From assembly GCA_965249865.1 (NCBI GenBank), contig CBDFMZ010000002.1, positions 1,483,304-1,547,303 of the forward strand: 64,000 bases of DNA. Direction: 5' to 3'. Below are positions 1-64,000 of this stretch, piece after piece. A program made the position numbers and the translations under genes. Position 1 is the stretch's first letter. The number at the start of each line of letters is the position of its first letter. The notes under the pieces are model-generated. The model saw nothing but the letters and a program-made list of their open reading frames with translations. It made no database searches and was not told the DNA's origin. This stretch comes from Acidobacteriota bacterium (GTDB lineage Bacteria; Acidobacteriota; UBA6911; RPQK01; CBDFMZ01).

Positions 1-374
1 CCCCTTCCCCGGTGTGAACCGGGGTGGGCAACCAGGTAACTCAAACCCAGACGCTCACATCGCTCCATCTCGTCCAAAAAGGCTGTAATCGAGCGTTGCC
101 AGAGCACCTCATCCGATCCCGCTAGATTGATCAAATAGCTGTCGTGAGCCACAATCGCGCGAATTCCGGAATCGGACCAAATCTGACGAAAAGCTTCCAC
201 TTCTTCCCCGGACAAGGGTTTCCCCTGCCATCGATTGTTGTTTTTAACAAAGATTTGAAGTACGTTGCAGCCAACCTCCAGAGCACGATGAAGGGCCAGT
301 GGTGCACCACCAGCGATCGACATGTGAGCTCCCAATAAGGGGGCACCTCGGATCCCTTGCTTTACTCGTGCCAT
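1..374 (-). CDS. nfo: Endonuclease IV (Nfo), 5' part only; gene continues beyond window start
   Basis: Minus-strand translation from ATG at 374 gives MARVKQGIRGAPLLGAHMSIAGG...HDSYLINL...FLDEMERCERLGLSYLVAHPGSH, which carries the Nfo/AP-endonuclease family 2 signatures (GAHxSxAGG, HDSYLINL, HPGSH). The ORF track splits it across frames because it runs off the window. Confidence 0.7.
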   Translation of the reverse strand, partial: MARVKQGIRGAPLLGAHMSIAGGAPLALHRALEVGCNVLQIFVKNNNRWQGKPLSGEEVEAFRQIWSDSGIRAIVAHDSYLINLAGSDEVLWQRSITAFLDEMERCERLGLSYLVAHPGSHRGR

Positions 375-540
375 TGACTATAGCCGGAAATGATACAAGA
401 AAACATATGGACGTTCAGAATCTCCAGCGCCCGCAACCCGTGATAAAGTCCCATGGAGTCGCACACCAGGGATCTGTCATCGTCGACCAGAGCCAGGAAG
501 AGTCAATATCGACACATCGGTTCTCGCATGGATGAGTTGC

Positions 541-1970
541 CTACTCTCTCTGCCAGGAAGCCGGAGTAATTCCACCTACTAGTAAGAAGACAAGAAACGA
601 ACAAATGAGCGAAAGGGCAGAGGGTGCAACCTCCAAAGAATAGAATCCTGTACGGTCTATAATCTCTAGAACTGAGTTGGTCACAATCCCGAAGAGAATA
701 CTGGATCGAGCCGCCCAATACCCAGCACATTTCCAGTTCAAACCCAAGGCCAATGCAGGTGTCAGAGCAGCGGCAAAGGTACCGAAACCAAAAATACCAA
801 GATATGCAACCAGTTCACTCATTCTCCTGGCAAAGAAAAACGCTAAAATGAACAAGAGTAGTGAGAAAAACGTCCCCAGGCCACTTCATTTCTGAGAGTC
901 AGACGAGTCGCACGTGGCAAATCCCGGGTGAGCACGGCCGCCCCAACATTGGCGAAACTGTCGGCTGTCGACATGATCGCTGACAAAATCCCTGCGTACG
1001 TCAGGGTGATCAGCCAAGTCGGAGTGTATTTCTCCAGAAAAACAGTGATCGTCTGGTCAGGATTGGGCAGAGGGACTAATACTCCTTTTAAAACCAGACT
1101 CTTGACAGTCAACCCACATCCCAGCCAAATCAATCCGCACAGGATCATCGATACTGCCAGAATAAGCGGAAAATACTTGAGCACCTTCAGATCACAAACC
1201 ATCATGAACTTGTGAACCACATGAGGTTGACCCAACGATCCCACCGCAAAAACAAAAAACCAGCTTAAGGAGTGGAAAGGACTGGTCATACCCCAGGGGT
1301 GAAAGAAGGCTGGCTGCTGATCCAGTAGTGTTCTCGAAATAGAATCCATCCCTCCGCCGGTTTGCAGAGCAAAGAAGAAAACTAATGTGGCGGCGCCGAG
1401 CATGATGACTCCTTGAAACATGTCAGTTACAACACTGGCCATCATACCCCCCGCTACACAGTAGAAGACAAGTACCCCAATTCCAAGCAAGACGGCCTTC
1501 TCAGTCGAAATGGAAAGCATGGAAGACAGAATGATCCCTAGAGCCTGCAATTGGGTTGCAAGATAACCAACGACTCCTATGAGGATACCTATTCCAGCCA
1601 TCCCACTGGAAAATCGACAGCCATAGCGGAAATAGATCACATCGGGAATGGTCAGGCAATCTCCACGAGAGGCCATTTCTTTCAAAGGGCGCGCCAGAAC
1701 CCAACACATCATTGCTCCAGTAAATGAACTGGAAATTATGATCCAAAAGGAACTTAACCCCAGGCTGTAAAACAATCCAGGTCCCCCAACAAACACAAAC
1801 CCACTCATGATGGAAGCCATAGTGGCAAGAGCCACCGGAATCAGCCCCAGTCTTTTTCCTGCCAGAAAAAAGTCATTGGCATCACGGGTCTTCCCCAGAC
1901 TCCAAAAGCCAATTACTAACAGGAAGAGCAAATAAACGAGAGCTGCTCCGAATATCATCTGCGCATCCAC
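541..1970 (-). CDS. Sodium:solute symporter (SSS/SSF family) transporter, interrupted by an apparent frameshift near 860-880
   Basis: ORF 843..1970 encodes the N-terminal ~375 aa of an SSS-family permease (FFLAGKRLGL, multiple TM segments). ORF 541..855 in another frame continues with the expected C-terminal TM segments (FFARRMSELVAYLGIFGFGTFAAALTP...GLNWK). The join lies at an A5/T5 homopolymer. Confidence 0.6.
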
Positions 1971-2302
1971 TGTTTATGAGTCAGCGCAAATCCTAGAGGC
2001 CACAGAAAAACGGGAAAAATCCAAATACCAAAGAGCATCCAAAAAGCAGACACAGGAAGACCTAATAGAAGATAGACGGTATCCGGGTTCGGCTCTTCTG
2101 TAACCACAGGTTGGCTGCACAGGTACACCAGTACCAGATTCATCCAAATCCAAAACAATAACAGTAGTAAGCGCGAACAGGATCCGTTTGCTACAAGTGC
2201 CACGATAAAACTCACCATGCCGATGGCGAAAAGAGTTACATTGGAGACAACCATTGAAACCAGCAGCACTAGCAATGAAGTGGTTAAGAAAGCAATTCTC
2301 AT
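1955..2302 (-). CDS. Small two-TM membrane protein directly upstream of, and overlapping, the symporter start; putative symporter-associated subunit
   Basis: Internal Met MRIAFLTTSLLVLLV... gives a ~115-aa hydrophobic two-TM protein whose stop overlaps the symporter start. This mirrors the small-subunit plus SSS pairing seen in other systems. The family is not recognised and the start is uncertain. Confidence 0.35.
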   Translation of the reverse strand: MRIAFLTTSLLVLLVSMVVSNVTLFAIGMVSFIVALVANGSCSRLLLLLFWIWMNLVLVYLCSQPVVTEEPNPDTVYLLLGLPVSAFWMLFGIWIFPVFLWPLGFALTHKQWMRR

Positions 2303-2531
2303 CAGATCAGACCTAACTTCATTGTCAACAGATCCTGACAAACAGTCAATGAGTAGTGCAGGGCAGAGGCTACAGTCCCCTTCTTTGATTTTTCTCCTTG
2401 TCACCCGATGCGACTGCATCGCTTCCTCTTCCTGTCTGAACTAGGGTTGTCATTTCTGGAGAAGCGTGGTGGAATGATGGCTTCCGAGACCTTCGAAGGG
2501 TGTTGGTATTTATGAATTCAAGAAAGACGCA

Positions 2532-3326
2532 ATGGGGGAGACGACCATGAGAAAAAATAAATTGAGAGAGCTGCTCAAAGCGGGACAGCCCACTCTCGGC
2601 ACTCACATTCACAGTACATGGCCATCAATAGTAGAGGTAGTCGGACACACCGGCGTCTTTGATTATGTGGAGTTTGTGGCAGAATACGCACCCTTTGACC
2701 TTTATGCCCTTGACAATATTTGTCGGGCCGTTGAGTTATTCGATATGTCAGCGATGATCAAGGTCGATCAGGAACCCCGAAGCTTTATCGCCCAACGTGC
2801 CATTGGTTCTGGCTTTCATAGCGTCTTGTTTGCCGACTGTCGCAACGTGGAAGATGCTCGTGAATGTGTCCGTATCGTGCGTCCGGAGACACCTGAAGCC
2901 GGTGGCACTTATGGTGTCGCTACTCGCCGTATGTCGTACATGTCCTACGGAGGAACACCCGACTATGTCCAGTTCTTGAACAACATTGTCGCCGTCTTGA
3001 TGATTGAAAAAAAGTCTACTGTGGACCACCTCGAAGAGATCCTGTCCTTGGACGGCATTGACATGATCCAGTGGGGACCGTCGGACTATTCTCTGAGCGT
3101 CGGTCGAGATAGGAAGGATCCTGAAATCAAAGCGGTGGAACGCACGGTCATTGAGACAAGTCTAAAAATGGGAGTGCCGCCTCGGGCAGAGGTCAATAGT
3201 GCAGATCAGGCCAAATATTACCTGGATCTAGGTGTACGCCACTTCTGCATTGGCACGGACATTACTATCCTCCATGATTGGCTGAAACGTAGTGGAGACG
3301 ATTTGCGGAAACTGATCGGAAAATGA
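2532..3326 (+). CDS. HpcH/HpaI-family aldolase (2-keto-3-deoxy-acid / 4-hydroxy-2-oxo-acid aldolase)
   Basis: The 264-aa product (LKAGQPTLGTHIHSTWPSIVEVVGHTGVFDYVEFVAEYAP...) matches the HpcH/HpaI aldolase/citrate-lyase family in length and N-terminal motif pattern. Confidence 0.65.
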   Translation: MGETTMRKNKLRELLKAGQPTLGTHIHSTWPSIVEVVGHTGVFDYVEFVAEYAPFDLYALDNICRAVELFDMSAMIKVDQEPRSFIAQRAIGSGFHSVLFADCRNVEDARECVRIVRPETPEAGGTYGVATRRMSYMSYGGTPDYVQFLNNIVAVLMIEKKSTVDHLEEILSLDGIDMIQWGPSDYSLSVGRDRKDPEIKAVERTVIETSLKMGVPPRAEVNSADQAKYYLDLGVRHFCIGTDITILHDWLKRSGDDLRKLIGK

Positions 3327-3336
3327 CTCATTAGGA

Positions 3337-4221
3337 TTAAGCTACAATAGATACGACTTTTCGGACTACTTCATGACCTTCACGTGTCAAGATAGTTACC
3401 GTTGAAACACCATTTTTAAGTAGATAGAGTCGAGCCTCATCAAGTCCAGATCCTACCTCACTAGGAGTATGACTATCATCTCCAAAGCAGAAGCCAATAT
3501 CCATACGCTGAGCCAAACGCACTAACCAGGACGCCGGATAGGGAGCACCGAGGCCTTTTCGATATCCAGCGGTATTCAAGTCGAGGATGCAATTGCACTC
3601 TCGAATCACCCCGAGCGCCTCCTCACCAATTCGGCGGATCGCCGGCGTGTCAACTGGGCCGAGCAACTTCGCATTCTTCGAAATAACGTCAAGGTGACCT
3701 ACCACCTCCGGCTTTAAGGTCTCTACCATCTTAACCACTGTCTGGTAGTAACGAATCGTTAGAGACTCGAGACCTCCCAACTGCTTCAGTGCCCGTTGAT
3801 AAAGTTCTGCAGAACCGTCGATTTGAACTTCATCCACGTAATGGACTGAACCAACCATGTAGTCGAAATGAAAACGGTCCCGATATCCAAGAGTCAATTC
3901 AAGGTAACGATCCGCCGGTACCACTTCGGCTTCGAACCCTCGCAGAACAACCAGGCGGTCGGCGAATTCTTCAACCAAAGAGTCCAAAGCACTAGCGTAG
4001 CTCTCAAAATCGTTCACCGTTCTGGCTGGAGTCCAACTCTTGGCAATCTCGTTTTTGTACAAAAACCGTTCTTCTACCCGAGGGGCATGCTCGCTAACTC
4101 CAAATGTGTGATATCCGGCGTCAACCGCAGCCTCCAGCACATTCCTAAGGGAACCTGCAGCATGTTCACAGAATTCTTCGCTATGTCCCCCATGTAAAGA
4201 CACTTTCCAAACTGAACTCAT
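3337..4221 (-). CDS. PHP-domain histidinol-phosphatase, HisJ family
   Basis: The N-terminus LHGGHSEEFCEHA...GYHTFGVSEHAP has the His-rich PHP metal-binding motifs of HisJ/HisK-type phosphatases. Length is 294 aa. Confidence 0.65.
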   Translation of the reverse strand: MSSVWKVSLHGGHSEEFCEHAAGSLRNVLEAAVDAGYHTFGVSEHAPRVEERFLYKNEIAKSWTPARTVNDFESYASALDSLVEEFADRLVVLRGFEAEVVPADRYLELTLGYRDRFHFDYMVGSVHYVDEVQIDGSAELYQRALKQLGGLESLTIRYYQTVVKMVETLKPEVVGHLDVISKNAKLLGPVDTPAIRRIGEEALGVIRECNCILDLNTAGYRKGLGAPYPASWLVRLAQRMDIGFCFGDDSHTPSEVGSGLDEARLYLLKNGVSTVTILTREGHEVVRKVVSIVA

Positions 4222-4344
4222 CTAGCTCCTTTTCCAAACCGTGAAAACAATATCAAAAGGAACATTCTTCCACCTCTTCTGTACATAAGTGGGAAAACAT
4301 GGTCAGTAGACGAGTAAAAAGAAGGAAAACAGACTTGCCCCTTT

Positions 4345-5361
4345 TCACTCGAACTCGATGACTGCGCGACCAGAAACACTTCCGTCAGCAAGGAAAGCCA
4401 TGACCTCGTTGATTTGCTCCAGCCGATAGCGGTGAATCCTGGAGTCAATCACGCCGGCTGCTGCCAATTCGAAGAGCTCCCGAAGCTCTTGACGACTACA
4501 GACACGGGAAGGAACTACTCGGGTACCAGCCCGAACCAGATCGCCAGCTGATAGGACCAGAGGATGTGACGGCAGTCCCACCACCAAGAGAATTCCATTC
4601 TTCCGTAGACTTTGGAGAGCCCCCTGATAGGCTTCTACAGAATCTGCACACACCAGAGCGATCCCCACCTTGTTTTCGGCTTCTCCAAACCACTCTGTTG
4701 CCTGACTGGCTAAGACCGTGACGTCAGCACCCAACTCCTTCGCCAACTTCAGCTTACTTGGAACTAAATCGACCGCGGTAATTCGGGCTCCAGACCGTCT
4801 AGCTAGTTGGACTGCAAAATGCCCTAGTCCCCCCACCCCCCAAACAGCCAGGTGATCCGACTCTTTAAGATCGACCTTACTAAGGGCGCTGAAAACTGTT
4901 CCTCCAGCACAAAAGAGTGGGGCTGCCTCGCTTAAAGGAAACCCTTCGGGGATGGGGATGCTATGGCTCTCCCAGGCCAGCAGATATTCCGCAAACCCAC
5001 CATTGACAGTTGCACCTGTAATGGTGGGGACATCACAAAATACTTCCAAGTCCTGAAGACAGTACGTACACTGTCCACACGTATGATGAAACCATGACAC
5101 TCCGACCGGATCGCCTTCGCAAAAGCGGGTCACCGCTGGTCCGACTCCAGCCACCCTGCCCGCAACTTCATGCCCTAAAACAAGAGGCAGGGACATCAGA
5201 TTCTTAAAGCTTTCCCACTCCCCTAGAGCCAGATGCACATCGGTATGACAGACTCCGCAAGCAGCGACCTGAACTAGGATCTGACCCGGCCCGGGCACGG
5301 GCTTACTAACAACCTCAATCGCCAGAGGCTGTCCAAACTTCTTCAGGACAGCTGCCTTCAC
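4345..5361 (-). CDS. Zn-dependent alcohol dehydrogenase (MDR superfamily, AdhP-like)
   Basis: MKAAVLKKFGQPL...AACGVCHTDVH...GHEVAGRV...GVGGLGH carries the catalytic-Zn GHE motif, the structural Cys cluster and the GxGxxG NAD fold. Confidence 0.85.
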   Translation of the reverse strand: MKAAVLKKFGQPLAIEVVSKPVPGPGQILVQVAACGVCHTDVHLALGEWESFKNLMSLPLVLGHEVAGRVAGVGPAVTRFCEGDPVGVSWFHHTCGQCTYCLQDLEVFCDVPTITGATVNGGFAEYLLAWESHSIPIPEGFPLSEAAPLFCAGGTVFSALSKVDLKESDHLAVWGVGGLGHFAVQLARRSGARITAVDLVPSKLKLAKELGADVTVLASQATEWFGEAENKVGIALVCADSVEAYQGALQSLRKNGILLVVGLPSHPLVLSAGDLVRAGTRVVPSRVCSRQELRELFELAAAGVIDSRIHRYRLEQINEVMAFLADGSVSGRAVIEFE

Positions 5362-5801
5362 TCTGTAGTCACTCCAGTACTCTTTCTACTACCAACTATC
5401 CCTATCAGTCCCCAAGTCTGAGGGGTAACCAATTCCACGCTATTACCTGAAGGATCACGAAAATAAATCGAATATCCTCCGCCGGGCCAAGAAATCTCTT
5501 TCTCAATGACCACTTCTTGCTTGATCAGATGTTGGCGCCACCTAACTACTTCGCTTTCCTGGATGCTAAAGGCCACATGTCCAGCCCCGTTTGCCCCGTG
5601 AGGTGGAACATCACCATTTGGCTTCAGACTCTCTCCTGGGTTGAAGAGTAAAAAAATGGCCTTCCCGCAGCGGAAGAAAACGTGTCGATCTCCACCTCGT
5701 GAAAAAGCTGACAAACCCAGAACTCTACTATAAAACCTTTCCGCAGTACTCAGGTCGTCTGCGTACAGACAGGTTTCCACTACCCCTCTTACCTGTATCA
5801 C
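5358..5801 (-). CDS. VOC/glyoxalase-bleomycin-resistance family protein
   Basis: A 147-aa protein with VOC-fold features (HVAFSIQE...YFRDPSGNSVEL). Its stop overlaps the ADH start by 4 bp (ATGA), which indicates operon coupling. Confidence 0.6.
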   Translation of the reverse strand: MIQVRGVVETCLYADDLSTAERFYSRVLGLSAFSRGGDRHVFFRCGKAIFLLFNPGESLKPNGDVPPHGANGAGHVAFSIQESEVVRWRQHLIKQEVVIEKEISWPGGGYSIYFRDPSGNSVELVTPQTWGLIGIVGSRKSTGVTTE

Positions 5802-5827
5802 CAGTTCCTAAAGAGTCGTTTCAAAGC

Positions 5828-6313
5828 TCATCTACCCTTTCCTAAAGAAGTTTCTCTCAACTCGAATTCTCGCTGACAACACCAGCAAGGACCGGGAGCA
5901 TCAGTCGTGATATTGCACAGGTCACAACGGTAATAGAGGTCATAGACTTCGCCATCACGAACTGAGTAAACGTCGATTATTTCCAACTGATTTTCAGAGC
6001 GCTTCCACGCCTTGACCTGCAGCTCTCGTTCCCGGATCCGTGGGTCAGTGAAGATTTTTGTCTTTGGATCCTCCGGCAAAAACAAGTAAAGCTTTCCATC
6101 CACGGTATTCATGCCAAACAAAGGTAGCACCGTCAGATCATCTTTGAGTTCTGCCGGGTAAGCGTTCTCCGACTGGTCTAGGGTCACGATCGAACCTCGG
6201 ATATTCACCTCTTTAGACCGACGGTTGTCTTTAGCCTGGAGGTTGGGCGACAGAATTATCGACAGCATGAAACCAATACATACAACCAGTTGATCCCAGT
6301 GAATTCGTCCCAC
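5828..6313 (-). CDS. Secreted hypothetical protein with a C-terminal Cys cluster (CxxC...CWCC)
   Basis: It has an N-terminal signal peptide (MGRIHWDQLVVCIGFMLSIILSPNLQA) and a C-terminal YYRCDLCNITTDAPGPCWCCQ. No family was recognised. Confidence 0.4.
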   Translation of the reverse strand: MGRIHWDQLVVCIGFMLSIILSPNLQAKDNRRSKEVNIRGSIVTLDQSENAYPAELKDDLTVLPLFGMNTVDGKLYLFLPEDPKTKIFTDPRIRERELQVKAWKRSENQLEIIDVYSVRDGEVYDLYYRCDLCNITTDAPGPCWCCQREFELRETSLGKGR

Positions 6314-6730
6314 TTGACCTACCCTCGCAGATTACCAAGGCCTTTGATGTGTAAGTGTGTCGTGTATAAATACGCCTCCACTTGTGGCGAGTGCGCCAGC
6401 GTTGAGTTTGCGAAGCAACGATGATGTGATGCGAGATATCGGAGAGGGAACATCACAAAGAAAACCGCGCCATCTTTTAGACAGGTGGAGTGTTCCTGTT
6501 GATCTCGGTGTTCTTCTTCGTCGACGATGTCTCGCATCGCCTCTTTCTCGATCCTTGACTCCACCTTGCCAACCCCATCGGCTAGCATTACTGCGTTCAT
6601 ACTACTAAAACACTAAGCATACTATGACATTTCACTTTTTCGTAACAGAGTACAAAGTAGGTGAGAGCCTCAATTACCTATCAGCCCAAAATTTAGAAAA
6701 GACTTCAGTCGATGTTATATTCTTTTCAGC

Positions 6731-8428
6731 ATGAATATCCTGGGCGTAAACTTTTTTCACGCAAATGCCTCGGCAGCGGTTTTCGTCGATGGACAGCTGG
6801 TTGCGGCAGCCGAAGAAGAACGTTTTAACCGGGTGAAATTTTCGGCAGGTATCCCACTGGCAGCCATTGGTTTCTGCCTGAAGCAGGCAGGGCTTCAATT
6901 CAAGGACATCGACGTGATCACTTACGCGCGTTCAACAAACACTCGTGTTGTGAATAAGGACCAGATCCACTTCCAGGATCGTATTTACAAAATCAACTCA
7001 CTGTACGATCGTTACCGGATCAATTTCAAGATCATCAATTTCAAAGAAACGCTGGCTGAATACTTTGGAGTGCCAGTGGAGACGCTAGTTTTCAAGCTTC
7101 GTGAGGAGGACCATCATCTATCTCACCTGTTGTCTGGATTTTTTTACTCTCCCTTCGACAAGGCACTGTTGCTATCCTGCGATGCCTTCGGAGATTTCGT
7201 ATCGTTGAAAACCGGGGTTGGACAGGCTCTCCGGGTTGAGACTGTGCACGAGGTCCATTTTCCTCATTCAGTGGGGCTATTTTACACCACGGCTACACAA
7301 TTTCTAGGGTTTCCAGGCTACGGAGACGAAAGCAAAGTCATGGGACTTTCAACTTTTGGGGATCCCGAATACACCAATCGCCTTCGTACTATCATTTCCT
7401 TCGAAAACGGCTCACCGAGACTTAACCTCAAATACTTTGATCCAGAGAGCGGAGTAGGAACCTCTTGGTCAGAACAAACTCCGGATATCGGCCAGCTATT
7501 CGATCACAACCTCACGCGTCTGATGGGTGCTCAGAGACAGCCAGAGGAAGCGATTACGAACCGTCATCAAAACATTGCTGCCTCCTTACAACATCTGACC
7601 GAGGAAATTCTCTTCTCGATCATCGAGGACCTTTACGTCCAACATCCGATCCCTCGCTTGGTCTTCACCGGAGGGATTGCCTACAATTCCCTGCTCAATG
7701 GACGTATTTTTTCCAAAACTCCAATCGAGGAAGTTTTCATACCACCGGCACCCGGAAACAGCGGGTTGTGTGTGGGTTCGGCCCTGGCTTTTCTGGGAGA
7801 TTCGGCGCCACGTTGTGAAATGAAACAGGCCCTCTGGGGATCCGAATATTCCTCGGACGAGATAGCCCAACGCTTAAAAGACATGGGAGTGCACTTCGAA
7901 AGGCTCTCTGACCCGGTGTCAAAGGCTATACAGTTTCTCGATGACGGTCACACCATCGCTTGGTTTCAAGGCCGAATGGAGTTCGGACCGAGGAGCCTGG
8001 GGAGTCGCTCTATCTTAATCAGTCCGAAGACCCCTGATCCTCACAAGATCAAGAAACGAGATTTCTTAAAACCCTTTGGAATCTCTATCTTGGAAGACAG
8101 TGTAGGAGCTTATTTTCACGATGGTCATCGGTCCCCTTTCATGTCTTTCATGGGTAGAATTCGGGGTAAGTACAAACACGAGTTTGAGAACGTCCTGCTC
8201 AACAATTACTGTCGCTATCAGACTGTGGGGCCTGAGAATCTGCTTTTGTACGAGCTGTTGACCCGTTTTCGGGAAAAGACGGGCCTCCCTTTTTTGATCA
8301 ACACCTCACTCAATCCGGAGGGTGAACCCATTATCGAATCGCCCGAGCAACTAATTCAGCATTTCACCCGCATGCACCTGGACGCCGCTATCATCGGTGA
8401 TTTCCTGGTCTCTGCTCCCAACATTTAG
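6731..8428 (+). CDS. Carbamoyltransferase, NodU/CmcH family
   Basis: The N-terminus MNILGVNFFHANASAAVFVDGQLVAAAEEERFNRVKF is the canonical Kae1/YgjD-like opening of NodU/CmcH/TobZ carbamoyltransferases. The 565-aa length is typical. Confidence 0.8.
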   Translation: MNILGVNFFHANASAAVFVDGQLVAAAEEERFNRVKFSAGIPLAAIGFCLKQAGLQFKDIDVITYARSTNTRVVNKDQIHFQDRIYKINSLYDRYRINFKIINFKETLAEYFGVPVETLVFKLREEDHHLSHLLSGFFYSPFDKALLLSCDAFGDFVSLKTGVGQALRVETVHEVHFPHSVGLFYTTATQFLGFPGYGDESKVMGLSTFGDPEYTNRLRTIISFENGSPRLNLKYFDPESGVGTSWSEQTPDIGQLFDHNLTRLMGAQRQPEEAITNRHQNIAASLQHLTEEILFSIIEDLYVQHPIPRLVFTGGIAYNSLLNGRIFSKTPIEEVFIPPAPGNSGLCVGSALAFLGDSAPRCEMKQALWGSEYSSDEIAQRLKDMGVHFERLSDPVSKAIQFLDDGHTIAWFQGRMEFGPRSLGSRSILISPKTPDPHKIKKRDFLKPFGISILEDSVGAYFHDGHRSPFMSFMGRIRGKYKHEFENVLLNNYCRYQTVGPENLLLYELLTRFREKTGLPFLINTSLNPEGEPIIESPEQLIQHFTRMHLDAAIIGDFLVSAPNI

Positions 8429-8499
8429 AAGTCGTGGCCAACCCTAAGACTCAAAACCTCAAATCGGGAACCTGTCCGTGCTATACTCTGCCGGTGCGC

Positions 8500-9195
8500 A
8501 TGGTTCTTTTCGACATCGACGGCACCTTGTTGCTATCCGGTGGTGTGGGGAGCCGGGCTCTCGGATTTGCTTTAAAAGATATTTTCGGTCTGACAGACGG
8601 TCTCGGCAACACCCGACCAGATGGGAAGACCGATCCCCAAATTGTGCGTGAGGTACTAGCCTACTCCGGTCAAGTCCAGGAGAACAGCGATCATCTGGAG
8701 ACTTTTTTTTCTAGCTATCTTTCTTATCTCCGCCGCGAACTTAGCGCTGCAAAAAATTTCCGAGTACTTCCCGGAGTTCGTGAATTACTGGCACGTTTAA
8801 CCCCTCAGGCTGGGTTTTTATTGGGACTGGCTACGGGAAATATTGAAGATGGGGCACGAATGAAGCTGGAGCGGGCAAGATTGAGCTCCCTCTTTACATT
8901 TGGTGCCTTTGGTTCAGACGCTGAAGATCGCACCGAGTTGATTAAAATTGCCATCGAGCGAGGGACAGAGATAATCAGACCCGCGACACCGAAAGATGTT
9001 ATTGTCATTGGTGATACTCCTAGAGATATTGTCCACGGTAAGGATGCCGGGGCAAAAACCGTCGCAGTGGCTACGGGTTCCTATTCCCTAGAACGTTTAC
9101 TTTTACATAACCCCGATCTCGCCATCTCCAGTTTTGAACCGATCGAACCCGTGTTCTCCTTTTTAGCGGAAGGTTTGAGGAGTGCTAAAATCTGA
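8500..9195 (+). CDS. HAD-superfamily hydrolase (phosphatase)
   Basis: From the internal ATG at 8500 the product reads MVLFDIDGTLL, the HAD motif I DxDGT. A later GDTPRDI matches motif IV. The ORF-track start at 8434 is probably too far upstream. Confidence 0.75.
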   Translation: MVLFDIDGTLLLSGGVGSRALGFALKDIFGLTDGLGNTRPDGKTDPQIVREVLAYSGQVQENSDHLETFFSSYLSYLRRELSAAKNFRVLPGVRELLARLTPQAGFLLGLATGNIEDGARMKLERARLSSLFTFGAFGSDAEDRTELIKIAIERGTEIIRPATPKDVIVIGDTPRDIVHGKDAGAKTVAVATGSYSLERLLLHNPDLAISSFEPIEPVFSFLAEGLRSAKI

Positions 9196-11310
9196 ATCCT
9201 GAGAGCGACTTCGTTCATTTTTTTTTCTCGCCACCGGCCAAGTCAGCTCCCTGACCGTTTTCACGTGCTTCATCAACTCCACCCTGTCGAGGAAATAGCT
9301 TGATTTGAACTGGCTTTTGCTAAAAAGCTGGCGGGACTGATCATCCCAGTGGGGTGAATCCGAATGATCGCTCTGACCCAGCGGGACTACGGTGAAGGAA
9401 TAGGGCGGACGGGCCAGGATAACTACCTGTGTGAAAGCCTGGCCGCCATATCCCAGGAAGGTATGATCTGGTCTTTCCTCAAAACCAATTGCCCGAGGAG
9501 TGGCCATGCCGGAGGCAAGAAGTGATCCTCCACCTACTGGATAGTGCTCATCGGCTCCTTTCCGACCCAAACGGAACACACGACCATAATTCACTTCCAA
9601 GCTTCCGAAGTGGCTGTGTAAGCGATCTCGTCCATCTCCGAGGGCCTTGAGTAACTGTTCCGAAGTGAGTGTACCCTTAGTAACTTGACCGGCGTCCACC
9701 ACACGAGCCAGGGTTGCTCCCAAACTATCCTTCCAGTACTTGTACGCGATGGCTCCCAGAGAATCCGTGTCCATACGCCGGTTCCACCCGATTATCCGCT
9801 CATAAAACGTTGTCAGGTCACTTTCTGGAGGTGCACCCACGTTCTCGAGAAGGGCCTGCCACGATTCGGCCTGGTACACTCTAGAACTCACAGCAATTTC
9901 TAGAGCTTGATCGACACTGATTTGGTCGTCATCGTGAAGGAGTTGCAGAACCATCGCTGCCCGCTGATGTAGGTCATCATCTCCATTGTAAAGATATGGT
10001 CTTTCCCGCACTGTATCACGAACCAGCGGACTGGATTTCATGATCAGAGCAGGTGAGATATTACAGTTCTGCATATATTCCTGCGCGGGATTGGTGATTT
10101 GAATCAGATCGGAAAGCGGGTGGATTCCCTGCCACTCGCTGGCTGAAGTGTTTCCGGGAACAGGTCGGCTAAAATCGAATCCTTTGGGGCGAATCGGGAC
10201 TCGTCCGTTCCGGAGGTAATAAATATCTCCATGCACGGTGCCCACCATAACGTTTTGGGCCATCAACTGTAGCATACCCAGGGCCTTTTTGATCTGGTCC
10301 AATGTCCGTGCGGTCACCATCCTGTAAATCTGATCCGTAAGCTTCACTTCGTTGGCATAAGGTACAGCCATGGCGTAAGCCTTATCCCCTTTTCGTGCCA
10401 GCACGGGTCCATGATGCGTGGACTCTATTTCGACTTCCAGCCAGCGAACTCCATCCCCTTCCTTCATTCCAATCTTCTCTGTCCTGACCGTGATCTCTCG
10501 CCATGCCCCATCATACCTGTATTGACGTGAATTCGATGGATTGATTTCCTCCTCGTAAATGTCCGAAGTGTCCGGACCACCTGTGGTCATGGCGATGGAG
10601 ACGTAGCGACTGTGTCCCAGGGCTGGAAACGGGATTCCCACCACAGTCACCCCGGAAAACTGTATCTCTCCTCCATAGAGCCGGCACTCGTAAAAACGAA
10701 AGTGATCATACCAACTCAGATGAGGATCAATCAGCGCAATTGGCGCTCCTATCGTGGTCCGCTGAGGTGCAACTAACCATTCATTAGACCCTAAGTAAGG
10801 TCTGGACGTCAGCTCAATGCCTCCGCGGCGCAGGTCTGCAGACACCTCACCAAAAGGCCAGCTCCAGATCACAAAGCGTGCAAGTGCCACCACTTGCCAG
10901 GGATGCAGCTTCGGGGCCCAGTCGGGAACTTGGTCGGGATACTCACGCATAAAAAATCTGACACCTTCCTGAAAGGCTTCGATGACAACCCGAGTCCTGG
11001 CACTGAGTTCGCGATAACCCCGCTGGCTGACCTCGGCATGCCGAAAAACTCGCTGCATATAGTCGCTCCGAAAATTCTCTTGCCCTCCTAGTGCTTCCGC
11101 CAGGGTCCCCTCGGCTTTTCGATAATTTCTCAGGAGTTGTTCCAGGCGATCCTCTGCTTGAGCATAACCTGTGCCAAAAGCAACCCCTTGGTCGGTTTCC
11201 GCGAAAATATGAGGAACACCGTATTGATCCCGATAAATAGTGACCCGCTCGGCCCAAAGGAAAGACGACAACAGAAACAAAACGACCAGAGGGAGGATCC
11301 TCGTAACCAT
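9163..11310 (-). CDS. Penicillin amidase/acylase-family Ntn hydrolase (secreted; possibly an N-acyl-homoserine-lactone or similar acylase)
   Basis: The product carries a signal peptide (MVTRILPLVVLFLLSSFLWA|ERV). The alpha-subunit region reads YGVPHIFAETDQGVAFGTGYAQAEDRLEQL, and the beta-subunit N-terminal nucleophile context reads GSNEWLVAPQRT...LIDPHL. The start was moved to an internal Met at 11310, because the 775-aa track ORF overlaps the divergent gene. Confidence 0.8.
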   Translation of the reverse strand: MVTRILPLVVLFLLSSFLWAERVTIYRDQYGVPHIFAETDQGVAFGTGYAQAEDRLEQLLRNYRKAEGTLAEALGGQENFRSDYMQRVFRHAEVSQRGYRELSARTRVVIEAFQEGVRFFMREYPDQVPDWAPKLHPWQVVALARFVIWSWPFGEVSADLRRGGIELTSRPYLGSNEWLVAPQRTTIGAPIALIDPHLSWYDHFRFYECRLYGGEIQFSGVTVVGIPFPALGHSRYVSIAMTTGGPDTSDIYEEEINPSNSRQYRYDGAWREITVRTEKIGMKEGDGVRWLEVEIESTHHGPVLARKGDKAYAMAVPYANEVKLTDQIYRMVTARTLDQIKKALGMLQLMAQNVMVGTVHGDIYYLRNGRVPIRPKGFDFSRPVPGNTSASEWQGIHPLSDLIQITNPAQEYMQNCNISPALIMKSSPLVRDTVRERPYLYNGDDDLHQRAAMVLQLLHDDDQISVDQALEIAVSSRVYQAESWQALLENVGAPPESDLTTFYERIIGWNRRMDTDSLGAIAYKYWKDSLGATLARVVDAGQVTKGTLTSEQLLKALGDGRDRLHSHFGSLEVNYGRVFRLGRKGADEHYPVGGGSLLASGMATPRAIGFEERPDHTFLGYGGQAFTQVVILARPPYSFTVVPLGQSDHSDSPHWDDQSRQLFSKSQFKSSYFLDRVELMKHVKTVRELTWPVARKKNERSRSQDSDFSTPQTFR

Positions 11311-11474
11311 CAAGCTTAAGAAGATAAATCGATTCAAGCTGCTTGTGATCATAACACGGCTACTAAAGAAAAAAAGCGCCAGTTTTCCAAATTGATACCG
11401 GTTAAGAAGACTGCGAATAGACACTGACCAACATTGAATACCTTCGCAAAAATCACGTACAATGACCTTTATCA

Positions 11475-12479
11475 ATGCAGGCAAGATCACTTTCCTTCAA
11501 CCTCGAGCCCACGTTTCGTTGCAATCTCGAATGCCCGATGTGTCCCCGTTTTTCGAGCGAAGATCCCCATTTGGACATGTCGATGGAAACATATGCTCGT
11601 ATTCATGAAGCGATGATATCTGCCCACACGGTCGACTTTACGGGGTGGGGCGAACCAATGCTACATGGAAGAATTTTTGAAATGATTCAGATGGCGAAGG
11701 ATCAAGGTTCGACCACTACCATGACTACCAACGGTACCACTTTGAATGAGAAAAACAGCAAGAAGCTCATTGGTACCGGTTTGGATCGACTGGCGGTTTC
11801 GATTGATGGGATGACTCCTGCCACTTACAATTCGATCCGGATTGGTGCAACTTTTGAAAAAGTGACTAGAAACCTTAAGGACCTCTCCCGGTTGGTGAAG
11901 CAGGCAGAAAGTCCCCTGGAATTTTCAGTCGCCTTCACTCTCCAGGAAAATAACGCCCGGGATCTCGAACTTATAGTTCCCTGGATGAGGTCAGTCGATG
12001 CCAGGGTACTACATTTAAAGCACCTCAATGTCATCTCAAACGGCGAGGATTGGAAAAACAGCTTTTTGAAATATCTCCATCCACCTGTTCCGGAAAACGG
12101 AAGTACTCTAGGAAAACTGGAGGAGAATATCGCTGGTCTGGCAAATGCCTGTAAGAGCGCCGAAATCCGTTTGAATATGTATTCAGAATTTCCAATGACC
12201 CCTGAAATAAAGGGACGCCATTGTCTAGCGACCCCTCTCAATGCGGTCTATTTTTCCTATGAAGGACTAGTCTCGCCATGTTGTCACTTTGGGCATCATG
12301 TCAGTCGTTACTTCGAAGGAACGTTCTACCCTCCATCGTCACTCTTTTATGGGGACATTCGTCTGCAAACCTTCAAGGAAGTGTGGAACGATCCTGAATT
12401 TAAAGCCTTTCGGAAGGGTTTTATCACCAAAGAATTTCCACAGGCCTGCCGTACCTGTTATCTTCTTTACGGTAAGTAA
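11475..12479 (+). CDS. Radical SAM enzyme with a C-terminal SPASM/twitch-like Cys-rich domain
   Basis: CNLECPMC is the CX3CX2C motif of radical SAM enzymes. GWGEPML matches the glycine-rich SAM-binding motif (GGEP-type). The C-terminus has additional Cys (CCHFGHH...CRTCY) consistent with an auxiliary Fe-S domain. Confidence 0.7.
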   Translation: MQARSLSFNLEPTFRCNLECPMCPRFSSEDPHLDMSMETYARIHEAMISAHTVDFTGWGEPMLHGRIFEMIQMAKDQGSTTTMTTNGTTLNEKNSKKLIGTGLDRLAVSIDGMTPATYNSIRIGATFEKVTRNLKDLSRLVKQAESPLEFSVAFTLQENNARDLELIVPWMRSVDARVLHLKHLNVISNGEDWKNSFLKYLHPPVPENGSTLGKLEENIAGLANACKSAEIRLNMYSEFPMTPEIKGRHCLATPLNAVYFSYEGLVSPCCHFGHHVSRYFEGTFYPPSSLFYGDIRLQTFKEVWNDPEFKAFRKGFITKEFPQACRTCYLLYGK

Positions 12480-12497
12480 ACTCCAATCCAGGACGTT

Positions 12498-12863
12498 TTA
12501 GAACCAGACGGAAGCGTTGTTTGAATCTTTACTCTTACCCACTTCGTTAAAGGCGAAGACTTTGTAAACAAACACACCGGTGATGTATTTACCAATCTTG
12601 TCCCTGTAACGACTGGTGTTTGTTCCTACCATTCCAATCACTCGGAATTCTCCCCCATTATCAGAACGAATTATCTCGAAACCCACTTCATTGTCAGACT
12701 GGTCCTGCCAGGCTAAAGTAGCAACGGCAGTGCCGCCTTCAAAACTGCTGGAAACCTTTAAGTTAATCGGTTTCTTTGGCGCCCGTTGGGCCTCTTGAGG
12801 TTCAGCCCCAGCAACCCCTGCTGTCCAGGCTGTAAAGAATATCCCTAGGATGAATCGTTTCAT
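12498..12863 (-). CDS. Small secreted protein with an FN3-like beta-sandwich domain
   Basis: A signal peptide (MKRFILGIFFTAWTAGVAGA) is followed by EVGFEIIRSDNGGEFRVIG...NTSRY...YKVFAFNEVGKS, an FN3-like pattern. It converges on the rSAM gene. Confidence 0.4.
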   Translation of the reverse strand: MKRFILGIFFTAWTAGVAGAEPQEAQRAPKKPINLKVSSSFEGGTAVATLAWQDQSDNEVGFEIIRSDNGGEFRVIGMVGTNTSRYRDKIGKYITGVFVYKVFAFNEVGKSKDSNNASVWF

Positions 12864-12982
12864 TTGGTGTCTCCCCTATTTAGGTTGCCCTAAATCCCCT
12901 CCCAAAACCAACTTGTTATAAGATGGTTGGATTTTGCACTTGTTGCATAAAATCAATCCATCTGCTCTTGCGGAGACAGTTT

Positions 12983-14665
12983 ATGTTTCGATCCATTGCC
13001 TGCACCGGAGCTTTACTTCTTTTTTTAGCTTGCGTGGCTGAAAAACAATACGACTTAGTGCTGCGCAACGGCCTTATATATGACGGCAGCGGATTGCCTC
13101 CATTCGTTGGGGATATCGCTGTTAACGGTGACAAGATCCAAGCGGTCAGATCCTTGCTGGATACGCGAGCCAAAACGGAAATTGATATCTCCGGCCTAGC
13201 CGTTGCTCCCGGTTTCATCAACATGCTTAGCTGGGCCACCGCCTCGTTAATTGAAGATGGTCAATCTCAAAGCGATATTCGTCAAGGGGTAACCCTTGAG
13301 GTCTTCGGTGAGGGGTGGTCCATGGGTCCTCTGAACGAATCCATGAAGAAGGAGATGTGCGAGCGGCAGGGGGATATTCAATACGAGATCCATTGGACAA
13401 CCCTAGGAGAGTACTTAGAGCATCTAGTGAGACGAGGAGTCTCACCCAATATTGCTTCCTTTGTAGGAGCCACCACGGTGAGAGTCTATGTTCTAGGCTA
13501 CGAGAACCGTGCTCCAAACGCCGAAGAGCTTGAAAAGATGCAAGGCTTGGTACGGCAAGCAATGGAGGAAGGCGCACTTGGTCTTGGTTCGTCACTAATT
13601 TACGCGCCGGCTTTCTACGCTAAAACCGATGAACTGATCGCGCTGGCAGAAGCAGCGGCCGAATATGATGGCCGGTACATTTCACACCTACGAAGTGAAG
13701 GAAATAGTGTTTTGGAAGCGGTTGACGAGCTACTCAGCATCGCACGAATCGCCAAAATACCGGCCGAAATATATCATTTGAAGGCGGCAGGGCAAATAAA
13801 TTGGCACAAACTGGACAGCGTCATCAAAAAGGTGGAAGCAGCACGTGCTGAGGGTCTTCGCATCACGGCCAACATGTACTGCTACACAGCCGCAGCGACC
13901 GGTCTCGATGCCGCTATGCCTCCCCAGGTTCAGGAAGGAGGACTGCAAGCGTGGATTAAACGACTCAAAGATCCCTCCGTCCGACGCCGGGTCAAGCTAG
14001 AAATGTCCACGCCGACCAACCAGTGGGAAAACATGTACTTGGCAGCAGGCTCACCCGAACGAGTCATCCTGATCGGATTCAAGAGCAAATCGCTAAAAAG
14101 CCTTACGGGAAAGACACTGGCCGAAGTTGCTGCCGAGCGTGGAAAATCCCCGGAAGAGACTGCTATGGACCTCGTCATCGAAGATGAAAGTCAGGTGGAC
14201 ACCATTTATTTCGTCATGTCCGAGGAAAACGTACGCAAAAAGATCGCCCTCTCCTGGATGAGCTTTAGCTCGGACTGGGCTTCGATGGGTGCCGAAGGAG
14301 TCTTTCTGAACTCGATTCCTCACCCGCGGGCCTACGGCAATTTCGCACGACTCCTTGGAAAATATGTACGTGAGGAAAAAGTGGTTCGACTCGAAGAAGC
14401 GGTGCGGCGTCTGACTTCTTTTCCTGCCTCCAACCTCAACATCGACCGCCGAGGATCTCTCGTTCCTGGCTATTTCGCCGACATGGTGGTTTTCGATCCA
14501 GCTAATATCCAAGATCTTGCCACCTATGCGAGTCCCCATCAGTACGCGAGCGGAGTTGTGCACGTCTTCGTTAATGGGGTACAAGTGCTTAAAGACGGAG
14601 AGCACACAGGAGCAAAGCCTGGTCGCGTCGTTCGGGGCCCGGGCTGGAAGGGGCCCGAACGGTGA
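12983..14665 (+). CDS. N-acyl-D-amino-acid deacylase (D-aminoacylase) family amidohydrolase, probable lipoprotein
   Basis: After a lipobox-like signal (LLLFLAC) the product reads YDLVLRNGLIYDGSG...GFINMLSWATASLIEDGQSQSDIRQGVTLEVFGEG, as in D-aminoacylases. The start was moved to the ATG at 12983. Confidence 0.75.
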   Translation: MFRSIACTGALLLFLACVAEKQYDLVLRNGLIYDGSGLPPFVGDIAVNGDKIQAVRSLLDTRAKTEIDISGLAVAPGFINMLSWATASLIEDGQSQSDIRQGVTLEVFGEGWSMGPLNESMKKEMCERQGDIQYEIHWTTLGEYLEHLVRRGVSPNIASFVGATTVRVYVLGYENRAPNAEELEKMQGLVRQAMEEGALGLGSSLIYAPAFYAKTDELIALAEAAAEYDGRYISHLRSEGNSVLEAVDELLSIARIAKIPAEIYHLKAAGQINWHKLDSVIKKVEAARAEGLRITANMYCYTAAATGLDAAMPPQVQEGGLQAWIKRLKDPSVRRRVKLEMSTPTNQWENMYLAAGSPERVILIGFKSKSLKSLTGKTLAEVAAERGKSPEETAMDLVIEDESQVDTIYFVMSEENVRKKIALSWMSFSSDWASMGAEGVFLNSIPHPRAYGNFARLLGKYVREEKVVRLEEAVRRLTSFPASNLNIDRRGSLVPGYFADMVVFDPANIQDLATYASPHQYASGVVHVFVNGVQVLKDGEHTGAKPGRVVRGPGWKGPER

Positions 14666-14701
14666 ATATCTCAGGTTCCCGGCTGATCAGAAAACCAGAA
14701 A

Positions 14702-15520
14702 TCAGCCACCAATTGCTGAGATCTGTTCCTTCAAGAGGGAGGACTCATGGACATAATTTTGGATTTTTCCCAGAGATTCAGCTAATCGGACGACCTCGCC
14801 GATGACGAGAAGCGCTGGAGATCGGATGCCAGCTTGGGTCGATTTGGCAACGATGGTCTGAAGTGTTGCGCTCACGTACCGTTGTGTTTCTAAAGTACCT
14901 GCATGAATTAAAACCGCCGGTGTGCCTAGTGCCCGTCCATGAAGGATCAGCTGAGAGATAATATGCCGGAGGTTTTGCAGTGGCATTAAGACCACCAGGG
15001 TGTCGCTAGCCCGGGCGATTACGTCCCAGCGCACTGGTTCATCGCAGCCCGTTGGCTGGTATCCGGTCACAATAGTAACTGATGAAGCCAGGTTGCGGTA
15101 GGTCACCGGGATACCTACAGAGGCAGGAACAGCCAACGCCGAACTCACACCGGGAACCACTTCATAGGGAATCTTTTTTTGAGCCAGGTAGAGGGCCTCT
15201 TCACCTCCGCGCCCAAACACAAATGGATCACCCCCTTTTAGCCGAACCACCTGTTTACCCTCCCTAGCACGAGCCACCAGCATCTCATTGATTTTACCCT
15301 GTGGAAAGCTGTGACGACCCCCTTTTTTTCTCACCGAGACACGCTCTGCTCCGGCGGGTGCCAAAGCGAGAACACGCCGGTCAACCAACCGATCGTAAAC
15401 AATGACATCTGCCCGTTGGAGATATCGTAACCCTTTCACGGTCAGCAGCTCCGGGTCCCCCGGACCCGCTCCCACCAGGTAAACTTTACCAACCTTAGAA
15501 AATAATACTCTCACCTTCAT
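14702..15520 (-). CDS. cobA: Uroporphyrinogen-III C-methyltransferase (SUMT)
   Basis: VYLVGAGPGDPELLTVKG...GGDPFVFGRGGEE...GVSSA are the classic SUMT/tetrapyrrole methylase motifs. Confidence 0.85.
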   Translation of the reverse strand: MKVRVLFSKVGKVYLVGAGPGDPELLTVKGLRYLQRADVIVYDRLVDRRVLALAPAGAERVSVRKKGGRHSFPQGKINEMLVARAREGKQVVRLKGGDPFVFGRGGEEALYLAQKKIPYEVVPGVSSALAVPASVGIPVTYRNLASSVTIVTGYQPTGCDEPVRWDVIARASDTLVVLMPLQNLRHIISQLILHGRALGTPAVLIHAGTLETQRYVSATLQTIVAKSTQAGIRSPALLVIGEVVRLAESLGKIQNYVHESSLLKEQISAIGG

Positions 15521-16089
15521 TCCTCCCCTATCGCCTTTTTCAATTGTACGCGTACCGCTTCCACTCCCCCATCACGAGCAGCTTCCAGGAGATCTATTTC
15601 CAGCAAATGGTGATAAAAACCTTTCCGTTCCTCGAAAGATCGGAAACGCTGCTTCACCAACGACCGGATTTCTCCCAAGGCATTCAGGAGATCGGCGTAT
15701 TCGGGTCCAAACTGCTGCTCTAACTCGCCTCGGATTCTTGAAGCCAAAGCCGGGCTCTTCCCGGAAGTTGATACGGCAATGAGAAGGTCACCCTGCTCGA
15801 GGATAGCAGGGGCGATGAAATGACAGTTCTCGATCTGGTCCACCACGTTTAGTAAGATCTGATTTTGATCGGCAAACTTTCGAATTTTGCGCCCTTCTTC
15901 GTCATTATCCACCACGGCGACCATCAGAAACACCTCAGATGCCTCGGCTGGATTGAAGATCGTACTGCGACGAACCTGGGCACCTGCTCGCTGCAGGACA
16001 AATGCCTTTTCCTCGGCTAACTTGCCCTGTCCGACGACTAGACAAGGTTGACTCCGAATGTCGAGAAAGACTGGGTAGTATCTCACCAC
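15517..16089 (-). CDS. sirC: Precorrin-2 dehydrogenase / sirohydrochlorin ferrochelatase (siroheme synthase N-terminal-domain type)
   Basis: YPVFLDIRSQPCLVVGQGKLAEEKAFVLQRAGAQV matches the CysG N-terminal / Met8 / SirC Rossmann opening. The 190-aa product overlaps cobA by 4 bp. Confidence 0.75.
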   Translation of the reverse strand: MVRYYPVFLDIRSQPCLVVGQGKLAEEKAFVLQRAGAQVRRSTIFNPAEASEVFLMVAVVDNDEEGRKIRKFADQNQILLNVVDQIENCHFIAPAILEQGDLLIAVSTSGKSPALASRIRGELEQQFGPEYADLLNALGEIRSLVKQRFRSFEERKGFYHHLLEIDLLEAARDGGVEAVRVQLKKAIGEE

Positions 16090-16404
16090 GCCCTGTTAAG
16101 GTATCCACCAGGGTAGAATTTTCGATAGCAGCCTGCGGTAAAAGTCGCGTCGGGTCGCGCCCCAATGATCTGTGGTCGTTGGCCAGACGCGAGGAAGAAT
16201 CGATGCCTTCGCAACCGCGAGGATGACCGACACAGTCCAACGGCTACAAACCCCCAGAGGCTCTTCGAGGGGCGGCATGAACCCGTCTGCAATGTGGTAC
16301 CTCCTCGAAGATGGCACGGCATCAACTCACCGTCACATCCCAAATCAGAAATAATTTCGCCAGTAACCGATGGCTTGTTCTTCATTGGACAGGACACTGT
16401 GTCG

Positions 16405-17073
16405 TTAGGCGTGTAATCCACATTCCTTAAAACACTCCTGTTCCCACCACCAACGACCGGCTCGCAAATCCTCACTCGGGCGGACCGCTCGGGTACACGG
16501 AGCACAACCAATACTGCGATAATTCAAGTCATGCAGTTTATTATAGGGAACCTTGTGTTCTTGGATATATTTCCATACCTCCTGCTCGGACCAGTCCGCC
16601 AGAGGATTAATCTTCACGCGCCCGCTTGCCTCCCGTTCTAGTTTAGGGACCTTGGCTCGGTTTGCCGACTGCTCACGACGCAGGCCGGTGATCCACGCGT
16701 CCAGCCCGACAAGAGCACGTTCCAACGGCTCAACCTTCCGTATCTGGCAACAGAGTTTCCTGAACTCTACACTCTTATAAAACAGGTTGATACCGTGACC
16801 GCACACCATCTCCTCCACCTTTCGAGAATTGGGAAAATAGACTTCCATAGAAAACGGATAACGTTGTTCCACTTCTTCCATGAGCTGATAAGTTTCCTGC
16901 GGAAGCCGACCAGTATCCAGGGTAAGAATACGGGTCTTGCTACTGATTTTACTCAGCAGATCAATCAAAACCATATCTTCTGCACCAAAGCTGGAGGCCA
17001 AAGCGACCCGATCCTCGTACTTTTTAACTGCCCAGCGAAGTAAATCTTCTGCGTTTACGTTTTCCTTACTCAT
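16405..17073 (-). CDS. cysH: Adenylyl-sulfate (APS) reductase, thioredoxin-dependent, Fe-S type (CysH family)
   Basis: The PAPS-reductase fold is present (SFGAEDMVLIDL, ECGLH at the C-terminus). CC (KLCCQIRK) and CxxC (GCAPCT) pairs characterise the [4Fe-4S]-containing APS-reductase subclass. Confidence 0.85.
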   Translation of the reverse strand: MSKENVNAEDLLRWAVKKYEDRVALASSFGAEDMVLIDLLSKISSKTRILTLDTGRLPQETYQLMEEVEQRYPFSMEVYFPNSRKVEEMVCGHGINLFYKSVEFRKLCCQIRKVEPLERALVGLDAWITGLRREQSANRAKVPKLEREASGRVKINPLADWSEQEVWKYIQEHKVPYNKLHDLNYRSIGCAPCTRAVRPSEDLRAGRWWWEQECFKECGLHA

Positions 17074-17448
17074 CCCTTCCTTACTCCTCCAATCCCGATA
17101 AATTGTATCGACTTAATAGACAATGCTTACTATACTGCTCAAAGACTTAGTATTCAAGTCAGTTTTTCACTTTTTTTGGGATGAGTACGTCTGGAAGCAG
17201 TCGCGCTACTCAACATCATAGTCTCAGCACTGTCCCTGTGGATACCCCCCCTTGACTCGTCAAACACTTCAAGGCGGCGGCACGACCATCACGGGTTTGC
17301 TCGGAAGCAGATATGCCGTTGGAGAACGTGCAGTAGCTGGTTGACCCATACGGATCCGCGCACTACTCATTTGTACGATCGCCGATAGCCAAGAGTCACG
17401 CGGAATATCGTGGAACAGATCTCCACTTAGTAGATCTCCCTAGACGTC

Positions 17449-18180
17449 ATGCTGTTATCCTTCAGGACCATGGGGGAAGGGGAGAGCTTTCTCAATCGTC
17501 TGGGGGAGATCTGTAGGACACTCAGCTCGGGTGACCTGTGCCGTAGAACCCGCATGTGCAGGTGGAAAATACAGGATCCAACAGAATCGATCTCTTCTTC
17601 CAGGACCTTTTTCCCAATGCTCCCTTTGATCCTGCCCTCTCCATCCCAGATTTTTTTCATTCAAGCTGCCACCACCTGTTTTCCTTCTGGAATCGAAAAG
17701 TCTTCCCGGCTCGGAAAGACGGTGGTCCAACAGGCAATCTGACCCGAAACACTTATGCTGGCCAGCCGTTACCTGGAGCGCGTGCAACGAGTCCCATGGT
17801 CGGATCGTATCTTGGATAAAAACCGTTCCGACTCGGGCAGTGACTGGTGGGTGGTCAGCAAGGCATTCACGGGAAAGGGCAACCCCATGCTCATCAACGA
17901 TCCCCACCTGGTCCTGTACACTCCCGCCAAGCTCTGCGAGATCCATCTGACTGTCTCGAAGGACTTGACCTATGAATTTTCTACCAGCAAGGAAACGTAT
18001 GGTTTGCCAGAACTCTCATCCTCAGCTTGGGATCCAGCAAAAGTCTACCTGCTAGGACAACACTGTCCATCCCATGGATGTGACGGATACTTTGTGCTGG
18101 ACAATACGAAAAGAAAAACAGGCTTGCATTATAACCCACTACCGATGGCATATTCTAATTCCGACTCCGCGATTTTATAA
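17449..18180 (+). pseudogene. Degraded penicillin-acylase-family paralogue (fragments in three + frames)
   Basis: The + frames contain ...ATSPMVGSYLG then SDWWVVSKAFTGKGNPMLINDPHLVLYTP. These parallel GSNEWLVAPQRT...LIDPHL of the intact acylase at 9163-11310. There is no continuous ORF, and the 3' end is overrun by the TolC-like gene. Confidence 0.45.
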
Positions 18181-19430
18181 TCGTAAAGGGCTTCCGCATA
18201 CTCACTTTCTGTAGTAGTTAAAATTGTCTGTGCTGCGACCAATTCTACAAAATCCGCCAACTCCATCTGATACCTTGCCCTGGCAAGACGTAGTGCTTCC
18301 TCTGCTTGGTTCATAATCTGTTCGCTCGTCGTGACTGACTCTATGGTGATGATCAGGTCGTTGTACGCTCTACTGACTTGCAGACGAATTTTCTGGATCA
18401 GCTCATCTCGGGCTGCTTCCGTTTTCCCGAGATTCTGCTTGGCTTCCTCAATACCAGCTTTGAGACGATGCCCCGTAAACAGAGGCAACTTAATTCCAAA
18501 ACCCCCAAACAACAACTTGCCCAATGTCAAGTCCGCGAAGCGCGTCCAACCTCCACTTAACAAACCCATCAATCTCGGATACCGTTCACTTTCAGCCCTT
18601 TCCAACCAGCTCCCGGTCGCCTTCATTCGTGCTTCAACAGCGCGCAGCTCGGGACGATGCTCAAGGCTCTTCGCCAACAAGTTTTCAAAGGATGGAGGTT
18701 TAGCCAGCTCGATATCAGGTTCTTCAAGAGCGTAGCCGTCCTGCGGAGCCTCCACACCGAGAGCATGGTCCAAAACAGCAAAGGATTGTTGCAGCGAATT
18801 GGAGGCTTTTACGAGACCAAGCTCGGCTCGAGATAGTTCTACTTCAGCGACACGAACGCCCAATTTAGATCTCAGTTGAGCCCGATAAAAGGCTTCAGCT
18901 TGCCTCAGGGTTAACTTTCTGTTCTTCACAGTTCCCTGAGCAACCTCAATCAACTCCTGAGCCTGGAGCGTCCTGAAATAGGCTTTTTTTACCTCTAGGA
19001 CAAGTTCGGCCTGTTCAGCCAGAATACTCTCCTTAAAGTAGACCAGTTCAGAGCGCCGGGCTGCACTTTGATGGGTAGTACGACCAAAGTCCAACAGATC
19101 CTGATAAACATTGGTTGAGATAGCCATGTCGTCAGGAAGTGGCGAAGATGCTAAGCCGCGAAGCGCAAAAGCATTTCCTGAACCTGACAAACCCTGCTTG
19201 ACAATCCCTCCAACATCCACTTGTGGAAAGCGATTTGAGCGGGCTTGCTTAATACGAGCCTCTGCTGCTGCTATCTCTAATTGAGCTGTGCGCAACCGTG
19301 GATGATGAACAAGAGCTGTTTTAATGGCCTCGTCCAGACTCAAAAACCGTCCCTTTTCAGGAGCTTGATCTGCTGTGGTGGCCACACCACTAAACAATGC
19401 TGCGACCAAGACGGCTAACTTCAATTGCAT
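18129..19430 (-). CDS. Outer-membrane efflux protein (TolC-like OMF)
   Basis: Signal peptide plus the two-repeat OEP architecture (PRLRTAQLEIAAAEARIKQARSNRFPQVDVGG). The 433-aa product is last in the RND operon. Confidence 0.8.
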   Translation of the reverse strand: MQLKLAVLVAALFSGVATTADQAPEKGRFLSLDEAIKTALVHHPRLRTAQLEIAAAEARIKQARSNRFPQVDVGGIVKQGLSGSGNAFALRGLASSPLPDDMAISTNVYQDLLDFGRTTHQSAARRSELVYFKESILAEQAELVLEVKKAYFRTLQAQELIEVAQGTVKNRKLTLRQAEAFYRAQLRSKLGVRVAEVELSRAELGLVKASNSLQQSFAVLDHALGVEAPQDGYALEEPDIELAKPPSFENLLAKSLEHRPELRAVEARMKATGSWLERAESERYPRLMGLLSGGWTRFADLTLGKLLFGGFGIKLPLFTGHRLKAGIEEAKQNLGKTEAARDELIQKIRLQVSRAYNDLIITIESVTTSEQIMNQAEEALRLARARYQMELADFVELVAAQTILTTTESEYAEALYDYKIAESELEYAIGSGL

Positions 19431-19433
19431 GAT

Positions 19434-20717
19434 TTACTCCTTTCGCGCTTCAGATCGTATTACATTAACTTTCCTGCCCTCAGTGAGAAAACCTCTTGTC
19501 GCCACCACGACGTTTTCACTACCGTCAAGACCCTTTTTGACCTCGATCTTGATGCCATCAGTGAAGCCAGTTTTGACCTGAACCTTTCTTGCTATGCTGT
19601 CCACCACGCAGTAAACGAATTCCCTGTCCCCTTCAACCTGTAGTGCCTCAGCGGGAATGCTGATTGCCCTCGGGCGTTCCTCCAGTAGCAGTGTCACTCG
19701 ACCGAACATCCCGGGGCGGAGAAGACGCTGGGGATTAGAGATATCGATCTGGGTCTTCATAGTGCGGGTGGATGGGTTGAGCGCTGTGGCAAAGCGGGTC
19801 ACTTGCCCCTCAAACTTCTTGCCGGGCAGGGCATCGACTGTGATGACGGACGCATCGCCTACCTGAACAAATGGAACCTCTGACTCTGGGACATCGAGAA
19901 ACAGGCGAAGCCTATCCATGCTCGCCAGAGTGATGATTGGCTGCACATCTCGCGAGGTTGTGGCAGCCTGGATGAGGGCTCCTTCATCCACGAACCGTGC
20001 CGTCACTACCCCACTGAACGGGGCTTTGATCTCGGCGTAAGCCATTAAGGTCTGCACACGATGGAGAATTGCTTCAGACTGCTTAATCTTGCTAAGGACC
20101 TGTTTGATTCTACTTTTTACGACTTTAACTGTTGCTTCGGCAACTCGGAACTTTTCCTTGGCCTCATCAACTGTTTGTTGAGACATTACATCCGGCTCTG
20201 TCTCACGAATCGCTTGAAGTCGCTTATAAGTAATCTCCCCAAGTTCATAATTGGCTCTGGCACTTTCAAGCTCCGCTTGAGCGTTCTCCAGATCGGCCTT
20301 CACGCCATCTCGTTCTGCTTCGGCTTCCTTATATTGGCTCAACATCTCAGGCACCTCGAGCTTAGCGATCACCTTGCCTTTTTTCACTCGGTCGCCTATA
20401 TCTACTTTAATCCATTCGAGATAACCACTAACCTTGCTGTGTATGGTCGTTTCCTTAAACGCCTCGAACTCGGCCGGTATGGTAATTCGGCGTAGCAGAT
20501 CTTCTCGAAAAGGCTTTGCAATCTCGACACCCACCACGGACCGGGCATGCGAGTCCTCTTGATCCTGAACCTGGATGGAGACTACATCTCCCTGGGGTTG
20601 GCTGCTGCAACTCATCAACGAGGCGACCGATACAAAAATAACCGTCCACCCCAAAAATCCACTGACGAACAAGAGGGTGTTTTTTTTCTTTTCGGCTACC
20701 ATCTCATGTATTTCCAC
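19434..20717 (-). CDS. RND efflux periplasmic adaptor (membrane fusion protein, HlyD family)
   Basis: An N-terminal TM anchor is followed by a long coiled coil (KEAEAERDGVKADLENAQAELESARANYELGE) and beta-barrel/lipoyl-like domains. Confidence 0.8.
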   Translation of the reverse strand: MEIHEMVAEKKKNTLLFVSGFLGWTVIFVSVASLMSCSSQPQGDVVSIQVQDQEDSHARSVVGVEIAKPFREDLLRRITIPAEFEAFKETTIHSKVSGYLEWIKVDIGDRVKKGKVIAKLEVPEMLSQYKEAEAERDGVKADLENAQAELESARANYELGEITYKRLQAIRETEPDVMSQQTVDEAKEKFRVAEATVKVVKSRIKQVLSKIKQSEAILHRVQTLMAYAEIKAPFSGVVTARFVDEGALIQAATTSRDVQPIITLASMDRLRLFLDVPESEVPFVQVGDASVITVDALPGKKFEGQVTRFATALNPSTRTMKTQIDISNPQRLLRPGMFGRVTLLLEERPRAISIPAEALQVEGDREFVYCVVDSIARKVQVKTGFTDGIKIEVKKGLDGSENVVVATRGFLTEGRKVNVIRSEARKE

Positions 20718-20807
20718 TCCCTAAACCTTAACTTCAATTGACTGTCGCTGTGGCAGCTCCCCAAAATCCTCCACTGCCCTCCATTAATGAACAATAAAAC
20801 TAGACAC

Positions 20808-23800
20808 TCAGGGCTCTCTCTTGAGCGTAACATAGAGGCAGGGCACCACGAGTAAAGATAGAGAAGCGGCACTGATGACCCCTCCGATAATAGCCCGCGC
20901 CAAAGGAATGTTCGCCTCCGCCCCTTGTCCTCCGATGGCCATCGGTGCCAAGCCCAGGATCGTGGTAAGCGCTGTCATCAGAATCGGGCGCAGGCGCGCC
21001 CGTGCCCCGGCACATACCGCCTCCTGCAACGACCCGCCCTGTTCCAGCTGACGGTTAGCAAAGTCGACCAGAAGGATACTGTAGGAAACAACAAGACCCA
21101 CGACCATTATGATTCCCATCGCAGCCATGATGCTCAGGTGGGTATCTGTCACAAAGAGCATGACACCCACCCCGATCAGCCCTAGCGGCACAGTCAGCAG
21201 TACTACAAGGGGATCCAAGAACGAGCGGAACTGGAGCACCAGAACAAGGTAGACCAAGATGACAGCGAGCAGGAATCCTTCTAGAAATTGATCGAGTGCT
21301 TCTCGCATCGTGGCAACCTCTCCAGTCAGAACATAGCTGTAACCTGAGCCTACGAACTCGGGACCGCTGACCTCAAAATAGGGACCACGGTCGGAGGACT
21401 TGAGAGTTGGCCTAAGTTGGTGAGAACTATCAAGACGTTGTTCAATGTCGGATACTACCGAGCCAATGTCGTAACCTGGCAGGACCGAAGCATAGATATC
21501 GGTCACCCGAGTGATGTTTCTATGGCTAATAACTGCTGGACCTGTTTTTCGACTCATCTTGACCAGAGTGCGCAGTGAAACCGGGGGAGTGTTGTCACTT
21601 CCTTTGATGGGGATATCCTTCAGCGCCTCCATCGAAAACAGTTTATCCTCAGCATACTGCGCCCCGATGAAGTAGTGGTTCCCAGTCTGCTCATCGATCC
21701 AGAAGGCAGGGTCGAAGCCAATGCTAGAGTTGGTGGCCGTAACCAGATTCTTCATGATGTTTTCCACGTCGATCCCAGCCAAAGCCGCTTTTACCCGGTC
21801 AATCTCAATGTGGATGATCGGATAATCCATTCGTTGTGCGATCCGGACGTCAGTCGCACCTTTCAGCTGTTCGACCTCGCCTGCAATGATCACCGCAATA
21901 CGATGAGAGGTCTCGAGGTTGCTCCCAGAAACCTGGATATGGATGGGAGCGGGCTCACCCATGTTCAGGGCCGCGGTCAACATTCCGCCCGTATCGAAGG
22001 AAAACTCAACACTCGGAAAACGCTCATTGAGTTTACTACGAAGCCGATCGACGTACTCAAAGGTTCCCGGTAGGTCTCGCTTATTCTTGAGTTGGACTAA
22101 TACGAACGCATCCATGGGACCCGTGTTGGGAGTATAGGCGGCCGGCCAATCCATCAAGACCCCAATGTTCGTGATTAACATTCGAAGATTGGACTCCGGA
22201 TGTCGTTCTTCTTTCCAGGGATCCGGTTGGCCTATCTCGTTGATGAGAACTTGTTCGATCTCAGCCAAAGTAGCTTCCGTCCTCTCAATTCGAGTACCCG
22301 AAGAGAGACGAACTAAAATCTGAAACTGACCAGCATCGACCGAAGGGAACAACTCCTGTCCGGTACTCAGCAGAAGGAACACAGAGAGGACACAAAATAG
22401 AGCTGCGACAATCAGAACCCCCCAGCGCACGCCCAGCAGTCTTTGGACTAGCTGGGCGTAGAGTGCGGCCATTTCTGGAGTCGTGCTCTTTGCCTGTTTT
22501 GAACCCCAATTACTCCCTTTAAGAAGTCGGGCACATAAGGCTGGCACCAGAGTCATAGCAAACAGGTACGATGCGCCCATAGCCAAAGTAGCAGCGATAG
22601 CGACAGGACTGAACAGATAGCTAGTAATTCCGGAAAGGAAGATCACGGGGAAAAACACTACACAGAAAGTGACGGTTGAGATCAGTACGGGACCAGCCAC
22701 CTCTGTGGCTCCGTTCAGCGCCGCCTCAAATGCGTCCTCTCCTTCCTCGATGTGCCGCACTATTGCTTCGACCACAACGATGGACTGGTCGACCAAGATA
22801 CCCATTACCAAGGCTAATCCACCGATTGTCATGGCGTTCAGAGTGGCTCCGGAGAAGAAAAGGCCAACCACGGCTGAGAGGATAGCCAGAGGAAGGCTGA
22901 CTAGAACCACCACCGTGGAACGCCACCTGCGTAGGAACAACAGCACCACCAGAGCAGCGAAGCCTGCTCCGAGAAGCCCCTGGAGCTGAAGCGCCTTAAG
23001 GGAACTACGAACATAGACAGACTGGTCCAGTACAACTTCGAGGGCCAGATCACGGGCACGGGGGTCCATCTCCCGAAGACGTTGCAGAATTCGTTCGAGA
23101 TTCCGTTCGATAGCATCCACAATCTGGATAGTATTTGCCCCCGGCTGGCGATAAATGGGGATATAGACCTCCCGACGGCCGTTAATCCGTACAACATTAG
23201 TCTGAATCTGGCTTGAGTCCTTGACTTGGGCTACATCCCGCATCATCACCAGAACACCCTGCCGGACAGCGATGGGCATGTCATTCAGATCTTCCACCTC
23301 TGGCGGCATGGAATTGGCAAAGATCTGATAGTCGATGTTACCCATCTTAATATTCCCAGCCGGGATAAAAACATTCTGCTTCTTGAGGGCCTGGACCACA
23401 TCCATGGGCGAAAGTCCTCGGGCTTCCAACTTCTCCCGGTCAACATAGGCCAGAATCCTCCGCAGCTTGCCACCGTAAACCGCTGGCGCGATGACACCCT
23501 GAATCGATTGCAATCGATTGCGGAGTTCATAGTAAGCGATGTCGTAGAGTTCCTTTTCATTCATGCTCGGGCTCGAAACACTGACCAAGCAAAGAGGCAC
23601 AGATGCCGTTGGATCAAAAGGCATGACCATTGGAGGGATGGTTCCCGGCGGCAAGTAGAACATATCACTGACGGCGTAAGAGGTAACTTGACTCATGGCC
23701 GTCTCCAAGCTGATCCCCTCGCGGAAGAAGTCCTTGACCACCGAGACACCTAGCATCGCTTTGGCCTCCTGGTGCTCGATGCCCACCGACTGCCCAGTCC

Positions 23801-24002
23801 ACCGCTCTAAACGGCTCATAATGTCGCGTTCCATTACCTCCGGCGGCATGCCCGGGTAAAATGTCACAATCTGTACCGCCGGCGTTTTGAAAATTGGCAG
23901 CAGGTCTGCAGCGATCTTACGAAACGAATAGAACCCCAACACCACAGTCACCAAAGCCACAACGACAATGATGTACGGGTTCCTCAGCGCTAGTTTAATC
24001 AT
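20808..24002 (-). CDS. RND efflux permease (AcrB/HAE family)
   Basis: The 1064-aa product starts MIKLALRNPYIIVVVALVTVVLGFYSFRKIAADLLP... and has the 12-TM two-large-loop architecture typical of AcrB/CzcA-type pumps. Confidence 0.9.
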   Translation of the reverse strand: MIKLALRNPYIIVVVALVTVVLGFYSFRKIAADLLPIFKTPAVQIVTFYPGMPPEVMERDIMSRLERWTGQSVGIEHQEAKAMLGVSVVKDFFREGISLETAMSQVTSYAVSDMFYLPPGTIPPMVMPFDPTASVPLCLVSVSSPSMNEKELYDIAYYELRNRLQSIQGVIAPAVYGGKLRRILAYVDREKLEARGLSPMDVVQALKKQNVFIPAGNIKMGNIDYQIFANSMPPEVEDLNDMPIAVRQGVLVMMRDVAQVKDSSQIQTNVVRINGRREVYIPIYRQPGANTIQIVDAIERNLERILQRLREMDPRARDLALEVVLDQSVYVRSSLKALQLQGLLGAGFAALVVLLFLRRWRSTVVVLVSLPLAILSAVVGLFFSGATLNAMTIGGLALVMGILVDQSIVVVEAIVRHIEEGEDAFEAALNGATEVAGPVLISTVTFCVVFFPVIFLSGITSYLFSPVAIAATLAMGASYLFAMTLVPALCARLLKGSNWGSKQAKSTTPEMAALYAQLVQRLLGVRWGVLIVAALFCVLSVFLLLSTGQELFPSVDAGQFQILVRLSSGTRIERTEATLAEIEQVLINEIGQPDPWKEERHPESNLRMLITNIGVLMDWPAAYTPNTGPMDAFVLVQLKNKRDLPGTFEYVDRLRSKLNERFPSVEFSFDTGGMLTAALNMGEPAPIHIQVSGSNLETSHRIAVIIAGEVEQLKGATDVRIAQRMDYPIIHIEIDRVKAALAGIDVENIMKNLVTATNSSIGFDPAFWIDEQTGNHYFIGAQYAEDKLFSMEALKDIPIKGSDNTPPVSLRTLVKMSRKTGPAVISHRNITRVTDIYASVLPGYDIGSVVSDIEQRLDSSHQLRPTLKSSDRGPYFEVSGPEFVGSGYSYVLTGEVATMREALDQFLEGFLLAVILVYLVLVLQFRSFLDPLVVLLTVPLGLIGVGVMLFVTDTHLSIMAAMGIIMVVGLVVSYSILLVDFANRQLEQGGSLQEAVCAGARARLRPILMTALTTILGLAPMAIGGQGAEANIPLARAIIGGVISAASLSLLVVPCLYVTLKREP

Positions 24003-24242
24003 GAAATTACTTCACTCAGTGTTTCGTTCCATATGTACGATGGTGTTTGCGGATGGGGATTTTGAGGCTAGATCAAGTAACGAGGAGGAGACGATGCGAG
24101 GCATCGTCGACGAATCGACCACAAAGCCCTTCTTCCTAAAGGCTAGCGGCGGTGCGGCGTCGTGCTCGCCACAAACGTTACTGTATTTATGATACGAAAC
24201 ACTAAGTGGGCTGCCTCTCACGGTTCTCCGGTGGGGAGAAAA

Positions 24243-25070
24243 TCAGTCCTCGATTAACAATTCGCCTGCTCTGCGGGCTGCCTTCAAGACCGCCTTGATC
24301 AAAGTAACTCGCAGCTTGCCTTCTTCTAGTTCTAAAATCCCATCAATGGTACATCCAGCTGGTGTGGTAACCGTATCCTTGAGCAAGGCAGGATGGCGGC
24401 CGGTGTCGAGAACCACACGGGAGGCTCCCAGCATAGTTTGCGCTGCTAGAAGTGTTGACACGTCGCGCGGTAGTCCCACCTTGACTCCAGCCTCAGCCAA
24501 CGATTCTAGAATGATATAGATAAAGGCAGGACCACTGGCCGAAAGCCCGGTAACGGCGTTCATGTGTTTCTCATCCACTACCACCGTCTTACCCACGGTT
24601 TCAAACAACCTGCGCGCCGTCTCGAGGTGAGGTCCACCCGCTGATTTACCTCGACAGATCCCGGTCATCCCATCACCAACCTCACAGGGAGTGTTCGGCA
24701 TGGCCCGCACCACCGGAATCCCGGATCCTAAGGATTCTTCGATATAGTGTGTGGGAACGGAAGCCGCAATGGAAATCACCAACCTGTCGGGTTTGAGTTG
24801 AGAAGTAATCTCCCGACAGACCTCTCGTACAGTCGGTGGCTTTACACAGATCAAGATGACTTCGGCCCGCCGAACCGCTTCCGCATTGTCGGTGATCACG
24901 GGAATCTGGAATTGACTGCTCAATACCTCCGTTTTCTCCGAGTGCCTGACTGTGGCCACGACCTGTCCAGGAGTCAGCAGACCCTGCTTCAGGAGAGCCT
25001 CCAACAGGATACCTCCCATTTTACCCAATCCCAACAAGGCAATACGCTTGTCAAAAGTAAGTTTTGTCAT
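24243..25070 (-). CDS. proC: Pyrroline-5-carboxylate reductase
   Basis: IALLGLGKMGG (Rossmann fold) ...ICVKP...MPNTP... match the ProC family. The start was moved to the internal ATG at 25070 (MTKLTFDKRIALLG). Confidence 0.85.
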   Translation of the reverse strand: MTKLTFDKRIALLGLGKMGGILLEALLKQGLLTPGQVVATVRHSEKTEVLSSQFQIPVITDNAEAVRRAEVILICVKPPTVREVCREITSQLKPDRLVISIAASVPTHYIEESLGSGIPVVRAMPNTPCEVGDGMTGICRGKSAGGPHLETARRLFETVGKTVVVDEKHMNAVTGLSASGPAFIYIILESLAEAGVKVGLPRDVSTLLAAQTMLGASRVVLDTGRHPALLKDTVTTPAGCTIDGILELEEGKLRVTLIKAVLKAARRAGELLIED

Positions 25071-25374
25071 ACCCGACCTATAGTGAAGTATGGAAAGCCA
25101 AGCAGTCAATAGGGATTAGGCTGCATACTCACTTCTGCTGCCGATAGCACTCGGCATAAGTACGTCTGAGTGGAGCCAGGCAGTAATTTTCGATCAGACC
25201 TAGCAGTAAGTCTTTCCGACCCATCAGGGAGTCTTCGTGTCTTGGATTGAACGGGAAGGAGAGACGAACAATATCCGCTTTTTCTTCGCGCACATCAAGA
25301 GACACGAAGCGCCCCAGGCGGGGCTCAAAGGGAAGCAGATCTGTGTAGGTGAAGCGATCAAAATCGGGGTCAGT

Positions 25375-25719
25375 CTAGGGTTTCTCGTGGCGACTTCGCC
25401 AGTAGTGGTTTTTTAGTTTTTCCAAAAAGGAGTCGTAGTCAAACCCGGCAGACTTATTATTGACACTGGACTCAATATAGATTCGTTCATCCTTTGAAAC
25501 CGCACCGACACCATAAGTCACATCCAATTCTTTCTCGCGAGCGAACTTGATACGGTGATTCCCGAAACCATGAAATCGCTTCAGCTCAGCCTCTACGCCG
25601 AGCGCTAGACCGTCTTCTTCAGTCACATACTTTCCCTTCAAACGTTCATACCAGTCGTCGATAATCTCGGCTAGAACACGATCGAGTTGTTTTAGTTTTT
25701 CTTCCTGGCGACCGGTCAA
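25375..25719 (-). CDS. Hypothetical protein (114 aa), no recognised family
   Basis: A clean ORF divergent from the VWA gene. It is charged and Lys/Glu-rich, and no motif was recognised. Confidence 0.35.
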   Translation of the reverse strand: MTGRQEEKLKQLDRVLAEIIDDWYERLKGKYVTEEDGLALGVEAELKRFHGFGNHRIKFAREKELDVTYGVGAVSKDERIYIESSVNNKSAGFDYDSFLEKLKNHYWRSRHEKP

Positions 25720-25775
25720 GACACTCCATTGTCCGGAATTGTTACCGAAAAGTAAATAAGGTACATTACAAGAAG

Positions 25776-26669
25776 ATGCGGAAAGCTCACAGCATGTTGG
25801 TCTGTATACTCGTCACGCTGATTGTTTGCGCATTTCAACGGGAACCGCAAATACGTGTCGAGGTTGAGGCGGTTAACGTTCTCGTTACGGTCACAGACAA
25901 AAAGGGTCGATTTGTGATTGATCTACCTGAAAATCGTTTCCAGGTCTACGAAGAGGGGATTCAGCAGAGTATCACCAATTTCAGCTACCAGACCAATCTT
26001 CCACTCCTGATTGCTTTACTGATCGATACCAGTTCAAGTGTACGGATGAAGCTGGATTTCGAAAAGACAGCAGCAACTTACTTCGTTTATTCTGTAATGA
26101 GACCTCGAGATCAGGCGCTCCTAGTGGAGTTTGATCATGGTGTTTCACTACTTTACGACTTCACCGACCGACCGGGCGCCATCGCAAAGGAGATCCAGAC
26201 CCTCCGGGCTGGTGGAGGCACCGCCCTTTTGGACGCTATCTATGTGGTGTGCCGAGAAAAACTCACTGACCGTTCCGGTAGAAAAACCATGGTGGTTGTC
26301 TCCGATGGAGTCGATCTCAACAGCGAGCACTCGCGGAAAGAAGTTCTGGAAATAGCGCATCGTTCTGGAGTCACCATCTACGCCATAGGAACGACGCGTT
26401 TTGGAGCCGATCAAGAACATGAGGGTGAAGAAATGCTGGAAAAGCTAGCCGTGGAAAGCGGTGGGCAAGTTTTTTTCCCCTACTCGGCTGAACGACTGGC
26501 CGAGGCCTTCGATCAAATCAGTGAAGAACTTCGCAGTCAGTACAGCCTCACCTATATCCCCACCGATGCGGCCAAAGATGGCCGGTTTCGAAAGATTAAG
26601 GTCAAAATCATCAAGGACCGAGAACTCGACATTCGCCACCGCGCAGGTTACTACGCTCCGACAGGATAG
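25776..26669 (+). CDS. Secreted von Willebrand factor A (VWA) domain protein
   Basis: Signal peptide plus the MIDAS motif LIDTSSSV (DxSxS), then downstream T...D metal-coordination positions. The 297-aa length is typical of Acidobacteria/PVC VWA proteins. Confidence 0.75.
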   Translation: MRKAHSMLVCILVTLIVCAFQREPQIRVEVEAVNVLVTVTDKKGRFVIDLPENRFQVYEEGIQQSITNFSYQTNLPLLIALLIDTSSSVRMKLDFEKTAATYFVYSVMRPRDQALLVEFDHGVSLLYDFTDRPGAIAKEIQTLRAGGGTALLDAIYVVCREKLTDRSGRKTMVVVSDGVDLNSEHSRKEVLEIAHRSGVTIYAIGTTRFGADQEHEGEEMLEKLAVESGGQVFFPYSAERLAEAFDQISEELRSQYSLTYIPTDAAKDGRFRKIKVKIIKDRELDIRHRAGYYAPTG

Positions 26670-26915
26670 TGAGTGTGTTGATGAACCCATCGTCAAGTCG
26701 AGCAGCCCGTGGTAAAAGTCGTGTGGAGTAGCACGCCAGGGATCCGCGGTCTCTAGCTAGCTTGACCGAAATTCGTCGGAGACAATTCCAATGGACAGAT
26801 CAGATTCTATTCCTTTCGGATCGTGTTTCTCGTGGCCAAAGCCAGCTCCTGGAGGCTTCCAAACAGTCCTACTGAGCAGCGGACGGGCGGCGTGCAATTA
26901 CCCCAGTTTCTCCGG

Positions 26916-27587
26916 TCAGGGATGCTCTAAAATGGTCAGTATTTCTGAAAGGTTACGGAGGATCCACCGGGGAGATACTAGAGGTGATACCCGTTGATCC
27001 ACCTCAACCAACCAAGCAACTTGGAAACCGGCTATACCTCCCCCATAGACATCAGCCACAGGATCATCCCCAACATATAAACAACGCTGAAGATCAAAAC
27101 CACTTTTTTCTCTTACGACTTGGAAGAATCTTTCGCTGGGCTTACACCAACCCACCTCCTCGGAAATAAAGATCTGTGTGAAGCACTCCTCCAACCCAAA
27201 CTTTTGCAGAGCTTGGCGAGCCGTTGCCGCATGATCGAAGTTCGACACCAAGATCAGAGGATGTCCCCGAAGTTTTCCCAGTACCTTTTTTTTTCCCGGC
27301 GGACAATACATGATCCGGGACATCTCGTTCATATGCACTTCAACCATCAAAGTGGCTGCATCATTATCTCCTAGACCCACTAGTTCTTGCAGAATCTCAA
27401 AGCGTCTGAAGGATGAGAATTCACGCTGCTCTTGCTGCCGCATCTTTCCAACAATCTGTCGACTTTTCAAGAATTCTTCAAGAAATCGTTCATAGGAAAA
27501 TACCAGCCTAAACTCTTGCTTCAACCGACGGTAAACTTCGACGCTGGTGGTGCGAAAGTGTTGGTCTTCGAACTCAACTTTCGGCAA
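26916..27587 (-). CDS. HAD-superfamily hydrolase (subfamily IA-like); N-terminal motif I not in the called frame
   Basis: The C-terminal part LYVGDDPVADVYGGGIAGFQVAWL matches HAD motif IV. The track ORF starts with TTG and lacks DxDGT. An upstream out-of-frame piece, MKFEAIFFD, sits behind an A8 homopolymer, which suggests a frameshift. Confidence 0.55.
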   Translation of the reverse strand: MPKVEFEDQHFRTTSVEVYRRLKQEFRLVFSYERFLEEFLKSRQIVGKMRQQEQREFSSFRRFEILQELVGLGDNDAATLMVEVHMNEMSRIMYCPPGKKKVLGKLRGHPLILVSNFDHAATARQALQKFGLEECFTQIFISEEVGWCKPSERFFQVVREKSGFDLQRCLYVGDDPVADVYGGGIAGFQVAWLVEVDQRVSPLVSPRWILRNLSEILTILEHP

Positions 27588-28022
27588 CAGGGAATAATCA
27601 AAGTGAAGGAGTGTGTTAAAAAGATCTGATCAAAAAAAATGGCTTCAAATTTCATTCTATTTTTCCGGTTTTTGATCGGTTAAAATAGCATTTTTCACAA
27701 CGATTTACTACCGAGGCGCAAGAGTTACAGCAAAGGAAAATTGCGTGGAGTCACTCTCCAGGGGTCTGGAGTCGATACTTAGACATCGGCGATTTCGGGG
27801 AGAGACAACATCCAGTGGTACAATCCTGCCCTTCTGGTTGAAGCTGCTCAGGACAAGTTCGGACCTGCGACCAAGCTGATGAACTTTGACAACCGCTTTT
27901 GAAACGACTACATTCGTGAAAGAAAAAAATGTAATGTTGCCTCAAGAGTTTGTACTACAAGTGAAGTCGACCTAACGACCAAAAAGTTTTAACAAAACTG
28001 CAAAGGATGGGAGAGACATCAC

Positions 28023-28328
28023 ATGACTGAGTTTGTTTCTGTTGCGAAAACTGGCGACATCTCTGCTGGCCAAGGGCGAGTTGTAGAGGTGAATGGGAAA
28101 CCCATTGCACTTTTCAACGTAGATGGAACCTATTTCGCCATCGATAATATCTGCCTGCATCAAGGTGGCCCTCTTGGGGAGGGGGCATTAGATGGCAAGG
28201 TCGTTACCTGCCCTTGGCATGCCTGGACTTACGATGTCAGCACAGGAGAGTGCACCTTTAATTCCTCAATCCGCGTGGACCGATTCGAGGTCAAAGTCGA
28301 AAATGGGGAAGTCAAAGTAACAATATAA
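28023..28328 (+). CDS. Rieske [2Fe-2S] ferredoxin (NirD / dioxygenase ferredoxin-like small protein)
   Basis: CLHQGGPL (CxH) and CPWHAW (CxxH) are the two Rieske ligand boxes, in a 101-aa protein. Confidence 0.85.
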   Translation: MTEFVSVAKTGDISAGQGRVVEVNGKPIALFNVDGTYFAIDNICLHQGGPLGEGALDGKVVTCPWHAWTYDVSTGECTFNSSIRVDRFEVKVENGEVKVTI

Positions 28329-28336
28329 CCCTGCGA

Positions 28337-28903
28337 TCAGGCGCCCACCGCTTTCTCTGTCTTGGTCTGGAATTGTGGCTCTAATTCCACTTCCAGTGAA
28401 AGCACGAAGCGATTGATCATGTTGAAAAAACCAATCAGGATAATCATCTCAACCACCTGATCGGAAGTGAAATGGTTGTCAAGCTGGGTCCAATACTCCA
28501 ATTGTGGAATCTCATCGGGCTCAAAGGTGATGAGTTTAGTGAGTTTGAGAACTTCCTTTTCGTAGTAAGTGAAAAGATCACTCTGGGCGTAATCGTCCAT
28601 AGCTTGAATCTGTTCCTGTGTCCAGCCGGCCTTTTTGGCTAGTTCCGTGTGGTGAGAGACTGTGTATTTACATTTTTCTAGCTTGCAGGTCTTTAAGATG
28701 ACCAACTGACGAATCTTTTCACTCAGATTGGTATCGCCCAGGAGCCTGCCATAAAGATCCGCCACAGTCTGCAAGAAATTGTCGCTGTGAGCCAGGGTCT
28801 TGATGAAATTGGGAATAAACCCAGTTCGATCCTCCACTTCGGCGTAGACCGCCTTTATCTTTTCGTTGGCTGCATCCAACTGCACAGGTAAGTATCTTGG
28901 CAT
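28337..28903 (-). CDS. Carboxymuconolactone-decarboxylase / AhpD-like family protein
   Basis: The ~188-aa product contains CKLEKCKYTVSHH, a CxxxxC...H AhpD-core-like motif. The start was placed at the internal Met (MPRYLPVQ). Confidence 0.5.
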   Translation of the reverse strand: MPRYLPVQLDAANEKIKAVYAEVEDRTGFIPNFIKTLAHSDNFLQTVADLYGRLLGDTNLSEKIRQLVILKTCKLEKCKYTVSHHTELAKKAGWTQEQIQAMDDYAQSDLFTYYEKEVLKLTKLITFEPDEIPQLEYWTQLDNHFTSDQVVEMIILIGFFNMINRFVLSLEVELEPQFQTKTEKAVGA

Positions 28904-29008
28904 CACTCCCTCCGAGATTTCGAGTCTTAACCCCGTCAACTTCTAAATACAGTGTAAAGCTATCAACCGATTGCCATGTGTTTCATTCGATGTATTTCCT
29001 GGATGTGA

Positions 29009-29920
29009 TCAACGGTCAATGGTTTGTGGGAAGCGCTCTTTCTTGAGCGCCGCAAACTGTTGGTCAGCAAGATAACTGGAGCGTACCAGTGGACCGCTCT
29101 CGACATGATTAAAACCGATCTGCTCGCCAACCTGCTTCCAGTAGCGAAACTCATCCGGGTGATAATAGCGCTCTACGGGTAGGTTCCAGCTTTTCGGACG
29201 CAGGTACTGGCCCACGGTCAAGATACTCACCCTTCGATTGACCAGGTCGCGCATCACTTGTTGGATCTCTGCGGCCGTTTCTCCCAAGCCGACCATCATT
29301 CCTGTCTTGGTCGTGATTTCCGGGGCTAGTTTCTTAGAACACTCCAGAACCCACAGAGAGATCTTATAGTCCCCACCTCCCCGCGCCTTGGGATAAAGTC
29401 GAGGAACAGTCTCGATGTTATGATTGAGGATCTCAGGTTTGGCATCGAGCACTGTTTCTAAGGCTTTTCGGCAGCCCTTAAAGTCAGGGATCAGGACCTC
29501 AACGATACACTCAGGACTCCTTTTGCGGATTTCGCGGATGGTTGCCGCAAAAATTCCAGCACCTCCATCCTCCAGATCATCCCGGTCCACCGAAGTGATC
29601 ACGGCATGTTTTAGACCCATCACCTCGACTGCCTGCGCTACACGCTTCGGCTCCTGCCTATCCAACTGGAAAGGTTTTCCCTTACTAACCGCACAGTAAC
29701 GGCATCCTCGGGTACAGATATCGCCTAGGATCATAAACGTCGCTACCCCATGGCCCCAACATTCCCCCATATTGGGACACATCGCTTCCTCGCACACCGT
29801 GTGTAAACTTAAACCGCCGATGATTTTTTTAAGTGCGTGTACCTGCTCTCCGAAGGGAGCCCGAACTCTCAACCAGGAAGGATGTTTGCCCGGGAGTCTG
29901 CTTTTCGTTTGATCCTGCAT
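29009..29920 (-). CDS. lipA: Lipoyl synthase
   Basis: CEEAMCPNMGECW is the auxiliary-cluster Cys triad and CTRGCRYCAV is the radical-SAM CX3CX2C. These are the diagnostic LipA motifs. Length is 303 aa. Confidence 0.9.
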   Translation of the reverse strand: MQDQTKSRLPGKHPSWLRVRAPFGEQVHALKKIIGGLSLHTVCEEAMCPNMGECWGHGVATFMILGDICTRGCRYCAVSKGKPFQLDRQEPKRVAQAVEVMGLKHAVITSVDRDDLEDGGAGIFAATIREIRKRSPECIVEVLIPDFKGCRKALETVLDAKPEILNHNIETVPRLYPKARGGGDYKISLWVLECSKKLAPEITTKTGMMVGLGETAAEIQQVMRDLVNRRVSILTVGQYLRPKSWNLPVERYYHPDEFRYWKQVGEQIGFNHVESGPLVRSSYLADQQFAALKKERFPQTIDR

Positions 29921-29951
29921 CTGCGCTTAACAATAGCAAATTTGGGCCTAA

Positions 29952-30284
29952 TTGCACAGAGCTGCTAGTGTCCCCCTGACCAAGAGGCTGACCAAAGTCA
30001 CCTCCGCTCCGCAGAACACCAGCACCTGTTTGTTACAATGTGAGCCGCCAACAGATGATCAGGTTGGTGTTTGTCTGGTCCTGGTTTTCACCGGTTGGTG
30101 GCGACAGGACACCAGGATGTCCATTGCCGACAATTGCGCTGGACAACGCGATCCAAATACGTTTTGGGAGATTAGTTGCTCCTTATTTTGCCGAAATCAC
30201 GGCAGGAGGGGATGGTTACCTTCAGTCACTGGCTGGATCCTGGCCGAAAGAGTCCCACTCAAGATGTATTGTTCGTATACTTAA
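29952..30284 (+). CDS. Orphan small ORF (110 aa, Cys/Trp-rich) ending immediately at a strong intrinsic terminator; alternatively a non-coding RNA
   Basis: The ORF stop TAA at 30282-30284 abuts the hairpin at 30283-30317. There is no recognisable family and codon usage was not assessed. Confidence 0.25.
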   Translation: MHRAASVPLTKRLTKVTSAPQNTSTCLLQCEPPTDDQVGVCLVLVFTGWWRQDTRMSIADNCAGQRDPNTFWEISCSLFCRNHGRRGWLPSVTGWILAERVPLKMYCSYT

Positions 30285-30317
30285 AACTGCCCAAAGAGAT
30301 CGTACGAGGGCAGTTTT
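30283..30317. terminator. Palindromic intrinsic-terminator-like hairpin (bidirectional)
   Basis: AAAACTGCCC-(15 nt)-GGGCAGTTTT is a perfect 10-bp inverted repeat with a GC-rich core, flanked by A4/T4. Confidence 0.5.
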
Positions 30318-30676
30318 CGGTTAGATCTTCCTAGTGGTACTACTATTGCGGGATTTCCTCCATGTCGGGATCGCGCGAAAGGGTCACGTTCAAGTCATCT
30401 GATAAGCCATCACCGCCGCTTGACAGAGGGCTCTACACCCCTTACCTTGAGTGGGCCGGGCGATCAGAAAACGCCCTTATTACCCTGGAACTGCAGGCCA
30501 CAATCGGAGAGGGTGTGTAACAACATGACCAACCAGTACTTCCAAAACGTCCTGGTCGTGAAGTGGGAGAAGGTTGTCTCAAGTTGTTGCCCTGTCAACA
30601 TTGTTAACTGGATCATTACGACTCGGGATAGCACAATCCGAAAGCGCAAGAACATCTCCGTCAACCACCTAAGTTA

Positions 30677-31219
30677 ATGACCTTCTTTACCGCACAAACG
30701 GCCTTCTATTATATGGCGACGGCTAGCATCACGAGCGCTCTCTTAGCCGTGACGCGAAAGAATCCTGTCCATAGCATGCTTTGGGTGCTGGCCTTATTCC
30801 TGCACGTGGCAGGCATCTTCTTGTTGTTGGGCGCGGAGTTCCTGGCAGCGGTACAGGTCATTGTTTACGCAGGCGCCATTTTGGTTTTCTACCTCATCGT
30901 CCTGATGCTTCTCGACCTGCCGAGCGAGGAGGCTCGGCCCCGGTTCGGCGCCCATTGGCCGTTCGCCGCTGCCGGTGGACTGGGTCTGGTGATAGCCGGG
31001 GCCTGGATCGCCCAGATCGAGAAGCTCGACCCTGTTAGAACGGGAGCGGCGCCAGTTGCTGCAGGTATAGCATCGGAAGCTCCGCCTCCGGGCAGTCTAT
31101 CGCAGGTGGGCATGGCTCTCTTCGGCCCATTCGCCCTACCCTTTGAGATAACCTCACTGGTCCTCCTCGCCGCCATCGTAGGGGCGGTCGCGGTCGCAAG
31201 GAGGAGGGAACGATCATGA
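30677..31219 (+). CDS. nuoJ: NADH-quinone oxidoreductase subunit J
   Basis: A 180-aa membrane protein (...MLWVLALFLHVAGIFLLLGAEFLAAVQVIVYAGAILVFYLIV...) matching the ND6/NuoJ pattern, followed by nuoK with a 4-bp overlap. Confidence 0.8.
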   Translation: MTFFTAQTAFYYMATASITSALLAVTRKNPVHSMLWVLALFLHVAGIFLLLGAEFLAAVQVIVYAGAILVFYLIVLMLLDLPSEEARPRFGAHWPFAAAGGLGLVIAGAWIAQIEKLDPVRTGAAPVAAGIASEAPPPGSLSQVGMALFGPFALPFEITSLVLLAAIVGAVAVARRRERS

Positions 31220-31521
31220 TTGTTCCCCTGGGCGGGGTTCTGGTCTTGAGCGCCGTCCTCTTTGGGATCGGAGTATTCGGCTTTCTGGCCCGGCGCAACA
31301 TCATCCTGATGCTGGTCTCTGTTGAGATAATGCTCAATGCAGTGAACCTCAGCCTAGCCGGATTCAGCCAACACTTCGGTGACCAACGCGGCCAGGTCCT
31401 TGCACTCTTCGTGATTGCCGTTGCAGCTGCAGAGGCAGGAGTCGGTCTTGGTCTTGTGATTGCCTTGAACCGGAACAGGCCTGGTGCCGGCGTGGGTGAC
31501 CTGACCCAGCTCAAATGGTGA
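31216..31521 (+). CDS. nuoK: NADH-quinone oxidoreductase subunit K
   Basis: The 101-aa three-TM protein has the conserved membrane Glu (VEIMLNAVNL...AAAEAGVGL), the ND4L signature. Confidence 0.85.
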   Translation: MIVPLGGVLVLSAVLFGIGVFGFLARRNIILMLVSVEIMLNAVNLSLAGFSQHFGDQRGQVLALFVIAVAAAEAGVGLGLVIALNRNRPGAGVGDLTQLKW

Positions 31522-33006
31522 CTACGATGGAAACAAACGGCATCTTGGTTTCGCTCATGCCACTACTCACAGTACTGGTGCCGGCCGTGGGTGCACTCCT
31601 CATCGCTTTCACTGGGGAAAGGCGAGCCAATTTGAGAGAGTTCTGGTCCGTTGCTGCCGGTGTCCTGATGTTTGCCCTTGTAGTGGGCATGATCCTGGAG
31701 GTCCGGGCTGGCGACACGCCGGAATGTGTACTCTTCCGTATTCTCCCCGGAATTGAACTAGCGTTTCAGGTGGATACCTTTCGGCCTGCTCTTCGCCTCG
31801 GGGGCATCGCTACTATGGATCTTGACCTCGTTTTACTCGATCGGCTATATGCGTTCTCTTCAAGAGCACGCTCAAACCCGCTACTTTTCCTGCTTCGCTC
31901 TGGCTCTTTCTGCCACCGTGGGGGTGGCCTTCTCAGCCAATCTGTTCACCATGTTTCTGTTTTACGAGGCCTTGACCCTGGTTACCTACCCCCTGGTGGG
32001 CCACAAGCAGACGGCCGAAGCCAAGGCAGGCGCCCGCAAATACGTTATTTATCTACTGGGTGCTGCCAAGCTGTTCCTCCTGACCGCCATTATCCTGACC
32101 TACAATGTAACCGGAACCCTGGAGTTTCGCAAAGGCGGGATCCTGTCGGTTGAGCAGATCAGAGAACATCCTATCCTTCTCTATGTGATCTTCGCGCTGT
32201 TCCTTTTCGGATTCGCAAAGAACGCACTTATGCCGCTGCACAGCTGGCTGCCGGCAGCCATGGTGGCCCCCACCCCTGTGAGCGCCTTGCTACATGCCGT
32301 GGCCGTCGTGAAAACCGGAGTGTTCTGCACGCTGAGGGTCTTTCTATTTGTTTTCGGAACTGGCGCGATACACGATCTCGGCGCGGACCACTTGGCACTA
32401 GGAGCAGCCTCGGTCACGATCATTCTTGGGTCGCTCCTTGCGCTTGGGCAAGACAACCTCAAAGCCCGACTGGCTTTCTCCACCGTCAGTCAGCTCTCCT
32501 ATATCATCTTGGGAGCGGCGCTCTTGAACCAGAACGGGATGCTAGGCGGGATAGCCCATATCACCAACCATGCCGTGTCGAAGATTACCCTCTTCTTGTG
32601 CGCCGGCTCTATTTACGTATCATCACATAAGACCGAAATTAGCCAGATGTCTGGTCTTGCCAAGCGTATGCCGTGGACCATGGCTGCGTTTGCTCTTGCG
32701 TCCCTGAGCGTGGTGGGCATTCCTCCTACCTCCGGATTCGTCTCCAAGTGGTACCTGGTACTAGGTTCGGTAGAGCAACACAGCCTTACTTTTTTAGGGG
32801 TACTTCTAGTGAGCTCACTTCTCAACGCTGCGTACCTGGGACCGGTCGTGTATAAGGGATACTTCGAAGAGTCACCGCAGGCACAGGAAGAGGTCCGCGA
32901 GGTTCCCTGGATGGTTGTGCCCTTGACAATCAGCGGGGCCGCAAGCTTGCTCCTAGGCCTTTATCCGAACCCTGTACTGGAGCTAGCCGGGGGGGCTATA
33001 CCGTGA
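31515..33006 (+). CDS. Extra complex-I antiporter-like subunit, MrpD/NuoM-N-type (about 497 aa), with an apparent +1 frameshift near 31776-31795
   Basis: The N-terminus is in frame 0 (...ILPGIELAFQVD). The remainder is in the +1 frame (WIPFGLLFASGASLLWILTSFYSIGYM...HSWLPAAMVAPTPVSALLHAVAVVKTGVF...HITNHAVSKITLF...GFVSKWYL). All canonical antiporter residues are retained (TM5 Glu, TM7 Lys, HxxxHxxxK, TM12 Lys). There is no NuoL-type C-terminal helix. Confidence 0.65.
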
Positions 33007-33266
33007 TTTTTTTTCAAAAGTCCCTGGAAGATCCAGTCCGCTTGGCCCGGCTCAAATATTGGTTCTATATGGGCCTGGCGGCGGCGGCTCTAGCAGAAAT
33101 CGTTGTGCCGGTTGTCTTCCAGGCCGATCATCCCCACTTCTCGTTTGAGCGTTTCCCAGCTTGGGGATCGCTCTATGGATTGGTCTCCTGTCTCGCGATC
33201 GTAGTCGTGTCTAAATTGATCGGGAAGGTGTGGCTCACTCGCCGCGAAGACTATTATGACTCTTGA
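33003..33266 (+). CDS. Small two-TM membrane protein embedded in the nuo antiporter module (87 aa)
   Basis: A GTG start overlaps the stop of the preceding gene, and its own stop overlaps the nuoL start. Two hydrophobic helices (WFYMGLAAAALAEIVVPVVF; LYGLVSCLAIVVVSKLIG). No known Nuo subunit was recognised. Confidence 0.45.
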   Translation: MIFFQKSLEDPVRLARLKYWFYMGLAAAALAEIVVPVVFQADHPHFSFERFPAWGSLYGLVSCLAIVVVSKLIGKVWLTRREDYYDS

Positions 33267-35022
33267 GTGGATCCACCCAGGGCTTTTGCTGATCCTAGGC
33301 TCTTGGGGATTACCCTTCCTTCAAGGCCGTGCCAAACGGTTGGCTATGCTCCTCCTGCCTGCCGGGTCACTGGCTATCTGCCTCAGCATGACGCCAGGCA
33401 ACTATGGCGAGGTCAGTTTCCTCGGACAGGTTCTTGTGTTTGGTCGAGTGGACAAGTTAAGTCTAATCTTCTCCTATGTCTTCTCGATCATGACCTTTCT
33501 CGGCATGGTGTACGCCCTCCATGTGAAGGAGGATGCTCAGCACGTAACGGCACTGACCTATGCGGGGGCTGCACTCGGGGTGACGTTTGCTGGGGATCTC
33601 CTCTCCCTGTATGTGTTCTGGGAACTCCTGGCGATCTCATCGGTGCTTCTGATTTGGCAGTGCCGGAAACCGGCTGCGGTGGCAGCCGGTTTCCGCTACC
33701 TCCTGATTCACGTCTTTGGGGGGCTTATCCTCCTGGCAGGAATTATACTGCACTGGTCCCAAACCGGGTCGATCGCCTTCGTGGAAATGGGTCCTTTTGC
33801 CAGCGGGCCGGCCTGGGTTTTGATCCTGTTGGCCTTCCTGCTCAACGCCGCGGTACCGCCCCTTGGAGCATGGCTCCCGGATGCCTATCCGGAAGCTACG
33901 GTCACGGGCGCAGTCTTCATGACTGCTTTCACCACCAAGTCCGCAGTCTACGTCTTGATTCGGGGCTTCCCCGGATCCGAGCTTCTGGTCTGGCTGGGAG
34001 CCGCAATGGCCGTCTACGGTGTGGTATACGCTGTGTTGGAAAACGACGCGCGCCGTTTGCTAGCCTACCATATCATAAGCCAAGTTGGCTACATGGTCTG
34101 CGGAGTGGGAATCGGGACCGCACTGGCCCTAAACGGCGCTGCAGCCCACGCATTCGCGCACATCATCTACAAAGGTCTCCTCTTCATGGGAGCCGGCGCC
34201 GTCCAGGAGGTGACTGGACACAGAAAACTAAGTGATATGGGTGGGCTCTACAAGACCATGCCGATCACCCTCGGCCTCTATCTGGTAGGCGCCTTCGCCA
34301 TTTCAGCCGCGCCTTTCTTTAGTGGTTTCGTGAGCAAGTCCATGGTGGTCTCTGCCGCCGGTGATTCCCACCGAACGCTGGTTTTTCTCATGCTCACTCT
34401 AGCGTCTTCCGGAACGTTTCTTCACACGGGCCTTAAACTCCCATACTACATGTTCTTCGGCAAAGATTCAGGCCTACGCGGCCAGGAGCCACCTAGGAAC
34501 ATGCTTGTGGCTATGGGCTTGGCTGCAATTGTGTGCATAGGGATAGGGATCTTCCCTGGCCTACTTTACCGGTACCTTCCTCAGCCGGTCGACTACGCCC
34601 CATACACCTTGCAGCACATCACGGCCACCTTGGGAATGTTGGGCTTCACAGCCCTGGGTTTTTTCCTGCTGCTCAAACATCTCGACCCTGAGCCCAAGAT
34701 CAGCCTTGACACAGACTGGTTTTACCGCAAAGGTTTTTCGGCCGCCATAGGCCTAACCCAAAGCCCACTGAAACGTCTAGAGTCTAGCTTTGTGGGGGAG
34801 ATCTATGAGGCTGTCGTGCGGCGTCTCGTGTTAGGTGGTGCGGCTCTCATGCGCAGGTTTGACACTCACGTCGTTGATTCCACAGCGCTGGGCATAGGTC
34901 GATTGACCCAGGCCTTCGGTCAAATTTTGAAGACCACGGTAAGCGGCAACACCCAACACTACGGGTTAATCATGATTGCGGGTGTCTTATTGTTGCTCGT
35001 TCTAGCAGTACTTGCACTATGA
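33256..35022 (+). CDS. nuoL: NADH-quinone oxidoreductase subunit L (with C-terminal long-helix region), divergent core
   Basis: The product is 588 aa. LAYHIISQVGYM, AAAHAFAHIIYKGLLF (H..H..K) and GFVSKS (TM12 Lys) are NuoL-like. The C-terminus DTHVVDSTALGIGRL...NTQHYGLIMIAG matches the NuoL horizontal-helix/TM16 region. The TM7 KSAQ Lys position reads LLNAAVPPLGAWLPDA (Lys to Asn), and GPTPVSALIH is replaced by EATVTGAVFM. Confidence 0.7.
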   Translation: MTLEWIHPGLLLILGSWGLPFLQGRAKRLAMLLLPAGSLAICLSMTPGNYGEVSFLGQVLVFGRVDKLSLIFSYVFSIMTFLGMVYALHVKEDAQHVTALTYAGAALGVTFAGDLLSLYVFWELLAISSVLLIWQCRKPAAVAAGFRYLLIHVFGGLILLAGIILHWSQTGSIAFVEMGPFASGPAWVLILLAFLLNAAVPPLGAWLPDAYPEATVTGAVFMTAFTTKSAVYVLIRGFPGSELLVWLGAAMAVYGVVYAVLENDARRLLAYHIISQVGYMVCGVGIGTALALNGAAAHAFAHIIYKGLLFMGAGAVQEVTGHRKLSDMGGLYKTMPITLGLYLVGAFAISAAPFFSGFVSKSMVVSAAGDSHRTLVFLMLTLASSGTFLHTGLKLPYYMFFGKDSGLRGQEPPRNMLVAMGLAAIVCIGIGIFPGLLYRYLPQPVDYAPYTLQHITATLGMLGFTALGFFLLLKHLDPEPKISLDTDWFYRKGFSAAIGLTQSPLKRLESSFVGEIYEAVVRRLVLGGAALMRRFDTHVVDSTALGIGRLTQAFGQILKTTVSGNTQHYGLIMIAGVLLLLVLAVLAL

Positions 35023-36482
35023 CAGCTTCCCCGATTTTGACAGTCATAACCTTTCTGCCTCTCGTCGGCGCGATCCTTATACTGCTCTTTCGCAGCGAGC
35101 AGCTATCGCGCTGGATTGCACTGGCCACCACGCTGGCCACCCTGGCTGTCTCGACCCCGCTCTACTGGAGCTTCGACAAGACCTCAAGCACCCTGCAATT
35201 CGTCGATTCTGCGGACTGGATCCCGACGTGGAACATCTCCTATCGAATGGGTGTGGACGGACTCAGCCTCCCATTTATCTTCCTCGCAGCGCTCCTAAGC
35301 CTCCTGTGTGTTGGTGCCTCATGGACCGCGGTCAGCACGAAAGTACGAGAGTTTTACGGGGTGCTCCTATTTGCCGAAACCGCAATGATCGGGCTCTTCG
35401 CTGCTGCAAATCTTTTTCTTTTCTTTATCTTCTGGGAACTCATGATCATCCCCATCTTGATCCTCATCGGTGTCTGGGGCGGCTCAGAACGAGTCTACGC
35501 CGCAGTCAAGTTTTTGCTTTTCACGCTGGCCGGCAGTGTGTTGATGTTGGTGGGCATAATCACCCTCTACCACACTTGCGGTACTCTGGACTTCAAAGCC
35601 CTTGCCAGATTTGGGCTTCAGCCCGAGCTACAGGCCTGGCTCTTCCTAGCATTCCTGACTGCCTTCGCCGTCAAGGTACCCATGTTCCCAGTGCATACAT
35701 GGCTCCCGGACGCTCACACCCAGGCTCCTACCGCGGGGAGCGTGATCTTGGCCGGGATCCTTCTGAAGATGGGGGCCTATGGATTCCTACGGATTTCACT
35801 GCCCATACTTCCCGACGCCGTGCAGCTCTTCCTCTATCCAATGCTCGTCGTCTCTGCAGTTGCCATCGTCTATGGCGCCTACGTGACCTTAGCCCAAACG
35901 GACCTCAAGCGCCTCATTGCTTATTCGAGTGTCAGCCACATGGGCTTTGTCACCCTGGGTATTTTTACCCTCAACCGCAACGGTGTCGAAGGCGCGATCC
36001 TGCAAATGATCAACCACGGAATCATCAGCGCCGCTCTTTTCTTGTGTGTCGGCATAATCTACGAGCGCACCCACACACTGGATATTAAGGAATACGGTGG
36101 AGTTGCCAAAAACGCTCCTGCTTATTCCACTTTCTTGGCTCTCTTCTGCCTGGCCGCTGCTGGATTTCCGGGTTTGAACTCTTTCGTAGGGGAGTTCCTC
36201 ATCATCGGAGGGGCGTTCGAAACCACGGCCTGGCTTGGGGCAATGGCCGTCTGGGGAGTTGCCTTGGGAACAGCTTACTTGGTTTGGCTCTACTACCGGG
36301 TCGTCATGGGAGAGATGAACCCAGGCCTTGAAGGGCTCAAACTCGAGCTTAACATCCGTGAGGTGGCGACTTTGGCCCCTCTGGCCTTCCTCGCCTTGTA
36401 TCTGGGTCTCTACCCTGAGTGTGTGCTTTCCTATCTTCGCGTTCCCGTCGCCGAACTCTTGGCTGCTGGAGCCACGCCATGA
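35019..36482 (+). CDS. nuoM: NADH-quinone oxidoreductase subunit M
   Basis: HTWLPDAHTQAPTAGSVILAGILLKMGAYGF is the diagnostic NuoM/ND4 motif. The 487-aa product has ATGA overlaps on both sides. Confidence 0.9.
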   Translation: MTASPILTVITFLPLVGAILILLFRSEQLSRWIALATTLATLAVSTPLYWSFDKTSSTLQFVDSADWIPTWNISYRMGVDGLSLPFIFLAALLSLLCVGASWTAVSTKVREFYGVLLFAETAMIGLFAAANLFLFFIFWELMIIPILILIGVWGGSERVYAAVKFLLFTLAGSVLMLVGIITLYHTCGTLDFKALARFGLQPELQAWLFLAFLTAFAVKVPMFPVHTWLPDAHTQAPTAGSVILAGILLKMGAYGFLRISLPILPDAVQLFLYPMLVVSAVAIVYGAYVTLAQTDLKRLIAYSSVSHMGFVTLGIFTLNRNGVEGAILQMINHGIISAALFLCVGIIYERTHTLDIKEYGGVAKNAPAYSTFLALFCLAAAGFPGLNSFVGEFLIIGGAFETTAWLGAMAVWGVALGTAYLVWLYYRVVMGEMNPGLEGLKLELNIREVATLAPLAFLALYLGLYPECVLSYLRVPVAELLAAGATP

Positions 36483-37888
36483 ACCTAGGTGACCTAACCC
36501 TAATCTTACCGGAGCTGATTCTGGTTACTGCCGCATTGGCGTTCATCCTTGCGACGCGCCGAATCCGAAGCGCACCTGTATTCACGGTAGGGGCGGTTTT
36601 AGCTGGGCTGGCAGCTGCCTCAAGCTCGGTTTGGCTCCTGCCAGGGACACCCAAGACGGGGTTCGGAGACATGATCATCTTGGACGGCTACTCCCAATTC
36701 TTCAAGGTTCTCATCGCGTTTGCCCTAGTCCTCGCTGTACTTCTGTCGGTAAACCGGTACGACGCAGGACATGTTCGGTCCGGTGAGTACCATGCTTTGC
36801 TCCTCTTGGCCACGACGGGAATGATGTTCGCGGCCTCAGCCCTCGATTTCCTGACCCTATACTTGAACCTCGAGCTCATGACTCTTTGTTCGTACATCTT
36901 AGTTGGGATCACGGTCGAGAAGTCGGTATCAAACGAGGCTGCGGTCAAGTACCTCCTCCTGGGTTCCTTCGCTTCGGCTCTGCTCCTCTACGGGATCGCC
37001 CTGACTTACGGAGTTACGGGTACTACGAACTTTACAGGTATTGCCTCGGCTCTCTCAGCGCACGGATTAGGAAATAACCACATCCTTTTGGCGGCGGTTG
37101 GTCTGTTGGTCGCGGGGCTTGCATTTAAGATTGCGGCGGTCCCGTTTCATGCCTGGGCGCCGGACGCTTATCAGGGCGCGAGCGCTCCGGTCGCAGCCTT
37201 TTTGGCAACCGCCTTCAAGGCCGCTGGCTTTGCCGCACTGGGACGGGTCTGCCTGGTCGCATTGCCTACTGCCCATACTTTACCCGTCGTTCTGATGGGC
37301 CTCGCCACGCTCTCCCTAGTCGTGGGAAGTGTCATTGCCCTGTCCCAAACGAACATGAAACGCTTATTGGCATATTCCTCGATTGCACATGCCGGCTACG
37401 CCCTTCTGGGCTTGATTTCCGGGACACCCGAAGGAGCTTCGGCTACCATGACCTATGTCTTCCTATATGTCTTCATGACGTTGGGGGCCTTTGGCGTTGT
37501 CATCGCACTGGGTGAACGAGGGGAAAGCTTGGACGGTTATCGTGGTATAGCCGCGCAACGGCCAGGAACAGCCGCTCTCATGCTACTTTTCCTCCTTTCC
37601 CTGACCGGAATCCCGCCCACAGCCGGATTCGCGGCCAAGTTTCTCGTGATTCTCAGCGTGATCCGCGCAGACCATTTGGTGTTGGCAGTCCTGGCCGTAG
37701 TCTGTAGTGTGATCTCGGCCTTCGTCTACCTGCGTGTGGCGGTTCTCATGTACATGAAGGAACCACAGGAACCCGAACCCTCGGGCTACCCGCTGGCGAT
37801 CTCTGCCGTGCTTGCTGTGGCGGCTCTGGTCACGGTGATCGGGGGAATTTTCCCAGATAACCTCACCTTTTGGGCGGTGGCCCCGTGA
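36479..37888 (+). CDS. nuoN: NADH-quinone oxidoreductase subunit N
   Basis: HAWAPDAYQGASAPVAAFLATAFKAAGFAAL is the diagnostic NuoN/ND2 motif. The start was set at ATG 36479 (MNLGDLTLILPEL), which overlaps the nuoM stop. Confidence 0.85.
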   Translation: MNLGDLTLILPELILVTAALAFILATRRIRSAPVFTVGAVLAGLAAASSSVWLLPGTPKTGFGDMIILDGYSQFFKVLIAFALVLAVLLSVNRYDAGHVRSGEYHALLLLATTGMMFAASALDFLTLYLNLELMTLCSYILVGITVEKSVSNEAAVKYLLLGSFASALLLYGIALTYGVTGTTNFTGIASALSAHGLGNNHILLAAVGLLVAGLAFKIAAVPFHAWAPDAYQGASAPVAAFLATAFKAAGFAALGRVCLVALPTAHTLPVVLMGLATLSLVVGSVIALSQTNMKRLLAYSSIAHAGYALLGLISGTPEGASATMTYVFLYVFMTLGAFGVVIALGERGESLDGYRGIAAQRPGTAALMLLFLLSLTGIPPTAGFAAKFLVILSVIRADHLVLAVLAVVCSVISAFVYLRVAVLMYMKEPQEPEPSGYPLAISAVLAVAALVTVIGGIFPDNLTFWAVAP

Positions 37889-37895
37889 TGAGAAC

Positions 37896-37922
37896 GAGCA
37901 CCGGGTTGCGGCGATGGTGCTC
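37896..37922 (+). terminator. Terminator-like hairpin after nuoN
   Basis: GAGCACC-(13 nt)-GGTGCTC is a 7-bp perfect stem 8 nt after the nuoN stop, followed by TCTTCC, a weak U-tract. Confidence 0.35.
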
Positions 37923-37928
37923 TTCCGT

Positions 37929-37958
37929 ATAATGCGTATAGTGTGAAATAGGTATAAT
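37929..37958 (+). promoter_or_regulatory. Tandem TATAAT -10-like boxes upstream of nuoA
   Basis: cgTATAATgcg (37929-37934) and ggTATAATgtg (37953-37958) sit 21-45 bp upstream of the nuoA ATG at 37979. No clean -35 was identified. Confidence 0.35.
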
Positions 37959-37978
37959 GTGAAAACGATGGTCCAGCG

Positions 37979-38332
37979 ATGAGCGAGTACATCGGTATAG
38001 CAGTCTGTTTTGCCCTAGCCGGAGGCATCACGACAGCTATGGTGTTACTGGCTTCCACCTTGGGTGAGAAGAAGCCCTCACCCGTGAAGTCAGAAACGTT
38101 CGAGTGCGGGAACAAACCCTTCTCTCACCCGAGCGGGAAGTTGGCAATCAAGTTCTATTTGACTGCGATTCTGTTCATCTTATTCGATGTTGAGCTCATC
38201 TTCCTATATCCGTGGGCCGTTATCTACCGCAAGATTGGGATGGTGGGTCTAGTAGAGATGGGGGTCTTTCTGAGCATTTTGATGGTAGGCTACATCTACG
38301 CTTGGGACAACGGTGCCCTGGAGTGGCAGTGA
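37979..38332 (+). CDS. nuoA: NADH-quinone oxidoreductase subunit A
   Basis: The 117-aa three-TM protein (...FECGNKPF...KFYLTAILFILFDVELIFLYPWA...) matches the NuoA/ND3 consensus. Confidence 0.9.
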   Translation: MSEYIGIAVCFALAGGITTAMVLLASTLGEKKPSPVKSETFECGNKPFSHPSGKLAIKFYLTAILFILFDVELIFLYPWAVIYRKIGMVGLVEMGVFLSILMVGYIYAWDNGALEWQ

Positions 38333-38333
38333 T

Positions 38334-38834
38334 ATGCTGAACGATTCGTTCTTAACCAGTCGCCTAGATAAGGCCCTTGGCTGGGCCCGAAAGTTTTCCA
38401 TCTTCCAGTACCCCTTTGTTACCGCCTGCTGCGGGATGGAGTATATGGCAACAGCCTGTTCTCACTATGACGTCGACCGCTTTGGAGCGGGCTTTCCCCG
38501 GTTTTCTCCGCGCCAAGCCGACGTGCTTTTCGTGGTGGGCACGATCAGTCACAAGATGGCACCCGCCCTCAAACGCATCCACGACCAGATGGCCGAGCCG
38601 AAATGGGTCGTTGCTTTTGGAGTCTGCACCTGTACGGGCGGCTTCTATGACAACTATGCAACCGTGATGGGTATTGACACGATCATGCCGGTGGATATCT
38701 ACATTCCGGGTTGCCCACCGAGGCCGGAGTCCGTTCTGGACGGGCTAATGAAGCTCCAGGAAAAGATTCAAAACCAACACACCACAGGCCAACGATCCGC
38801 ACCTGAGCCTCGCCCGGACTCCTTCAAACAATGA
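38334..38834 (+). CDS. nuoB: NADH-quinone oxidoreductase subunit B
   Basis: ACCGMEYM, GVCTCTGG and PGCPPRPE are the N2 Fe-S cluster Cys motifs of NuoB. The start was placed at ATG 38334 (MLNDSF...). Confidence 0.9.
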   Translation: MLNDSFLTSRLDKALGWARKFSIFQYPFVTACCGMEYMATACSHYDVDRFGAGFPRFSPRQADVLFVVGTISHKMAPALKRIHDQMAEPKWVVAFGVCTCTGGFYDNYATVMGIDTIMPVDIYIPGCPPRPESVLDGLMKLQEKIQNQHTTGQRSAPEPRPDSFKQ

Positions 38835-39412
38835 ATAACCCTTCTTTGATTGAGTCTGTCCGTGAACGCTTCCCCGGTGCGGTGTCGACTTCTCACGCCT
38901 ACCGTGGCGACGAAACAGTCGTTCTGCGCCCGGAGTTTCTCCTCGAGGTCGCACGGTTCCTCAAAGAAGATCCGTCCCTGCGGATGAATTTCCTCATGGA
39001 CTTGACCGCTCTGGATTACTCCACCTTTGGCAAAAGTCCTGCGCCGGCTTTCTTTGCTTCCTCGGGTATAACGCTGCGTCCCTTATCCGAGATCCCGGAT
39101 GCGGAACCGTGGCCTGGTCCGCCGGAACAAACACGCTTCGCCGTGGTGTACCACTTCTATTCTCTGAAGCACAAACACCGCCTCAGGCTGGTGGTCTTGG
39201 TGGAAGAGACCGAGCCTGAGCTGGATTCCCTGACCGCATTGTGGGCTGGTGCAAACTGGCTCGAGCGGGAGGTTTGGGACATGTTTGGTATCCGATTCCG
39301 AGGACATCCCGATTTGAAACGAATTCTGATGTACGAAGAGTTCGAAGGACACGCTCTGCGTAAGGACTACCCCGTGAACAAGCGGCAACCCCTGATCGGT
39401 CCGACCAACTGA
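38831..39412 (+). CDS. nuoC: NADH-quinone oxidoreductase subunit C
   Basis: ...WAGANWLEREVWDMFGIRFRGHPDLKRILMYEEFEGHALRKDYPV is the conserved NuoC/30-kDa C-terminal block. Confidence 0.85.
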   Translation: MNNPSLIESVRERFPGAVSTSHAYRGDETVVLRPEFLLEVARFLKEDPSLRMNFLMDLTALDYSTFGKSPAPAFFASSGITLRPLSEIPDAEPWPGPPEQTRFAVVYHFYSLKHKHRLRLVVLVEETEPELDSLTALWAGANWLEREVWDMFGIRFRGHPDLKRILMYEEFEGHALRKDYPVNKRQPLIGPTN

Positions 39413-39421
39413 TGGTAATCC

Positions 39422-39697
39422 GTGGGTCGGTATGTCTTTGGTCTATGGTTCTCCGATGACAACCAGTTCCTCGTGCTTTACTCGGAATCTCATTCGTCGT
39501 CGAGGACAGAAACGATGAGCTTGGACCTTGTCCAGGACTGGAATACGGCAACAATTGCAATTACAACGACCACCATTGAGGGTCTGTGGGTTGTTGGGTT
39601 GCCGGATATTGCCAATGTACGTGGCCCTAAGAAATATCCTCTTCTGAACACCGAGCATCTTTTTGGAGCGATAGTCCAAAGATCCATTAAGCCCTAG
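39422..39697 (+). CDS. Small hypothetical ORF (91 aa) in the atypical 325-bp nuoC-nuoD spacer
   Basis: The ORF fills most of the spacer and no family was recognised. It may be non-coding. Confidence 0.2.
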   Translation: MGRYVFGLWFSDDNQFLVLYSESHSSSRTETMSLDLVQDWNTATIAITTTTIEGLWVVGLPDIANVRGPKKYPLLNTEHLFGAIVQRSIKP

Positions 39698-39737
39698 ACC
39701 CATGAAACCATGCACCCACACACCCACCTCCCCCCCC

Positions 39738-41099
39738 ATGGAGACATCCCAGACGACTTTGAGCAACACCCCGGATCTCGAGACGCGCGATATGATGCTC
39801 AACATTGGCCCAGCCCACCCGGCTATGCACGGCATCATTCGGATCGTGGCCGAGCTCGATGGAGAGCAAATCCGAAGCGCCGAAGTAGAAATCGGCTACC
39901 TTCACCGTGGCTTTGAAAAAATGGCGGAAGTGGTGGATTACAATGGTGTAGTACCCTACACTGACCGGCTCAACTACGTCTCCCCGCTCATAAACAACAT
40001 GGGATACTGCATGACCGTGGAAAAACTGCTCGGGATCTCGGTCCCCGAGCGCTGCCATTACATACGGATCATCGTCTCGGAAATTTCCCGGATCACGGAC
40101 CACCTCACCTGCGTGGGGGCGACCGCCATGGAGTTGGGGGCCTTTAGCGTCTTTCTCTACCTAATCAAGGCCCGCGAGTATCTCTGGGATCTTGTGGAGA
40201 TGGTGACCGGAGCACGTTTGACAGTCAGCTACTGCCGCGTGGGCGGAGTGAAGGCGGACCTTCCCAAAGATTTTTCCGAGGCTTGCCACAAGGCATTCGA
40301 GGAGACACGCAAGGTTCTCGGCGAGGCGGATGGACTCCTCACTCGCAACCGTATCTTCACAGACCGAATGAAAGGAACAGGCGTGATCTCCGTTGAAGAC
40401 GCCATCTCCTATGGAATCACAGGCCCCTTTCTTCGTGCCAGCGGCGCGGACTACGACGTACGTAAGGACTGCCCATATGCCGTCTACGAGCGGCTGCCTT
40501 TCGATGTTCCGGTGGGAACCCATGGGGACAACATGGATCGTTACCTCGTACGTATGGAGGAGATGGAACAGTCTATGCGCATCGTGGAGTCAGCGCTGCG
40601 AGACATGCCGAGCGGTCCGATTCTTACAAATCCTGAGACAGGACGGCCCATCCCAGCCGCGGATATGGTGGACCTGGCCAAGGTAGGTAACATAGAGACC
40701 ATAACAGGTGGATGTGCTGTGGTCGGTCCAACTCTCAGTGGCTCTGGTCGCGCCCAGCATCCCTCGATAGCTGCTGATGAAAAAAGGGCCTTTCTCCCTC
40801 CCAAAGAGGACACCTACGGCAACATCGAAGGACTCATGAACCATTTCAAGCTGGTCATGTTCGGCCACGGGGTTCGACCGCCCAAGGGAGAGGTCTACTT
40901 TCCTGTGGAAGGGGCGAACGGAGAGCTCGGGTTTTACGTGGTGAGCGACGGAGCAGGACGTCCCTACCGAGTTCGGGTTCGTCCGCCCTGTTTCGCCATC
41001 ATGTCGGCCCTATCCAAGCTCCTGGTCGGAGATATGATGGCCGATATGATCCCCACCTTCGGATCGGTCAATATGATCGGAGGAGAGCTCGATCGATGA
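39738..41099 (+). CDS. nuoD: NADH-quinone oxidoreductase subunit D
   Basis: MMLNIGPAHPAMHGIIRIVAELDGE...RLNYVSP is the NuoD/49-kDa N-terminal motif. The start is ambiguous (39702 or 39738), and a C8 homopolymer sits just upstream. Confidence 0.85.
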   Translation: METSQTTLSNTPDLETRDMMLNIGPAHPAMHGIIRIVAELDGEQIRSAEVEIGYLHRGFEKMAEVVDYNGVVPYTDRLNYVSPLINNMGYCMTVEKLLGISVPERCHYIRIIVSEISRITDHLTCVGATAMELGAFSVFLYLIKAREYLWDLVEMVTGARLTVSYCRVGGVKADLPKDFSEACHKAFEETRKVLGEADGLLTRNRIFTDRMKGTGVISVEDAISYGITGPFLRASGADYDVRKDCPYAVYERLPFDVPVGTHGDNMDRYLVRMEEMEQSMRIVESALRDMPSGPILTNPETGRPIPAADMVDLAKVGNIETITGGCAVVGPTLSGSGRAQHPSIAADEKRAFLPPKEDTYGNIEGLMNHFKLVMFGHGVRPPKGEVYFPVEGANGELGFYVVSDGAGRPYRVRVRPPCFAIMSALSKLLVGDMMADMIPTFGSVNMIGGELDR

Positions 41100-41160
41100 G
41101 TATTTTAGATCAGTGAGTCTCACAAATTAAACCCATGAACCTATAAACCAACAAAGAATA

Positions 41161-42957
41161 ATGACCGCGGATTTAGAAGCAAAGGCTCAGCAGATCCTTA
41201 AACTTTACGAGCAACCTAAGGCAGCGATGCTACCGCTCTTATGGCTCGTCCAGGAGAATCAAGGCTATGTATCCCAGGAAGCGGAGACTTGGGTGGGACA
41301 CATCCTGGGTGTGACTCGTTCCCATGTGCGCGAAGCGATCTCTTTCTACACCATGTTCCACACCAAACCAGTGGGCAGACGCGAGCTTCGGGTCTGCACG
41401 AGTCTACCTTGTCTTTTGCGCGGTTCTACGGATGTACTGGGTCAAATCAAGGAAAATCTGAAGATTAGCCCCGGGGAGACCAACCCGGGTCAAGAGGTCA
41501 CCCTCACAGAAGTTGAGTGTTTGTGCGCCTGCGAAATGTCACCGATGGCCCAACTCGACGAAGCCTTCATCGGACCTCTCGAAGGAGAGACCATGGATGC
41601 TGTTCTTCGGGCCTCACTCGAAAATCCTGAATACTCGAATCCTTTACCAGAACCTGAACCTTTCATCTCTACCAATGGGCCAGTGCTCTCCATGCGCTTC
41701 AAGGATCGGGACGGGACTTGGTTGGAAGACTACCTTGCTGACGGTGGATATCTAGCGGCCAAGAAGGCTCTCACCTCAATGGCCCCAGAACAGGTGATCG
41801 AGGAGATCTCCAAAGCCAACTTGCGCGGTCTGGGTGGGGCGGGGTTTCCAGCCGGCAGGAAATGGTCCTTTATTCCCAAAGACACGACCAAACCAAAGTA
41901 CCTGGTAGTCAATGCAGACGAGGGTGAACCAGGCACCTTCAAAGACCGCTACATCATGGAGCGGGATCCGCACGCCCTAGTCGAAGGCATGATTATTTCA
42001 GCCTATGCCATCGGCAGCCACAAAGCCTATGTTTACGTCCGGGGCGAGTACTTCCGGCCGGCTAAACGTTTGCAGCACGCCCTGGATGAGGCCTATGGCC
42101 AGGCGTGGTTAGGCAAGAATATCCAGGGGACCGGTTTTGATTTAGACGTTGTCATTCACCGAGGTGCCGGGGCGTATATCTGCGGAGAAGAGACCGCGCT
42201 CTTGACATCGCTCGAGGGTGGAAAGGGCTTTCCTAGGCTCAAGCCTCCCTTTCCGGCCATTTCGGGCCTGTTCTCCTGCCCTACCATCGTCAACAATGTG
42301 GAGACTCTAGCCTGCGTCCCATTCATCGTGCGGAACGGAGCAAAACATTTTGCCGACATTGGCACGGCCAAACAGGGCGGCACCCGACTCTTCTGCGTTA
42401 GCGGACACGTAGCCCAGCCCGGCCTCCATGAGGCGCCGGTCAGCATAACCCTACGGGAACTCATCGCCGCCGCCGGTGGTGTCCGGGATGGCAAGCAGCT
42501 CAAGGCCGTCATTCCTGGTGGCATCTCAGCCAAGATACTGACGGCCGATGAGATCGACGTAACCATGGACTTCGACTCCCTTATGGCCGCCGGAAGCATG
42601 GCAGGATCCGGAGGAGTGATCGTGATGGACGAGACAACGTGCATGATCGATATACTCTTATCAGCGACCCGGTTCTTCGCCCATGAGTCTTGCGGACAAT
42701 GCTCACCGTGCCGCGAGGGGACCGGTTGGGTCTATCGCATAGTACGCCGAATCGTCGAGGGGCGTGGGAGTCTGAAAGACCTGGACGACCTCCTCGCCAT
42801 TGCCGGCGACATGGAAGGGAATACTATTTGTGTCTTCGCCGATGCAGCTGCCTGGCCGGTCCAATCCTACATCACGAAGTTTCGGAACGAGTTTGAGGAG
42901 TACATTCAGAGTCACCGTGACACTGGGAAGAAGGAGGTATCCGAATGCCCAGTCTAA
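41161..42957 (+). CDS. nuoEF: Fused NuoE-NuoF (24-kDa 2Fe-2S subunit fused to 51-kDa NADH/FMN subunit)
   Basis: The first ~160 aa (CTSLPC...ECLCAC, a thioredoxin-like 2Fe-2S pattern) is followed without a stop by the NuoF motifs GLGGAGFPAGRKWSF (FMN/NADH site) and ESCGQCSPCREGTGW (N3 4Fe-4S). Length is 598 aa. Confidence 0.85.
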   Translation: MTADLEAKAQQILKLYEQPKAAMLPLLWLVQENQGYVSQEAETWVGHILGVTRSHVREAISFYTMFHTKPVGRRELRVCTSLPCLLRGSTDVLGQIKENLKISPGETNPGQEVTLTEVECLCACEMSPMAQLDEAFIGPLEGETMDAVLRASLENPEYSNPLPEPEPFISTNGPVLSMRFKDRDGTWLEDYLADGGYLAAKKALTSMAPEQVIEEISKANLRGLGGAGFPAGRKWSFIPKDTTKPKYLVVNADEGEPGTFKDRYIMERDPHALVEGMIISAYAIGSHKAYVYVRGEYFRPAKRLQHALDEAYGQAWLGKNIQGTGFDLDVVIHRGAGAYICGEETALLTSLEGGKGFPRLKPPFPAISGLFSCPTIVNNVETLACVPFIVRNGAKHFADIGTAKQGGTRLFCVSGHVAQPGLHEAPVSITLRELIAAAGGVRDGKQLKAVIPGGISAKILTADEIDVTMDFDSLMAAGSMAGSGGVIVMDETTCMIDILLSATRFFAHESCGQCSPCREGTGWVYRIVRRIVEGRGSLKDLDDLLAIAGDMEGNTICVFADAAAWPVQSYITKFRNEFEEYIQSHRDTGKKEVSECPV

Positions 42958-44618
42958 GCATCGACAACCGCGACATAAACGTGCCTGAGGGAACCACCGT
43001 CATCCAGGCCGCAGAGACACTGGGGATTTACATTCCGCGTTACTGCTACCACCCGGGGCTATCCATCGCGGGAAACTGTCGTATCTGCCTCGTGGAAGTG
43101 GAAAGGTTCCCCAAGCTCCAGATTGCCTGTAACACGCTCGCGACCAAGGGGATGGTTGTGCACACCAAAAGCCGCAAGGCCGAAGCCGGCCAGCGCGCTG
43201 TGCTGGAGTTCCTTCTAGCCAACCACCCGCTCGACTGCCCGGTCTGCGACCAATCCGGCGAATGTGACCTACAAAATTTCTACATGAATTTTGGGCTCTA
43301 TAATCCGCGGTTCCGAGAACACAAGGTTAAAAAGAAAAAAGCCGTGCAACTGGGCCCCCATGTAATGTTGGACCAAGAGCGCTGTATCCTCTGTTCCCGC
43401 TGTGTGCGCTTCACAGACGAGATCTCCAAGACTGGAGAGTTCGGCATTTTTAATCGTGGGGATCGGGCTGAGTTGGGACTCTACCCTGGCGATGTACTCG
43501 ATAATCCCTACTCGGCCAACGTGGTAGATATCTGCCCCGTGGGAGCACTCACCGAAAGTGATTTTCGTTTCAAGACTAGGGTCTGGTACCTCTCCAGCGC
43601 CCCTACGCTCTGCAACGGCTGTAGCCAAGGATGCAACATGGATATCCATTTCGTGCTCGACCGACCTCATCTGAACAACGGAGCTCGGGTCCTACGCGTC
43701 AAGCCCCGCTATAATCCGGACGTCAATCAATGGTGGTTGTGCGATGAGGGGCGCTACGGCTTTGGCTGGCTGGATCAGGCACGGTTGAATAAGGTACGTG
43801 GACCGTCAGGAGAGGCTACCTGGGAGCAAGCCCTCACAGAGATCTCAACTGCCTTGAAAGGCTCGGACCAGGAAGAGGCCCTTGGGCGAAACACGGCCAA
43901 GGACGAGAGAGGGGCCTACGGTAAAATTGGTGTGATTATCTCCGCCCGACTAACCAGCGAGGAGCTATTTCTGATCCGGGAGATTTTTCAGCGTGTCCTG
44001 GGTGCACAAGTTAGCGCCTCTATCGTGGAGGAAAAAGGGTCCTGTGATGACTTCCTGATCAGGGGAGACAAAAATCCGAACACCCTAGGCGCAACCTGGT
44101 TGGGCTTGGCGGGTCGAGACACACCAGACGCCAGTCAGATTGTGGACCAAGCATTAGACGGAAAACTCGAGGTCCTGTGGGTCTTCGGTCACGATCTGGT
44201 GAAACTTTTCGGGGTAGAGAAAGTCCGAAAGCTCTCAGAAAAATTGCGGCTCTTCGTTTTTTCCGGCACCAACGAAAACCCGACGGTGGCTTTGGCCCAT
44301 TGGGTCCTACCTACTGCAGCCTATGTGGAGAAGGACGGCACCTTCGTGAACTGCCAAGGTCGAATTCAACGCATCGGGCGAGCCTTTCCGCCACTCCATC
44401 ACTCCCGAGAGGACTGGCGTATCCTCCTGGAATTAGCCGGGAAATTGGGTCTGCCGCTCGATTGGCACACCCCGGAGGATATCTTCCAAGGGCTTGCCAG
44501 TGTGTTAGCACCTTTCCAAGGATTGAGCTATGAAAAGATCGGAGCTCAAGGAGTTGACGTCGAGACGACCAAGTCCACCTCAGGGGCAACTGCACCACAA
44601 TGGAAATTTTTCTCATAA
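42945..44618 (+). CDS. nuoG: NADH-quinone oxidoreductase subunit G (short form, 557 aa)
   Basis: N-terminal 2Fe-2S (CYHPGLSIAGNCRIC), then HPLDCPVCDQSGECDLQ and CILCSRCVRF 4Fe-4S motifs. It is shorter than the 700-900 aa proteobacterial forms. Confidence 0.85.
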   Translation: MPSLSIDNRDINVPEGTTVIQAAETLGIYIPRYCYHPGLSIAGNCRICLVEVERFPKLQIACNTLATKGMVVHTKSRKAEAGQRAVLEFLLANHPLDCPVCDQSGECDLQNFYMNFGLYNPRFREHKVKKKKAVQLGPHVMLDQERCILCSRCVRFTDEISKTGEFGIFNRGDRAELGLYPGDVLDNPYSANVVDICPVGALTESDFRFKTRVWYLSSAPTLCNGCSQGCNMDIHFVLDRPHLNNGARVLRVKPRYNPDVNQWWLCDEGRYGFGWLDQARLNKVRGPSGEATWEQALTEISTALKGSDQEEALGRNTAKDERGAYGKIGVIISARLTSEELFLIREIFQRVLGAQVSASIVEEKGSCDDFLIRGDKNPNTLGATWLGLAGRDTPDASQIVDQALDGKLEVLWVFGHDLVKLFGVEKVRKLSEKLRLFVFSGTNENPTVALAHWVLPTAAYVEKDGTFVNCQGRIQRIGRAFPPLHHSREDWRILLELAGKLGLPLDWHTPEDIFQGLASVLAPFQGLSYEKIGAQGVDVETTKSTSGATAPQWKFFS

Positions 44619-45694
44619 AGCTCGTGTTGGCGGGGATCGTTTTTTTCGCGGTCTTAAACTTCGCAGGACTCCATACCTGGGTGGAACGGAAACAGTCCGC
44701 TCTCATCCAGGACCGGATCGGGGCTAACCGAGCCGACATCTTTGGATTCCGATTCTTGGGAGTCTTCCACGGCATCGCCGATGCGATCAAGATGTTCACT
44801 AAGGAGGACATCGTACCTGAGAGAGCAGACAGGACGCTGCACACACTGGCTCCCTTATTCTCGGTCTTCTTCGCTCTGGTGGCCTTTGCCGCAATCCCGT
44901 TTGGAGACCGCTTCATCATGGAAAGCGGCCGGATTATAGAACTCCAAGTGGTCAAGCTGGACGTAGCCCTGCTCTACGTCTTTGCCATGCTCTCTCTGGG
45001 AGTCTATGGTGTGATTCTTGCTGGGTTTGCCTCGGGCAACAACTACGCAATCCTGGGAGGATTAAGGGCCACCGCACAGATAATCTCCTATGAGATCGCC
45101 CTGGGCATCTCCGTCATTGGCGTGGTTATGGTCTACGGGACCATGGATCTGTCTGAGCTAGTGCGGGCTCAAGGCCAGATGATTGGCGGTTGGATCCCTT
45201 TCTGGGGTTTCCTAGTCCAACCCGTGGCCTTCGTGGTCTTCATAACCGCAGCACTGGCTGAAACCAAGAGGCTTCCGTTTGACCTGCCGGAAGCGGAGCC
45301 CGAAATCATTGGGTACTTCGTGGAGTACAGCGGAATGAAGTTCGGCATGTTCTTCCTCACAGACTTCCTGGAGACCATCATGGTGGCATGCCTGGGAACC
45401 ACACTTTTTTTCGGCGGGTGGCAGGTGCCCTTCCTCGAACCGAACGGCTTCCACTTCCCTTGGGGAGGTGAGCTCTTGGTCTCCCAATTGGTCTATGTCT
45501 TACTCGGGGTTTTGAGCTTCTCGATCAAGGTTGTGATCTTTTGCTGGTTCTTCATGCAAATTCGCTGGACTCTGCCGCGTTTCCGTTACGATCAACTTAT
45601 GAAGCTAGGCTGGAAGGCTCTCTTCCCGATTTCGGTGGTCAACGTCGTAGTAACAGGCGTGGTACTGGTCTTTTTCGGGGAGGTGCCTTCATGA
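44600..45694 (+). CDS. nuoH: NADH-quinone oxidoreductase subunit H
   Basis: ERKQSALIQDRIGANR...GIADAIKMFTKED...YEIALGISVIGVVM are the ND1/NuoH signatures. Confidence 0.9.
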   Translation: MEIFLIKLVLAGIVFFAVLNFAGLHTWVERKQSALIQDRIGANRADIFGFRFLGVFHGIADAIKMFTKEDIVPERADRTLHTLAPLFSVFFALVAFAAIPFGDRFIMESGRIIELQVVKLDVALLYVFAMLSLGVYGVILAGFASGNNYAILGGLRATAQIISYEIALGISVIGVVMVYGTMDLSELVRAQGQMIGGWIPFWGFLVQPVAFVVFITAALAETKRLPFDLPEAEPEIIGYFVEYSGMKFGMFFLTDFLETIMVACLGTTLFFGGWQVPFLEPNGFHFPWGGELLVSQLVYVLLGVLSFSIKVVIFCWFFMQIRWTLPRFRYDQLMKLGWKALFPISVVNVVVTGVVLVFFGEVPS

Positions 45695-46314
45695 CCGTAA
45701 AAGTTGTCCGGAGACCCGAGCTGAATTTCTGGGAAAAACTCTATCTCCCCCAGATCTTTTCGGGCCTTAAGATAACCACCAGACACTTCTTCCGTAACCT
45801 TTTTCTCCACATTGCCCACCTTGTGGGTTGTTTCAAGCACTTTCCCGCCTCTGTCACCATCCAATATCCCGAGGAGTTGAGGCCCCTAATGTCGCGATTC
45901 CGCAGCCGCCACCGACTCACCCTCCGCGAGGACAACACCCCCCGCTGCGTGGGATGCATGCTCTGCGAGACGGTCTGCCCGGCCAAGTGCATCACCATCG
46001 TGCCCGGAGAACACCCTGAACCCCACGTCGAGAAGTATCCACTTCGCTTTGACATCGACCTTGGCGTCTGCGTCTACTGTGGTTACTGCGTTGAGGTGTG
46101 CCCTGAGGACGCGATCCGAATGGACACTGGAATTCTGGACATAGCGGCATACTCAAGGGAAGAAATGAAACTAGACATCCATGAACTCATGGACCCCAAG
46201 CTTCGTAAACCGATCCACGAATGCAGCCTGAAATTCCCTCACCAGTGCGGGTTAGCCGATGGAAAGATGAGGGGTAGTTGGGAAAAGATAAAGGGTCGTA
46301 GGGCAGGTCATTAA
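45691..46314 (+). CDS. nuoI: NADH-quinone oxidoreductase subunit I
   Basis: Two CxxCxxCxxxCP ferredoxin motifs (CVGCMLCETVCP; CVYCGYCVEVCP). The start was set at ATG 45691 (MTVKVV), which overlaps the nuoH stop. Confidence 0.9.
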   Translation: MTVKVVRRPELNFWEKLYLPQIFSGLKITTRHFFRNLFLHIAHLVGCFKHFPASVTIQYPEELRPLMSRFRSRHRLTLREDNTPRCVGCMLCETVCPAKCITIVPGEHPEPHVEKYPLRFDIDLGVCVYCGYCVEVCPEDAIRMDTGILDIAAYSREEMKLDIHELMDPKLRKPIHECSLKFPHQCGLADGKMRGSWEKIKGRRAGH

Positions 46315-46613
46315 ATCCACTGAAAAATTTAGATAATAGAACTTGTTATCCTTGGGGTCCAAGTGGGACGATTGGCTTAATAGGCAAGGCAGAATCGACC
46401 CGCATTCGCCTCTTCGTGTTGAACCCCAGAACCAAGGAGGACCCTTTACCCTTAACAAGCGCAAGATTCTTAGGAAATGATACTTTTTGTATCATAAGTG
46501 ATGTCTAGTTTGTTATTTTGGTACTTGAGTTTCACTTTGGGTAACAGCATCTTCACTCAGTTGATGAGTCGTAGGGTCTCGTACCATCGTTCGGCAGCGG
46601 GAAGAATTCAGAA

Positions 46614-49600
46614 GTGACCGGAAAGAGAATCTCCAGCAGTGTTTTCTGCCACATAGCCGTCGCGGCTGGTTTACTGATGATGCTAAGCTCGGGGCCACAT
46701 ACCGTCGCTGAGGCGGCGCCGGCAGGTGGCTCTCCACCTCTTCAGGGAGTCGACTTTTCCAGGGACATTTATCCGATTTTCGAAAAAGCTTGCCACTCCT
46801 GCCACGGTCCCCAGCTCCAGATGGCTAGGCTTCGCCTCGATTCGAAAAGGCCAGCCTTTGCCGGAGGACAGTCCGGAGAGACCATTCACCCAGGCAGACC
46901 ACTGGAGAGTATCCTCTACCAGCGCGTCGCCGGGCTGAACGACCTGGAGCGGATGCCGATGGGCGGGCAGCTGGAGACAGCTGAAATCGAGCTGATTCGT
47001 GCCTGGATTGAACAGGGTGCCGATTGGCCGGACGGGGTAAATGTCGCCGATGCGGAGATCCGCCAACACTGGGCATTCGTCTCGCCGCAGCGTCCCCTGT
47101 TACCGGAGGTTCGTAGAACGAATTGGCCCGCCAACCCCATTGACTCCTTTATCCTGGCACGTCTGGAAAAGGAGGGACTGTCTCCCTCTCCGCAAGTCGA
47201 CCGGGTGGCCCTGCTGCGGCGATTGAGTCTCGATCTGGTTGGCTTACCGCCGACGATTAAAGAAGTTGATGCCTTCGTGGCCGACCGGGACCCCGATGCT
47301 TACGAAAACCAGGTCCAACGGCTTCTGAACTCACCTCACTACGGTGAGCGCTGGGGTCGGCACTGGCTGGATGCGGCCCGCTATGCCGATTCGGACGGCT
47401 TTGAGAAAGACAAGTCTCGCCAAGTCTGGTTCTACCGAGATTGGGTGATCAATGCCCTCAATCGTGACCTGCCTTACGACGAGTTCATCATCGAACAACT
47501 GGCCGGAGACCTGCTGTCTCAGCCCACACAAAACCAAATCGTCGGCACAGGTTTTCTGCGGAATTCGATGATTAATGAGGAAGGCGGGATCAACCCGGAG
47601 CAGTTCCGAATGGAAGCTATGTTTGATCGCATGGACGCCATCGGCAAGGGTATCCTAGGCATTACGATCCAATGTGCTCAGTGCCACAACCACAAATACG
47701 ATCCACTCAAACAAGTAGAGTACTACCGCATGTTTGCTTTTCTAAACAACGCGTACGAGGCAAACATTGCTGTATACACCCCGCAAGAACAAATGAAACG
47801 AGCGCAAATCTTACGGCACATTCAAGAAATTAATGCCGAACTCAAGCACCGTCATCCAGACTGGGACGAGCAGATGAGACGGTGGGAAGAGACGGTCAAA
47901 AAAAACCAGCCGGACTGGGTGGTGGTTCGCCCCACAGTCGAAGACATCTCTACCGGAGGACAAAAGTATCTGCCCCTGGAAGACGGCTCCTTTCTGGCGC
48001 AGAGCTATGCTCCGAGCAAGCACCGGGTAAAGATGACAGTCCAGACAGCACTTCGCGACATTACCGCCTTCCGTTTGGAATTGTTGAACGATCCTAATCT
48101 GCCGATGGGCGGACCAGGCCGCTCCTACAAGGGCACGGGAGCGCTGACAGAGTTCGAGGTAGAGGCAGCACCGGCGGACGATCGGGAAAACACCACACCA
48201 ATAACGATCGCCAAAGCCACGGCTGACATTAACTTCCCAGTAACACCGTTAGAGGCCATTTTCGACGACAAAAGCGACCGGCGGCGCGTGACGGGTCCCA
48301 TCGAGTTTGCCATCGATGGCAAAGAGGAAACGGCCTGGGGAATTGACGCAGGTCCGGTGCGCCGCAATCTTCCCCGCAAAGCCGTCTTCGTGGCCGAAAC
48401 TCCTATTTCACATCCCCAGGGGACACTGCTGACCTTCTATCTGAGTCAAAAACACGGAGGAGAATATTTTCAGAGCAACAATCTCGGTCGGATTCGCCTT
48501 TCGATCACCACGACACCGGAGGCGAGAGCTGATCCACTACCGAAAACGGTTCGCGATACTCTGTCTCTGTCCATCCCTCGTGATCAGCGAAGCCCTGCCC
48601 AGATGCAGGCCATTTTCAGTTATTGGCGAACCACCGTACCGGAGTGGCAGCAGGCCCATTCGAAAATAGAAGAGTTATGGCAACAGCATCCCGAAGGCTC
48701 TGCTCAACTGGTGCTTCAGGAAGGCACCAAGCTACGCAACACCCATGTCCTAACCCGAGGCGATTTCCTCAAACTGGAAAAACAGGTGACAGGAGGCGTG
48801 CCTGCCTTTCTTCATCCATTTCTGGAAGACGCGCCAGTAAATCGTTTGGGCTTTGCCCGGTGGTTGGTGGATCGCCGATCGCCTACCACCGCGCGCTCCC
48901 TAGTAAACCGCGTCTGGCAAACCTACTTTGGCACTGGTCTGGTGGCAACCAGCGAAGACCTGGGCACACAAAGTGAACCACCGTCGCATCCTGAGCTACT
49001 GGATTGGCTAGCAGTTGAATTTATGGACCAGGAGTGGAGGTTGAAAAAGTTGCACCGGCTCATCGTGACTTCAGCCACCTATCAGCAGTCCTCCTCGGTT
49101 ACACCGGAACTACACGAACAGGACCCCTACAATCGTCTGCTGGCTCGGGGTCCACGCTTCCGGGTCGAAGGTGAAATCGTGCGCGACATCGCCTTGGCAG
49201 CAAGCGGCCTATTGAACCTGCAGATTGGTGGACCCAGCGTCTATCCGCCGGCTCCCGCGTTTCTGTTTATGCCTCCGGCCAGCTTCAGACCCAAGATTTG
49301 GCATGAAGCCACGGTAGAGAACCGCTATCGCCGTGCCATCTACACGTTTCGCTATCGTTCGATTCCCTATCCAGTACTTCAGACCTTCGACACGCCCAAC
49401 GCAGATTTTTCCTGCGTGCGCCGTGCCCGATCTAATACACCACTTCAGGCGCTGACGACGCTTAACGAACCGCTATTTCTGGAAGCCGCACAGGCGCTGG
49501 CCTTGAAAACACTACAGGAGGGCGGAGAGACAAATGTTACGCGTGTGACTTACGCTTTTCGCCGCTGCCTGGCGCGAATACCTAACGAGCCAGAGGTCGA

Positions 49601-49793
49601 CGAACTGCTAGCTCTGTTGAAGAAACAAACCGCCCGTTTCGCCCAGGGATGGGTCAGCCCCTGGGACATCGCCGGTTTTGAAGAAAACCAAAAACCACAA
49701 CTCCCCGCTGATACGACTCCTGTCCAGTTAGCCGCCTGGACTGCGGTCTCTCGAGTTTTATTGAATCTAGATGAAACCATCACGAAGGAATGA
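46614..49793 (+). CDS. PSCyt1 (CxxCH cytochrome-c-like) / DUF1549 / DUF1553 domain protein
   Basis: Signal peptide, then the PSCyt1 heme-binding motif [11 protein letters not shown]. The 1059-aa length and the trailing DUF1501 partner gene match the planctomycete-type PSCyt/DUF1549/DUF1553 architecture. Confidence 0.75.
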
Positions 49794-49803
49794 GGGCGGA
49801 GCT

Positions 49804-51249
49804 ATGAATTGTCAAGATCATCTCTATCGAAGTCGTGATCCTCGGTTGGTAAACCGGCGCTGGTTCCTGGAACAATGCCGTGTCGGACTTGGCGCCCTGG
49901 CACTCGGCCAACTCCTGAGCGATGCCGGTTACGCCAAGCCGGCAATTCCGTCGCAAAGCAATCCGTTCACACCAAGAACCCCGCACTACACCGCGAAGGC
50001 CAAGAACATCATCTTCCTCTTCATGGCTGGCGCTCCCAGCCATCTTGAACTGTTCGATTTCAAACCTCAACTAGCCAAGTTTGACGGAACCTTACCACCC
50101 GAAGATTTGATCAAGGACTACCGCACCGCCTTCATCAACCCGAGTTCAACGTTGCTCGGACCCAAGTTTAAGTTTTCTAAGCATGGGGAGTGTGGTACGG
50201 AGCTTTCCGAGTTGCTTCCCCATTTGGCTAATGTCGTCGACGATATTACGATCGTAAAATCGATGGTAACCGACGCCTTCAATCACGCACCTGGTCAGCT
50301 TTTGATGAATACGGGAACACAGCAGTTCGGCCGGCCCAGCATAGGGGCTTGGGTCACCTACGGTCTGGGCAGCCAATCCCAGGACTTGCCCGCCTTCGTG
50401 GTGTGCAGCTCCGGGAAGTCGGGCCCAAGCTGTGGAGAGTCCTGCTGGGGTAGTGGCTTCTTGCCAACTGTCTACCAGGGCGTTCCATTCCGCAGCAGCG
50501 GCGATCCTGTCCTCTATCTATCGAGCCCTCATGGCATGGACCAGGAGCTGCAGCGAGACTCCCTGGACTCAATTCGGCGACTGAACCAGATGCGCCTGAA
50601 CGTAACGGGTGATCCCGAAATTAACACGCGCATCAATTCCTTCGAAATGGCATTCCGGATGCAGACCAGCGTGCCGGAGTTAATGGATATCTCTCAGGAA
50701 CCGCAGCACATCCTGGACATGTACGGCGCCGAGACGGGCAAAGCTTCCTTCGCCAACAACTGCCTGCTGGCTAGGCGCCTGGTCGAGCGTGGCGTCCGCC
50801 TGGTCCAACTCTACCACGAGGCTTGGGATCAACATTCCTATCTAGTCAGAGATATCAAGAAGAACTGTGAAGACACCGATCGAGCTTCAGCTGCCCTAGT
50901 TCAAGATCTCAAACAGCGGGGTATGCTCGACGACGTGCTTGTCATCTGGGGTGGGGAGTTCGGGCGCACTCCAATGGTGCAAACGGGTAACGAGGACGGG
51001 CGCGACCATCACCCCAATGCCTTTTCCATGTGGTTGGCCGGGGGCGGCATCAAGCCGGGTACCACGCTGGGAGAAACGGATGAATTCGGGTTCAACGTGG
51101 TGAGCGATCCGGTTCATGTGCACGATCTGCATGCGACCATCCTGCATCTGCTAGGCTTCGATCACACCCGGCTGACCTACCGCTTCCAAGGACGCGACTT
51201 CCGCCTCACCGATGTCCACGGTGAGATCGTTTCCAAGCTCATTGCTTAG
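49804..51249 (+). CDS. DUF1501 (sulfatase-like fold) protein with a Tat-type signal
   Basis: An RRWFLEQ twin-arginine motif near the N-terminus. The ~480-aa length and its position directly after the DUF1553 gene match the conserved DUF1501 partner. Confidence 0.7.
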
Positions 51250-51283
51250 TACTCCAAGCAGATGGGGCTTGTGAGGCGAGGTC

Positions 51284-51302
51284 AAGGCGGGACGGAGCAC
51301 TC
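51284..51302. terminator. Hairpin between convergent genes (bidirectional terminator candidate)
   Basis: GGAGCAC-tcact-GTGCTCC is a 7-bp perfect stem followed by an AT-rich tract (ATAAATACA). Confidence 0.4.
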
Positions 51303-51339
51303 ACTGTGCTCCATAAATACACCTTACTCGGGGTCAGCA

Positions 51340-53838
51340 TCACTGGGAAGCTTGCAGCGTTTCCAGGGGTGATTCGTCGTAGACGCCACGGCTGTTCACT
51401 GCGCCGATCGCAAGGGTCAGTGCAGTCACGATGAAAAAGGTGATGACGACCGGAGTGGGAGATGGGACAAACACCGCGTCGAAAACGAAATAGGCCAGGC
51501 ACTCGGTAGCGGCCAACGCAATAATTCCCCCGGTCGCCGCGGCAAAAGCGCCCAGCAAAAGATACTCCACCATCAGAATCTTCAGGATTTGAGCGCGCGA
51601 GGCCCCCAGAGTTCTTAAAAGGACGCTCTCCTGCAGTCGCTGATATCGACCCGTGGCAAGCGTTGCGGTCAATACCATGAGTCCCGTGATAACACTGAAC
51701 GAAGCCATGAACCGGATGACAAAGGAAACCTTGTCGAGAACCGCGTCCATGGTGTCCAGGATCAGAGCCAGGTCAATCGAAGATACACTCGGAAACCTTT
51801 GCATGATCGCTCTCTGCAGTTTCGCGAAGAGCGGACGGGAAGGAACGCGGGCCGCCAGAACGTGAAATTGAGGTGCATTCTCGAGCACACCTTCCGGGAA
51901 GAGGATGAAGAAATTGGTCCGTAGTTGATCCCAATCCACACGGCGGATGCTGGCGACTATTGCCATCATCGGCACGCCCTGAACATCAAACTCGAGGGTG
52001 TCGCCGACAGCAACCTTCAGGTTCTCAGCGATTCCTTCCTCAAGCGAGACAGGGACCACCGGTGGGTCGCTATTGACCTTTCCCTGCCAGCTCCCTTCCA
52101 CGATCTCTTCGGTATCGCTAAGACGATTGCGATAGGTGCATCGATATTCCCTCAGCAGGGCCCATTCGGAAGTGGGTGATTCACGCCGCAACTGTTCTAC
52201 ACTTTTTCCCTCGATCGAGCTCAACCTCATGGTCACAATCGGGACATCGTGCAGTACCGGCACGTTGAGGGAACGCAGCAGCTCAGAGACTTGAGATTTC
52301 TGGTCCGATTGAATGTCAAACAAGAGCAGATTTGGCTGATTTCGGCTCGAGCGAGACACCTTGTCCAGCAAGACGTGGTGCGTCAGGTAGAGGGTTAAGA
52401 TCAAAAATGTACCCAGCCCGAGCGAGAGCATCAGCAGAGTGGTCTGATTTAGGGGCCGGTAAAGATTAGCCAGACCTTGCCGCCAGACGTAAGGCCATGA
52501 AGACGGGAACCATCTCCTGACCAAGACCATAATCAGCTTTGCAACGCCGCCGAGCAGACCAAAAATGAGCACCAACGAGACAAAGAATGCTGTACCACGG
52601 CCCCAGTGCCCCGTCTGCGTGATCGCAAAACTGAAAATGGCTCCTCCCAAGAGAAAATAAATCAACCACCGAAGCGGGTCTTTTCGTTGTGAAACACCCT
52701 GTTCATAGTCGGACCGAAGAGCAAGCAGCGGAGACATCTTCCGGATAGGCAAAAGAGGGAGCAGGGCAATGAGTAGGACGATTCCAAAACCGAGCAGCAG
52801 GCCCTCCGCAAGCGCCTTTCCAGAAACGATGAAGGGAACCTCCAAGGGTAGAAAATCGCCCAGGACGAGAGGAAGGAATGCCTGGACTCCCAGGCCTAAG
52901 AACGACCCCAAAATCGATCCCAGCAGCCCCAGAGCAGCCGCTTGGATCAAATAGACCAACACCGTTTTTCCTGAGCTTACCCCCAGACAACGGAGCATGG
53001 CCACGGTGGCGGTCTTCTGCTTGATGTACAAATGAATGGAACTGGCCACACCGATCCCACCCAGCAGCAGGGCAGCGAAAGCAACCAGTTTCAGAAAACT
53101 TCCGAAGTGACCGATCGTGCTTCCCAGTCTTGCTTTACGTTTCTCGACAGTGTCAGCTGCCAGTCTGGACCGGATGAGATCCGGTTCGATCTCTCGAACA
53201 AGTGTTTCGACATCAGCACCTTCCCCCATCTTAAAATAGACCGTATACCTGGCCCGGCTCCCAAACTGTATAAGTCCGGTCTGGTCCAGATACTCCAACG
53301 GGATAAAAACCGTCGGACCGATCAGGGAACGCACGGCCGCCTCACCGGGCGTGCTCTTGAGCCGACCAGCAATGTTAAAAATGAACGAACCCAACTGGAT
53401 TGGATCCCCCACTCCGGCACCAAACTGCAGCATCAGAGCGTCATCCGCCAGGGCGCTGGGTCCTGATTTAATGTGGTGAGCAGCGGCGGCTGGTTCAGTC
53501 TCCAGCGTGCCGTAATAGGGAAAGCCACCTTCTATCGCTCTCACCCTCACCAGCCTGCTCTTTCCACTTTCGGGGAAATGGGCCATCGACAGGAAACTGA
53601 CCTGCCGGGAACGCTCTCCCTGGATGGCGTTGATCAGCTTTTGGGCCTGGTGGGTGAAAGGCTGATTCCCGAAAATGGCCAGATCAGCCCCCAGCAATGA
53701 CCTCGCCTGCCGGTCAATAGCCCTCTCAAGGCCCTTACTGAAGGAACTGATCGCGACCAGCGCGGAAACACCAACGACAATCGAGGACATAACCCAGAGC
53801 ATCCGTTTCCGGCTGGAACGGCTGTCACGCCAGGCCAT
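51340..53838 (-). CDS. FtsX-family ABC transporter permease (two FtsX domains; YbbP/MacB-like)
   Basis: A membrane protein of more than 800 aa with two 4-TM FtsX-like modules and large periplasmic loops. It lies downstream of the ABC ATPase in the same orientation. Confidence 0.7.
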   Translation of the reverse strand: MAWRDSRSSRKRMLWVMSSIVVGVSALVAISSFSKGLERAIDRQARSLLGADLAIFGNQPFTHQAQKLINAIQGERSRQVSFLSMAHFPESGKSRLVRVRAIEGGFPYYGTLETEPAAAAHHIKSGPSALADDALMLQFGAGVGDPIQLGSFIFNIAGRLKSTPGEAAVRSLIGPTVFIPLEYLDQTGLIQFGSRARYTVYFKMGEGADVETLVREIEPDLIRSRLAADTVEKRKARLGSTIGHFGSFLKLVAFAALLLGGIGVASSIHLYIKQKTATVAMLRCLGVSSGKTVLVYLIQAAALGLLGSILGSFLGLGVQAFLPLVLGDFLPLEVPFIVSGKALAEGLLLGFGIVLLIALLPLLPIRKMSPLLALRSDYEQGVSQRKDPLRWLIYFLLGGAIFSFAITQTGHWGRGTAFFVSLVLIFGLLGGVAKLIMVLVRRWFPSSWPYVWRQGLANLYRPLNQTTLLMLSLGLGTFLILTLYLTHHVLLDKVSRSSRNQPNLLLFDIQSDQKSQVSELLRSLNVPVLHDVPIVTMRLSSIEGKSVEQLRRESPTSEWALLREYRCTYRNRLSDTEEIVEGSWQGKVNSDPPVVPVSLEEGIAENLKVAVGDTLEFDVQGVPMMAIVASIRRVDWDQLRTNFFILFPEGVLENAPQFHVLAARVPSRPLFAKLQRAIMQRFPSVSSIDLALILDTMDAVLDKVSFVIRFMASFSVITGLMVLTATLATGRYQRLQESVLLRTLGASRAQILKILMVEYLLLGAFAAATGGIIALAATECLAYFVFDAVFVPSPTPVVITFFIVTALTLAIGAVNSRGVYDESPLETLQASQ

Positions 53839-53874
53839 CTTGCATACCCACGTGTAAGACACTGTTTCCCCCGG

Positions 53875-54588
53875 TTACTTGGGCGACGGATTTGCACCGT
53901 CCGATACCACCCTCCCTGCTCGGAGACGAATGATTCGACTAGCCTGGCTGGCTAGTTCCAGGTTATGGGTAACCACAACCAGAGTTGTTCCGGCCTCCCT
54001 GTTCAGGTCGAATAGGAGCTGTCGGACCAAGCCGCCTGTTTCCGTGTCGAGGTTACCCGTCGGCTCGTCAGCAAAGAGGATTTGTGGTTGGTTGACAAAG
54101 GCGCGAGCCAGAGCAACTCTTTGTTGCTCACCTCCAGAAAGCTGCGCGGGGTAGTGGTGGAGACGCTCTCCCAAACCAACCCGCTCCAGCAGTCCGCAGG
54201 CTCGGTGTCGACTATCATTGTCGCCACGCAGTTCGACCGGCACCATCACGTTTTCCAGGGCGGTCAACGTAGGAATCAATTGGAAAGTTTGAAAAACGAA
54301 ACCCACATGTTGGTTTCGCACCAGTGCCAATTCTTCTTCCTCGAGCTGGTTAAGTGGCATTCCGCTGAAAAGCACGGTTCCCGAGGTCGGGCGGTCCAGA
54401 CCAGCACACAAGCCCAGAAGCGTGGTCTTTCCGCTCCCGGACGGACCTACAACGGCTACGGAGGCCCCCTGCTCGATGGAAAAAGAAACTTCGGTGAGCA
54501 CCGTCAGAGTGCGATTTCCACTCCGGTAGGTCTTGGTCAGACGCTCAGCCCTGAGAAGTCCGTTCAATAATTGCGCTCCTTCCTCCAC
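53875..54588 (-). CDS. ABC transporter ATP-binding protein (YbbA/LolD/MacB-NBD-like)
   Basis: Walker [11 protein letters not shown]-loop, signature [14 protein letters not shown] and Walker [14 protein letters not shown] probable GTG start lies near 54588. Confidence 0.8.
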
Positions 54589-54893
54589 ATCCCCGCAACA
54601 CGATCGCAATGGTGAGAAGAGTACGTTGTATAATCTAGCCCAGGTTATGCATAAGCTGCCTGCTGCATCGGTGAAATCGTCCGTCCTGACTGCGTTGCGC
54701 TCGATCGGCCTCATCGACGTACTGCGCGAGTACGCCTGCTGGGCTTCGGTTGAGACGCTTTGTCAGGCCGGCGCTTTCACCGTTTCGCTACGACACCTTA
54801 TGTATAATCCGGGCTAGTGTCCTGTCTCATAAATAACATGCTATTTGTTGCAGGCAAAACGTTTTCTGATTCGAGGCGTGACGACGAGTCGAA

Positions 54894-55556
54894 GTGATGA
54901 GAAAGCCTTCGCTTCGGGCCATCTTTTTCGGCTTCATCGTCCTGGCTTCCCCGGCAGCCGATGTGTATTGGCTTTCGGCGGGGGAAAAAAGCTCGACCAG
55001 GTCGAATGTCGTTCTCTTTCTGGGAACCAGCCTCACCGCGGGGTATGGGTTGACACCCTCTCAAGCTTTTCCCGCTTTGATCCAGCAAAAGATCCGGTCT
55101 CTCGAGTGGGACGTGGAGGTCGTCAACGCCGGACTGAGCGGAGAAACGTCGGCTGGAGGGCTTCGCCGTATCGAATGGTTATTAAAGCGGAAGATTGATG
55201 TTATGGTTCTCGAACTCGGTGCTAACGACGGCCTGCGCGGCATTCCAGTCGAGATCACAAAAGGAAACCTGCAAGCCATCATTGATCGAGCAAAAAGTAC
55301 CTGTCCGGGTGTGAAGGTTGTGATTGTGGGCATGCAAATTCCTCCCAGTCTGGGGCTGCTTTACAGCAAACAGTTTCGGTCGCTTTTCTCGGAGTTGGCT
55401 GGGGAAAATGACGCTTTGTTGATCCCCTTCTTGCTGGAGGGAGTGGCGGGGAGACCCGAGTTGAATCTGCCCGACGGCATTCATCCTACAGCCCAGGGTC
55501 ACCAGATCATGGCCGAAAACATCTGGAAGATCTTGAGGCCCCTCCTCATTCCATAA
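54894..55556 (+). CDS. SGNH/GDSL-family esterase (TesA / lysophospholipase L1-like), secreted
   Basis: Signal peptide, then the block-I GTSLTAGYG (GDS(L)-like Ser), the block-III GANDG and a C-terminal DGIHP. It is divergent from the ABC ATPase-permease pair. Confidence 0.7.
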   Translation: MMRKPSLRAIFFGFIVLASPAADVYWLSAGEKSSTRSNVVLFLGTSLTAGYGLTPSQAFPALIQQKIRSLEWDVEVVNAGLSGETSAGGLRRIEWLLKRKIDVMVLELGANDGLRGIPVEITKGNLQAIIDRAKSTCPGVKVVIVGMQIPPSLGLLYSKQFRSLFSELAGENDALLIPFLLEGVAGRPELNLPDGIHPTAQGHQIMAENIWKILRPLLIP

Positions 55557-55567
55557 ATAGGGTACGG

Positions 55568-56572
55568 TTAGCCAACCCGCTCGGGTCGTTTCACACAACG
55601 CTCCAGGGCGTTGACGACCCGCGCGGCCGGGAAGCTGACGACCAGATAAAGGAGCGCGGCTCCCGTGTAGACTTCAAAGAAACGGAAGGTGGTGGAAGCC
55701 TGCCAGCGGGTGCTCCACAGGATTTCTTCGATCCCAATAATCGAGACAAAAGTCAAAGCCTTGAACATACCGATCAGATAGTTCCCCATGGCAGGGATCA
55801 TGGTGCGGACGGCTTGGGACAGAACAATACGCCGCATGGCCAGGCTTCTCGACATACCCAGGACGGTGGCCGCTTCGAATTGTCCCCGATCGACCGATCC
55901 GATTCCGGCCCGATACACTTCGGAAAGATAGGAGGAGACAGGTAGTATGATGCCAAAAACCGGCAAGACCCAGAACGCAACGTAGAGCTGAACCAGAAAA
56001 GGCGTGTTCCGGATGAACTCAAGATAGGCCGTAAAGGGTATGCGGAGCCAGCGCCGGCGCGACATCCGAGCCAGGGCTACAAACAACCCCAGAATGGCGG
56101 CGAGCAGAAAATCCAGCAGCGTCACCTCAACGGTAATGACGCGCTCTTGAGGAATACCGAAGTCCTCTCGGGCGATGGTCAATTCCGCTGCACCGACGGT
56201 ACCGCCCATCTTGATGTCGTCGCGCTCTACAAAGTCCTTATAGCCATGGATGTTCTTGGGGTTGCCGGCTCGAACCATGGCTCCAAACGTGCTCAAGTAA
56301 ATGGGATCGGAAAAATTGACGACTTCACAGCGCTCGGGCCGAATCGCCATACCGATCGGGATGATGTCGAAGCGCCCGGCCAGCAAACCTGGGGTCAATC
56401 CTCCCCAGCCCATATACACCCCGATGATCTTCTCAATTCCCAGACGCCGGGCTGCTTCGCGGGTCACTTCAATGTCAAAACCGGTCAGGTTGCCCTGATC
56501 ATCGAGGTGCCCGTAGGGGATTTCCTGCCCGAACCCGACACGCAGGCCGGATTCTCGCGCTTGTTCCAGCAA
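55568..56572 (-). pseudogene. Polar-amino-acid ABC transporter remnant: substrate-binding domain lacking its signal peptide, fused to the permease
   Basis: The N-terminal part LRVGFGQEIPYGHLDDQGNLTGFDIEVT...DIIPIGMAIRPERCEVVNFSDPIY matches the SBP_bac_3 family. The C-terminal part is a HisM/GlnP-type permease (FLVQLYVAFWVLP...). There is no signal peptide, and it is joined out of frame to the ATPase fragment upstream. Confidence 0.5.
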
Positions 56573-56973
56573 AGCCGGTGGGCCGTAGCATCGGCCTCCT
56601 TCTGATGAATTTTCTTAACCCAAACGGGTGCTTCGGTGACGTTTTCCAGCACCGTCATATGAGGAAAGAGGTTGAATTGCTGGAAAACCATGCCCATCTT
56701 ACCGTGTAACCGTCGCATATTCTTTTCAGTGCCGGACGTCAACTTTTTCTCTCGACCGGCTTGAAAGAGTTCTCCCTCGATCTCAATAGTACCGTCGTCG
56801 ATGGTTTCCAAGCCGATCACACAACGCAGCAGCGTAGTCTTTCCGGAGCCACTGGCGCCGATGATCACCAACTTTTCGGAGCGAGTGACCGTCAGATCGA
56901 CGCAATCCAGAACTTTCAGGTCACCGTACCGTTTGTCCACGTTACTCAAGCGAACCATCACGTCTGTGGCCAT
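56485..56973 (-). pseudogene. Truncated amino-acid ABC ATPase (Walker A and Q-loop only; signature and Walker B missing)
   Basis: MVRLSNVDKRYGDLKVL...[14 protein letters not shown]...MVFQQFNLFPHMTVLENV, after which the frame decays. The expected LSGGQ and Walker B blocks are not encoded downstream. Confidence 0.55.
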
Positions 56974-56977
56974 GGCG

Positions 56978-57364
56978 TCACCGCCGACTGTCACTCTGCC
57001 GGCACCACGCCTGAGTACAGGCGGCCGAGGCTGGAGATGCTGTGTTGGACTCCCACAAGCCGCAGAAGCTGCCAAACCGTGGCCTGGTTTGCAGTGACGA
57101 CGGGCTTTCCTGCGATACCCTCGGCATTGGCGATAATGGTCGCATCATACCGGTACAGGAGACGAAGATGCCGTCGGCCTCCGGCAGGTCCAAACCGGCG
57201 ACCAGCTCCAGAATTCTCGCCGATGGCAATTCCTCGATGGACTCGCGCATGTTCAGCCCCTCGATCACCTCCCGGCCAATAAGACCACCTGCCAGGCTGT
57301 GGTGGACGGACGGGTTCATATCAGGGAGTTTCCTGTTTAACCGGAACAGTCCTGACCCGCTCAT
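56978..57364 (-). pseudogene. Fragment of an Asp/Glu/hydantoin-racemase or maleate-isomerase-family gene
   Basis: ...ILELVAGLDLPEADGIFVSCTGMMR matches the C-terminal block of the Asp/Glu-racemase / arylmalonate-decarboxylase superfamily. The N-terminal half is absent and the tail decays. Confidence 0.35.
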
Positions 57365-58344
57365 CCGAGGCCAATTTCGCGCAGATACTGGCGGGTGCGT
57401 TTCGCGATCGGCAGAGGCTTATCAAAGGGTGCCGGATACATGTCTTGTTCAACGATGCCCCAGCCGCTGTAGCCGACTTCTCGCAGCACATCGCTAAGAG
57501 CCACGAAATCCACGGTACCTTTGGACGGTTCGCAAAACATATCCATGCCGACTGCCACGGCGAATGGAACATTCTCCGCCTCAACTTTCGCCCGCACTTC
57601 GGAATCGACGCTTTTGAAATGCATGTAGGGAATACGATCATGACGACGCCGCATCAGATCAACAGGGTCACCACGGCGGTACGCGTAATGGCCCGTGTCC
57701 AGGCAAAGACTTACCGTAGAATCCGTTTGGTCAAGAAACGCCTCGACCTGGTCCGGGTACTCCACGTGCGAGTCGGCATGAGGATGAAAAACCAGCTGAA
57801 GGCCGAAACGATCTCGAACGAGCTGGGCCAGTGTGTAGGTCGTTTCCAGCAGCTGCTTCCACCCGTCGCTGTCGAGACTGACGGGTCGCAGCCTTTCTCC
57901 GGTGAACATATCTGAATAGGTTTCGTCAATCAACACCAGGAATTTTGCGTCTATACCGGCCAGCAATTCACCGATGGGTGTAACCTGCTGCTCGAGTTCC
58001 GCATACTGGAAAGGGTCCTCGAGGTGCCTCGTGATGAACGTCCCGGTGGCCTCGAGATTCCGAGTTTTTAACTCTTGGCGAAGGGTGGTCAGATCGGTCG
58101 GGAGGTAACCATAAGGACCCAACTCCGTCCCTTGGTAACCCACCTCGACTACCTCATCCAAATACCGGCGCCATGGAATCTGCTTGGGGTCATCGGCGAA
58201 CCACACTCCCCAGAAGTCAGGCCCAGTGCCAACCTTGACCTTCGGTCTTTCCGGGACCGTCCCCACTTCGGAGGAGCACCGGGTGGACAGAGCCGCCGCC
58301 CCCAGGCTCAAAAAGGAGTTTTTCAAAAACTTCCTTCTATGCAT
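57361..58344 (-). CDS. Sugar phosphate isomerase/epimerase (xylose-isomerase-like TIM barrel), Tat-secreted
   Basis: A twin-arginine signal (MHRRKFLKNSFLSLGAAAL) and an AP-endonuclease-2/xylose-isomerase-like TIM-barrel length and His/Asp/Glu pattern. Confidence 0.6.
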   Translation of the reverse strand: MHRRKFLKNSFLSLGAAALSTRCSSEVGTVPERPKVKVGTGPDFWGVWFADDPKQIPWRRYLDEVVEVGYQGTELGPYGYLPTDLTTLRQELKTRNLEATGTFITRHLEDPFQYAELEQQVTPIGELLAGIDAKFLVLIDETYSDMFTGERLRPVSLDSDGWKQLLETTYTLAQLVRDRFGLQLVFHPHADSHVEYPDQVEAFLDQTDSTVSLCLDTGHYAYRRGDPVDLMRRRHDRIPYMHFKSVDSEVRAKVEAENVPFAVAVGMDMFCEPSKGTVDFVALSDVLREVGYSGWGIVEQDMYPAPFDKPLPIAKRTRQYLREIGLG

Positions 58345-58455
58345 CGGACTTCCCTCCTACTAGGGCAGTGTATCAGACGGGCACACGGATTTCTTCGACA
58401 ATCCTGAACTCCAACGGAAGGCTGCCGTACTCCTGGCAGTCGACAATGCCGAACA

Positions 58456-59538
58456 TCAGGGCCGGGTCGAATCTTCGCGAACCACAGGTAACTCGATTTT
58501 CAGCTTTCGCGCGACGATACGCAGATTACGGACGGTTCCTTCCGGTAGCGGGATACCGGAGCGGAGACGCTCCCGGTAGACCCTTTCTTCCGGTTCACCA
58601 GGGACAAAAATTTCATCGACTCCTTCGGCTCTGGGAAGGGCTTTCAGGGCGTCGATGAGTTGATCTACCTGGCCCTTGTAGCTGGCCATGTCGGTGAACG
58701 CGGCGATGTCAACCGCCGCCAGAAACCCGTTCTGTTGAGCAAAGTTGATCCGTCCTTCACGGAGCAGCGCAGGCACGATGAGTGGATTGCCCACCATGAG
58801 GCTGGAGAGGCACTCCAACATGAGGGCCAGCCCTGAACCCTTGGGTCCTCCGGCCGGCAGCAGGGTCGTACACAGTTTCGGATCGGTGGTCGGGTTACCA
58901 TCCTGGTCCAGACCCCAGCCCTCCGGGAGAGGAATACCCTTGTCGATGGCGAGCAGGACTTTTCCTCCTGCCGCTACGCTTGTCGCCATATCGAGAATGA
59001 GGGGTTGATGGCGCTCAGCCGGCACGGCAATCGCTATCGGGCTGTTGTGCACACCTGCTGCCCGGGCCCCGTAAGGAGCCATGTTGGGTGGGCTACACAC
59101 CGAGGCGATCCCAGCCATGTCTTCCTTTGCGGCCATGAGAGAATAGTAGCCCATGGCACCCTGATGTGACGTATTGTGGATGAGACACCACCCGATACCG
59201 AGTTCCTTGGCCTTTTTCATTACCCGGTCCATGGCCATCGTGGTCACCACGGGACCGAGGGCGCAGTCTGCATCGATCAGCAAAGTGGCGGGTGTCTCCC
59301 GGAGAATGCGGATGTTGGGCCTGGGGTTCATAAGACCCTCTTCCAGGTTTGCCACGTAGTTGGGAATCAACAGCACACCGTGCGAGTCCACCCCGCGCAG
59401 ATTGGCCCAGATGAGCACTTCGGCCTCCGTCTCCGCATCTTCGGGTGGCACACCCACCCGCATGAATACCTCCCTGGTGAATTGTTTCAGGTCTTCCCAC
59501 CTAACACGAACTCCTTGCTGTGACATGGTTTCCTCCAT
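58456..59538 (-). CDS. Ldh2-family (malate/L-lactate/ureidoglycolate/sulfolactate) dehydrogenase
   Basis: LIWANLRGVDSHGV...IHNTSHQGAMGYY...ATSVAAGGKV matches the type-2 Mdh/Ldh family. The start was set at the internal Met. Confidence 0.7.
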   Translation of the reverse strand: MEETMSQQGVRVRWEDLKQFTREVFMRVGVPPEDAETEAEVLIWANLRGVDSHGVLLIPNYVANLEEGLMNPRPNIRILRETPATLLIDADCALGPVVTTMAMDRVMKKAKELGIGWCLIHNTSHQGAMGYYSLMAAKEDMAGIASVCSPPNMAPYGARAAGVHNSPIAIAVPAERHQPLILDMATSVAAGGKVLLAIDKGIPLPEGWGLDQDGNPTTDPKLCTTLLPAGGPKGSGLALMLECLSSLMVGNPLIVPALLREGRINFAQQNGFLAAVDIAAFTDMASYKGQVDQLIDALKALPRAEGVDEIFVPGEPEERVYRERLRSGIPLPEGTVRNLRIVARKLKIELPVVREDSTRP

Positions 59539-60218
59539 TGACTGACACGCGCCTGCAAGCGGAACCAGCCGCCGGGCTGGTTTCCCTTGTAACTGACCAA
59601 CTTCCAGCACGACAAAACTTCGAGGTGACCCGAGTGAAGAACTTCGAACTTCTAGCTAGGGGCTTGATTTGTTGACTCCGGCCAGCCAGTCTGCGAAGTC
59701 ACCCTGTCGCCACGTGTACTGAGGCTGGTAGCCCAACAGCCGGGTGGCCTTTTGGTTCGACCAGAGGGAGGCGTAACCCTGCAGGGGCCTCTTTAGAGGT
59801 ACATGTGAGTAGTATCGAGAGAGGAGTTCAGGGGTCTCCACCCTGGAAGACGTGTCATAGCCACCGAACACGAAGACCTCATACTTAAGGTCCTCATTTT
59901 CCACCGCCAGCCGGACGGCTTGCGCCGTATCCCTTGCATCCGTAAAACCCCACAATATGTTGCGCGGTGCCGGTGGACCCGGTACGGGCCACTCCTCTTC
60001 AGGAGCATCTTCTACGGTCTTGAGGTATCTCCTGGTCCAAATGTCTTCGACCGTAAGTCCCTTAGCCCAGCTTGACTGAGTGGCTACTTCGGCCTCGTTC
60101 CTCTTGATGTACCAACTGTTGTTGATACGCAAGCAGAGGGTTCGTATCCCGTAAGCGTCCGAGTATCTCTTGCAGGTGATTTCAGCCAACAGTTTGCTCA
60201 ATCCGTATTCGTCGTGTG

Positions 60219-60231
60219 GCCGGCAAGGATG
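60219..60231. repeat. 13-bp direct repeat GCCGGCAAGGATG (left copy) flanking the IS remnant
   Basis: The sequence is identical to 60754-60766. It encodes the duplicated HPCR peptide of the split epimerase. Confidence 0.75.
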
Positions 60232-60753
60232 AATTCTCCGCACGATTGTTCAGCCAGCGGCCGGCTTGTTGCAGACCGAATCCGCCCAGTTCGCGCAACG
60301 CCGCTCGGTAAGACCTCAGCCGATCAGTGATGATCGCATCCGGCCTGCCGTAGCGCTTCATTAGTTTCCTGAGGAATTTCAAAGCGGCTTCGCGGTCTCT
60401 CTTCTTCGAGACAAAGGCCTCAAGCACCTCGCCTTCCTGGTCGACGGCTCGCCAAAGGTAATGACCTTCGCCGTTGATCTTCACGAACATCTCATCGAGG
60501 TGCCACCGCAACCCGAAAACGCGCGCATTCGATCCATCCGCTTCTTGCGGATCTCGGCGGCTAAATCGGGCCGAACCGGTTCCACCAGAACCGGACTCGT
60601 GGCTCACCTCGATCCCACGCTCGTGAAGAAGGTCCTCGACATCACTGCCAGGCGGATGATCTCGGGCGAGGTCTTGAAATAGCGAAAGGGGTTCTTCATC
60701 CGAAGACACTACAAGGCGCATCTCGCCGACTCAAGCCAGTTTCCTCTGACAAT
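60232..60753 (-). mobile_element. Degraded IS6-family (IS26-like) insertion sequence remnant
   Basis: The minus strand encodes WHLDEMFVKINGEGHYLWRAVDQEGEVLEAFVSKKRDREAALKFLRKLMKRYGRPDAIITDRLRSYRAAL...RWLNNRAENS, matching the IS6 DDE transposase core (W-H-x-D-E...YLWRAVD...ITD). The N-terminal HTH part is spread over three frames (EVSHES / VRFWWNRFGP / DLAAEIRKKR). The C-terminal ~60 aa and a clear right IR are missing. Confidence 0.65.
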
Positions 60754-60766
60754 GCCGGCAAGGATG
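60754..60766. repeat. 13-bp direct repeat GCCGGCAAGGATG (right copy)
   Basis: Identical to 60219-60231. Confidence 0.75.
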
Positions 60767-61222
60767 TTCTTCGTCGATAGGGAGGTAGTCCGGAACGATC
60801 TCATGCTTTTGAAAGCAGAACCCCGTCGCCGCACAGGAAGAAGCAAAGACCACCTTCCCTACACCTGCCCGAAGGGCTCCCTCCAGAACGTGTACGGTTC
60901 CCACTACGTTGACTTCGATCATTCGCTCGGGCCGGGGGCCCGCCCGGGCCCCGGTACAGCGGCCAGGTGGATCACGGCGTTGGTACCGTGACACGCTTGG
61001 GCGAGCTTCTCCGAATCCATTATGTCGCCCCGAATGGACTCGGCTCCTTTCACCTTCGGTCCACTGCGGCTATAGTCCGCTACAGTATGACCGGCTTGGA
61101 GCAACTCACGGAGCACATAGCTCCCGAGAAGACCACTGCCGCCCGTGACGAGGATTTTCATGAGATCTCCCTTTCAAGGTGAACCTTCTTCTCTCCTGAC
61201 CGCCCGCAAGTCAAAGCCTGGT

Positions 61223-62357
61223 TCATCCCTTCAACACCTCTCGAAGGGTTGCCTCGATGCCCTCCAGAGCGTCGTCGATATCTTTTTCCGTATGGACCCA
61301 GGAAAAACCATGTTGCCAGCCGCTCATTAAATAGACACCGTGTTGGAGGGCCGTGCGATAGAAGCGAAGCTGAAGTTCCCAGTCGATTCTTGCCGTATCC
61401 CCCCACTCCCGCAAGAGGTCTCCGGTGCTAAAATACATGCCGAAGCGGTTGCCGACAGCCTGGATGTGCCCTGCGCCGTAACGCTGGAATAATTCACCCA
61501 GCCCGTCATAGAGGCGCTTTTCCAATCGTTTCTGGTGCTCCCACACGGCCTGTGTTGCGGCAATTTCTAAAAACACCTCGGCCGCGTGCATCACCAAAAC
61601 CTGACCATAGTAGGTTCCCTGGTTGATGACCTCACTCACCGGAGCGAGGCAATAGACCTTCGAGATAGCCGGTGAAATTGATCGGCTCCATGATGACAGC
61701 GGCAGTCCTGTCTCCCTCTCGCTTCAGTAGATCCTCCAAAAAGTTCCAGGTCCTTCCACGGGAGTATGGACACATAGTTACCTACCTCCGGGATGGTGCC
61801 GGCGCTCTCCCCCCCGAACAGTGGACGAAGCTCGCGGTCCTGTCTCGTCGAGTCGAGTGAAGCAGTTGAACTGCAGTACATCGTTGTGTCCGTGGTAGTG
61901 CCCTTCAAACTTGACGACCTTGAGTTTCCCCGTAAACGCCCGAGCTACCCTTACAGCCAGTGCCGTGGCCTCCGTACCCGTGAACATGAGTCGCACGAGC
62001 TCGGCACAGGGGAGCATCTCCACAAGCCGTTGCGCCACGCGGCTGGGGAACACGGTCTCCTTGCCCGCACATAATTCCCCTCTCGATCCCCTTGTGAAGG
62101 GCCGCCTTGATAGCCGGATGACTGTGTCCAACGAGCGCGGCACCATGCCCACAATTGAGGTCGACATATCTTCTGCCGTCCAAGTCAAACAGGTAGGCCC
62201 CACTGCCACGAGAGACAAAGAACGGACGACCGTCCAGCTCCTCGCGCCGGCGGCCCGGTGTGGTCATGCCTGCCACAAGGTAGCGAGATGCAAACTCAAA
62301 GGCCTCATCGCTGCAAAGCTCTCTCTCGGCGTACGTATCAGACTCTGCTCTGGACAT
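61223..62357 (-). pseudogene. Class-III (GSA-aminotransferase/HemL-like) aminotransferase broken by at least four frameshifts
   Basis: The ordered pieces are FVSRGSGAYLFDLDGRRYVDLNCGHGAALVGHSHPAIKAAL, ELVRLMFTGTEATALAVRVARAFTGKLKVVKFEGHYHGHNDVL, IPEVGNYVSILP (other frame), and the C-terminus RFGMYFS...GVYLMSGWQHGFSWVHTEKDIDDALEGIEATL. Different frames are used, and there are gaps between the pieces. Confidence 0.55.
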
Positions 62358-62595
62358 CCCCTAAATCTCTTCTGTGATCCAATCTTTCATCGCTCTGCAA
62401 AGATGAGTGCATTGATGAACCCGAGCACACAAGGAATTCAGTTCATCATAGAACAGCCGTTCTCGTGCAGGTAAGCATACTCGACAATTTGTTGAAATTC
62501 ATCCCCGCAGCATCTAGAATGGTGTTTCTTCACGGAGGTGAAGTGCGGTGGTGTGCACACCTCTTGGCTGCACATTTTTCCAGGAACGATCCTAA

Positions 62596-63066
62596 ATGAC
62601 ACACGAAGTACAGATGGCCACAAGACTGACCATCATTGTAGTTATGACGTTTACCATCACTCTGGGGCTCCAGAGACATGTCGCCACTCAGGAAGCATCT
62701 AACCAGGAAAAGAAAACGGAGCGGATCGCTATTTCGGAGTTGAAGAAAAAGCTCGACAGCGGCGAAGAGTTCCTGTTGATCGATGTCCGTGAAGACTGGG
62801 AACTAGAAAAAGACGGCGCCATCCCCGGCGTCATCCACATCCCAGTGGCCGAGCTCGATCAACGAATGAAGGACATCCCCAAAGACATTGAGCTCGTCTT
62901 TTACTGAAGGGGTGGAGGGCGTGCGGCGCGCGCTGCCGAGAAATTCATCCAAGCGGGTTACAAAGCGGGGGGGTTTTGTAGCCTTAGCGATTGGAAGAAA
63001 GCAGGACAGGAAATCGTTGAAAAGGTGGACCGGCCAACAGAAGGATCAATCCAGCCGAAACACTAA
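62596..63066 (+). CDS. Periplasmic single-domain rhodanese (sulfurtransferase) with in-frame TGA at the active-site Cys position: candidate selenoprotein, or alternatively a nonsense pseudogene
   Basis: Signal peptide/TM, then the rhodanese fold (LIDVREDWE...GVIHIPVAEL...IELVFY-TGA-RGGGRAARAAEKFIQAGYKAGGF...W). The TGA at 62905-62907 sits exactly where CxxGxR rhodaneses have the catalytic Cys. The frame continues cleanly to TAA at 63064-63066. Confidence 0.55.
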
Positions 63067-63371
63067 GTGTCTCGTTTTATCGATACGATGACATTTGTGG
63101 CACTCGCCACAATTATGAAACCAAGTACTAAACGTATCAGTGTCACTTCGAATTCAAAAGTATCCCTGCTAGTTCGGACGGAGTCCGGGTCGAGGCACCC
63201 GGTTTTGAAACCTATCAGTCTCTTCAATCCATCAGCTACTCCATCATAGATTCATCATCTAATTAGAAAGTAGCAGATTGGCACTGTAAATCGTGGGCCA
63301 ACCTTCCCGAAGCTACATGACTATGAAAATTGACCACCGAAGGACAATATCTATCGATGAGTGGGAAGCCA

Positions 63372-63980
63372 TTAAAACTGAGTTCGACTCAAGATGGATT
63401 CGGCGTATCGGAGCTCTCCCGTCAACCCATCGTAGTATTGGAAGACCACCTGAGGATGGGGAAAAGCCACCCATCGCTCCCGGCCGAGCTCTACAGGATT
63501 ATTGAAGACATTGTTGACCTGAACGACGCAATAGAAGGGGTGAAACCTGAGAGAAGCGGAAGTCATATCGTTGAGCAAGTAGCTCGACCAGCGGATCTCG
63601 CACTGGCGGCCCTGAGAGTCGAAAACACCATTGGCCGGTCGATTCCCCTCGTCACTGGCCATATGGTTGGCTGAGTTGTGCGGTCCTGAGGCGAACTCCC
63701 AGACCCGGTCGGTGATCTTAATCACAAAACTGTTGTGCAAATCTCCCGTGAGAACGAAAACAGGTTTTCCTAAAGAGTCCCAGAACTGAATAAGTTGTTC
63801 GCGCTCTTCAAGAAACACAGTCCAGGCATCGTCCTTGTTGACTGGGGCGACTTTCCAACTGCCCCCCGCCGTGTGGGGAACCATAAGGTTGACCGAGGAG
63901 ACGACGAAGAGGAACTCAGAGTCACTCTCAACCATCGCTTTCATCAACCAGTCCTTCTGTCGTGTCCCCAGCATCGACAA
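63372..63980 (-). CDS. PhoD-like/metallophosphoesterase family protein (C-terminal part)
   Basis: VFVLTGDLHNSFV is the GDxHN metallophosphatase motif. The ORF starts 20 bp from the window edge, so the N-terminus may be incomplete or misassigned. Confidence 0.35.
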   Translation of the reverse strand: MSMLGTRQKDWLMKAMVESDSEFLFVVSSVNLMVPHTAGGSWKVAPVNKDDAWTVFLEEREQLIQFWDSLGKPVFVLTGDLHNSFVIKITDRVWEFASGPHNSANHMASDEGNRPANGVFDSQGRQCEIRWSSYLLNDMTSASLRFHPFYCVVQVNNVFNNPVELGRERWVAFPHPQVVFQYYDGLTGELRYAESILSRTQF

Positions 63981-64000
63981 GCCCGGCTGGTCGGGATGCT

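Follow-up and report, generated by a model that had tools for sequence, protein, structure and literature searches.

A probably recent loss of an ectoine-type uptake and catabolism cluster, caught in progress in an Acidobacteriota genome

Introduction

What kind of locus leaves the remnants of eight genes within 6.8 kb, and did these genes truly decay? The question is raised by the minus strand at positions 55568-62357 of a 64,000-nt stretch (hereafter, the window) of an Acidobacteriota genome. The initial annotation described this segment as the real pseudogenisation of an old catabolic locus next to an IS remnant, rather than uniform sequencing error. It listed an ABC ATPase that stops after the Q-loop and is joined out of frame to a leaderless binding domain, the C-terminal ~70 aa of a racemase, an IS-disrupted epimerase, an aminotransferase in four or more pieces, and intact Ldh2-family dehydrogenase and Tat-exported isomerase neighbours. 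Our analysis confirms all five of these lesions, finds the damage slightly more extensive, and qualifies the description as to the age of the decay and the part played by the IS element. The segment is very probably a real, recently decayed uptake and catabolism cluster of the ectoine/hydroxyectoine (Ehu/Eut) type, whose loss is still in progress.

Results

Lesions are concentrated in a 6.8-kb island

Lesions were mapped gene by gene by blastn, by tblastn with intact family members and by alignment, using as references the syntenic relative L024 and an intact transporter locus, L025. The eight remnants correspond to a HemL-like aminotransferase, an SDR epimerase, an IS6 transposase, an M24/DoeA-like hydrolase, a EutA-like racemase and EhuA-, EhuB- and EhuD-like ABC transporter parts, all on the minus strand (Table 1). 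A ninth gene, ehuC-like, has been deleted from the island altogether. Comparison with intact orthologues from L024, L025, L020 and P0001 revealed frame disruption or truncation in every remnant (8 of 8).

The majority of the lesions are deletions between direct repeats of 4-10 bp: 212 bp between copies of CTCGC(A/T)CCGG, 505 bp between copies of CCGGCTTT, 1412 bp between copies of GTCATT and 36 bp between copies of TCTC. Single-base frameshifts and a 522-bp IS6 copy, truncated and with internal deletions, make up the remainder. The island contains about 15 or more lesions, versus one detected frameshift in the other 57 kb, a density some 100-fold above that of the rest of the window. ORFs of at least 90 aa account for 89% of the whole window, and those sampled outside the island match their profiles over the full length.

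Table 1. Features of the island, in order of position
Feature	Position	Strand	Basis
EhuD-like permease fragment, codons ~36-239	55568..56137	-	NCBIfam EhuD positions 18-210/212
EhuB-like substrate-binding protein fragment, codons ~27-176 of 296	56138..56584	-	Pfam SBP_bac_3; NCBIfam EhuB positions 26-173/275; tblastn (L024, L025)
EhuA-like ABC ATPase, codons 1-135 of 256	56569..56973	-	Pfam ABC_tran positions 2-91/137; tblastn
EutA/arylmalonate-decarboxylase-family (Asp/Glu racemase superfamily) remnant, C-terminal ~85 codons	56991..57253	-	Pfam Amdase 149-227/228, E 1.8e-8
M24/creatinase (DoeA/EutD-like) hydrolase stub, 22 N-terminal codons	57254..57319	-	blastn 89%/65 bp; tblastn residues 1-22 of the 403-aa L025 protein
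Xylose-isomerase-like TIM-barrel enzyme with twin-arginine leader (MHRRKFLK...), intact	57361..58344	-	Pfam AP_endonuc_2 1-248/249
Ldh2-family (malate/L-lactate/sulfolactate-type) dehydrogenase, intact	58456..59526	-	Pfam Ldh_2 PF02615 2-332/333, E 5.7e-109
SDR-type NAD epimerase/dehydratase pseudogene	59656..61161	-	Pfam Epimerase on three pieces
Truncated, internally deleted IS6-family element, 522 bp	60232..60753	-	DDE_Tnp_IS240, E 1.7e-32
13-bp direct repeat CATCCTTGCCGGC, upstream copy (second copy 60219-60231)	60754..60766	-	Repeat search, spacing 535
HemL-like class-III aminotransferase pseudogene	61223..62357	-	Pfam Aminotran_3 on three pieces; five-way alignment

Two genes within the island are intact and have full-length Pfam matches. 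The Ldh2 dehydrogenase shares 92.8% amino-acid identity with its L024 orthologue (dN/dS 0.28) and does not differ at all from that of a sister strain, L001, described below. The Tat-signal TIM-barrel enzyme is likewise unchanged in L001 and is 95.7% identical to that of L024 (dN/dS 0.09). Both genes are still under purifying selection and are presumably functional. The Ldh2 protein reached no equivalog cutoff in NCBIfam. IolE was rejected as an identity for the TIM-barrel protein (160.2 bits versus a TIGR04379 cutoff of 290), which is established only as a member of the xylose-isomerase-like TIM-barrel family.

The remnants have lost essential parts

The aminotransferase consists of five segments in three frames. 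Its intact orthologues in P0001, P0002 and L024 are 444-445 aa long. The reading frame is shifted by insertions of A at 62062, G at 61815 (in a G7 run) and T at 61742 (in a T5 run); the first of these, and a further insertion of 6 bp at 61667-61672, occur in the window only. The 212-bp deletion (junction 61649/61648, with its repeat on the flanks) removes the equivalent of L024 residues 234-304, including the PLP lysine, K284, and the FDE aspartate, as judged by alignment to GSAM (PDB 2hoy). According to Pfam and the PDB GSAM structure (E 7e-83), the intact L024 protein has the class-III fold. It is not HemL itself, scoring 345.7 versus the TIGR00713 cutoff of 527.3, such that only "HemL-like" holds.

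The transporter genes have been reduced by three deletions. The ATPase retains Walker A and the Q-loop (FQQFNLF) and lacks LSGGQ, Walker B and the H-loop. It is ended by the 505-bp deletion (microhomology CCGGCTTT(G)), which joins codon 135 out of frame to codon 27 of the binding protein in L025 numbering, or 43 in L024 numbering. The sequence across the junction, ...ATAHRL/LEQARESGLRVGFGQ, is exactly that first annotated. The same deletion strips the binding protein of its signal/lipoprotein leader; its C-terminal lobe (~105 residues) is also missing. At its other end, the 1412-bp deletion joins the binding protein in frame to the permease, yielding a 334-aa ORF, and has also removed the entire ehuC-like gene. 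The permease lacks its 35 N-terminal codons and has lost 12 more to the 36-bp in-frame deletion at 55939/55938. Among the intact L025 orthologues, EhuA (345.4 bits versus a cutoff of 345.4, TIGR03005), EhuC (205.0 versus 196.95) and EhuD (213.1 versus 205.2) reach the NCBIfam cutoffs and EhuB does not (162.6 versus 190.9). The fragments in the window fall below these cutoffs because they are truncated.

The hydrolase stub runs in frame into the racemase remnant, forming a 113-aa ORF. The full-length L025 hydrolase has an M24/creatinase fold, and its best NCBIfam match is ectoine hydrolase, below the cutoff. DoeA/EutD proper was rejected (200.9 versus 575, NF038259; 165 versus 613, TIGR02993), leaving a DoeA-like assignment only. 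The racemase remnant was correctly recognized at the outset, although it is longer than supposed and is frameshifted near 57147-57150, just past ...SCTG. It belongs to the superfamily according to Pfam Amdase (34.7 bits versus 25.9) and matches the C-termini of PDB 4ix1, AMDase and maleate isomerase. EutA is its top-scoring family, above arylmalonate decarboxylase, with a match confined to positions 165-237/239 of TIGR02990 (E 1.4e-14; 54.1 bits versus a cutoff of 318). The loss of the C-terminal lobe of the binding protein, its fusion to the permease, the terminal and internal codons missing from that permease, the loss of the first permease gene and the fusion of the 22-codon stub to the racemase remnant had escaped the initial annotation.

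From their sequences, none of the remnants is predicted to work because the PLP lysine, the ATPase signature, Walker B and H-loop, the leader and one lobe of the binding protein, and one permease have been lost, and the other permease is clipped.

An IS6 fragment interrupts the epimerase in one strain only

The IS fragment interrupts the epimerase at codon ~135, and a 1-bp frameshift near 60936-60942 further disrupts the gene. With the L024 and L020 epimerases as tblastn queries, residues 1-75, 76-135 and 132-318 fall in different frames. The IS fragment matches positions 2-111/139 of PF13610 and shares 89-96% identity with the IS6 transposases P0244, P0252 and P0268 (225-234 aa). Its left inverted repeat, GGCATTGTCAGAGGAAA, is whole. 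Relative to L029, a full 812-bp relative with 17-bp inverted repeats at both ends, it lacks the 3' ~250 bp and with them the right inverted repeat. Internal deletions of 34, 4, 1 and 1 bp break the transposase frame; the 34-bp deletion also occurs in another IS copy of the same genome, and the two 1-bp deletions are private to the window. The copy is a non-autonomous remnant and not a complete element. The 13-bp repeat on its flanks can plausibly be read as CA, an 8-bp target-site duplication, TCCTTGCC, and GGC, the outer parts being two flanking coincidences. L001 aligns to both copies of the repeat and carries the intact target sequence.

L001 is a contig from an independent assembly of another sample, 99.9% identical to the window and of 11x coverage. 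It shares, base for base, all of the large deletions, the hydrolase/racemase fusion, the frameshifts at 61815 and 61742 and that of the racemase remnant. By contrast, its epimerase is one intact 323-aa ORF with no IS, and it has a private -1 frameshift in the aminotransferase. As L001 has all of the large deletions, no IS and an intact epimerase, the decay is real and still polymorphic between strains.

These data bear on whether the lesion cluster arose by adjacent deletions and rearrangements caused by the IS6 element or by IS activity more broadly. Adjacent deletions are known behaviour of the IS6 family, the corresponding locus of L024 holds three to four IS copies, and in L019 IS6-like and IS3 elements, and no epimerase, come after the aminotransferase orthologue. 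However, the sister strain has every shared lesion without the IS, and the deletion junctions of the aminotransferase and of the ehu/eut genes are free of IS ends. No second IS terminus was found in the window, where the epimerase alone is affected by the IS, and the element is missing from L001, L024 and L020. An IS-driven origin is therefore very unlikely. The IS remnant is neither cause nor organizer of the decay, since the sister strain has all of the other major lesions without it and none of the other deletion junctions carries an IS end.

Most of the lesions are very probably not assembly errors

It might instead be supposed that the genes are truly intact, and that the broken frames reflect consensus indels or mis-joins where coverage of a long-read metagenome assembly was low or repeats confused it. 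Near-identical assemblies of related contigs do differ by sporadic 1-bp indels, two of the shared frameshifts lie in the G7 and T5 runs, and the coverage of the sister contig is merely 11x. Single-base lesions private to the window occur at 62062, at ~60936, twice within the IS and at 31782, the last in an mnhD-like gene outside the island; those at 62062, ~60936 and 31782 may be real lesions or consensus errors. Nevertheless, the 212-, 505-, 1412- and 36-bp deletions and the hydrolase/racemase fusion recur in the independent assembly, their repeat-bounded junctions are typical of true deletions, and the IS junction has a genuine IS terminus and a target duplication. Moreover, none of the 26 homopolymer runs of at least 7 nt outside the island has a detected frameshift, and lesions are ~100-fold denser within it. 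Given these data and the intact orthologues, an artefact is very unlikely, as the first description had held of uniform sequencing error.

The inactivation is probably recent in a locus of longer standing

Against intact orthologues, dN/dS is 0.11-0.21 for most of the remnants, the same as for functional genes. The permease remnant is the exception, with a dN/dS of 0.59 and altered conserved motifs. Branch-wise N:S counts showed no significant rise. The low values (0.1-0.2) in most remnants point to a recent, not an old, inactivation. With low dN/dS and no significant rise in N:S, it is the lesions, not the substitutions, that point to relaxed selection.

In the syntenic relative L024, at ~90% nucleotide identity, the locus has flanks matching those of the island (PhoD and rhodanese at one end, and GDSL lipase, MacB-type ABC genes and DUF1501 at the other), and the aminotransferase and epimerase are intact. 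The L024 locus is also decaying in parallel, with a nonsense codon in ehuA (Q133*) in addition to its IS insertions. L025 has an intact hydrolase-ehuABCD arrangement.

Might the cluster have come in by horizontal transfer, Chloroflexota being one candidate source, without ever becoming part of host physiology, and now be undergoing purging? Outside the clade, the closest Ldh2, EhuB and EhuD homologues are from Chloroflexota (57-69% identity), and the aminotransferase-epimerase pair and the ehu genes have different genomic contexts in other relatives. However, the composite locus already stood between the same flanks in the ancestor shared with L024 (dS about 0.15-0.3), has been under purifying selection for most of the time since, and has the same GC content as its flanks. 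As an account of the decay, failed acquisition is very doubtful; it is compatible with recent loss and concerns only the deeper history.

It is extremely unlikely that the chimeric ORFs, EhuB'-EhuD' (334 aa) and hydrolase'-racemase' (113 aa), are functional novelties, such as a novel membrane protein or a binding protein naturally fused to a permease: both are open and 100% identical between the two strains, and natural fusions of ~490 aa occur in Nocardioides and Lactiplantibacillus, but the closest relatives (85-86% identity) keep separate full-length genes, and the fusion is missing the signal peptide and one third of the binding domain, as well as 35 codons from the start of the permease and part of a transmembrane helix, with no ATPase or partner permease left and with a permease part that has the raised dN/dS and changed motifs noted above. 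The identity of these ORFs says nothing on selection because it runs across the whole 6.4 kb shared with L001.

Discussion

Recent loss of an ectoine-type cluster thus remains the preferred reading. The ancestral locus would have spanned ~11 kb of the minus strand and encoded, in order, the aminotransferase, epimerase, Ldh2 dehydrogenase, Tat TIM-barrel enzyme, M24 (DoeA/EutD-like) hydrolase, EutA-like racemase, and ehuA-, ehuB-, ehuC- and ehuD-like transporter proteins. The hydrolase-racemase-ehuA order was pieced together from two relatives, no single intact template having it. The substrate was probably an ectoine-like amino-acid derivative. Selection on most of the cluster was probably lost recently in this lineage, and replication slippage or illegitimate recombination between short direct repeats would then have generated the 212-, 505-, 1412- and 36-bp deletions. 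A further deletion, of 1.6 kb or more, is proposed to have joined the hydrolase gene to the racemase gene, and single-base frameshifts have added to the erasure. In one haplotype only, an IS6-family element entered the epimerase and was later truncated itself. Local gene loss is an ordinary, well-known bacterial phenomenon; here, it is seen in mid-course.

The closest known counterpart is the ehuABCD-eutABCDE cluster of Sinorhizobium meliloti, with related clusters in Ruegeria pomeroyi and Halomonas elongata. Like it, the ancestral locus would have encoded a four-component, polar-amino-acid-type ABC importer together with a EutA-type racemase, a hydrolase of the M24 DoeA/EutD type and, next to these, an aminotransferase and oxidoreductases; in S. 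meliloti, too, an aminotransferase and an oxidoreductase adjoin the cluster (PMC5924519). Unlike it, the present cluster is dead, has the order hydrolase-racemase-ehuABCD, has EhuB and hydrolase proteins that score below their family cutoffs, and includes an aminotransferase that is HemL-like, not DoeD-like; no homologues of EutB, EutC or EutE were seen here.

The IS fragment resembles the IS6 family (IS26, IS257 and IS6100 type) in its DDE_Tnp_IS240 domain, its terminal inverted repeat starting with GGC, its ~0.8-kb parent and flanks compatible with an 8-bp target duplication. Intact IS6 elements differ from it in having a right inverted repeat, an unbroken transposase frame and none of its four internal deletions. 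Similarly, the 334-aa ORF has the layout of GlnP-like natural fusions, SBP_bac_3 followed by BPD_transp_1 in a single ORF; unlike these proteins, which have a signal peptide and complete domains, it was made by a deletion between two genes.

Finally, Mira, Ochman and Moran reportedly described in 2001 the erosion of pseudogenes by deletional bias as a pattern of both host-restricted and free-living genomes. The island conforms to this pattern in its small and medium deletions at short direct repeats, its frameshifts and IS hits, and its intact, selected neighbours. It differs in that the window bears no sign of genome-wide reduction, and the decay is local, very recent and polymorphic in co-existing strains.

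Gene content of the locus and its relatives

Features were located by ORF listing and Pfam scans, and every gene described here as part of the finding sits on the minus strand. The island (55568–62357) was not distinguishable from its flanks in GC content, and Rfam and tRNA scans returned no Rfam family or tRNA in the island or the window. ORFs of at least 90 aa span 89% of the whole window and, outside the island, sampled ORFs match their profiles at full length. The cluster comprises eight remnants plus one gene wholly deleted, more than the five decayed genes of the initial annotation.

Features of the island and its surroundings
Feature	Coordinates	Strand	Source
SBP_bac_3 then BPD_transp_1, one 334-aa ORF	55568–56572	−	Pfam
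ABC_tran, profile positions 2–91 of 137 only	56485–57075	−	Pfam
ORF, no Pfam match	56978–57364	−	Pfam scan
AP_endonuc_2 TIM barrel, complete, RRKFLK twin-arginine leader	57361–58344	−	Pfam
Ldh_2 protein, complete	58456–59610	−	Pfam
Epimerase, 3 pieces	60919–61161, 60731–60994, 59656–60243	−	Pfam
DDE_Tnp_IS240 ORF between epimerase pieces	60182–60721	−	Pfam
Aminotran_3 pieces, several frames	61223–62357	−	Pfam

Syntenic relatives came from homologues of the aminotransferase and of the SBP–permease ORF rather than from a scan with Ldh2. The Ldh2 scan of species-representative genomes yielded distant matches only (Chloroflexota, 64–71%; others, ≤39%), with no synteny save in one Ruminococcaceae MAG, where amino-acid ABC genes were weakly associated. 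The reconstructed aminotransferase matched intact 444–445-aa homologues (72–78% identity) on megabase contigs. In one lineage (L020–L022) the aminotransferase gene has an intact 322-aa epimerase as its partner; in another (L019) it stands alone, adjoining IS elements. The SBP–permease ORF matched full-length, separate binding proteins and permeases (78–86% identity).

The contigs from this second search supplied two key loci. L024, a circular 4.10-Mb genome, is truly syntenic and shares 88–93% nucleotide identity with the window; its genes run from PhoD and rhodanese through the aminotransferase (445 aa), epimerase (318 aa), Ldh2 and TIM barrel, followed by transporter genes, a GDSL lipase, MacB-type ABC genes and DUF1501. 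A second relative, L025, carries an uninterrupted series of M24 hydrolase, ATPase (256 aa), binding protein (296 aa), two permeases (213 and 239 aa) and M20 deacylase. The sister strain is represented by L001, a 655-kb contig from another sample; it encodes an identical (100%) TIM-barrel protein and is 99.9% identical to window positions 47361–64000.

In the relative with the solitary aminotransferase (L019 11400–13900 and L018), that gene is intact and 78% identical. An unrelated 87-aa ORF comes after it, then an IS6-like element distinct from that of the window and an IS3 element, and group II intron reverse transcriptases lie close by in the L019/L018 locus. A search of L019 for epimerase, Ldh2 and TIM-barrel/isomerase genes or their remnants found none.

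Beyond the immediate clade, Ldh2 (64–71%), EhuD (62%) and EhuB (57%) have their closest homologues in Chloroflexota, namely Anaerolineae, Dehalococcoidia and Ardenticatenaceae (loci L002–L005; P0127/P0130), which hints at a possible older horizontal exchange of these genes. The host gene content (PSCyt1/PSCyt2/PSD1, DUF1501, sulfatases) is of Planctomycetota/Verrucomicrobiota type.

Lesions in the cluster

Lesions were mapped using blastn, tblastn and alignments against the relatives. In the aminotransferase, +G at 61815 (a G7 run) and +T at 61742 (a T5 run) are common to the window and L001, +A at 62062 and +6 bp at 61667–61672 occur in the window only, and L001 has a private −1 of its own. 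A 212-bp deletion (junction 61649/61648), with the repeat CTCGC(A/T)CCGG on both sides, removed residues 234–304, among them the PLP lysine K284, according to alignment with the GSAM structure 2hoy. The epimerase carries a window-only 1-bp frameshift near 60936–60942 in addition to the IS fragment.

Downstream of the TIM-barrel gene lies a 22-codon stub of the M24 hydrolase (57319–57254; 89% nucleotide identity with the start of the L025 gene), joined in frame to the final ~85 codons of an Asp/Glu-racemase-superfamily gene. The racemase remnant matches Pfam Amdase (149–227/228), NCBIfam EutA (165–237/239) and the C-termini of PDB 4ix1, AMDase and maleate isomerase, and is frameshifted after ...SCTG.

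Of the ATPase, codons 1–135 remain: a 505-bp deletion with its junction at about 56575, in the microhomology CCGGCTTT, joined them out of frame to codon 27 of the binding protein, and it is this junction that the initial annotation had quoted as linking the two genes. A 1412-bp deletion at 56138/56137, with the microhomology GTCATT, cost the binding protein its C-terminal third and the second permease 35 codons, and eliminated the first permease gene altogether. The second permease lost a further 12 transmembrane-helix residues to a 36-bp deletion at 55939/55938. The in-frame 334-aa ORF left by the 1412-bp deletion is a chance product; a natural SBP–permease fusion protein was rejected, as lesion mapping against homologues shows a join made by deletion. 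The dominant mechanism in the cluster is deletion at short direct repeats.

Gene decay versus sequence error

In L001, an independent consensus from another sample, the 212-, 505-, 1412- and 36-bp deletions recur, as do the hydrolase/racemase fusion, two of the aminotransferase frameshifts and that of the racemase remnant. The repeats at the junctions match the appearance of real deletions, and the IS junction bears a true IS terminus and a putative target duplication. No frameshift was detected at any of the 26 homopolymer runs of at least 7 nt elsewhere in the window. Together, these data support pseudogenisation rather than sequencing error, as the initial annotation had proposed from an observation that was itself correct.

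The window also contains private 1-bp indels: +A at 62062, −1 near 60936, two 1-bp deletions in the IS and +C at 31782. Near-identical assembly pairs from the same study likewise show occasional 1-bp differences. The pseudogene verdict is independent of these private indels, which still need read support. The +C at 31782 (ACCTTT[C]GGCC) frameshifts an mnhD-like gene (Mrp antiporter/complex-I-like subunit; 31515–33006, plus strand), which the sister contig L028 has as one uninterrupted 492-aa ORF; this is a private pseudogene or else an error of the consensus. Assembly noise in the data set is illustrated by L023 and L024, two assemblies of the same population that disagree over a messy, indel-rich patch of ~55 bp in an IS1595 region (L023 8187–8242) and at three further 1-bp indels.

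The IS6 remnant

A full-length relative of the IS fragment, L029, measures 812 bp; it has 17-bp inverted repeats (GGCATTGTCAGAGGAAA and its near-complement), and its flanks resemble an 8-bp duplication. The window copy, at 60232–60753, opens precisely with the left inverted repeat and is ~98–99% identical to L029 across the aligned parts. It has internal deletions of 34, 4, 1 and 1 bp and ends after GAGAATTCA, at transposase codon ~159 of 233, such that the right inverted repeat is absent. The 13-bp direct repeat on either side of the fragment, with copies at 60754–60766 and 60219–60231, is best read as CA, a putative 8-bp target duplication TCCTTGCC and GGC; these final three bases open the IS and also continue the target sequence. 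At its 3' end the truncation falls in a patch of imperfect homology (CACCTGCC versus TCCTTGCC), in keeping with a canonical insertion and then a further slippage deletion.

A second IS6 copy, P0268, in the probable source genome, has the same 34-bp internal deletion, which frameshifts the N-terminus of the transposase. The shared deletion indicates a non-autonomous variant present in at least two copies, duplicated or mobilised in trans.

The initial annotation had noted that the lesions concentrate next to an IS remnant. The sister strain lacks the IS, keeps its epimerase intact and still shows every shared lesion. The IS is therefore a bystander limited to one haplotype and not the organiser of the decay; an IS remnant adjoining pseudogenes need not have caused them. 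Precise excision from the sister strain via the 13-bp repeat was unsupported, one flank being a diverged haplotype.

Timing of the decay and strain polymorphism

Pairwise dN/dS values of the remnants against their L024 orthologues were 0.20 (aminotransferase), 0.21 (epimerase), 0.20 (ATPase) and 0.11 (binding protein), in line with those of functional genes, which were 0.28 (Ldh2), 0.09 (TIM barrel) and 0.15–0.26 (flanking genes). Only the permease remnant was raised, at 0.59. Branch counts by parsimony revealed no significant non-synonymous excess. Together, these values indicate that constraint acted through most of the period after divergence from L024 (dS about 0.15–0.3) and that inactivation was recent. 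Branch-wise N:S counts and pairwise dN/dS thus reject old pseudogenes, and the locus described as old in the initial annotation has decayed recently. The decay is also still polymorphic.

Between the window and the sister strain there are no differences in 53828–60231, which holds all transporter, hydrolase and racemase remnants, ~17 differences plus the IS in 60887–62283 (~1%; the aminotransferase–epimerase segment), and none in 62284–64000. Both alleles of this segment have derived changes relative to L024. Relaxed selection is insufficient to explain the clustering, since the ehu/eut pseudogenes show zero differences; the pattern instead suggests an allelic tract, probably exchanged by recombination and ending at the IS site, rather than a local neutral excess.

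Elsewhere, the sister strain has a 12-bp tandem duplication (GCGTCTGAAGGC) at 27402 inside a HAD-hydrolase gene (26916–27587), and an A-rich intergenic stretch of the window is longer by 5 bp (27623–27627). Divergence is 0.4% near 27402–27627 versus 0–0.12% at 47–60 kb, indicating that similarity between the two strains is mosaic.

In the corresponding locus of L024, a sister species (6100–16200), ehuA carries a CAG-to-TAG nonsense mutation at codon 133 (Q133*), only two codons from the window's deletion junction, and there are IS1595-type and two IS4-type (DDE_Tnp_1) insertions around ehuB, ehuC and ehuD. Hydrolase and racemase remnants were searched for in L024 and none were found. The transporter half of L024 is decaying independently, by lesions of its own.

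Of the two alleles of the aminotransferase–epimerase segment, ~1% apart, one has an intact epimerase and the other has the IS6 remnant and a frameshift; their occurrence within 99.9–100% identical backgrounds points to allelic exchange. We tentatively raise the possibility, somewhat short of an even chance, that gene loss has been caught in progress at the population level, with the two alleles exchanged by homologous recombination and independent loss, through different lesions, in L024. If so, parallel abandonment of an ectoine-type scavenging pathway would be under way in a PVC-type lineage, and its loss could be followed in time-series metagenomes.

Significance and ancestral function

The event is of a well-understood kind and implies no new biological mechanism. 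Its relevance is chiefly to annotation hygiene and evolutionary bookkeeping: the 334-aa 'SBP–permease' ORF and the aminotransferase fragments are debris, yet are annotated as genes in public assemblies. The locus also provides a clean, junction-level case of deletional erosion at short direct repeats.

The intact L025 orthologues reach or exceed the NCBIfam equivalog cutoffs for EhuA (345.4/345.4), EhuC (205.0/196.95) and EhuD (213.1/205.2), and EhuB falls below its own (162.6 versus 190.9). EutA is the best family for the racemase remnant, and the ectoine hydrolase DoeA/EutD is the best for the hydrolase, with a score far under the cutoff. The aminotransferase is HemL-like but not HemL (345.7 bits versus a cutoff of 527.3), and the TIM barrel, at 160 bits versus a curated cutoff of 290, does not qualify as IolE.

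In Sinorhizobium meliloti, ehuABCD-eutABCDE is a substrate-induced operon for ectoine/hydroxyectoine uptake and catabolism, in which EutA is the racemase and EutD the hydrolase, with aminotransferase and oxidoreductase genes alongside (PMC5924519). EhuABCD-type transporters have been described in Planctomycetota (PMC13342039). Based on the family scores and these two precedents, the ancestral locus was probably an Ehu/Eut-like solute-scavenging cluster of incomplete membership, and we infer its substrate class from sequence. These comparisons suggest an Ehu/Eut-like uptake and catabolism locus, present or past, in relatives of this organism, which is of modest interest given the recent work on ectoine transport in Planctomycetota (PMC13342039).

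Follow-up and report, generated by a model that had tools for sequence, protein, structure and literature searches.

Evidence for a recent, truncated IS6-family insertion in an extended-SDR epimerase gene

Insertion sequences of the IS6 family (IS26, IS257, IS6100) transpose by a cointegrate mechanism, with cleavage at both IS ends during cointegrate formation, and an 8-bp target duplication is the rule of the family (PMC7986276). The cointegrates may form by copy-in or by the targeted conservative pathway. We analyzed a 64-kb window (the whole stretch of DNA under study, 64,000 nucleotides) in which an epimerase gene is split by DNA related to this family. The copy in the window resembles the family in its DDE transposase (PF13610 and NF033587), and its flanking repeat is compatible with an 8-bp core. 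Its intact relatives are 812 bp long with a single open reading frame (family approximately 700–890 bp) and carry 17-bp near-perfect terminal repeats beginning with GG; many of the relatives' copies have no flanking repeats, as expected from replicative or intramolecular transposition (PMC7986276). Unlike these elements, the window copy retains 70% of the element with only the left end, but is bracketed by the inferred target duplication; its source is a variant that has lost 34 bp, so that the first ~31 transposase residues are replaced; and the hosts are uncultured soil-type genomes, the closest intact copies being in Acidobacteriota MAGs. By size and reading frame it is a fragment of a family member and not a complete member, and of the two terminal inverted repeats the left one (IRL) is intact and the right one (IRR) is absent.

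The 522 bp between the two copies of the direct repeat matched, on the minus strand, the Pfam family DDE_Tnp_IS240 (PF13610; E-value 5.8e-32, 111 bits against a cut-off of 27), and the frame-corrected fragment scored 135 bits (cut-off 125) with the NCBIfam model NF033587, 'IS6 family transposase'. The similarity to an IS26-like DDE transposase core on the minus strand, proposed in a preliminary description of this DNA, was thus upheld above both cut-offs. A protein search showed that the fragment transposase is 91% identical to full-length 233-aa proteins, and the catalytic D motifs WHLDE and IITD as well as the glutamate of NNRAEN are all retained. The following features were delineated:

60232–60753, minus strand: DNA solely of IS6-family origin, from alignment to the intact copies L001, L021 and L128, PF13610 and NF033587
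60232–60699, minus strand: broken transposase frame, with its ATG at 60699 and ending ...LNNRAENS, the last ~75 codons being gone
60740–60756, minus strand: intact IRL, GGCATTGTCAGAGGAAA, the first three bases of which (60754–60756) are shared with the upper 13-bp repeat

The transposase reading is scattered over three frames (MKNPFRYFKTSPEIIRLAVM / DVEDLLHERGIEVSHE / RFWWNRFGP / AAEIRKKRMDRMRAFS / WHLDEMFVKING...LNNRAENS) and stops after LNNRAENS, as had been described. The broken frame has deletions of 34 bp (approximately 60642/60643; IS nt 115–148), 4 bp (60595/60596), 1 bp (60564/60565) and 1 bp (60509/60510).

To define the ends of the fragment, we used intact copies of the same element. 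One such copy, of 812 bp, lies at positions 2944–3755 of L001 and has the IRL GGCATTGTCAGAGGAAA and the IRR GGCACTGTCAGAGGAAA; a repeat scan gave six more from other genomes, in which the flanks differ immediately outside GGC...GCC. At least three of these six are from Acidobacteriota MAGs. The fragment is 99.4% identical to the intact copies on aligned bases (3 substitutions in 527 bp), and its IRL is identical to that of the seven independent intact copies. The alignment starts at window position 60756, not at 60753, and at the other end the IS sequence continues to ...GCGGAGAATTCA, which is IS nt 567, the last CA being window positions 60231–60230. The IS-homologous stretch, including overlapping bases, is therefore 60230–60756 (527 bp) and corresponds to nt 1–567 of the 812-bp element less 40 bp of internal deletions, or ~70% of the element. 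IS bases 568–812 are missing, and the IRR with them.

These boundaries do not support the vestigial inverted repeats that had been suggested at both ends: ATTGTCAG, at the 60753 end, falls within the genuine and intact IRL, and ATTGTTCAG (60246–60254) represents the internal CTGAACAAT codons (LNN), located 14 bp inside the fragment end and at the same place in every intact copy. A cryptic right end at ATTGTTCAG was also considered and rejected, as cleavage would then fall at IS nt 555 rather than 567 and the flanks would not be repeated. Lacking its right end and with its transposase frame broken, the fragment is predicted to be immobile, so that this half of the previous 'old, immobile remnant' stands. 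No second copy of the element was found within the 64-kb window; Rfam and tRNA scans of the window gave no matches, and a promoter and terminator scan of it gave nothing relevant.

Several other sequences related to this IS group were noted in passing. Short elements of 162–282 bp with IS6-type inverted repeats and no transposase are present in L073 (4757–4972 and 6687–6902), L013 (4324–4605), L027 (6197–6421) and L068 (1932–2093), and the two 216-bp L073 elements are mutually 90% identical. Their structure suggests IS6-derived MITEs, only two of which are listed in the 2021 review of the family. At about 1900–1940 of L093, a related copy starts at IS nt 553 (CGTGCGGAGAATTC...) beside an IS6-end-like sequence (...CTTGACAGTAC). 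The breakpoints of the window copy (567), of P0033 (about 556) and of L093 (553) lie within 15 bp of each other; the causes differ between the window copy and P0033.

The preliminary description had pointed to a perfect 13-bp direct repeat around the insertion and regarded it as an atypical target duplication. Both copies were confirmed, and the repeat is unique in the window: GCCGGCAAGGATG occurs twice in the 64 kb, and no third copy is present there even with one mismatch permitted. In shuffled controls the mean number of matches was 0.12, and two or more matches were obtained in 0 of 100 shuffles. A larger duplication of which the repeat would be a part was ruled out. The repeat and its parts are:

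60219–60231, plus strand: lower 13-bp direct repeat, GCCGGCAAGGATG, reading CA + TCCTTGCC + GGC on the minus strand
60754–60766, plus strand: upper 13-bp direct repeat, GCCGGCAAGGATG
60757–60764, minus strand: upper copy of the inferred 8-bp target-site duplication, TCCTTGCC, obtained by splitting the 13-mer once the IS end is fixed
60222–60229, minus strand: lower copy of the inferred 8-bp target-site duplication, abutting the internal IS breakpoint, …GAGAATTCA|TCCTTGCC

Since the intact copies place the true IS end at 60756, the 13-mer resolves into CA + TCCTTGCC + GGC, where GGC is IS nt 1–3, CA matches the last retained IS bases (nt 566–567), and the central 8 bp are the only ones not attributable to the IS. 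The atypical length hence disappears, and the repeat is compatible with a canonical 8-bp IS6 duplication plus five coincidentally matching bases. The length of 8 bp is borrowed from the family rule; for the present IS group itself, none of 31 inverted-repeat pairs (loci L001–L124) had a perfect 8-bp flanking duplication, the best flank match being 6/8. The lack of perfect flanking duplications in these pairs fits frequent intramolecular transposition or recombination between copies. The L108 and L117 copies have one flank in common and differ in the other. A plain 8-bp duplication needs five extra chance matches (3 + 2), with P about 0.005, which hints at a role of microhomology in at least one of the junctions.

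The gene interrupted by the insertion encodes a protein of the extended-SDR type and is present in the window in two parts:

60767–61161, minus strand: epimerase 5' part, with the Rossmann fold and TGGSGLLG, and a 1-bp deletion in a GC run at approximately 60937–60942
59656–60218, minus strand: epimerase 3' part, which together with the lower 13-mer starts HPCRPHDEYGLSK and is identical to the intact allele

Excision of 60232–60766 gives ...LPIDEEHPCRPHDEYGLSKLLAE... with the catalytic motif YGLSK, and the rejoined product of 323 aa matches PF01370 (E-value 4.7e-34), in agreement with the earlier proposal that removing this segment restores the YxxxK region of the epimerase. After excision and frameshift correction, the product thus has TGGSGLLG, YGLSK and the PF01370 match, the characters of an extended SDR. 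No NCBIfam equivalog was found at its cut-off, the best being HpnA with 79 bits against 368; judged by its sequence, the product is an extended-SDR epimerase/dehydratase, for which 'epimerase' is a family label only and a specific enzyme (GalE, RmlB or HpnA) is not assignable. The epimerase carries a second lesion that is independent of the IS, consisting of a 1-bp deletion and one substitution in the GC-only run 60937–60942 (GGGC-GGGCCCCCGG in the window vs GGGCGGGGCGCCCGG in the related genome L127), and the deletion shifts the frame. A sequencing error is a possible source of this frameshift, the run being homopolymer-rich.

When related genomes were examined, three of them (L127, L002 and L003) were found to have a single 13-mer region and an uninterrupted epimerase, which answers the question, raised previously, of whether relatives have an intact gene at this locus. 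The best homologue of the epimerase, P0152 (88% identity), is found in L002/L003, where the order of genes is that of the window: an intact aminotransferase (445 aa), an intact epimerase (318 aa), Ldh_2 and AP_endonuc_2. The single-copy site in these genomes reads GAAGAACACCCTTGCCGGCCACACG, with a flank identity of 88–93%. L127, which was found by means of the AP_endonuc_2 protein of the window, is far closer. It has the empty site and an intact epimerase of 323 aa, and is 99.94% identical to window positions 60231–47361 (8 mismatches and no gap in 12.9 kb) and 99.4% identical to 64000–60754. Except at the frameshift run, the repaired window epimerase equals the intact 323-aa L127 product. The empty site in a near-identical genome, together with a split gene showing no amino-acid change, points to an inactivation of the epimerase that is recent and polymorphic.

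The upstream partner of the epimerase was compared with the intact 445-aa gene of L003:

61223–62357, minus strand: class-III aminotransferase pseudogene

It contains a ~206-bp deletion at about 61652–61675 and several 1-bp indels. The aminotransferase is broken in the window and in L127, in both by the ~206-bp deletion and frameshifts, and intact in L002–L004, in which the aminotransferase–epimerase pair is kept even where other neighbours differ. Since the gene is broken also in L127, where the site is empty, its decay predates the IS insertion, and the epimerase was probably no longer needed once its partner was lost. The locus is in this respect like other IS-disrupted pseudogenes in decaying operons, in that the partner was dead first and the IS and the frameshift in the epimerase followed; the flanking Ldh_2 and AP_endonuc_2 genes are intact, and nothing notable differs.

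The differences between the window and L127 are unevenly distributed. Near the insertion, all of them lie in 60887–62283 (L127 6604–7993) and comprise 11 substitutions and 4 indel events, with no differences in 60231–53828 (6.4 kb) or in 62284–64000. Comparison of this 1.4-kb tract with an outgroup showed derived states in both the window and the L127 lineages. The three private deletions of the fragment (60509–60596) are on the same side as the tract, and the half of the fragment beside the internal breakpoint is pristine. Possible origins of the tract are recombination with a diverged strain, assembly noise where strains were mixed, or error-prone DNA synthesis that accompanied the insertion. 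A second cluster, of 6 substitutions against L127 in 356 bp (window 51171–51526), suggests another imported patch.

An artefact of long-read assembly or polishing of mixed strains, which would have produced both the truncated copy and the small indels, has to be weighed here. The contig names of the relatives carry coverage tags (11x, 2x) that suggest long-read metagenome assemblies, indels are unusually frequent relative to substitutions from 60509 to 62062, and the epimerase frameshift is in a GC homopolymer-rich run. On the other hand, open reading frames of up to 1064 aa are intact elsewhere in the window, there is no gap in the 12.9 kb aligned with L127, a 13-bp repeat is far below any assembly k-mer, and the junctions match a real IS end to the base. 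An artefact could account for the 1-bp indels and not for the insertion itself, and we consider it very improbable as an explanation of the locus.

The apparent age of the fragment was assessed from copies in the same genome. According to a cluster look-up, the window epimerase pieces (80, 63 and 177 aa) are on a contig of 1,831,969 bp, where two genes for full-length IS6 transposases are also found, namely P0121 and P0025 (both known here as protein sequences alone). The search for other copies in the genome that had been recommended thus yielded full-length genes, although both are of the 34-bp-deleted variant. The 34-bp N-terminal deletion is common to the fragment, P0121 and P0025, and P0121 in addition has two of the fragment's three substitutions, so that the fragment's private changes come down to three small deletions (4, 1 and 1 bp) and the missing nt 568–812. 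In the deleted variant, the native first ~31 residues are exchanged for an alternative-frame N-terminus (MRLVVSSDEEPLSLFQDLARDHPPGSD...), which is found in at least three places in the genome. The variant is probably defective and yet has multiplied, as far as can be judged from these copies. The junction of the 34-bp deletion gave 0 hits in the JGI metagenomes, a collection that does not hold the ENA source assembly.

These findings bear on the view that an old IS6 insertion with an atypical 13-bp duplication decayed in place and kept vestigial inverted repeats at both ends. The perfect 13-bp repeat, the broken frame and the missing C-terminus would all be expected from such a history. However, the IS boundary is 3 bases inside the repeat, what was taken for an inverted repeat at the truncated end belongs to the internal coding sequence of all intact copies, a 99.94%-identical genome is empty at the site while the split gene has no amino-acid change, and most of the 'decay' came down from a defective variant that the same genome carries. 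With 3 substitutions in 527 bp, and with the 34-bp deletion and two of the substitutions shared with copies on the same contig, the word 'old' has to be withdrawn, and we regard this history as extremely improbable.

How the truncated copy arose can be approached from the position of its breakpoint. In the account that we prefer, and to which we give an even chance, the left 567 nt of the 812-bp element that inactivate the extended-SDR gene are the product of a normal insertion followed by a deletion that was initiated by a transposase nick and guided by homeology. The element would have entered by the normal IS6 route, the transposase joining its 3' ends to target DNA cut 8 bp apart on the two strands and the cointegrate then being resolved, giving a full copy flanked by TCCTTGCC. 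The predicted full-length state, with the IS in parentheses, would read ...AACA TCCTTGCC (GGCATTG...GAGAATTCA CACCTGCCG...CAGTGCC) TCCTTGCC GGCCACACG..., and a full-length IS at the site would show the junction CTCTGACAGTGCC|TCCTTGCCGGCCACAC. Soon after, a single deletion would have removed IS bases 568–812, including the IRR, with its right edge at the IS/target junction: a nick at the joint between IRR and target would break a replication fork or expose an end, which would rejoin within the IS where its sequence (CACCTGCCGTTCCGGCGACGA) comes closest to that of the target (TCCTTGCCGGCCACACGACGA). The insertion would have been tolerated, the upstream aminotransferase being already a pseudogene.

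Excising exactly CACCTGCCG...CAGTGCC from the predicted full-length state yields the present sequence. The end-points of this deletion cannot be shifted by one base, the right one coincides with the final IS base, and both copies of the duplication are intact; a random deletion would reach the last IS base about once per several hundred cases. Because the edge of the deletion is the site of the transposase's normal 3'-end nick, we propose that the deletion was initiated by a nick. The sequences beyond the two breakpoints are alike (12/20 and 14/24 identical, including TGCCG and CGACGA), and the real register ranks first among about 790 IS registers (tied among 3 for 12/20 and among 2 for 14/24), although the rank depends on the length compared and varies from 1 to 5 for lengths of 9–50. 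The presence of parent-type, 34-bp-deleted copies on the same 1.83-Mb contig is a further point in support. No full-length IS allele was found at the site, the left junction giving 0 hits in the JGI metagenomes (without the ENA source assembly), and none of the other truncated copies examined retained a duplication.

Candidates for a parallel or for a simpler mechanism were rejected. The GTDB copies truncated at nt 48, 189, 409 and 447 have no retained duplication. P0033 stops at NNRA through an IS256-family insertion at that place, P0005 is a copy interrupted by a group II intron, and P0041, from a contig of 2x coverage, has a +1 error and lacks any deletion. Classical slipped-strand deletion was dismissed as the sole mechanism, as the crossover has mismatches on both sides, and an IS26-type adjacent deletion made by a second copy was dismissed since no copy is adjacent or elsewhere in the window. 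The proposed event shares with IS26-type adjacent deletions that one end-point is exactly at the IS end, a hallmark of a transposase-made break. It differs in that adjacent deletions remove DNA outside a whole IS, whereas here the right part of the element itself is lost and the target copy is untouched.

It is also possible, though doubtful, that the locus was made in one step by an aberrant transposition, in which the IRL was joined to the target, the copy-in was left uncompleted, and synthesis stopped or switched at nt 567 and returned by means of the CA microhomology and the homeology. This would install the left 567 nt only, with a short target duplication made in the same event. A single rare event would then explain why the fragment starts exactly at the IRL end and has no IRR, why the internal junction has a 2-bp overlap and why its register ranks first in homeology; it would fit a very recent insertion, as deduced from the empty site in L127 and the unchanged amino acids; and the overlaps at both junctions, improbable under a plain 8-bp duplication (P about 0.005), would speak in its favour. 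Against it, both IS ends are cleaved when IS6 cointegrates are formed (PMC7986276). The GGC overlap at the IRL junction remains a 1/64 coincidence in this scheme, the exact and unambiguous 8-bp duplication is a coincidence as well unless two-ended strand transfer had set the stagger, and a second example was absent among the truncated copies examined. To our knowledge, there is no report of one-ended or aborted transposition in the IS6 family. The more specific sequence of left-end copy-in, aborted replication across the element and a template switch to the target guided by homeology or microhomology is unlikely in our estimate. If true, it would account for the overlapping bases at each junction, perhaps also for the small indels clustered on one side, and it would constitute a one-ended transposition product of a kind not described for the family.

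The same overlaps could arise with no transposase at all, if a fork that had stalled or broken in the epimerase gene switched template by way of microhomology into an IS copy at another place in the genome and back, or if an IS fragment was captured at a break. Such a templated insertion would leave the junction microhomologies GGC and CA and the 13-bp duplication, and it agrees with the overlaps at both junctions, with the homeology beside the internal junction and with the clustering of small indels on one side of the junction. However, chance alone (about 4/812) would have to place the start of the copied segment no more than 3 bases from the IS terminus, and its unambiguous duplication would happen to equal the 8 bp of the family. 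A transposase-independent template switch is therefore less likely than one-step aberrant transposition, and improbable in its own right.

Taken together, the feature is real and correctly located, and it is of an ordinary kind: an IS6-family insertion, truncated and recent, in a gene that was probably dispensable. It provides a worked correction on two points, since the atypical 13-bp duplication vanishes once the IS end is read from intact copies, and the seemingly ancient decay is in large part the legacy of a defective variant that the same genome carries. It also documents polymorphism at the level of strains, with a gene newly inactivated in an operon whose decay had already begun. If the preferred account of a normal insertion followed by a nick-initiated deletion is right, the locus would be one clean case of an IS6 copy that lost its right-hand end with the break falling precisely between IS and target, a small mechanistic curiosity. 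Should such events be recurrent, they would represent a self-inflicted, transposase-initiated route by which IS6 elements are turned into immobile remnants.
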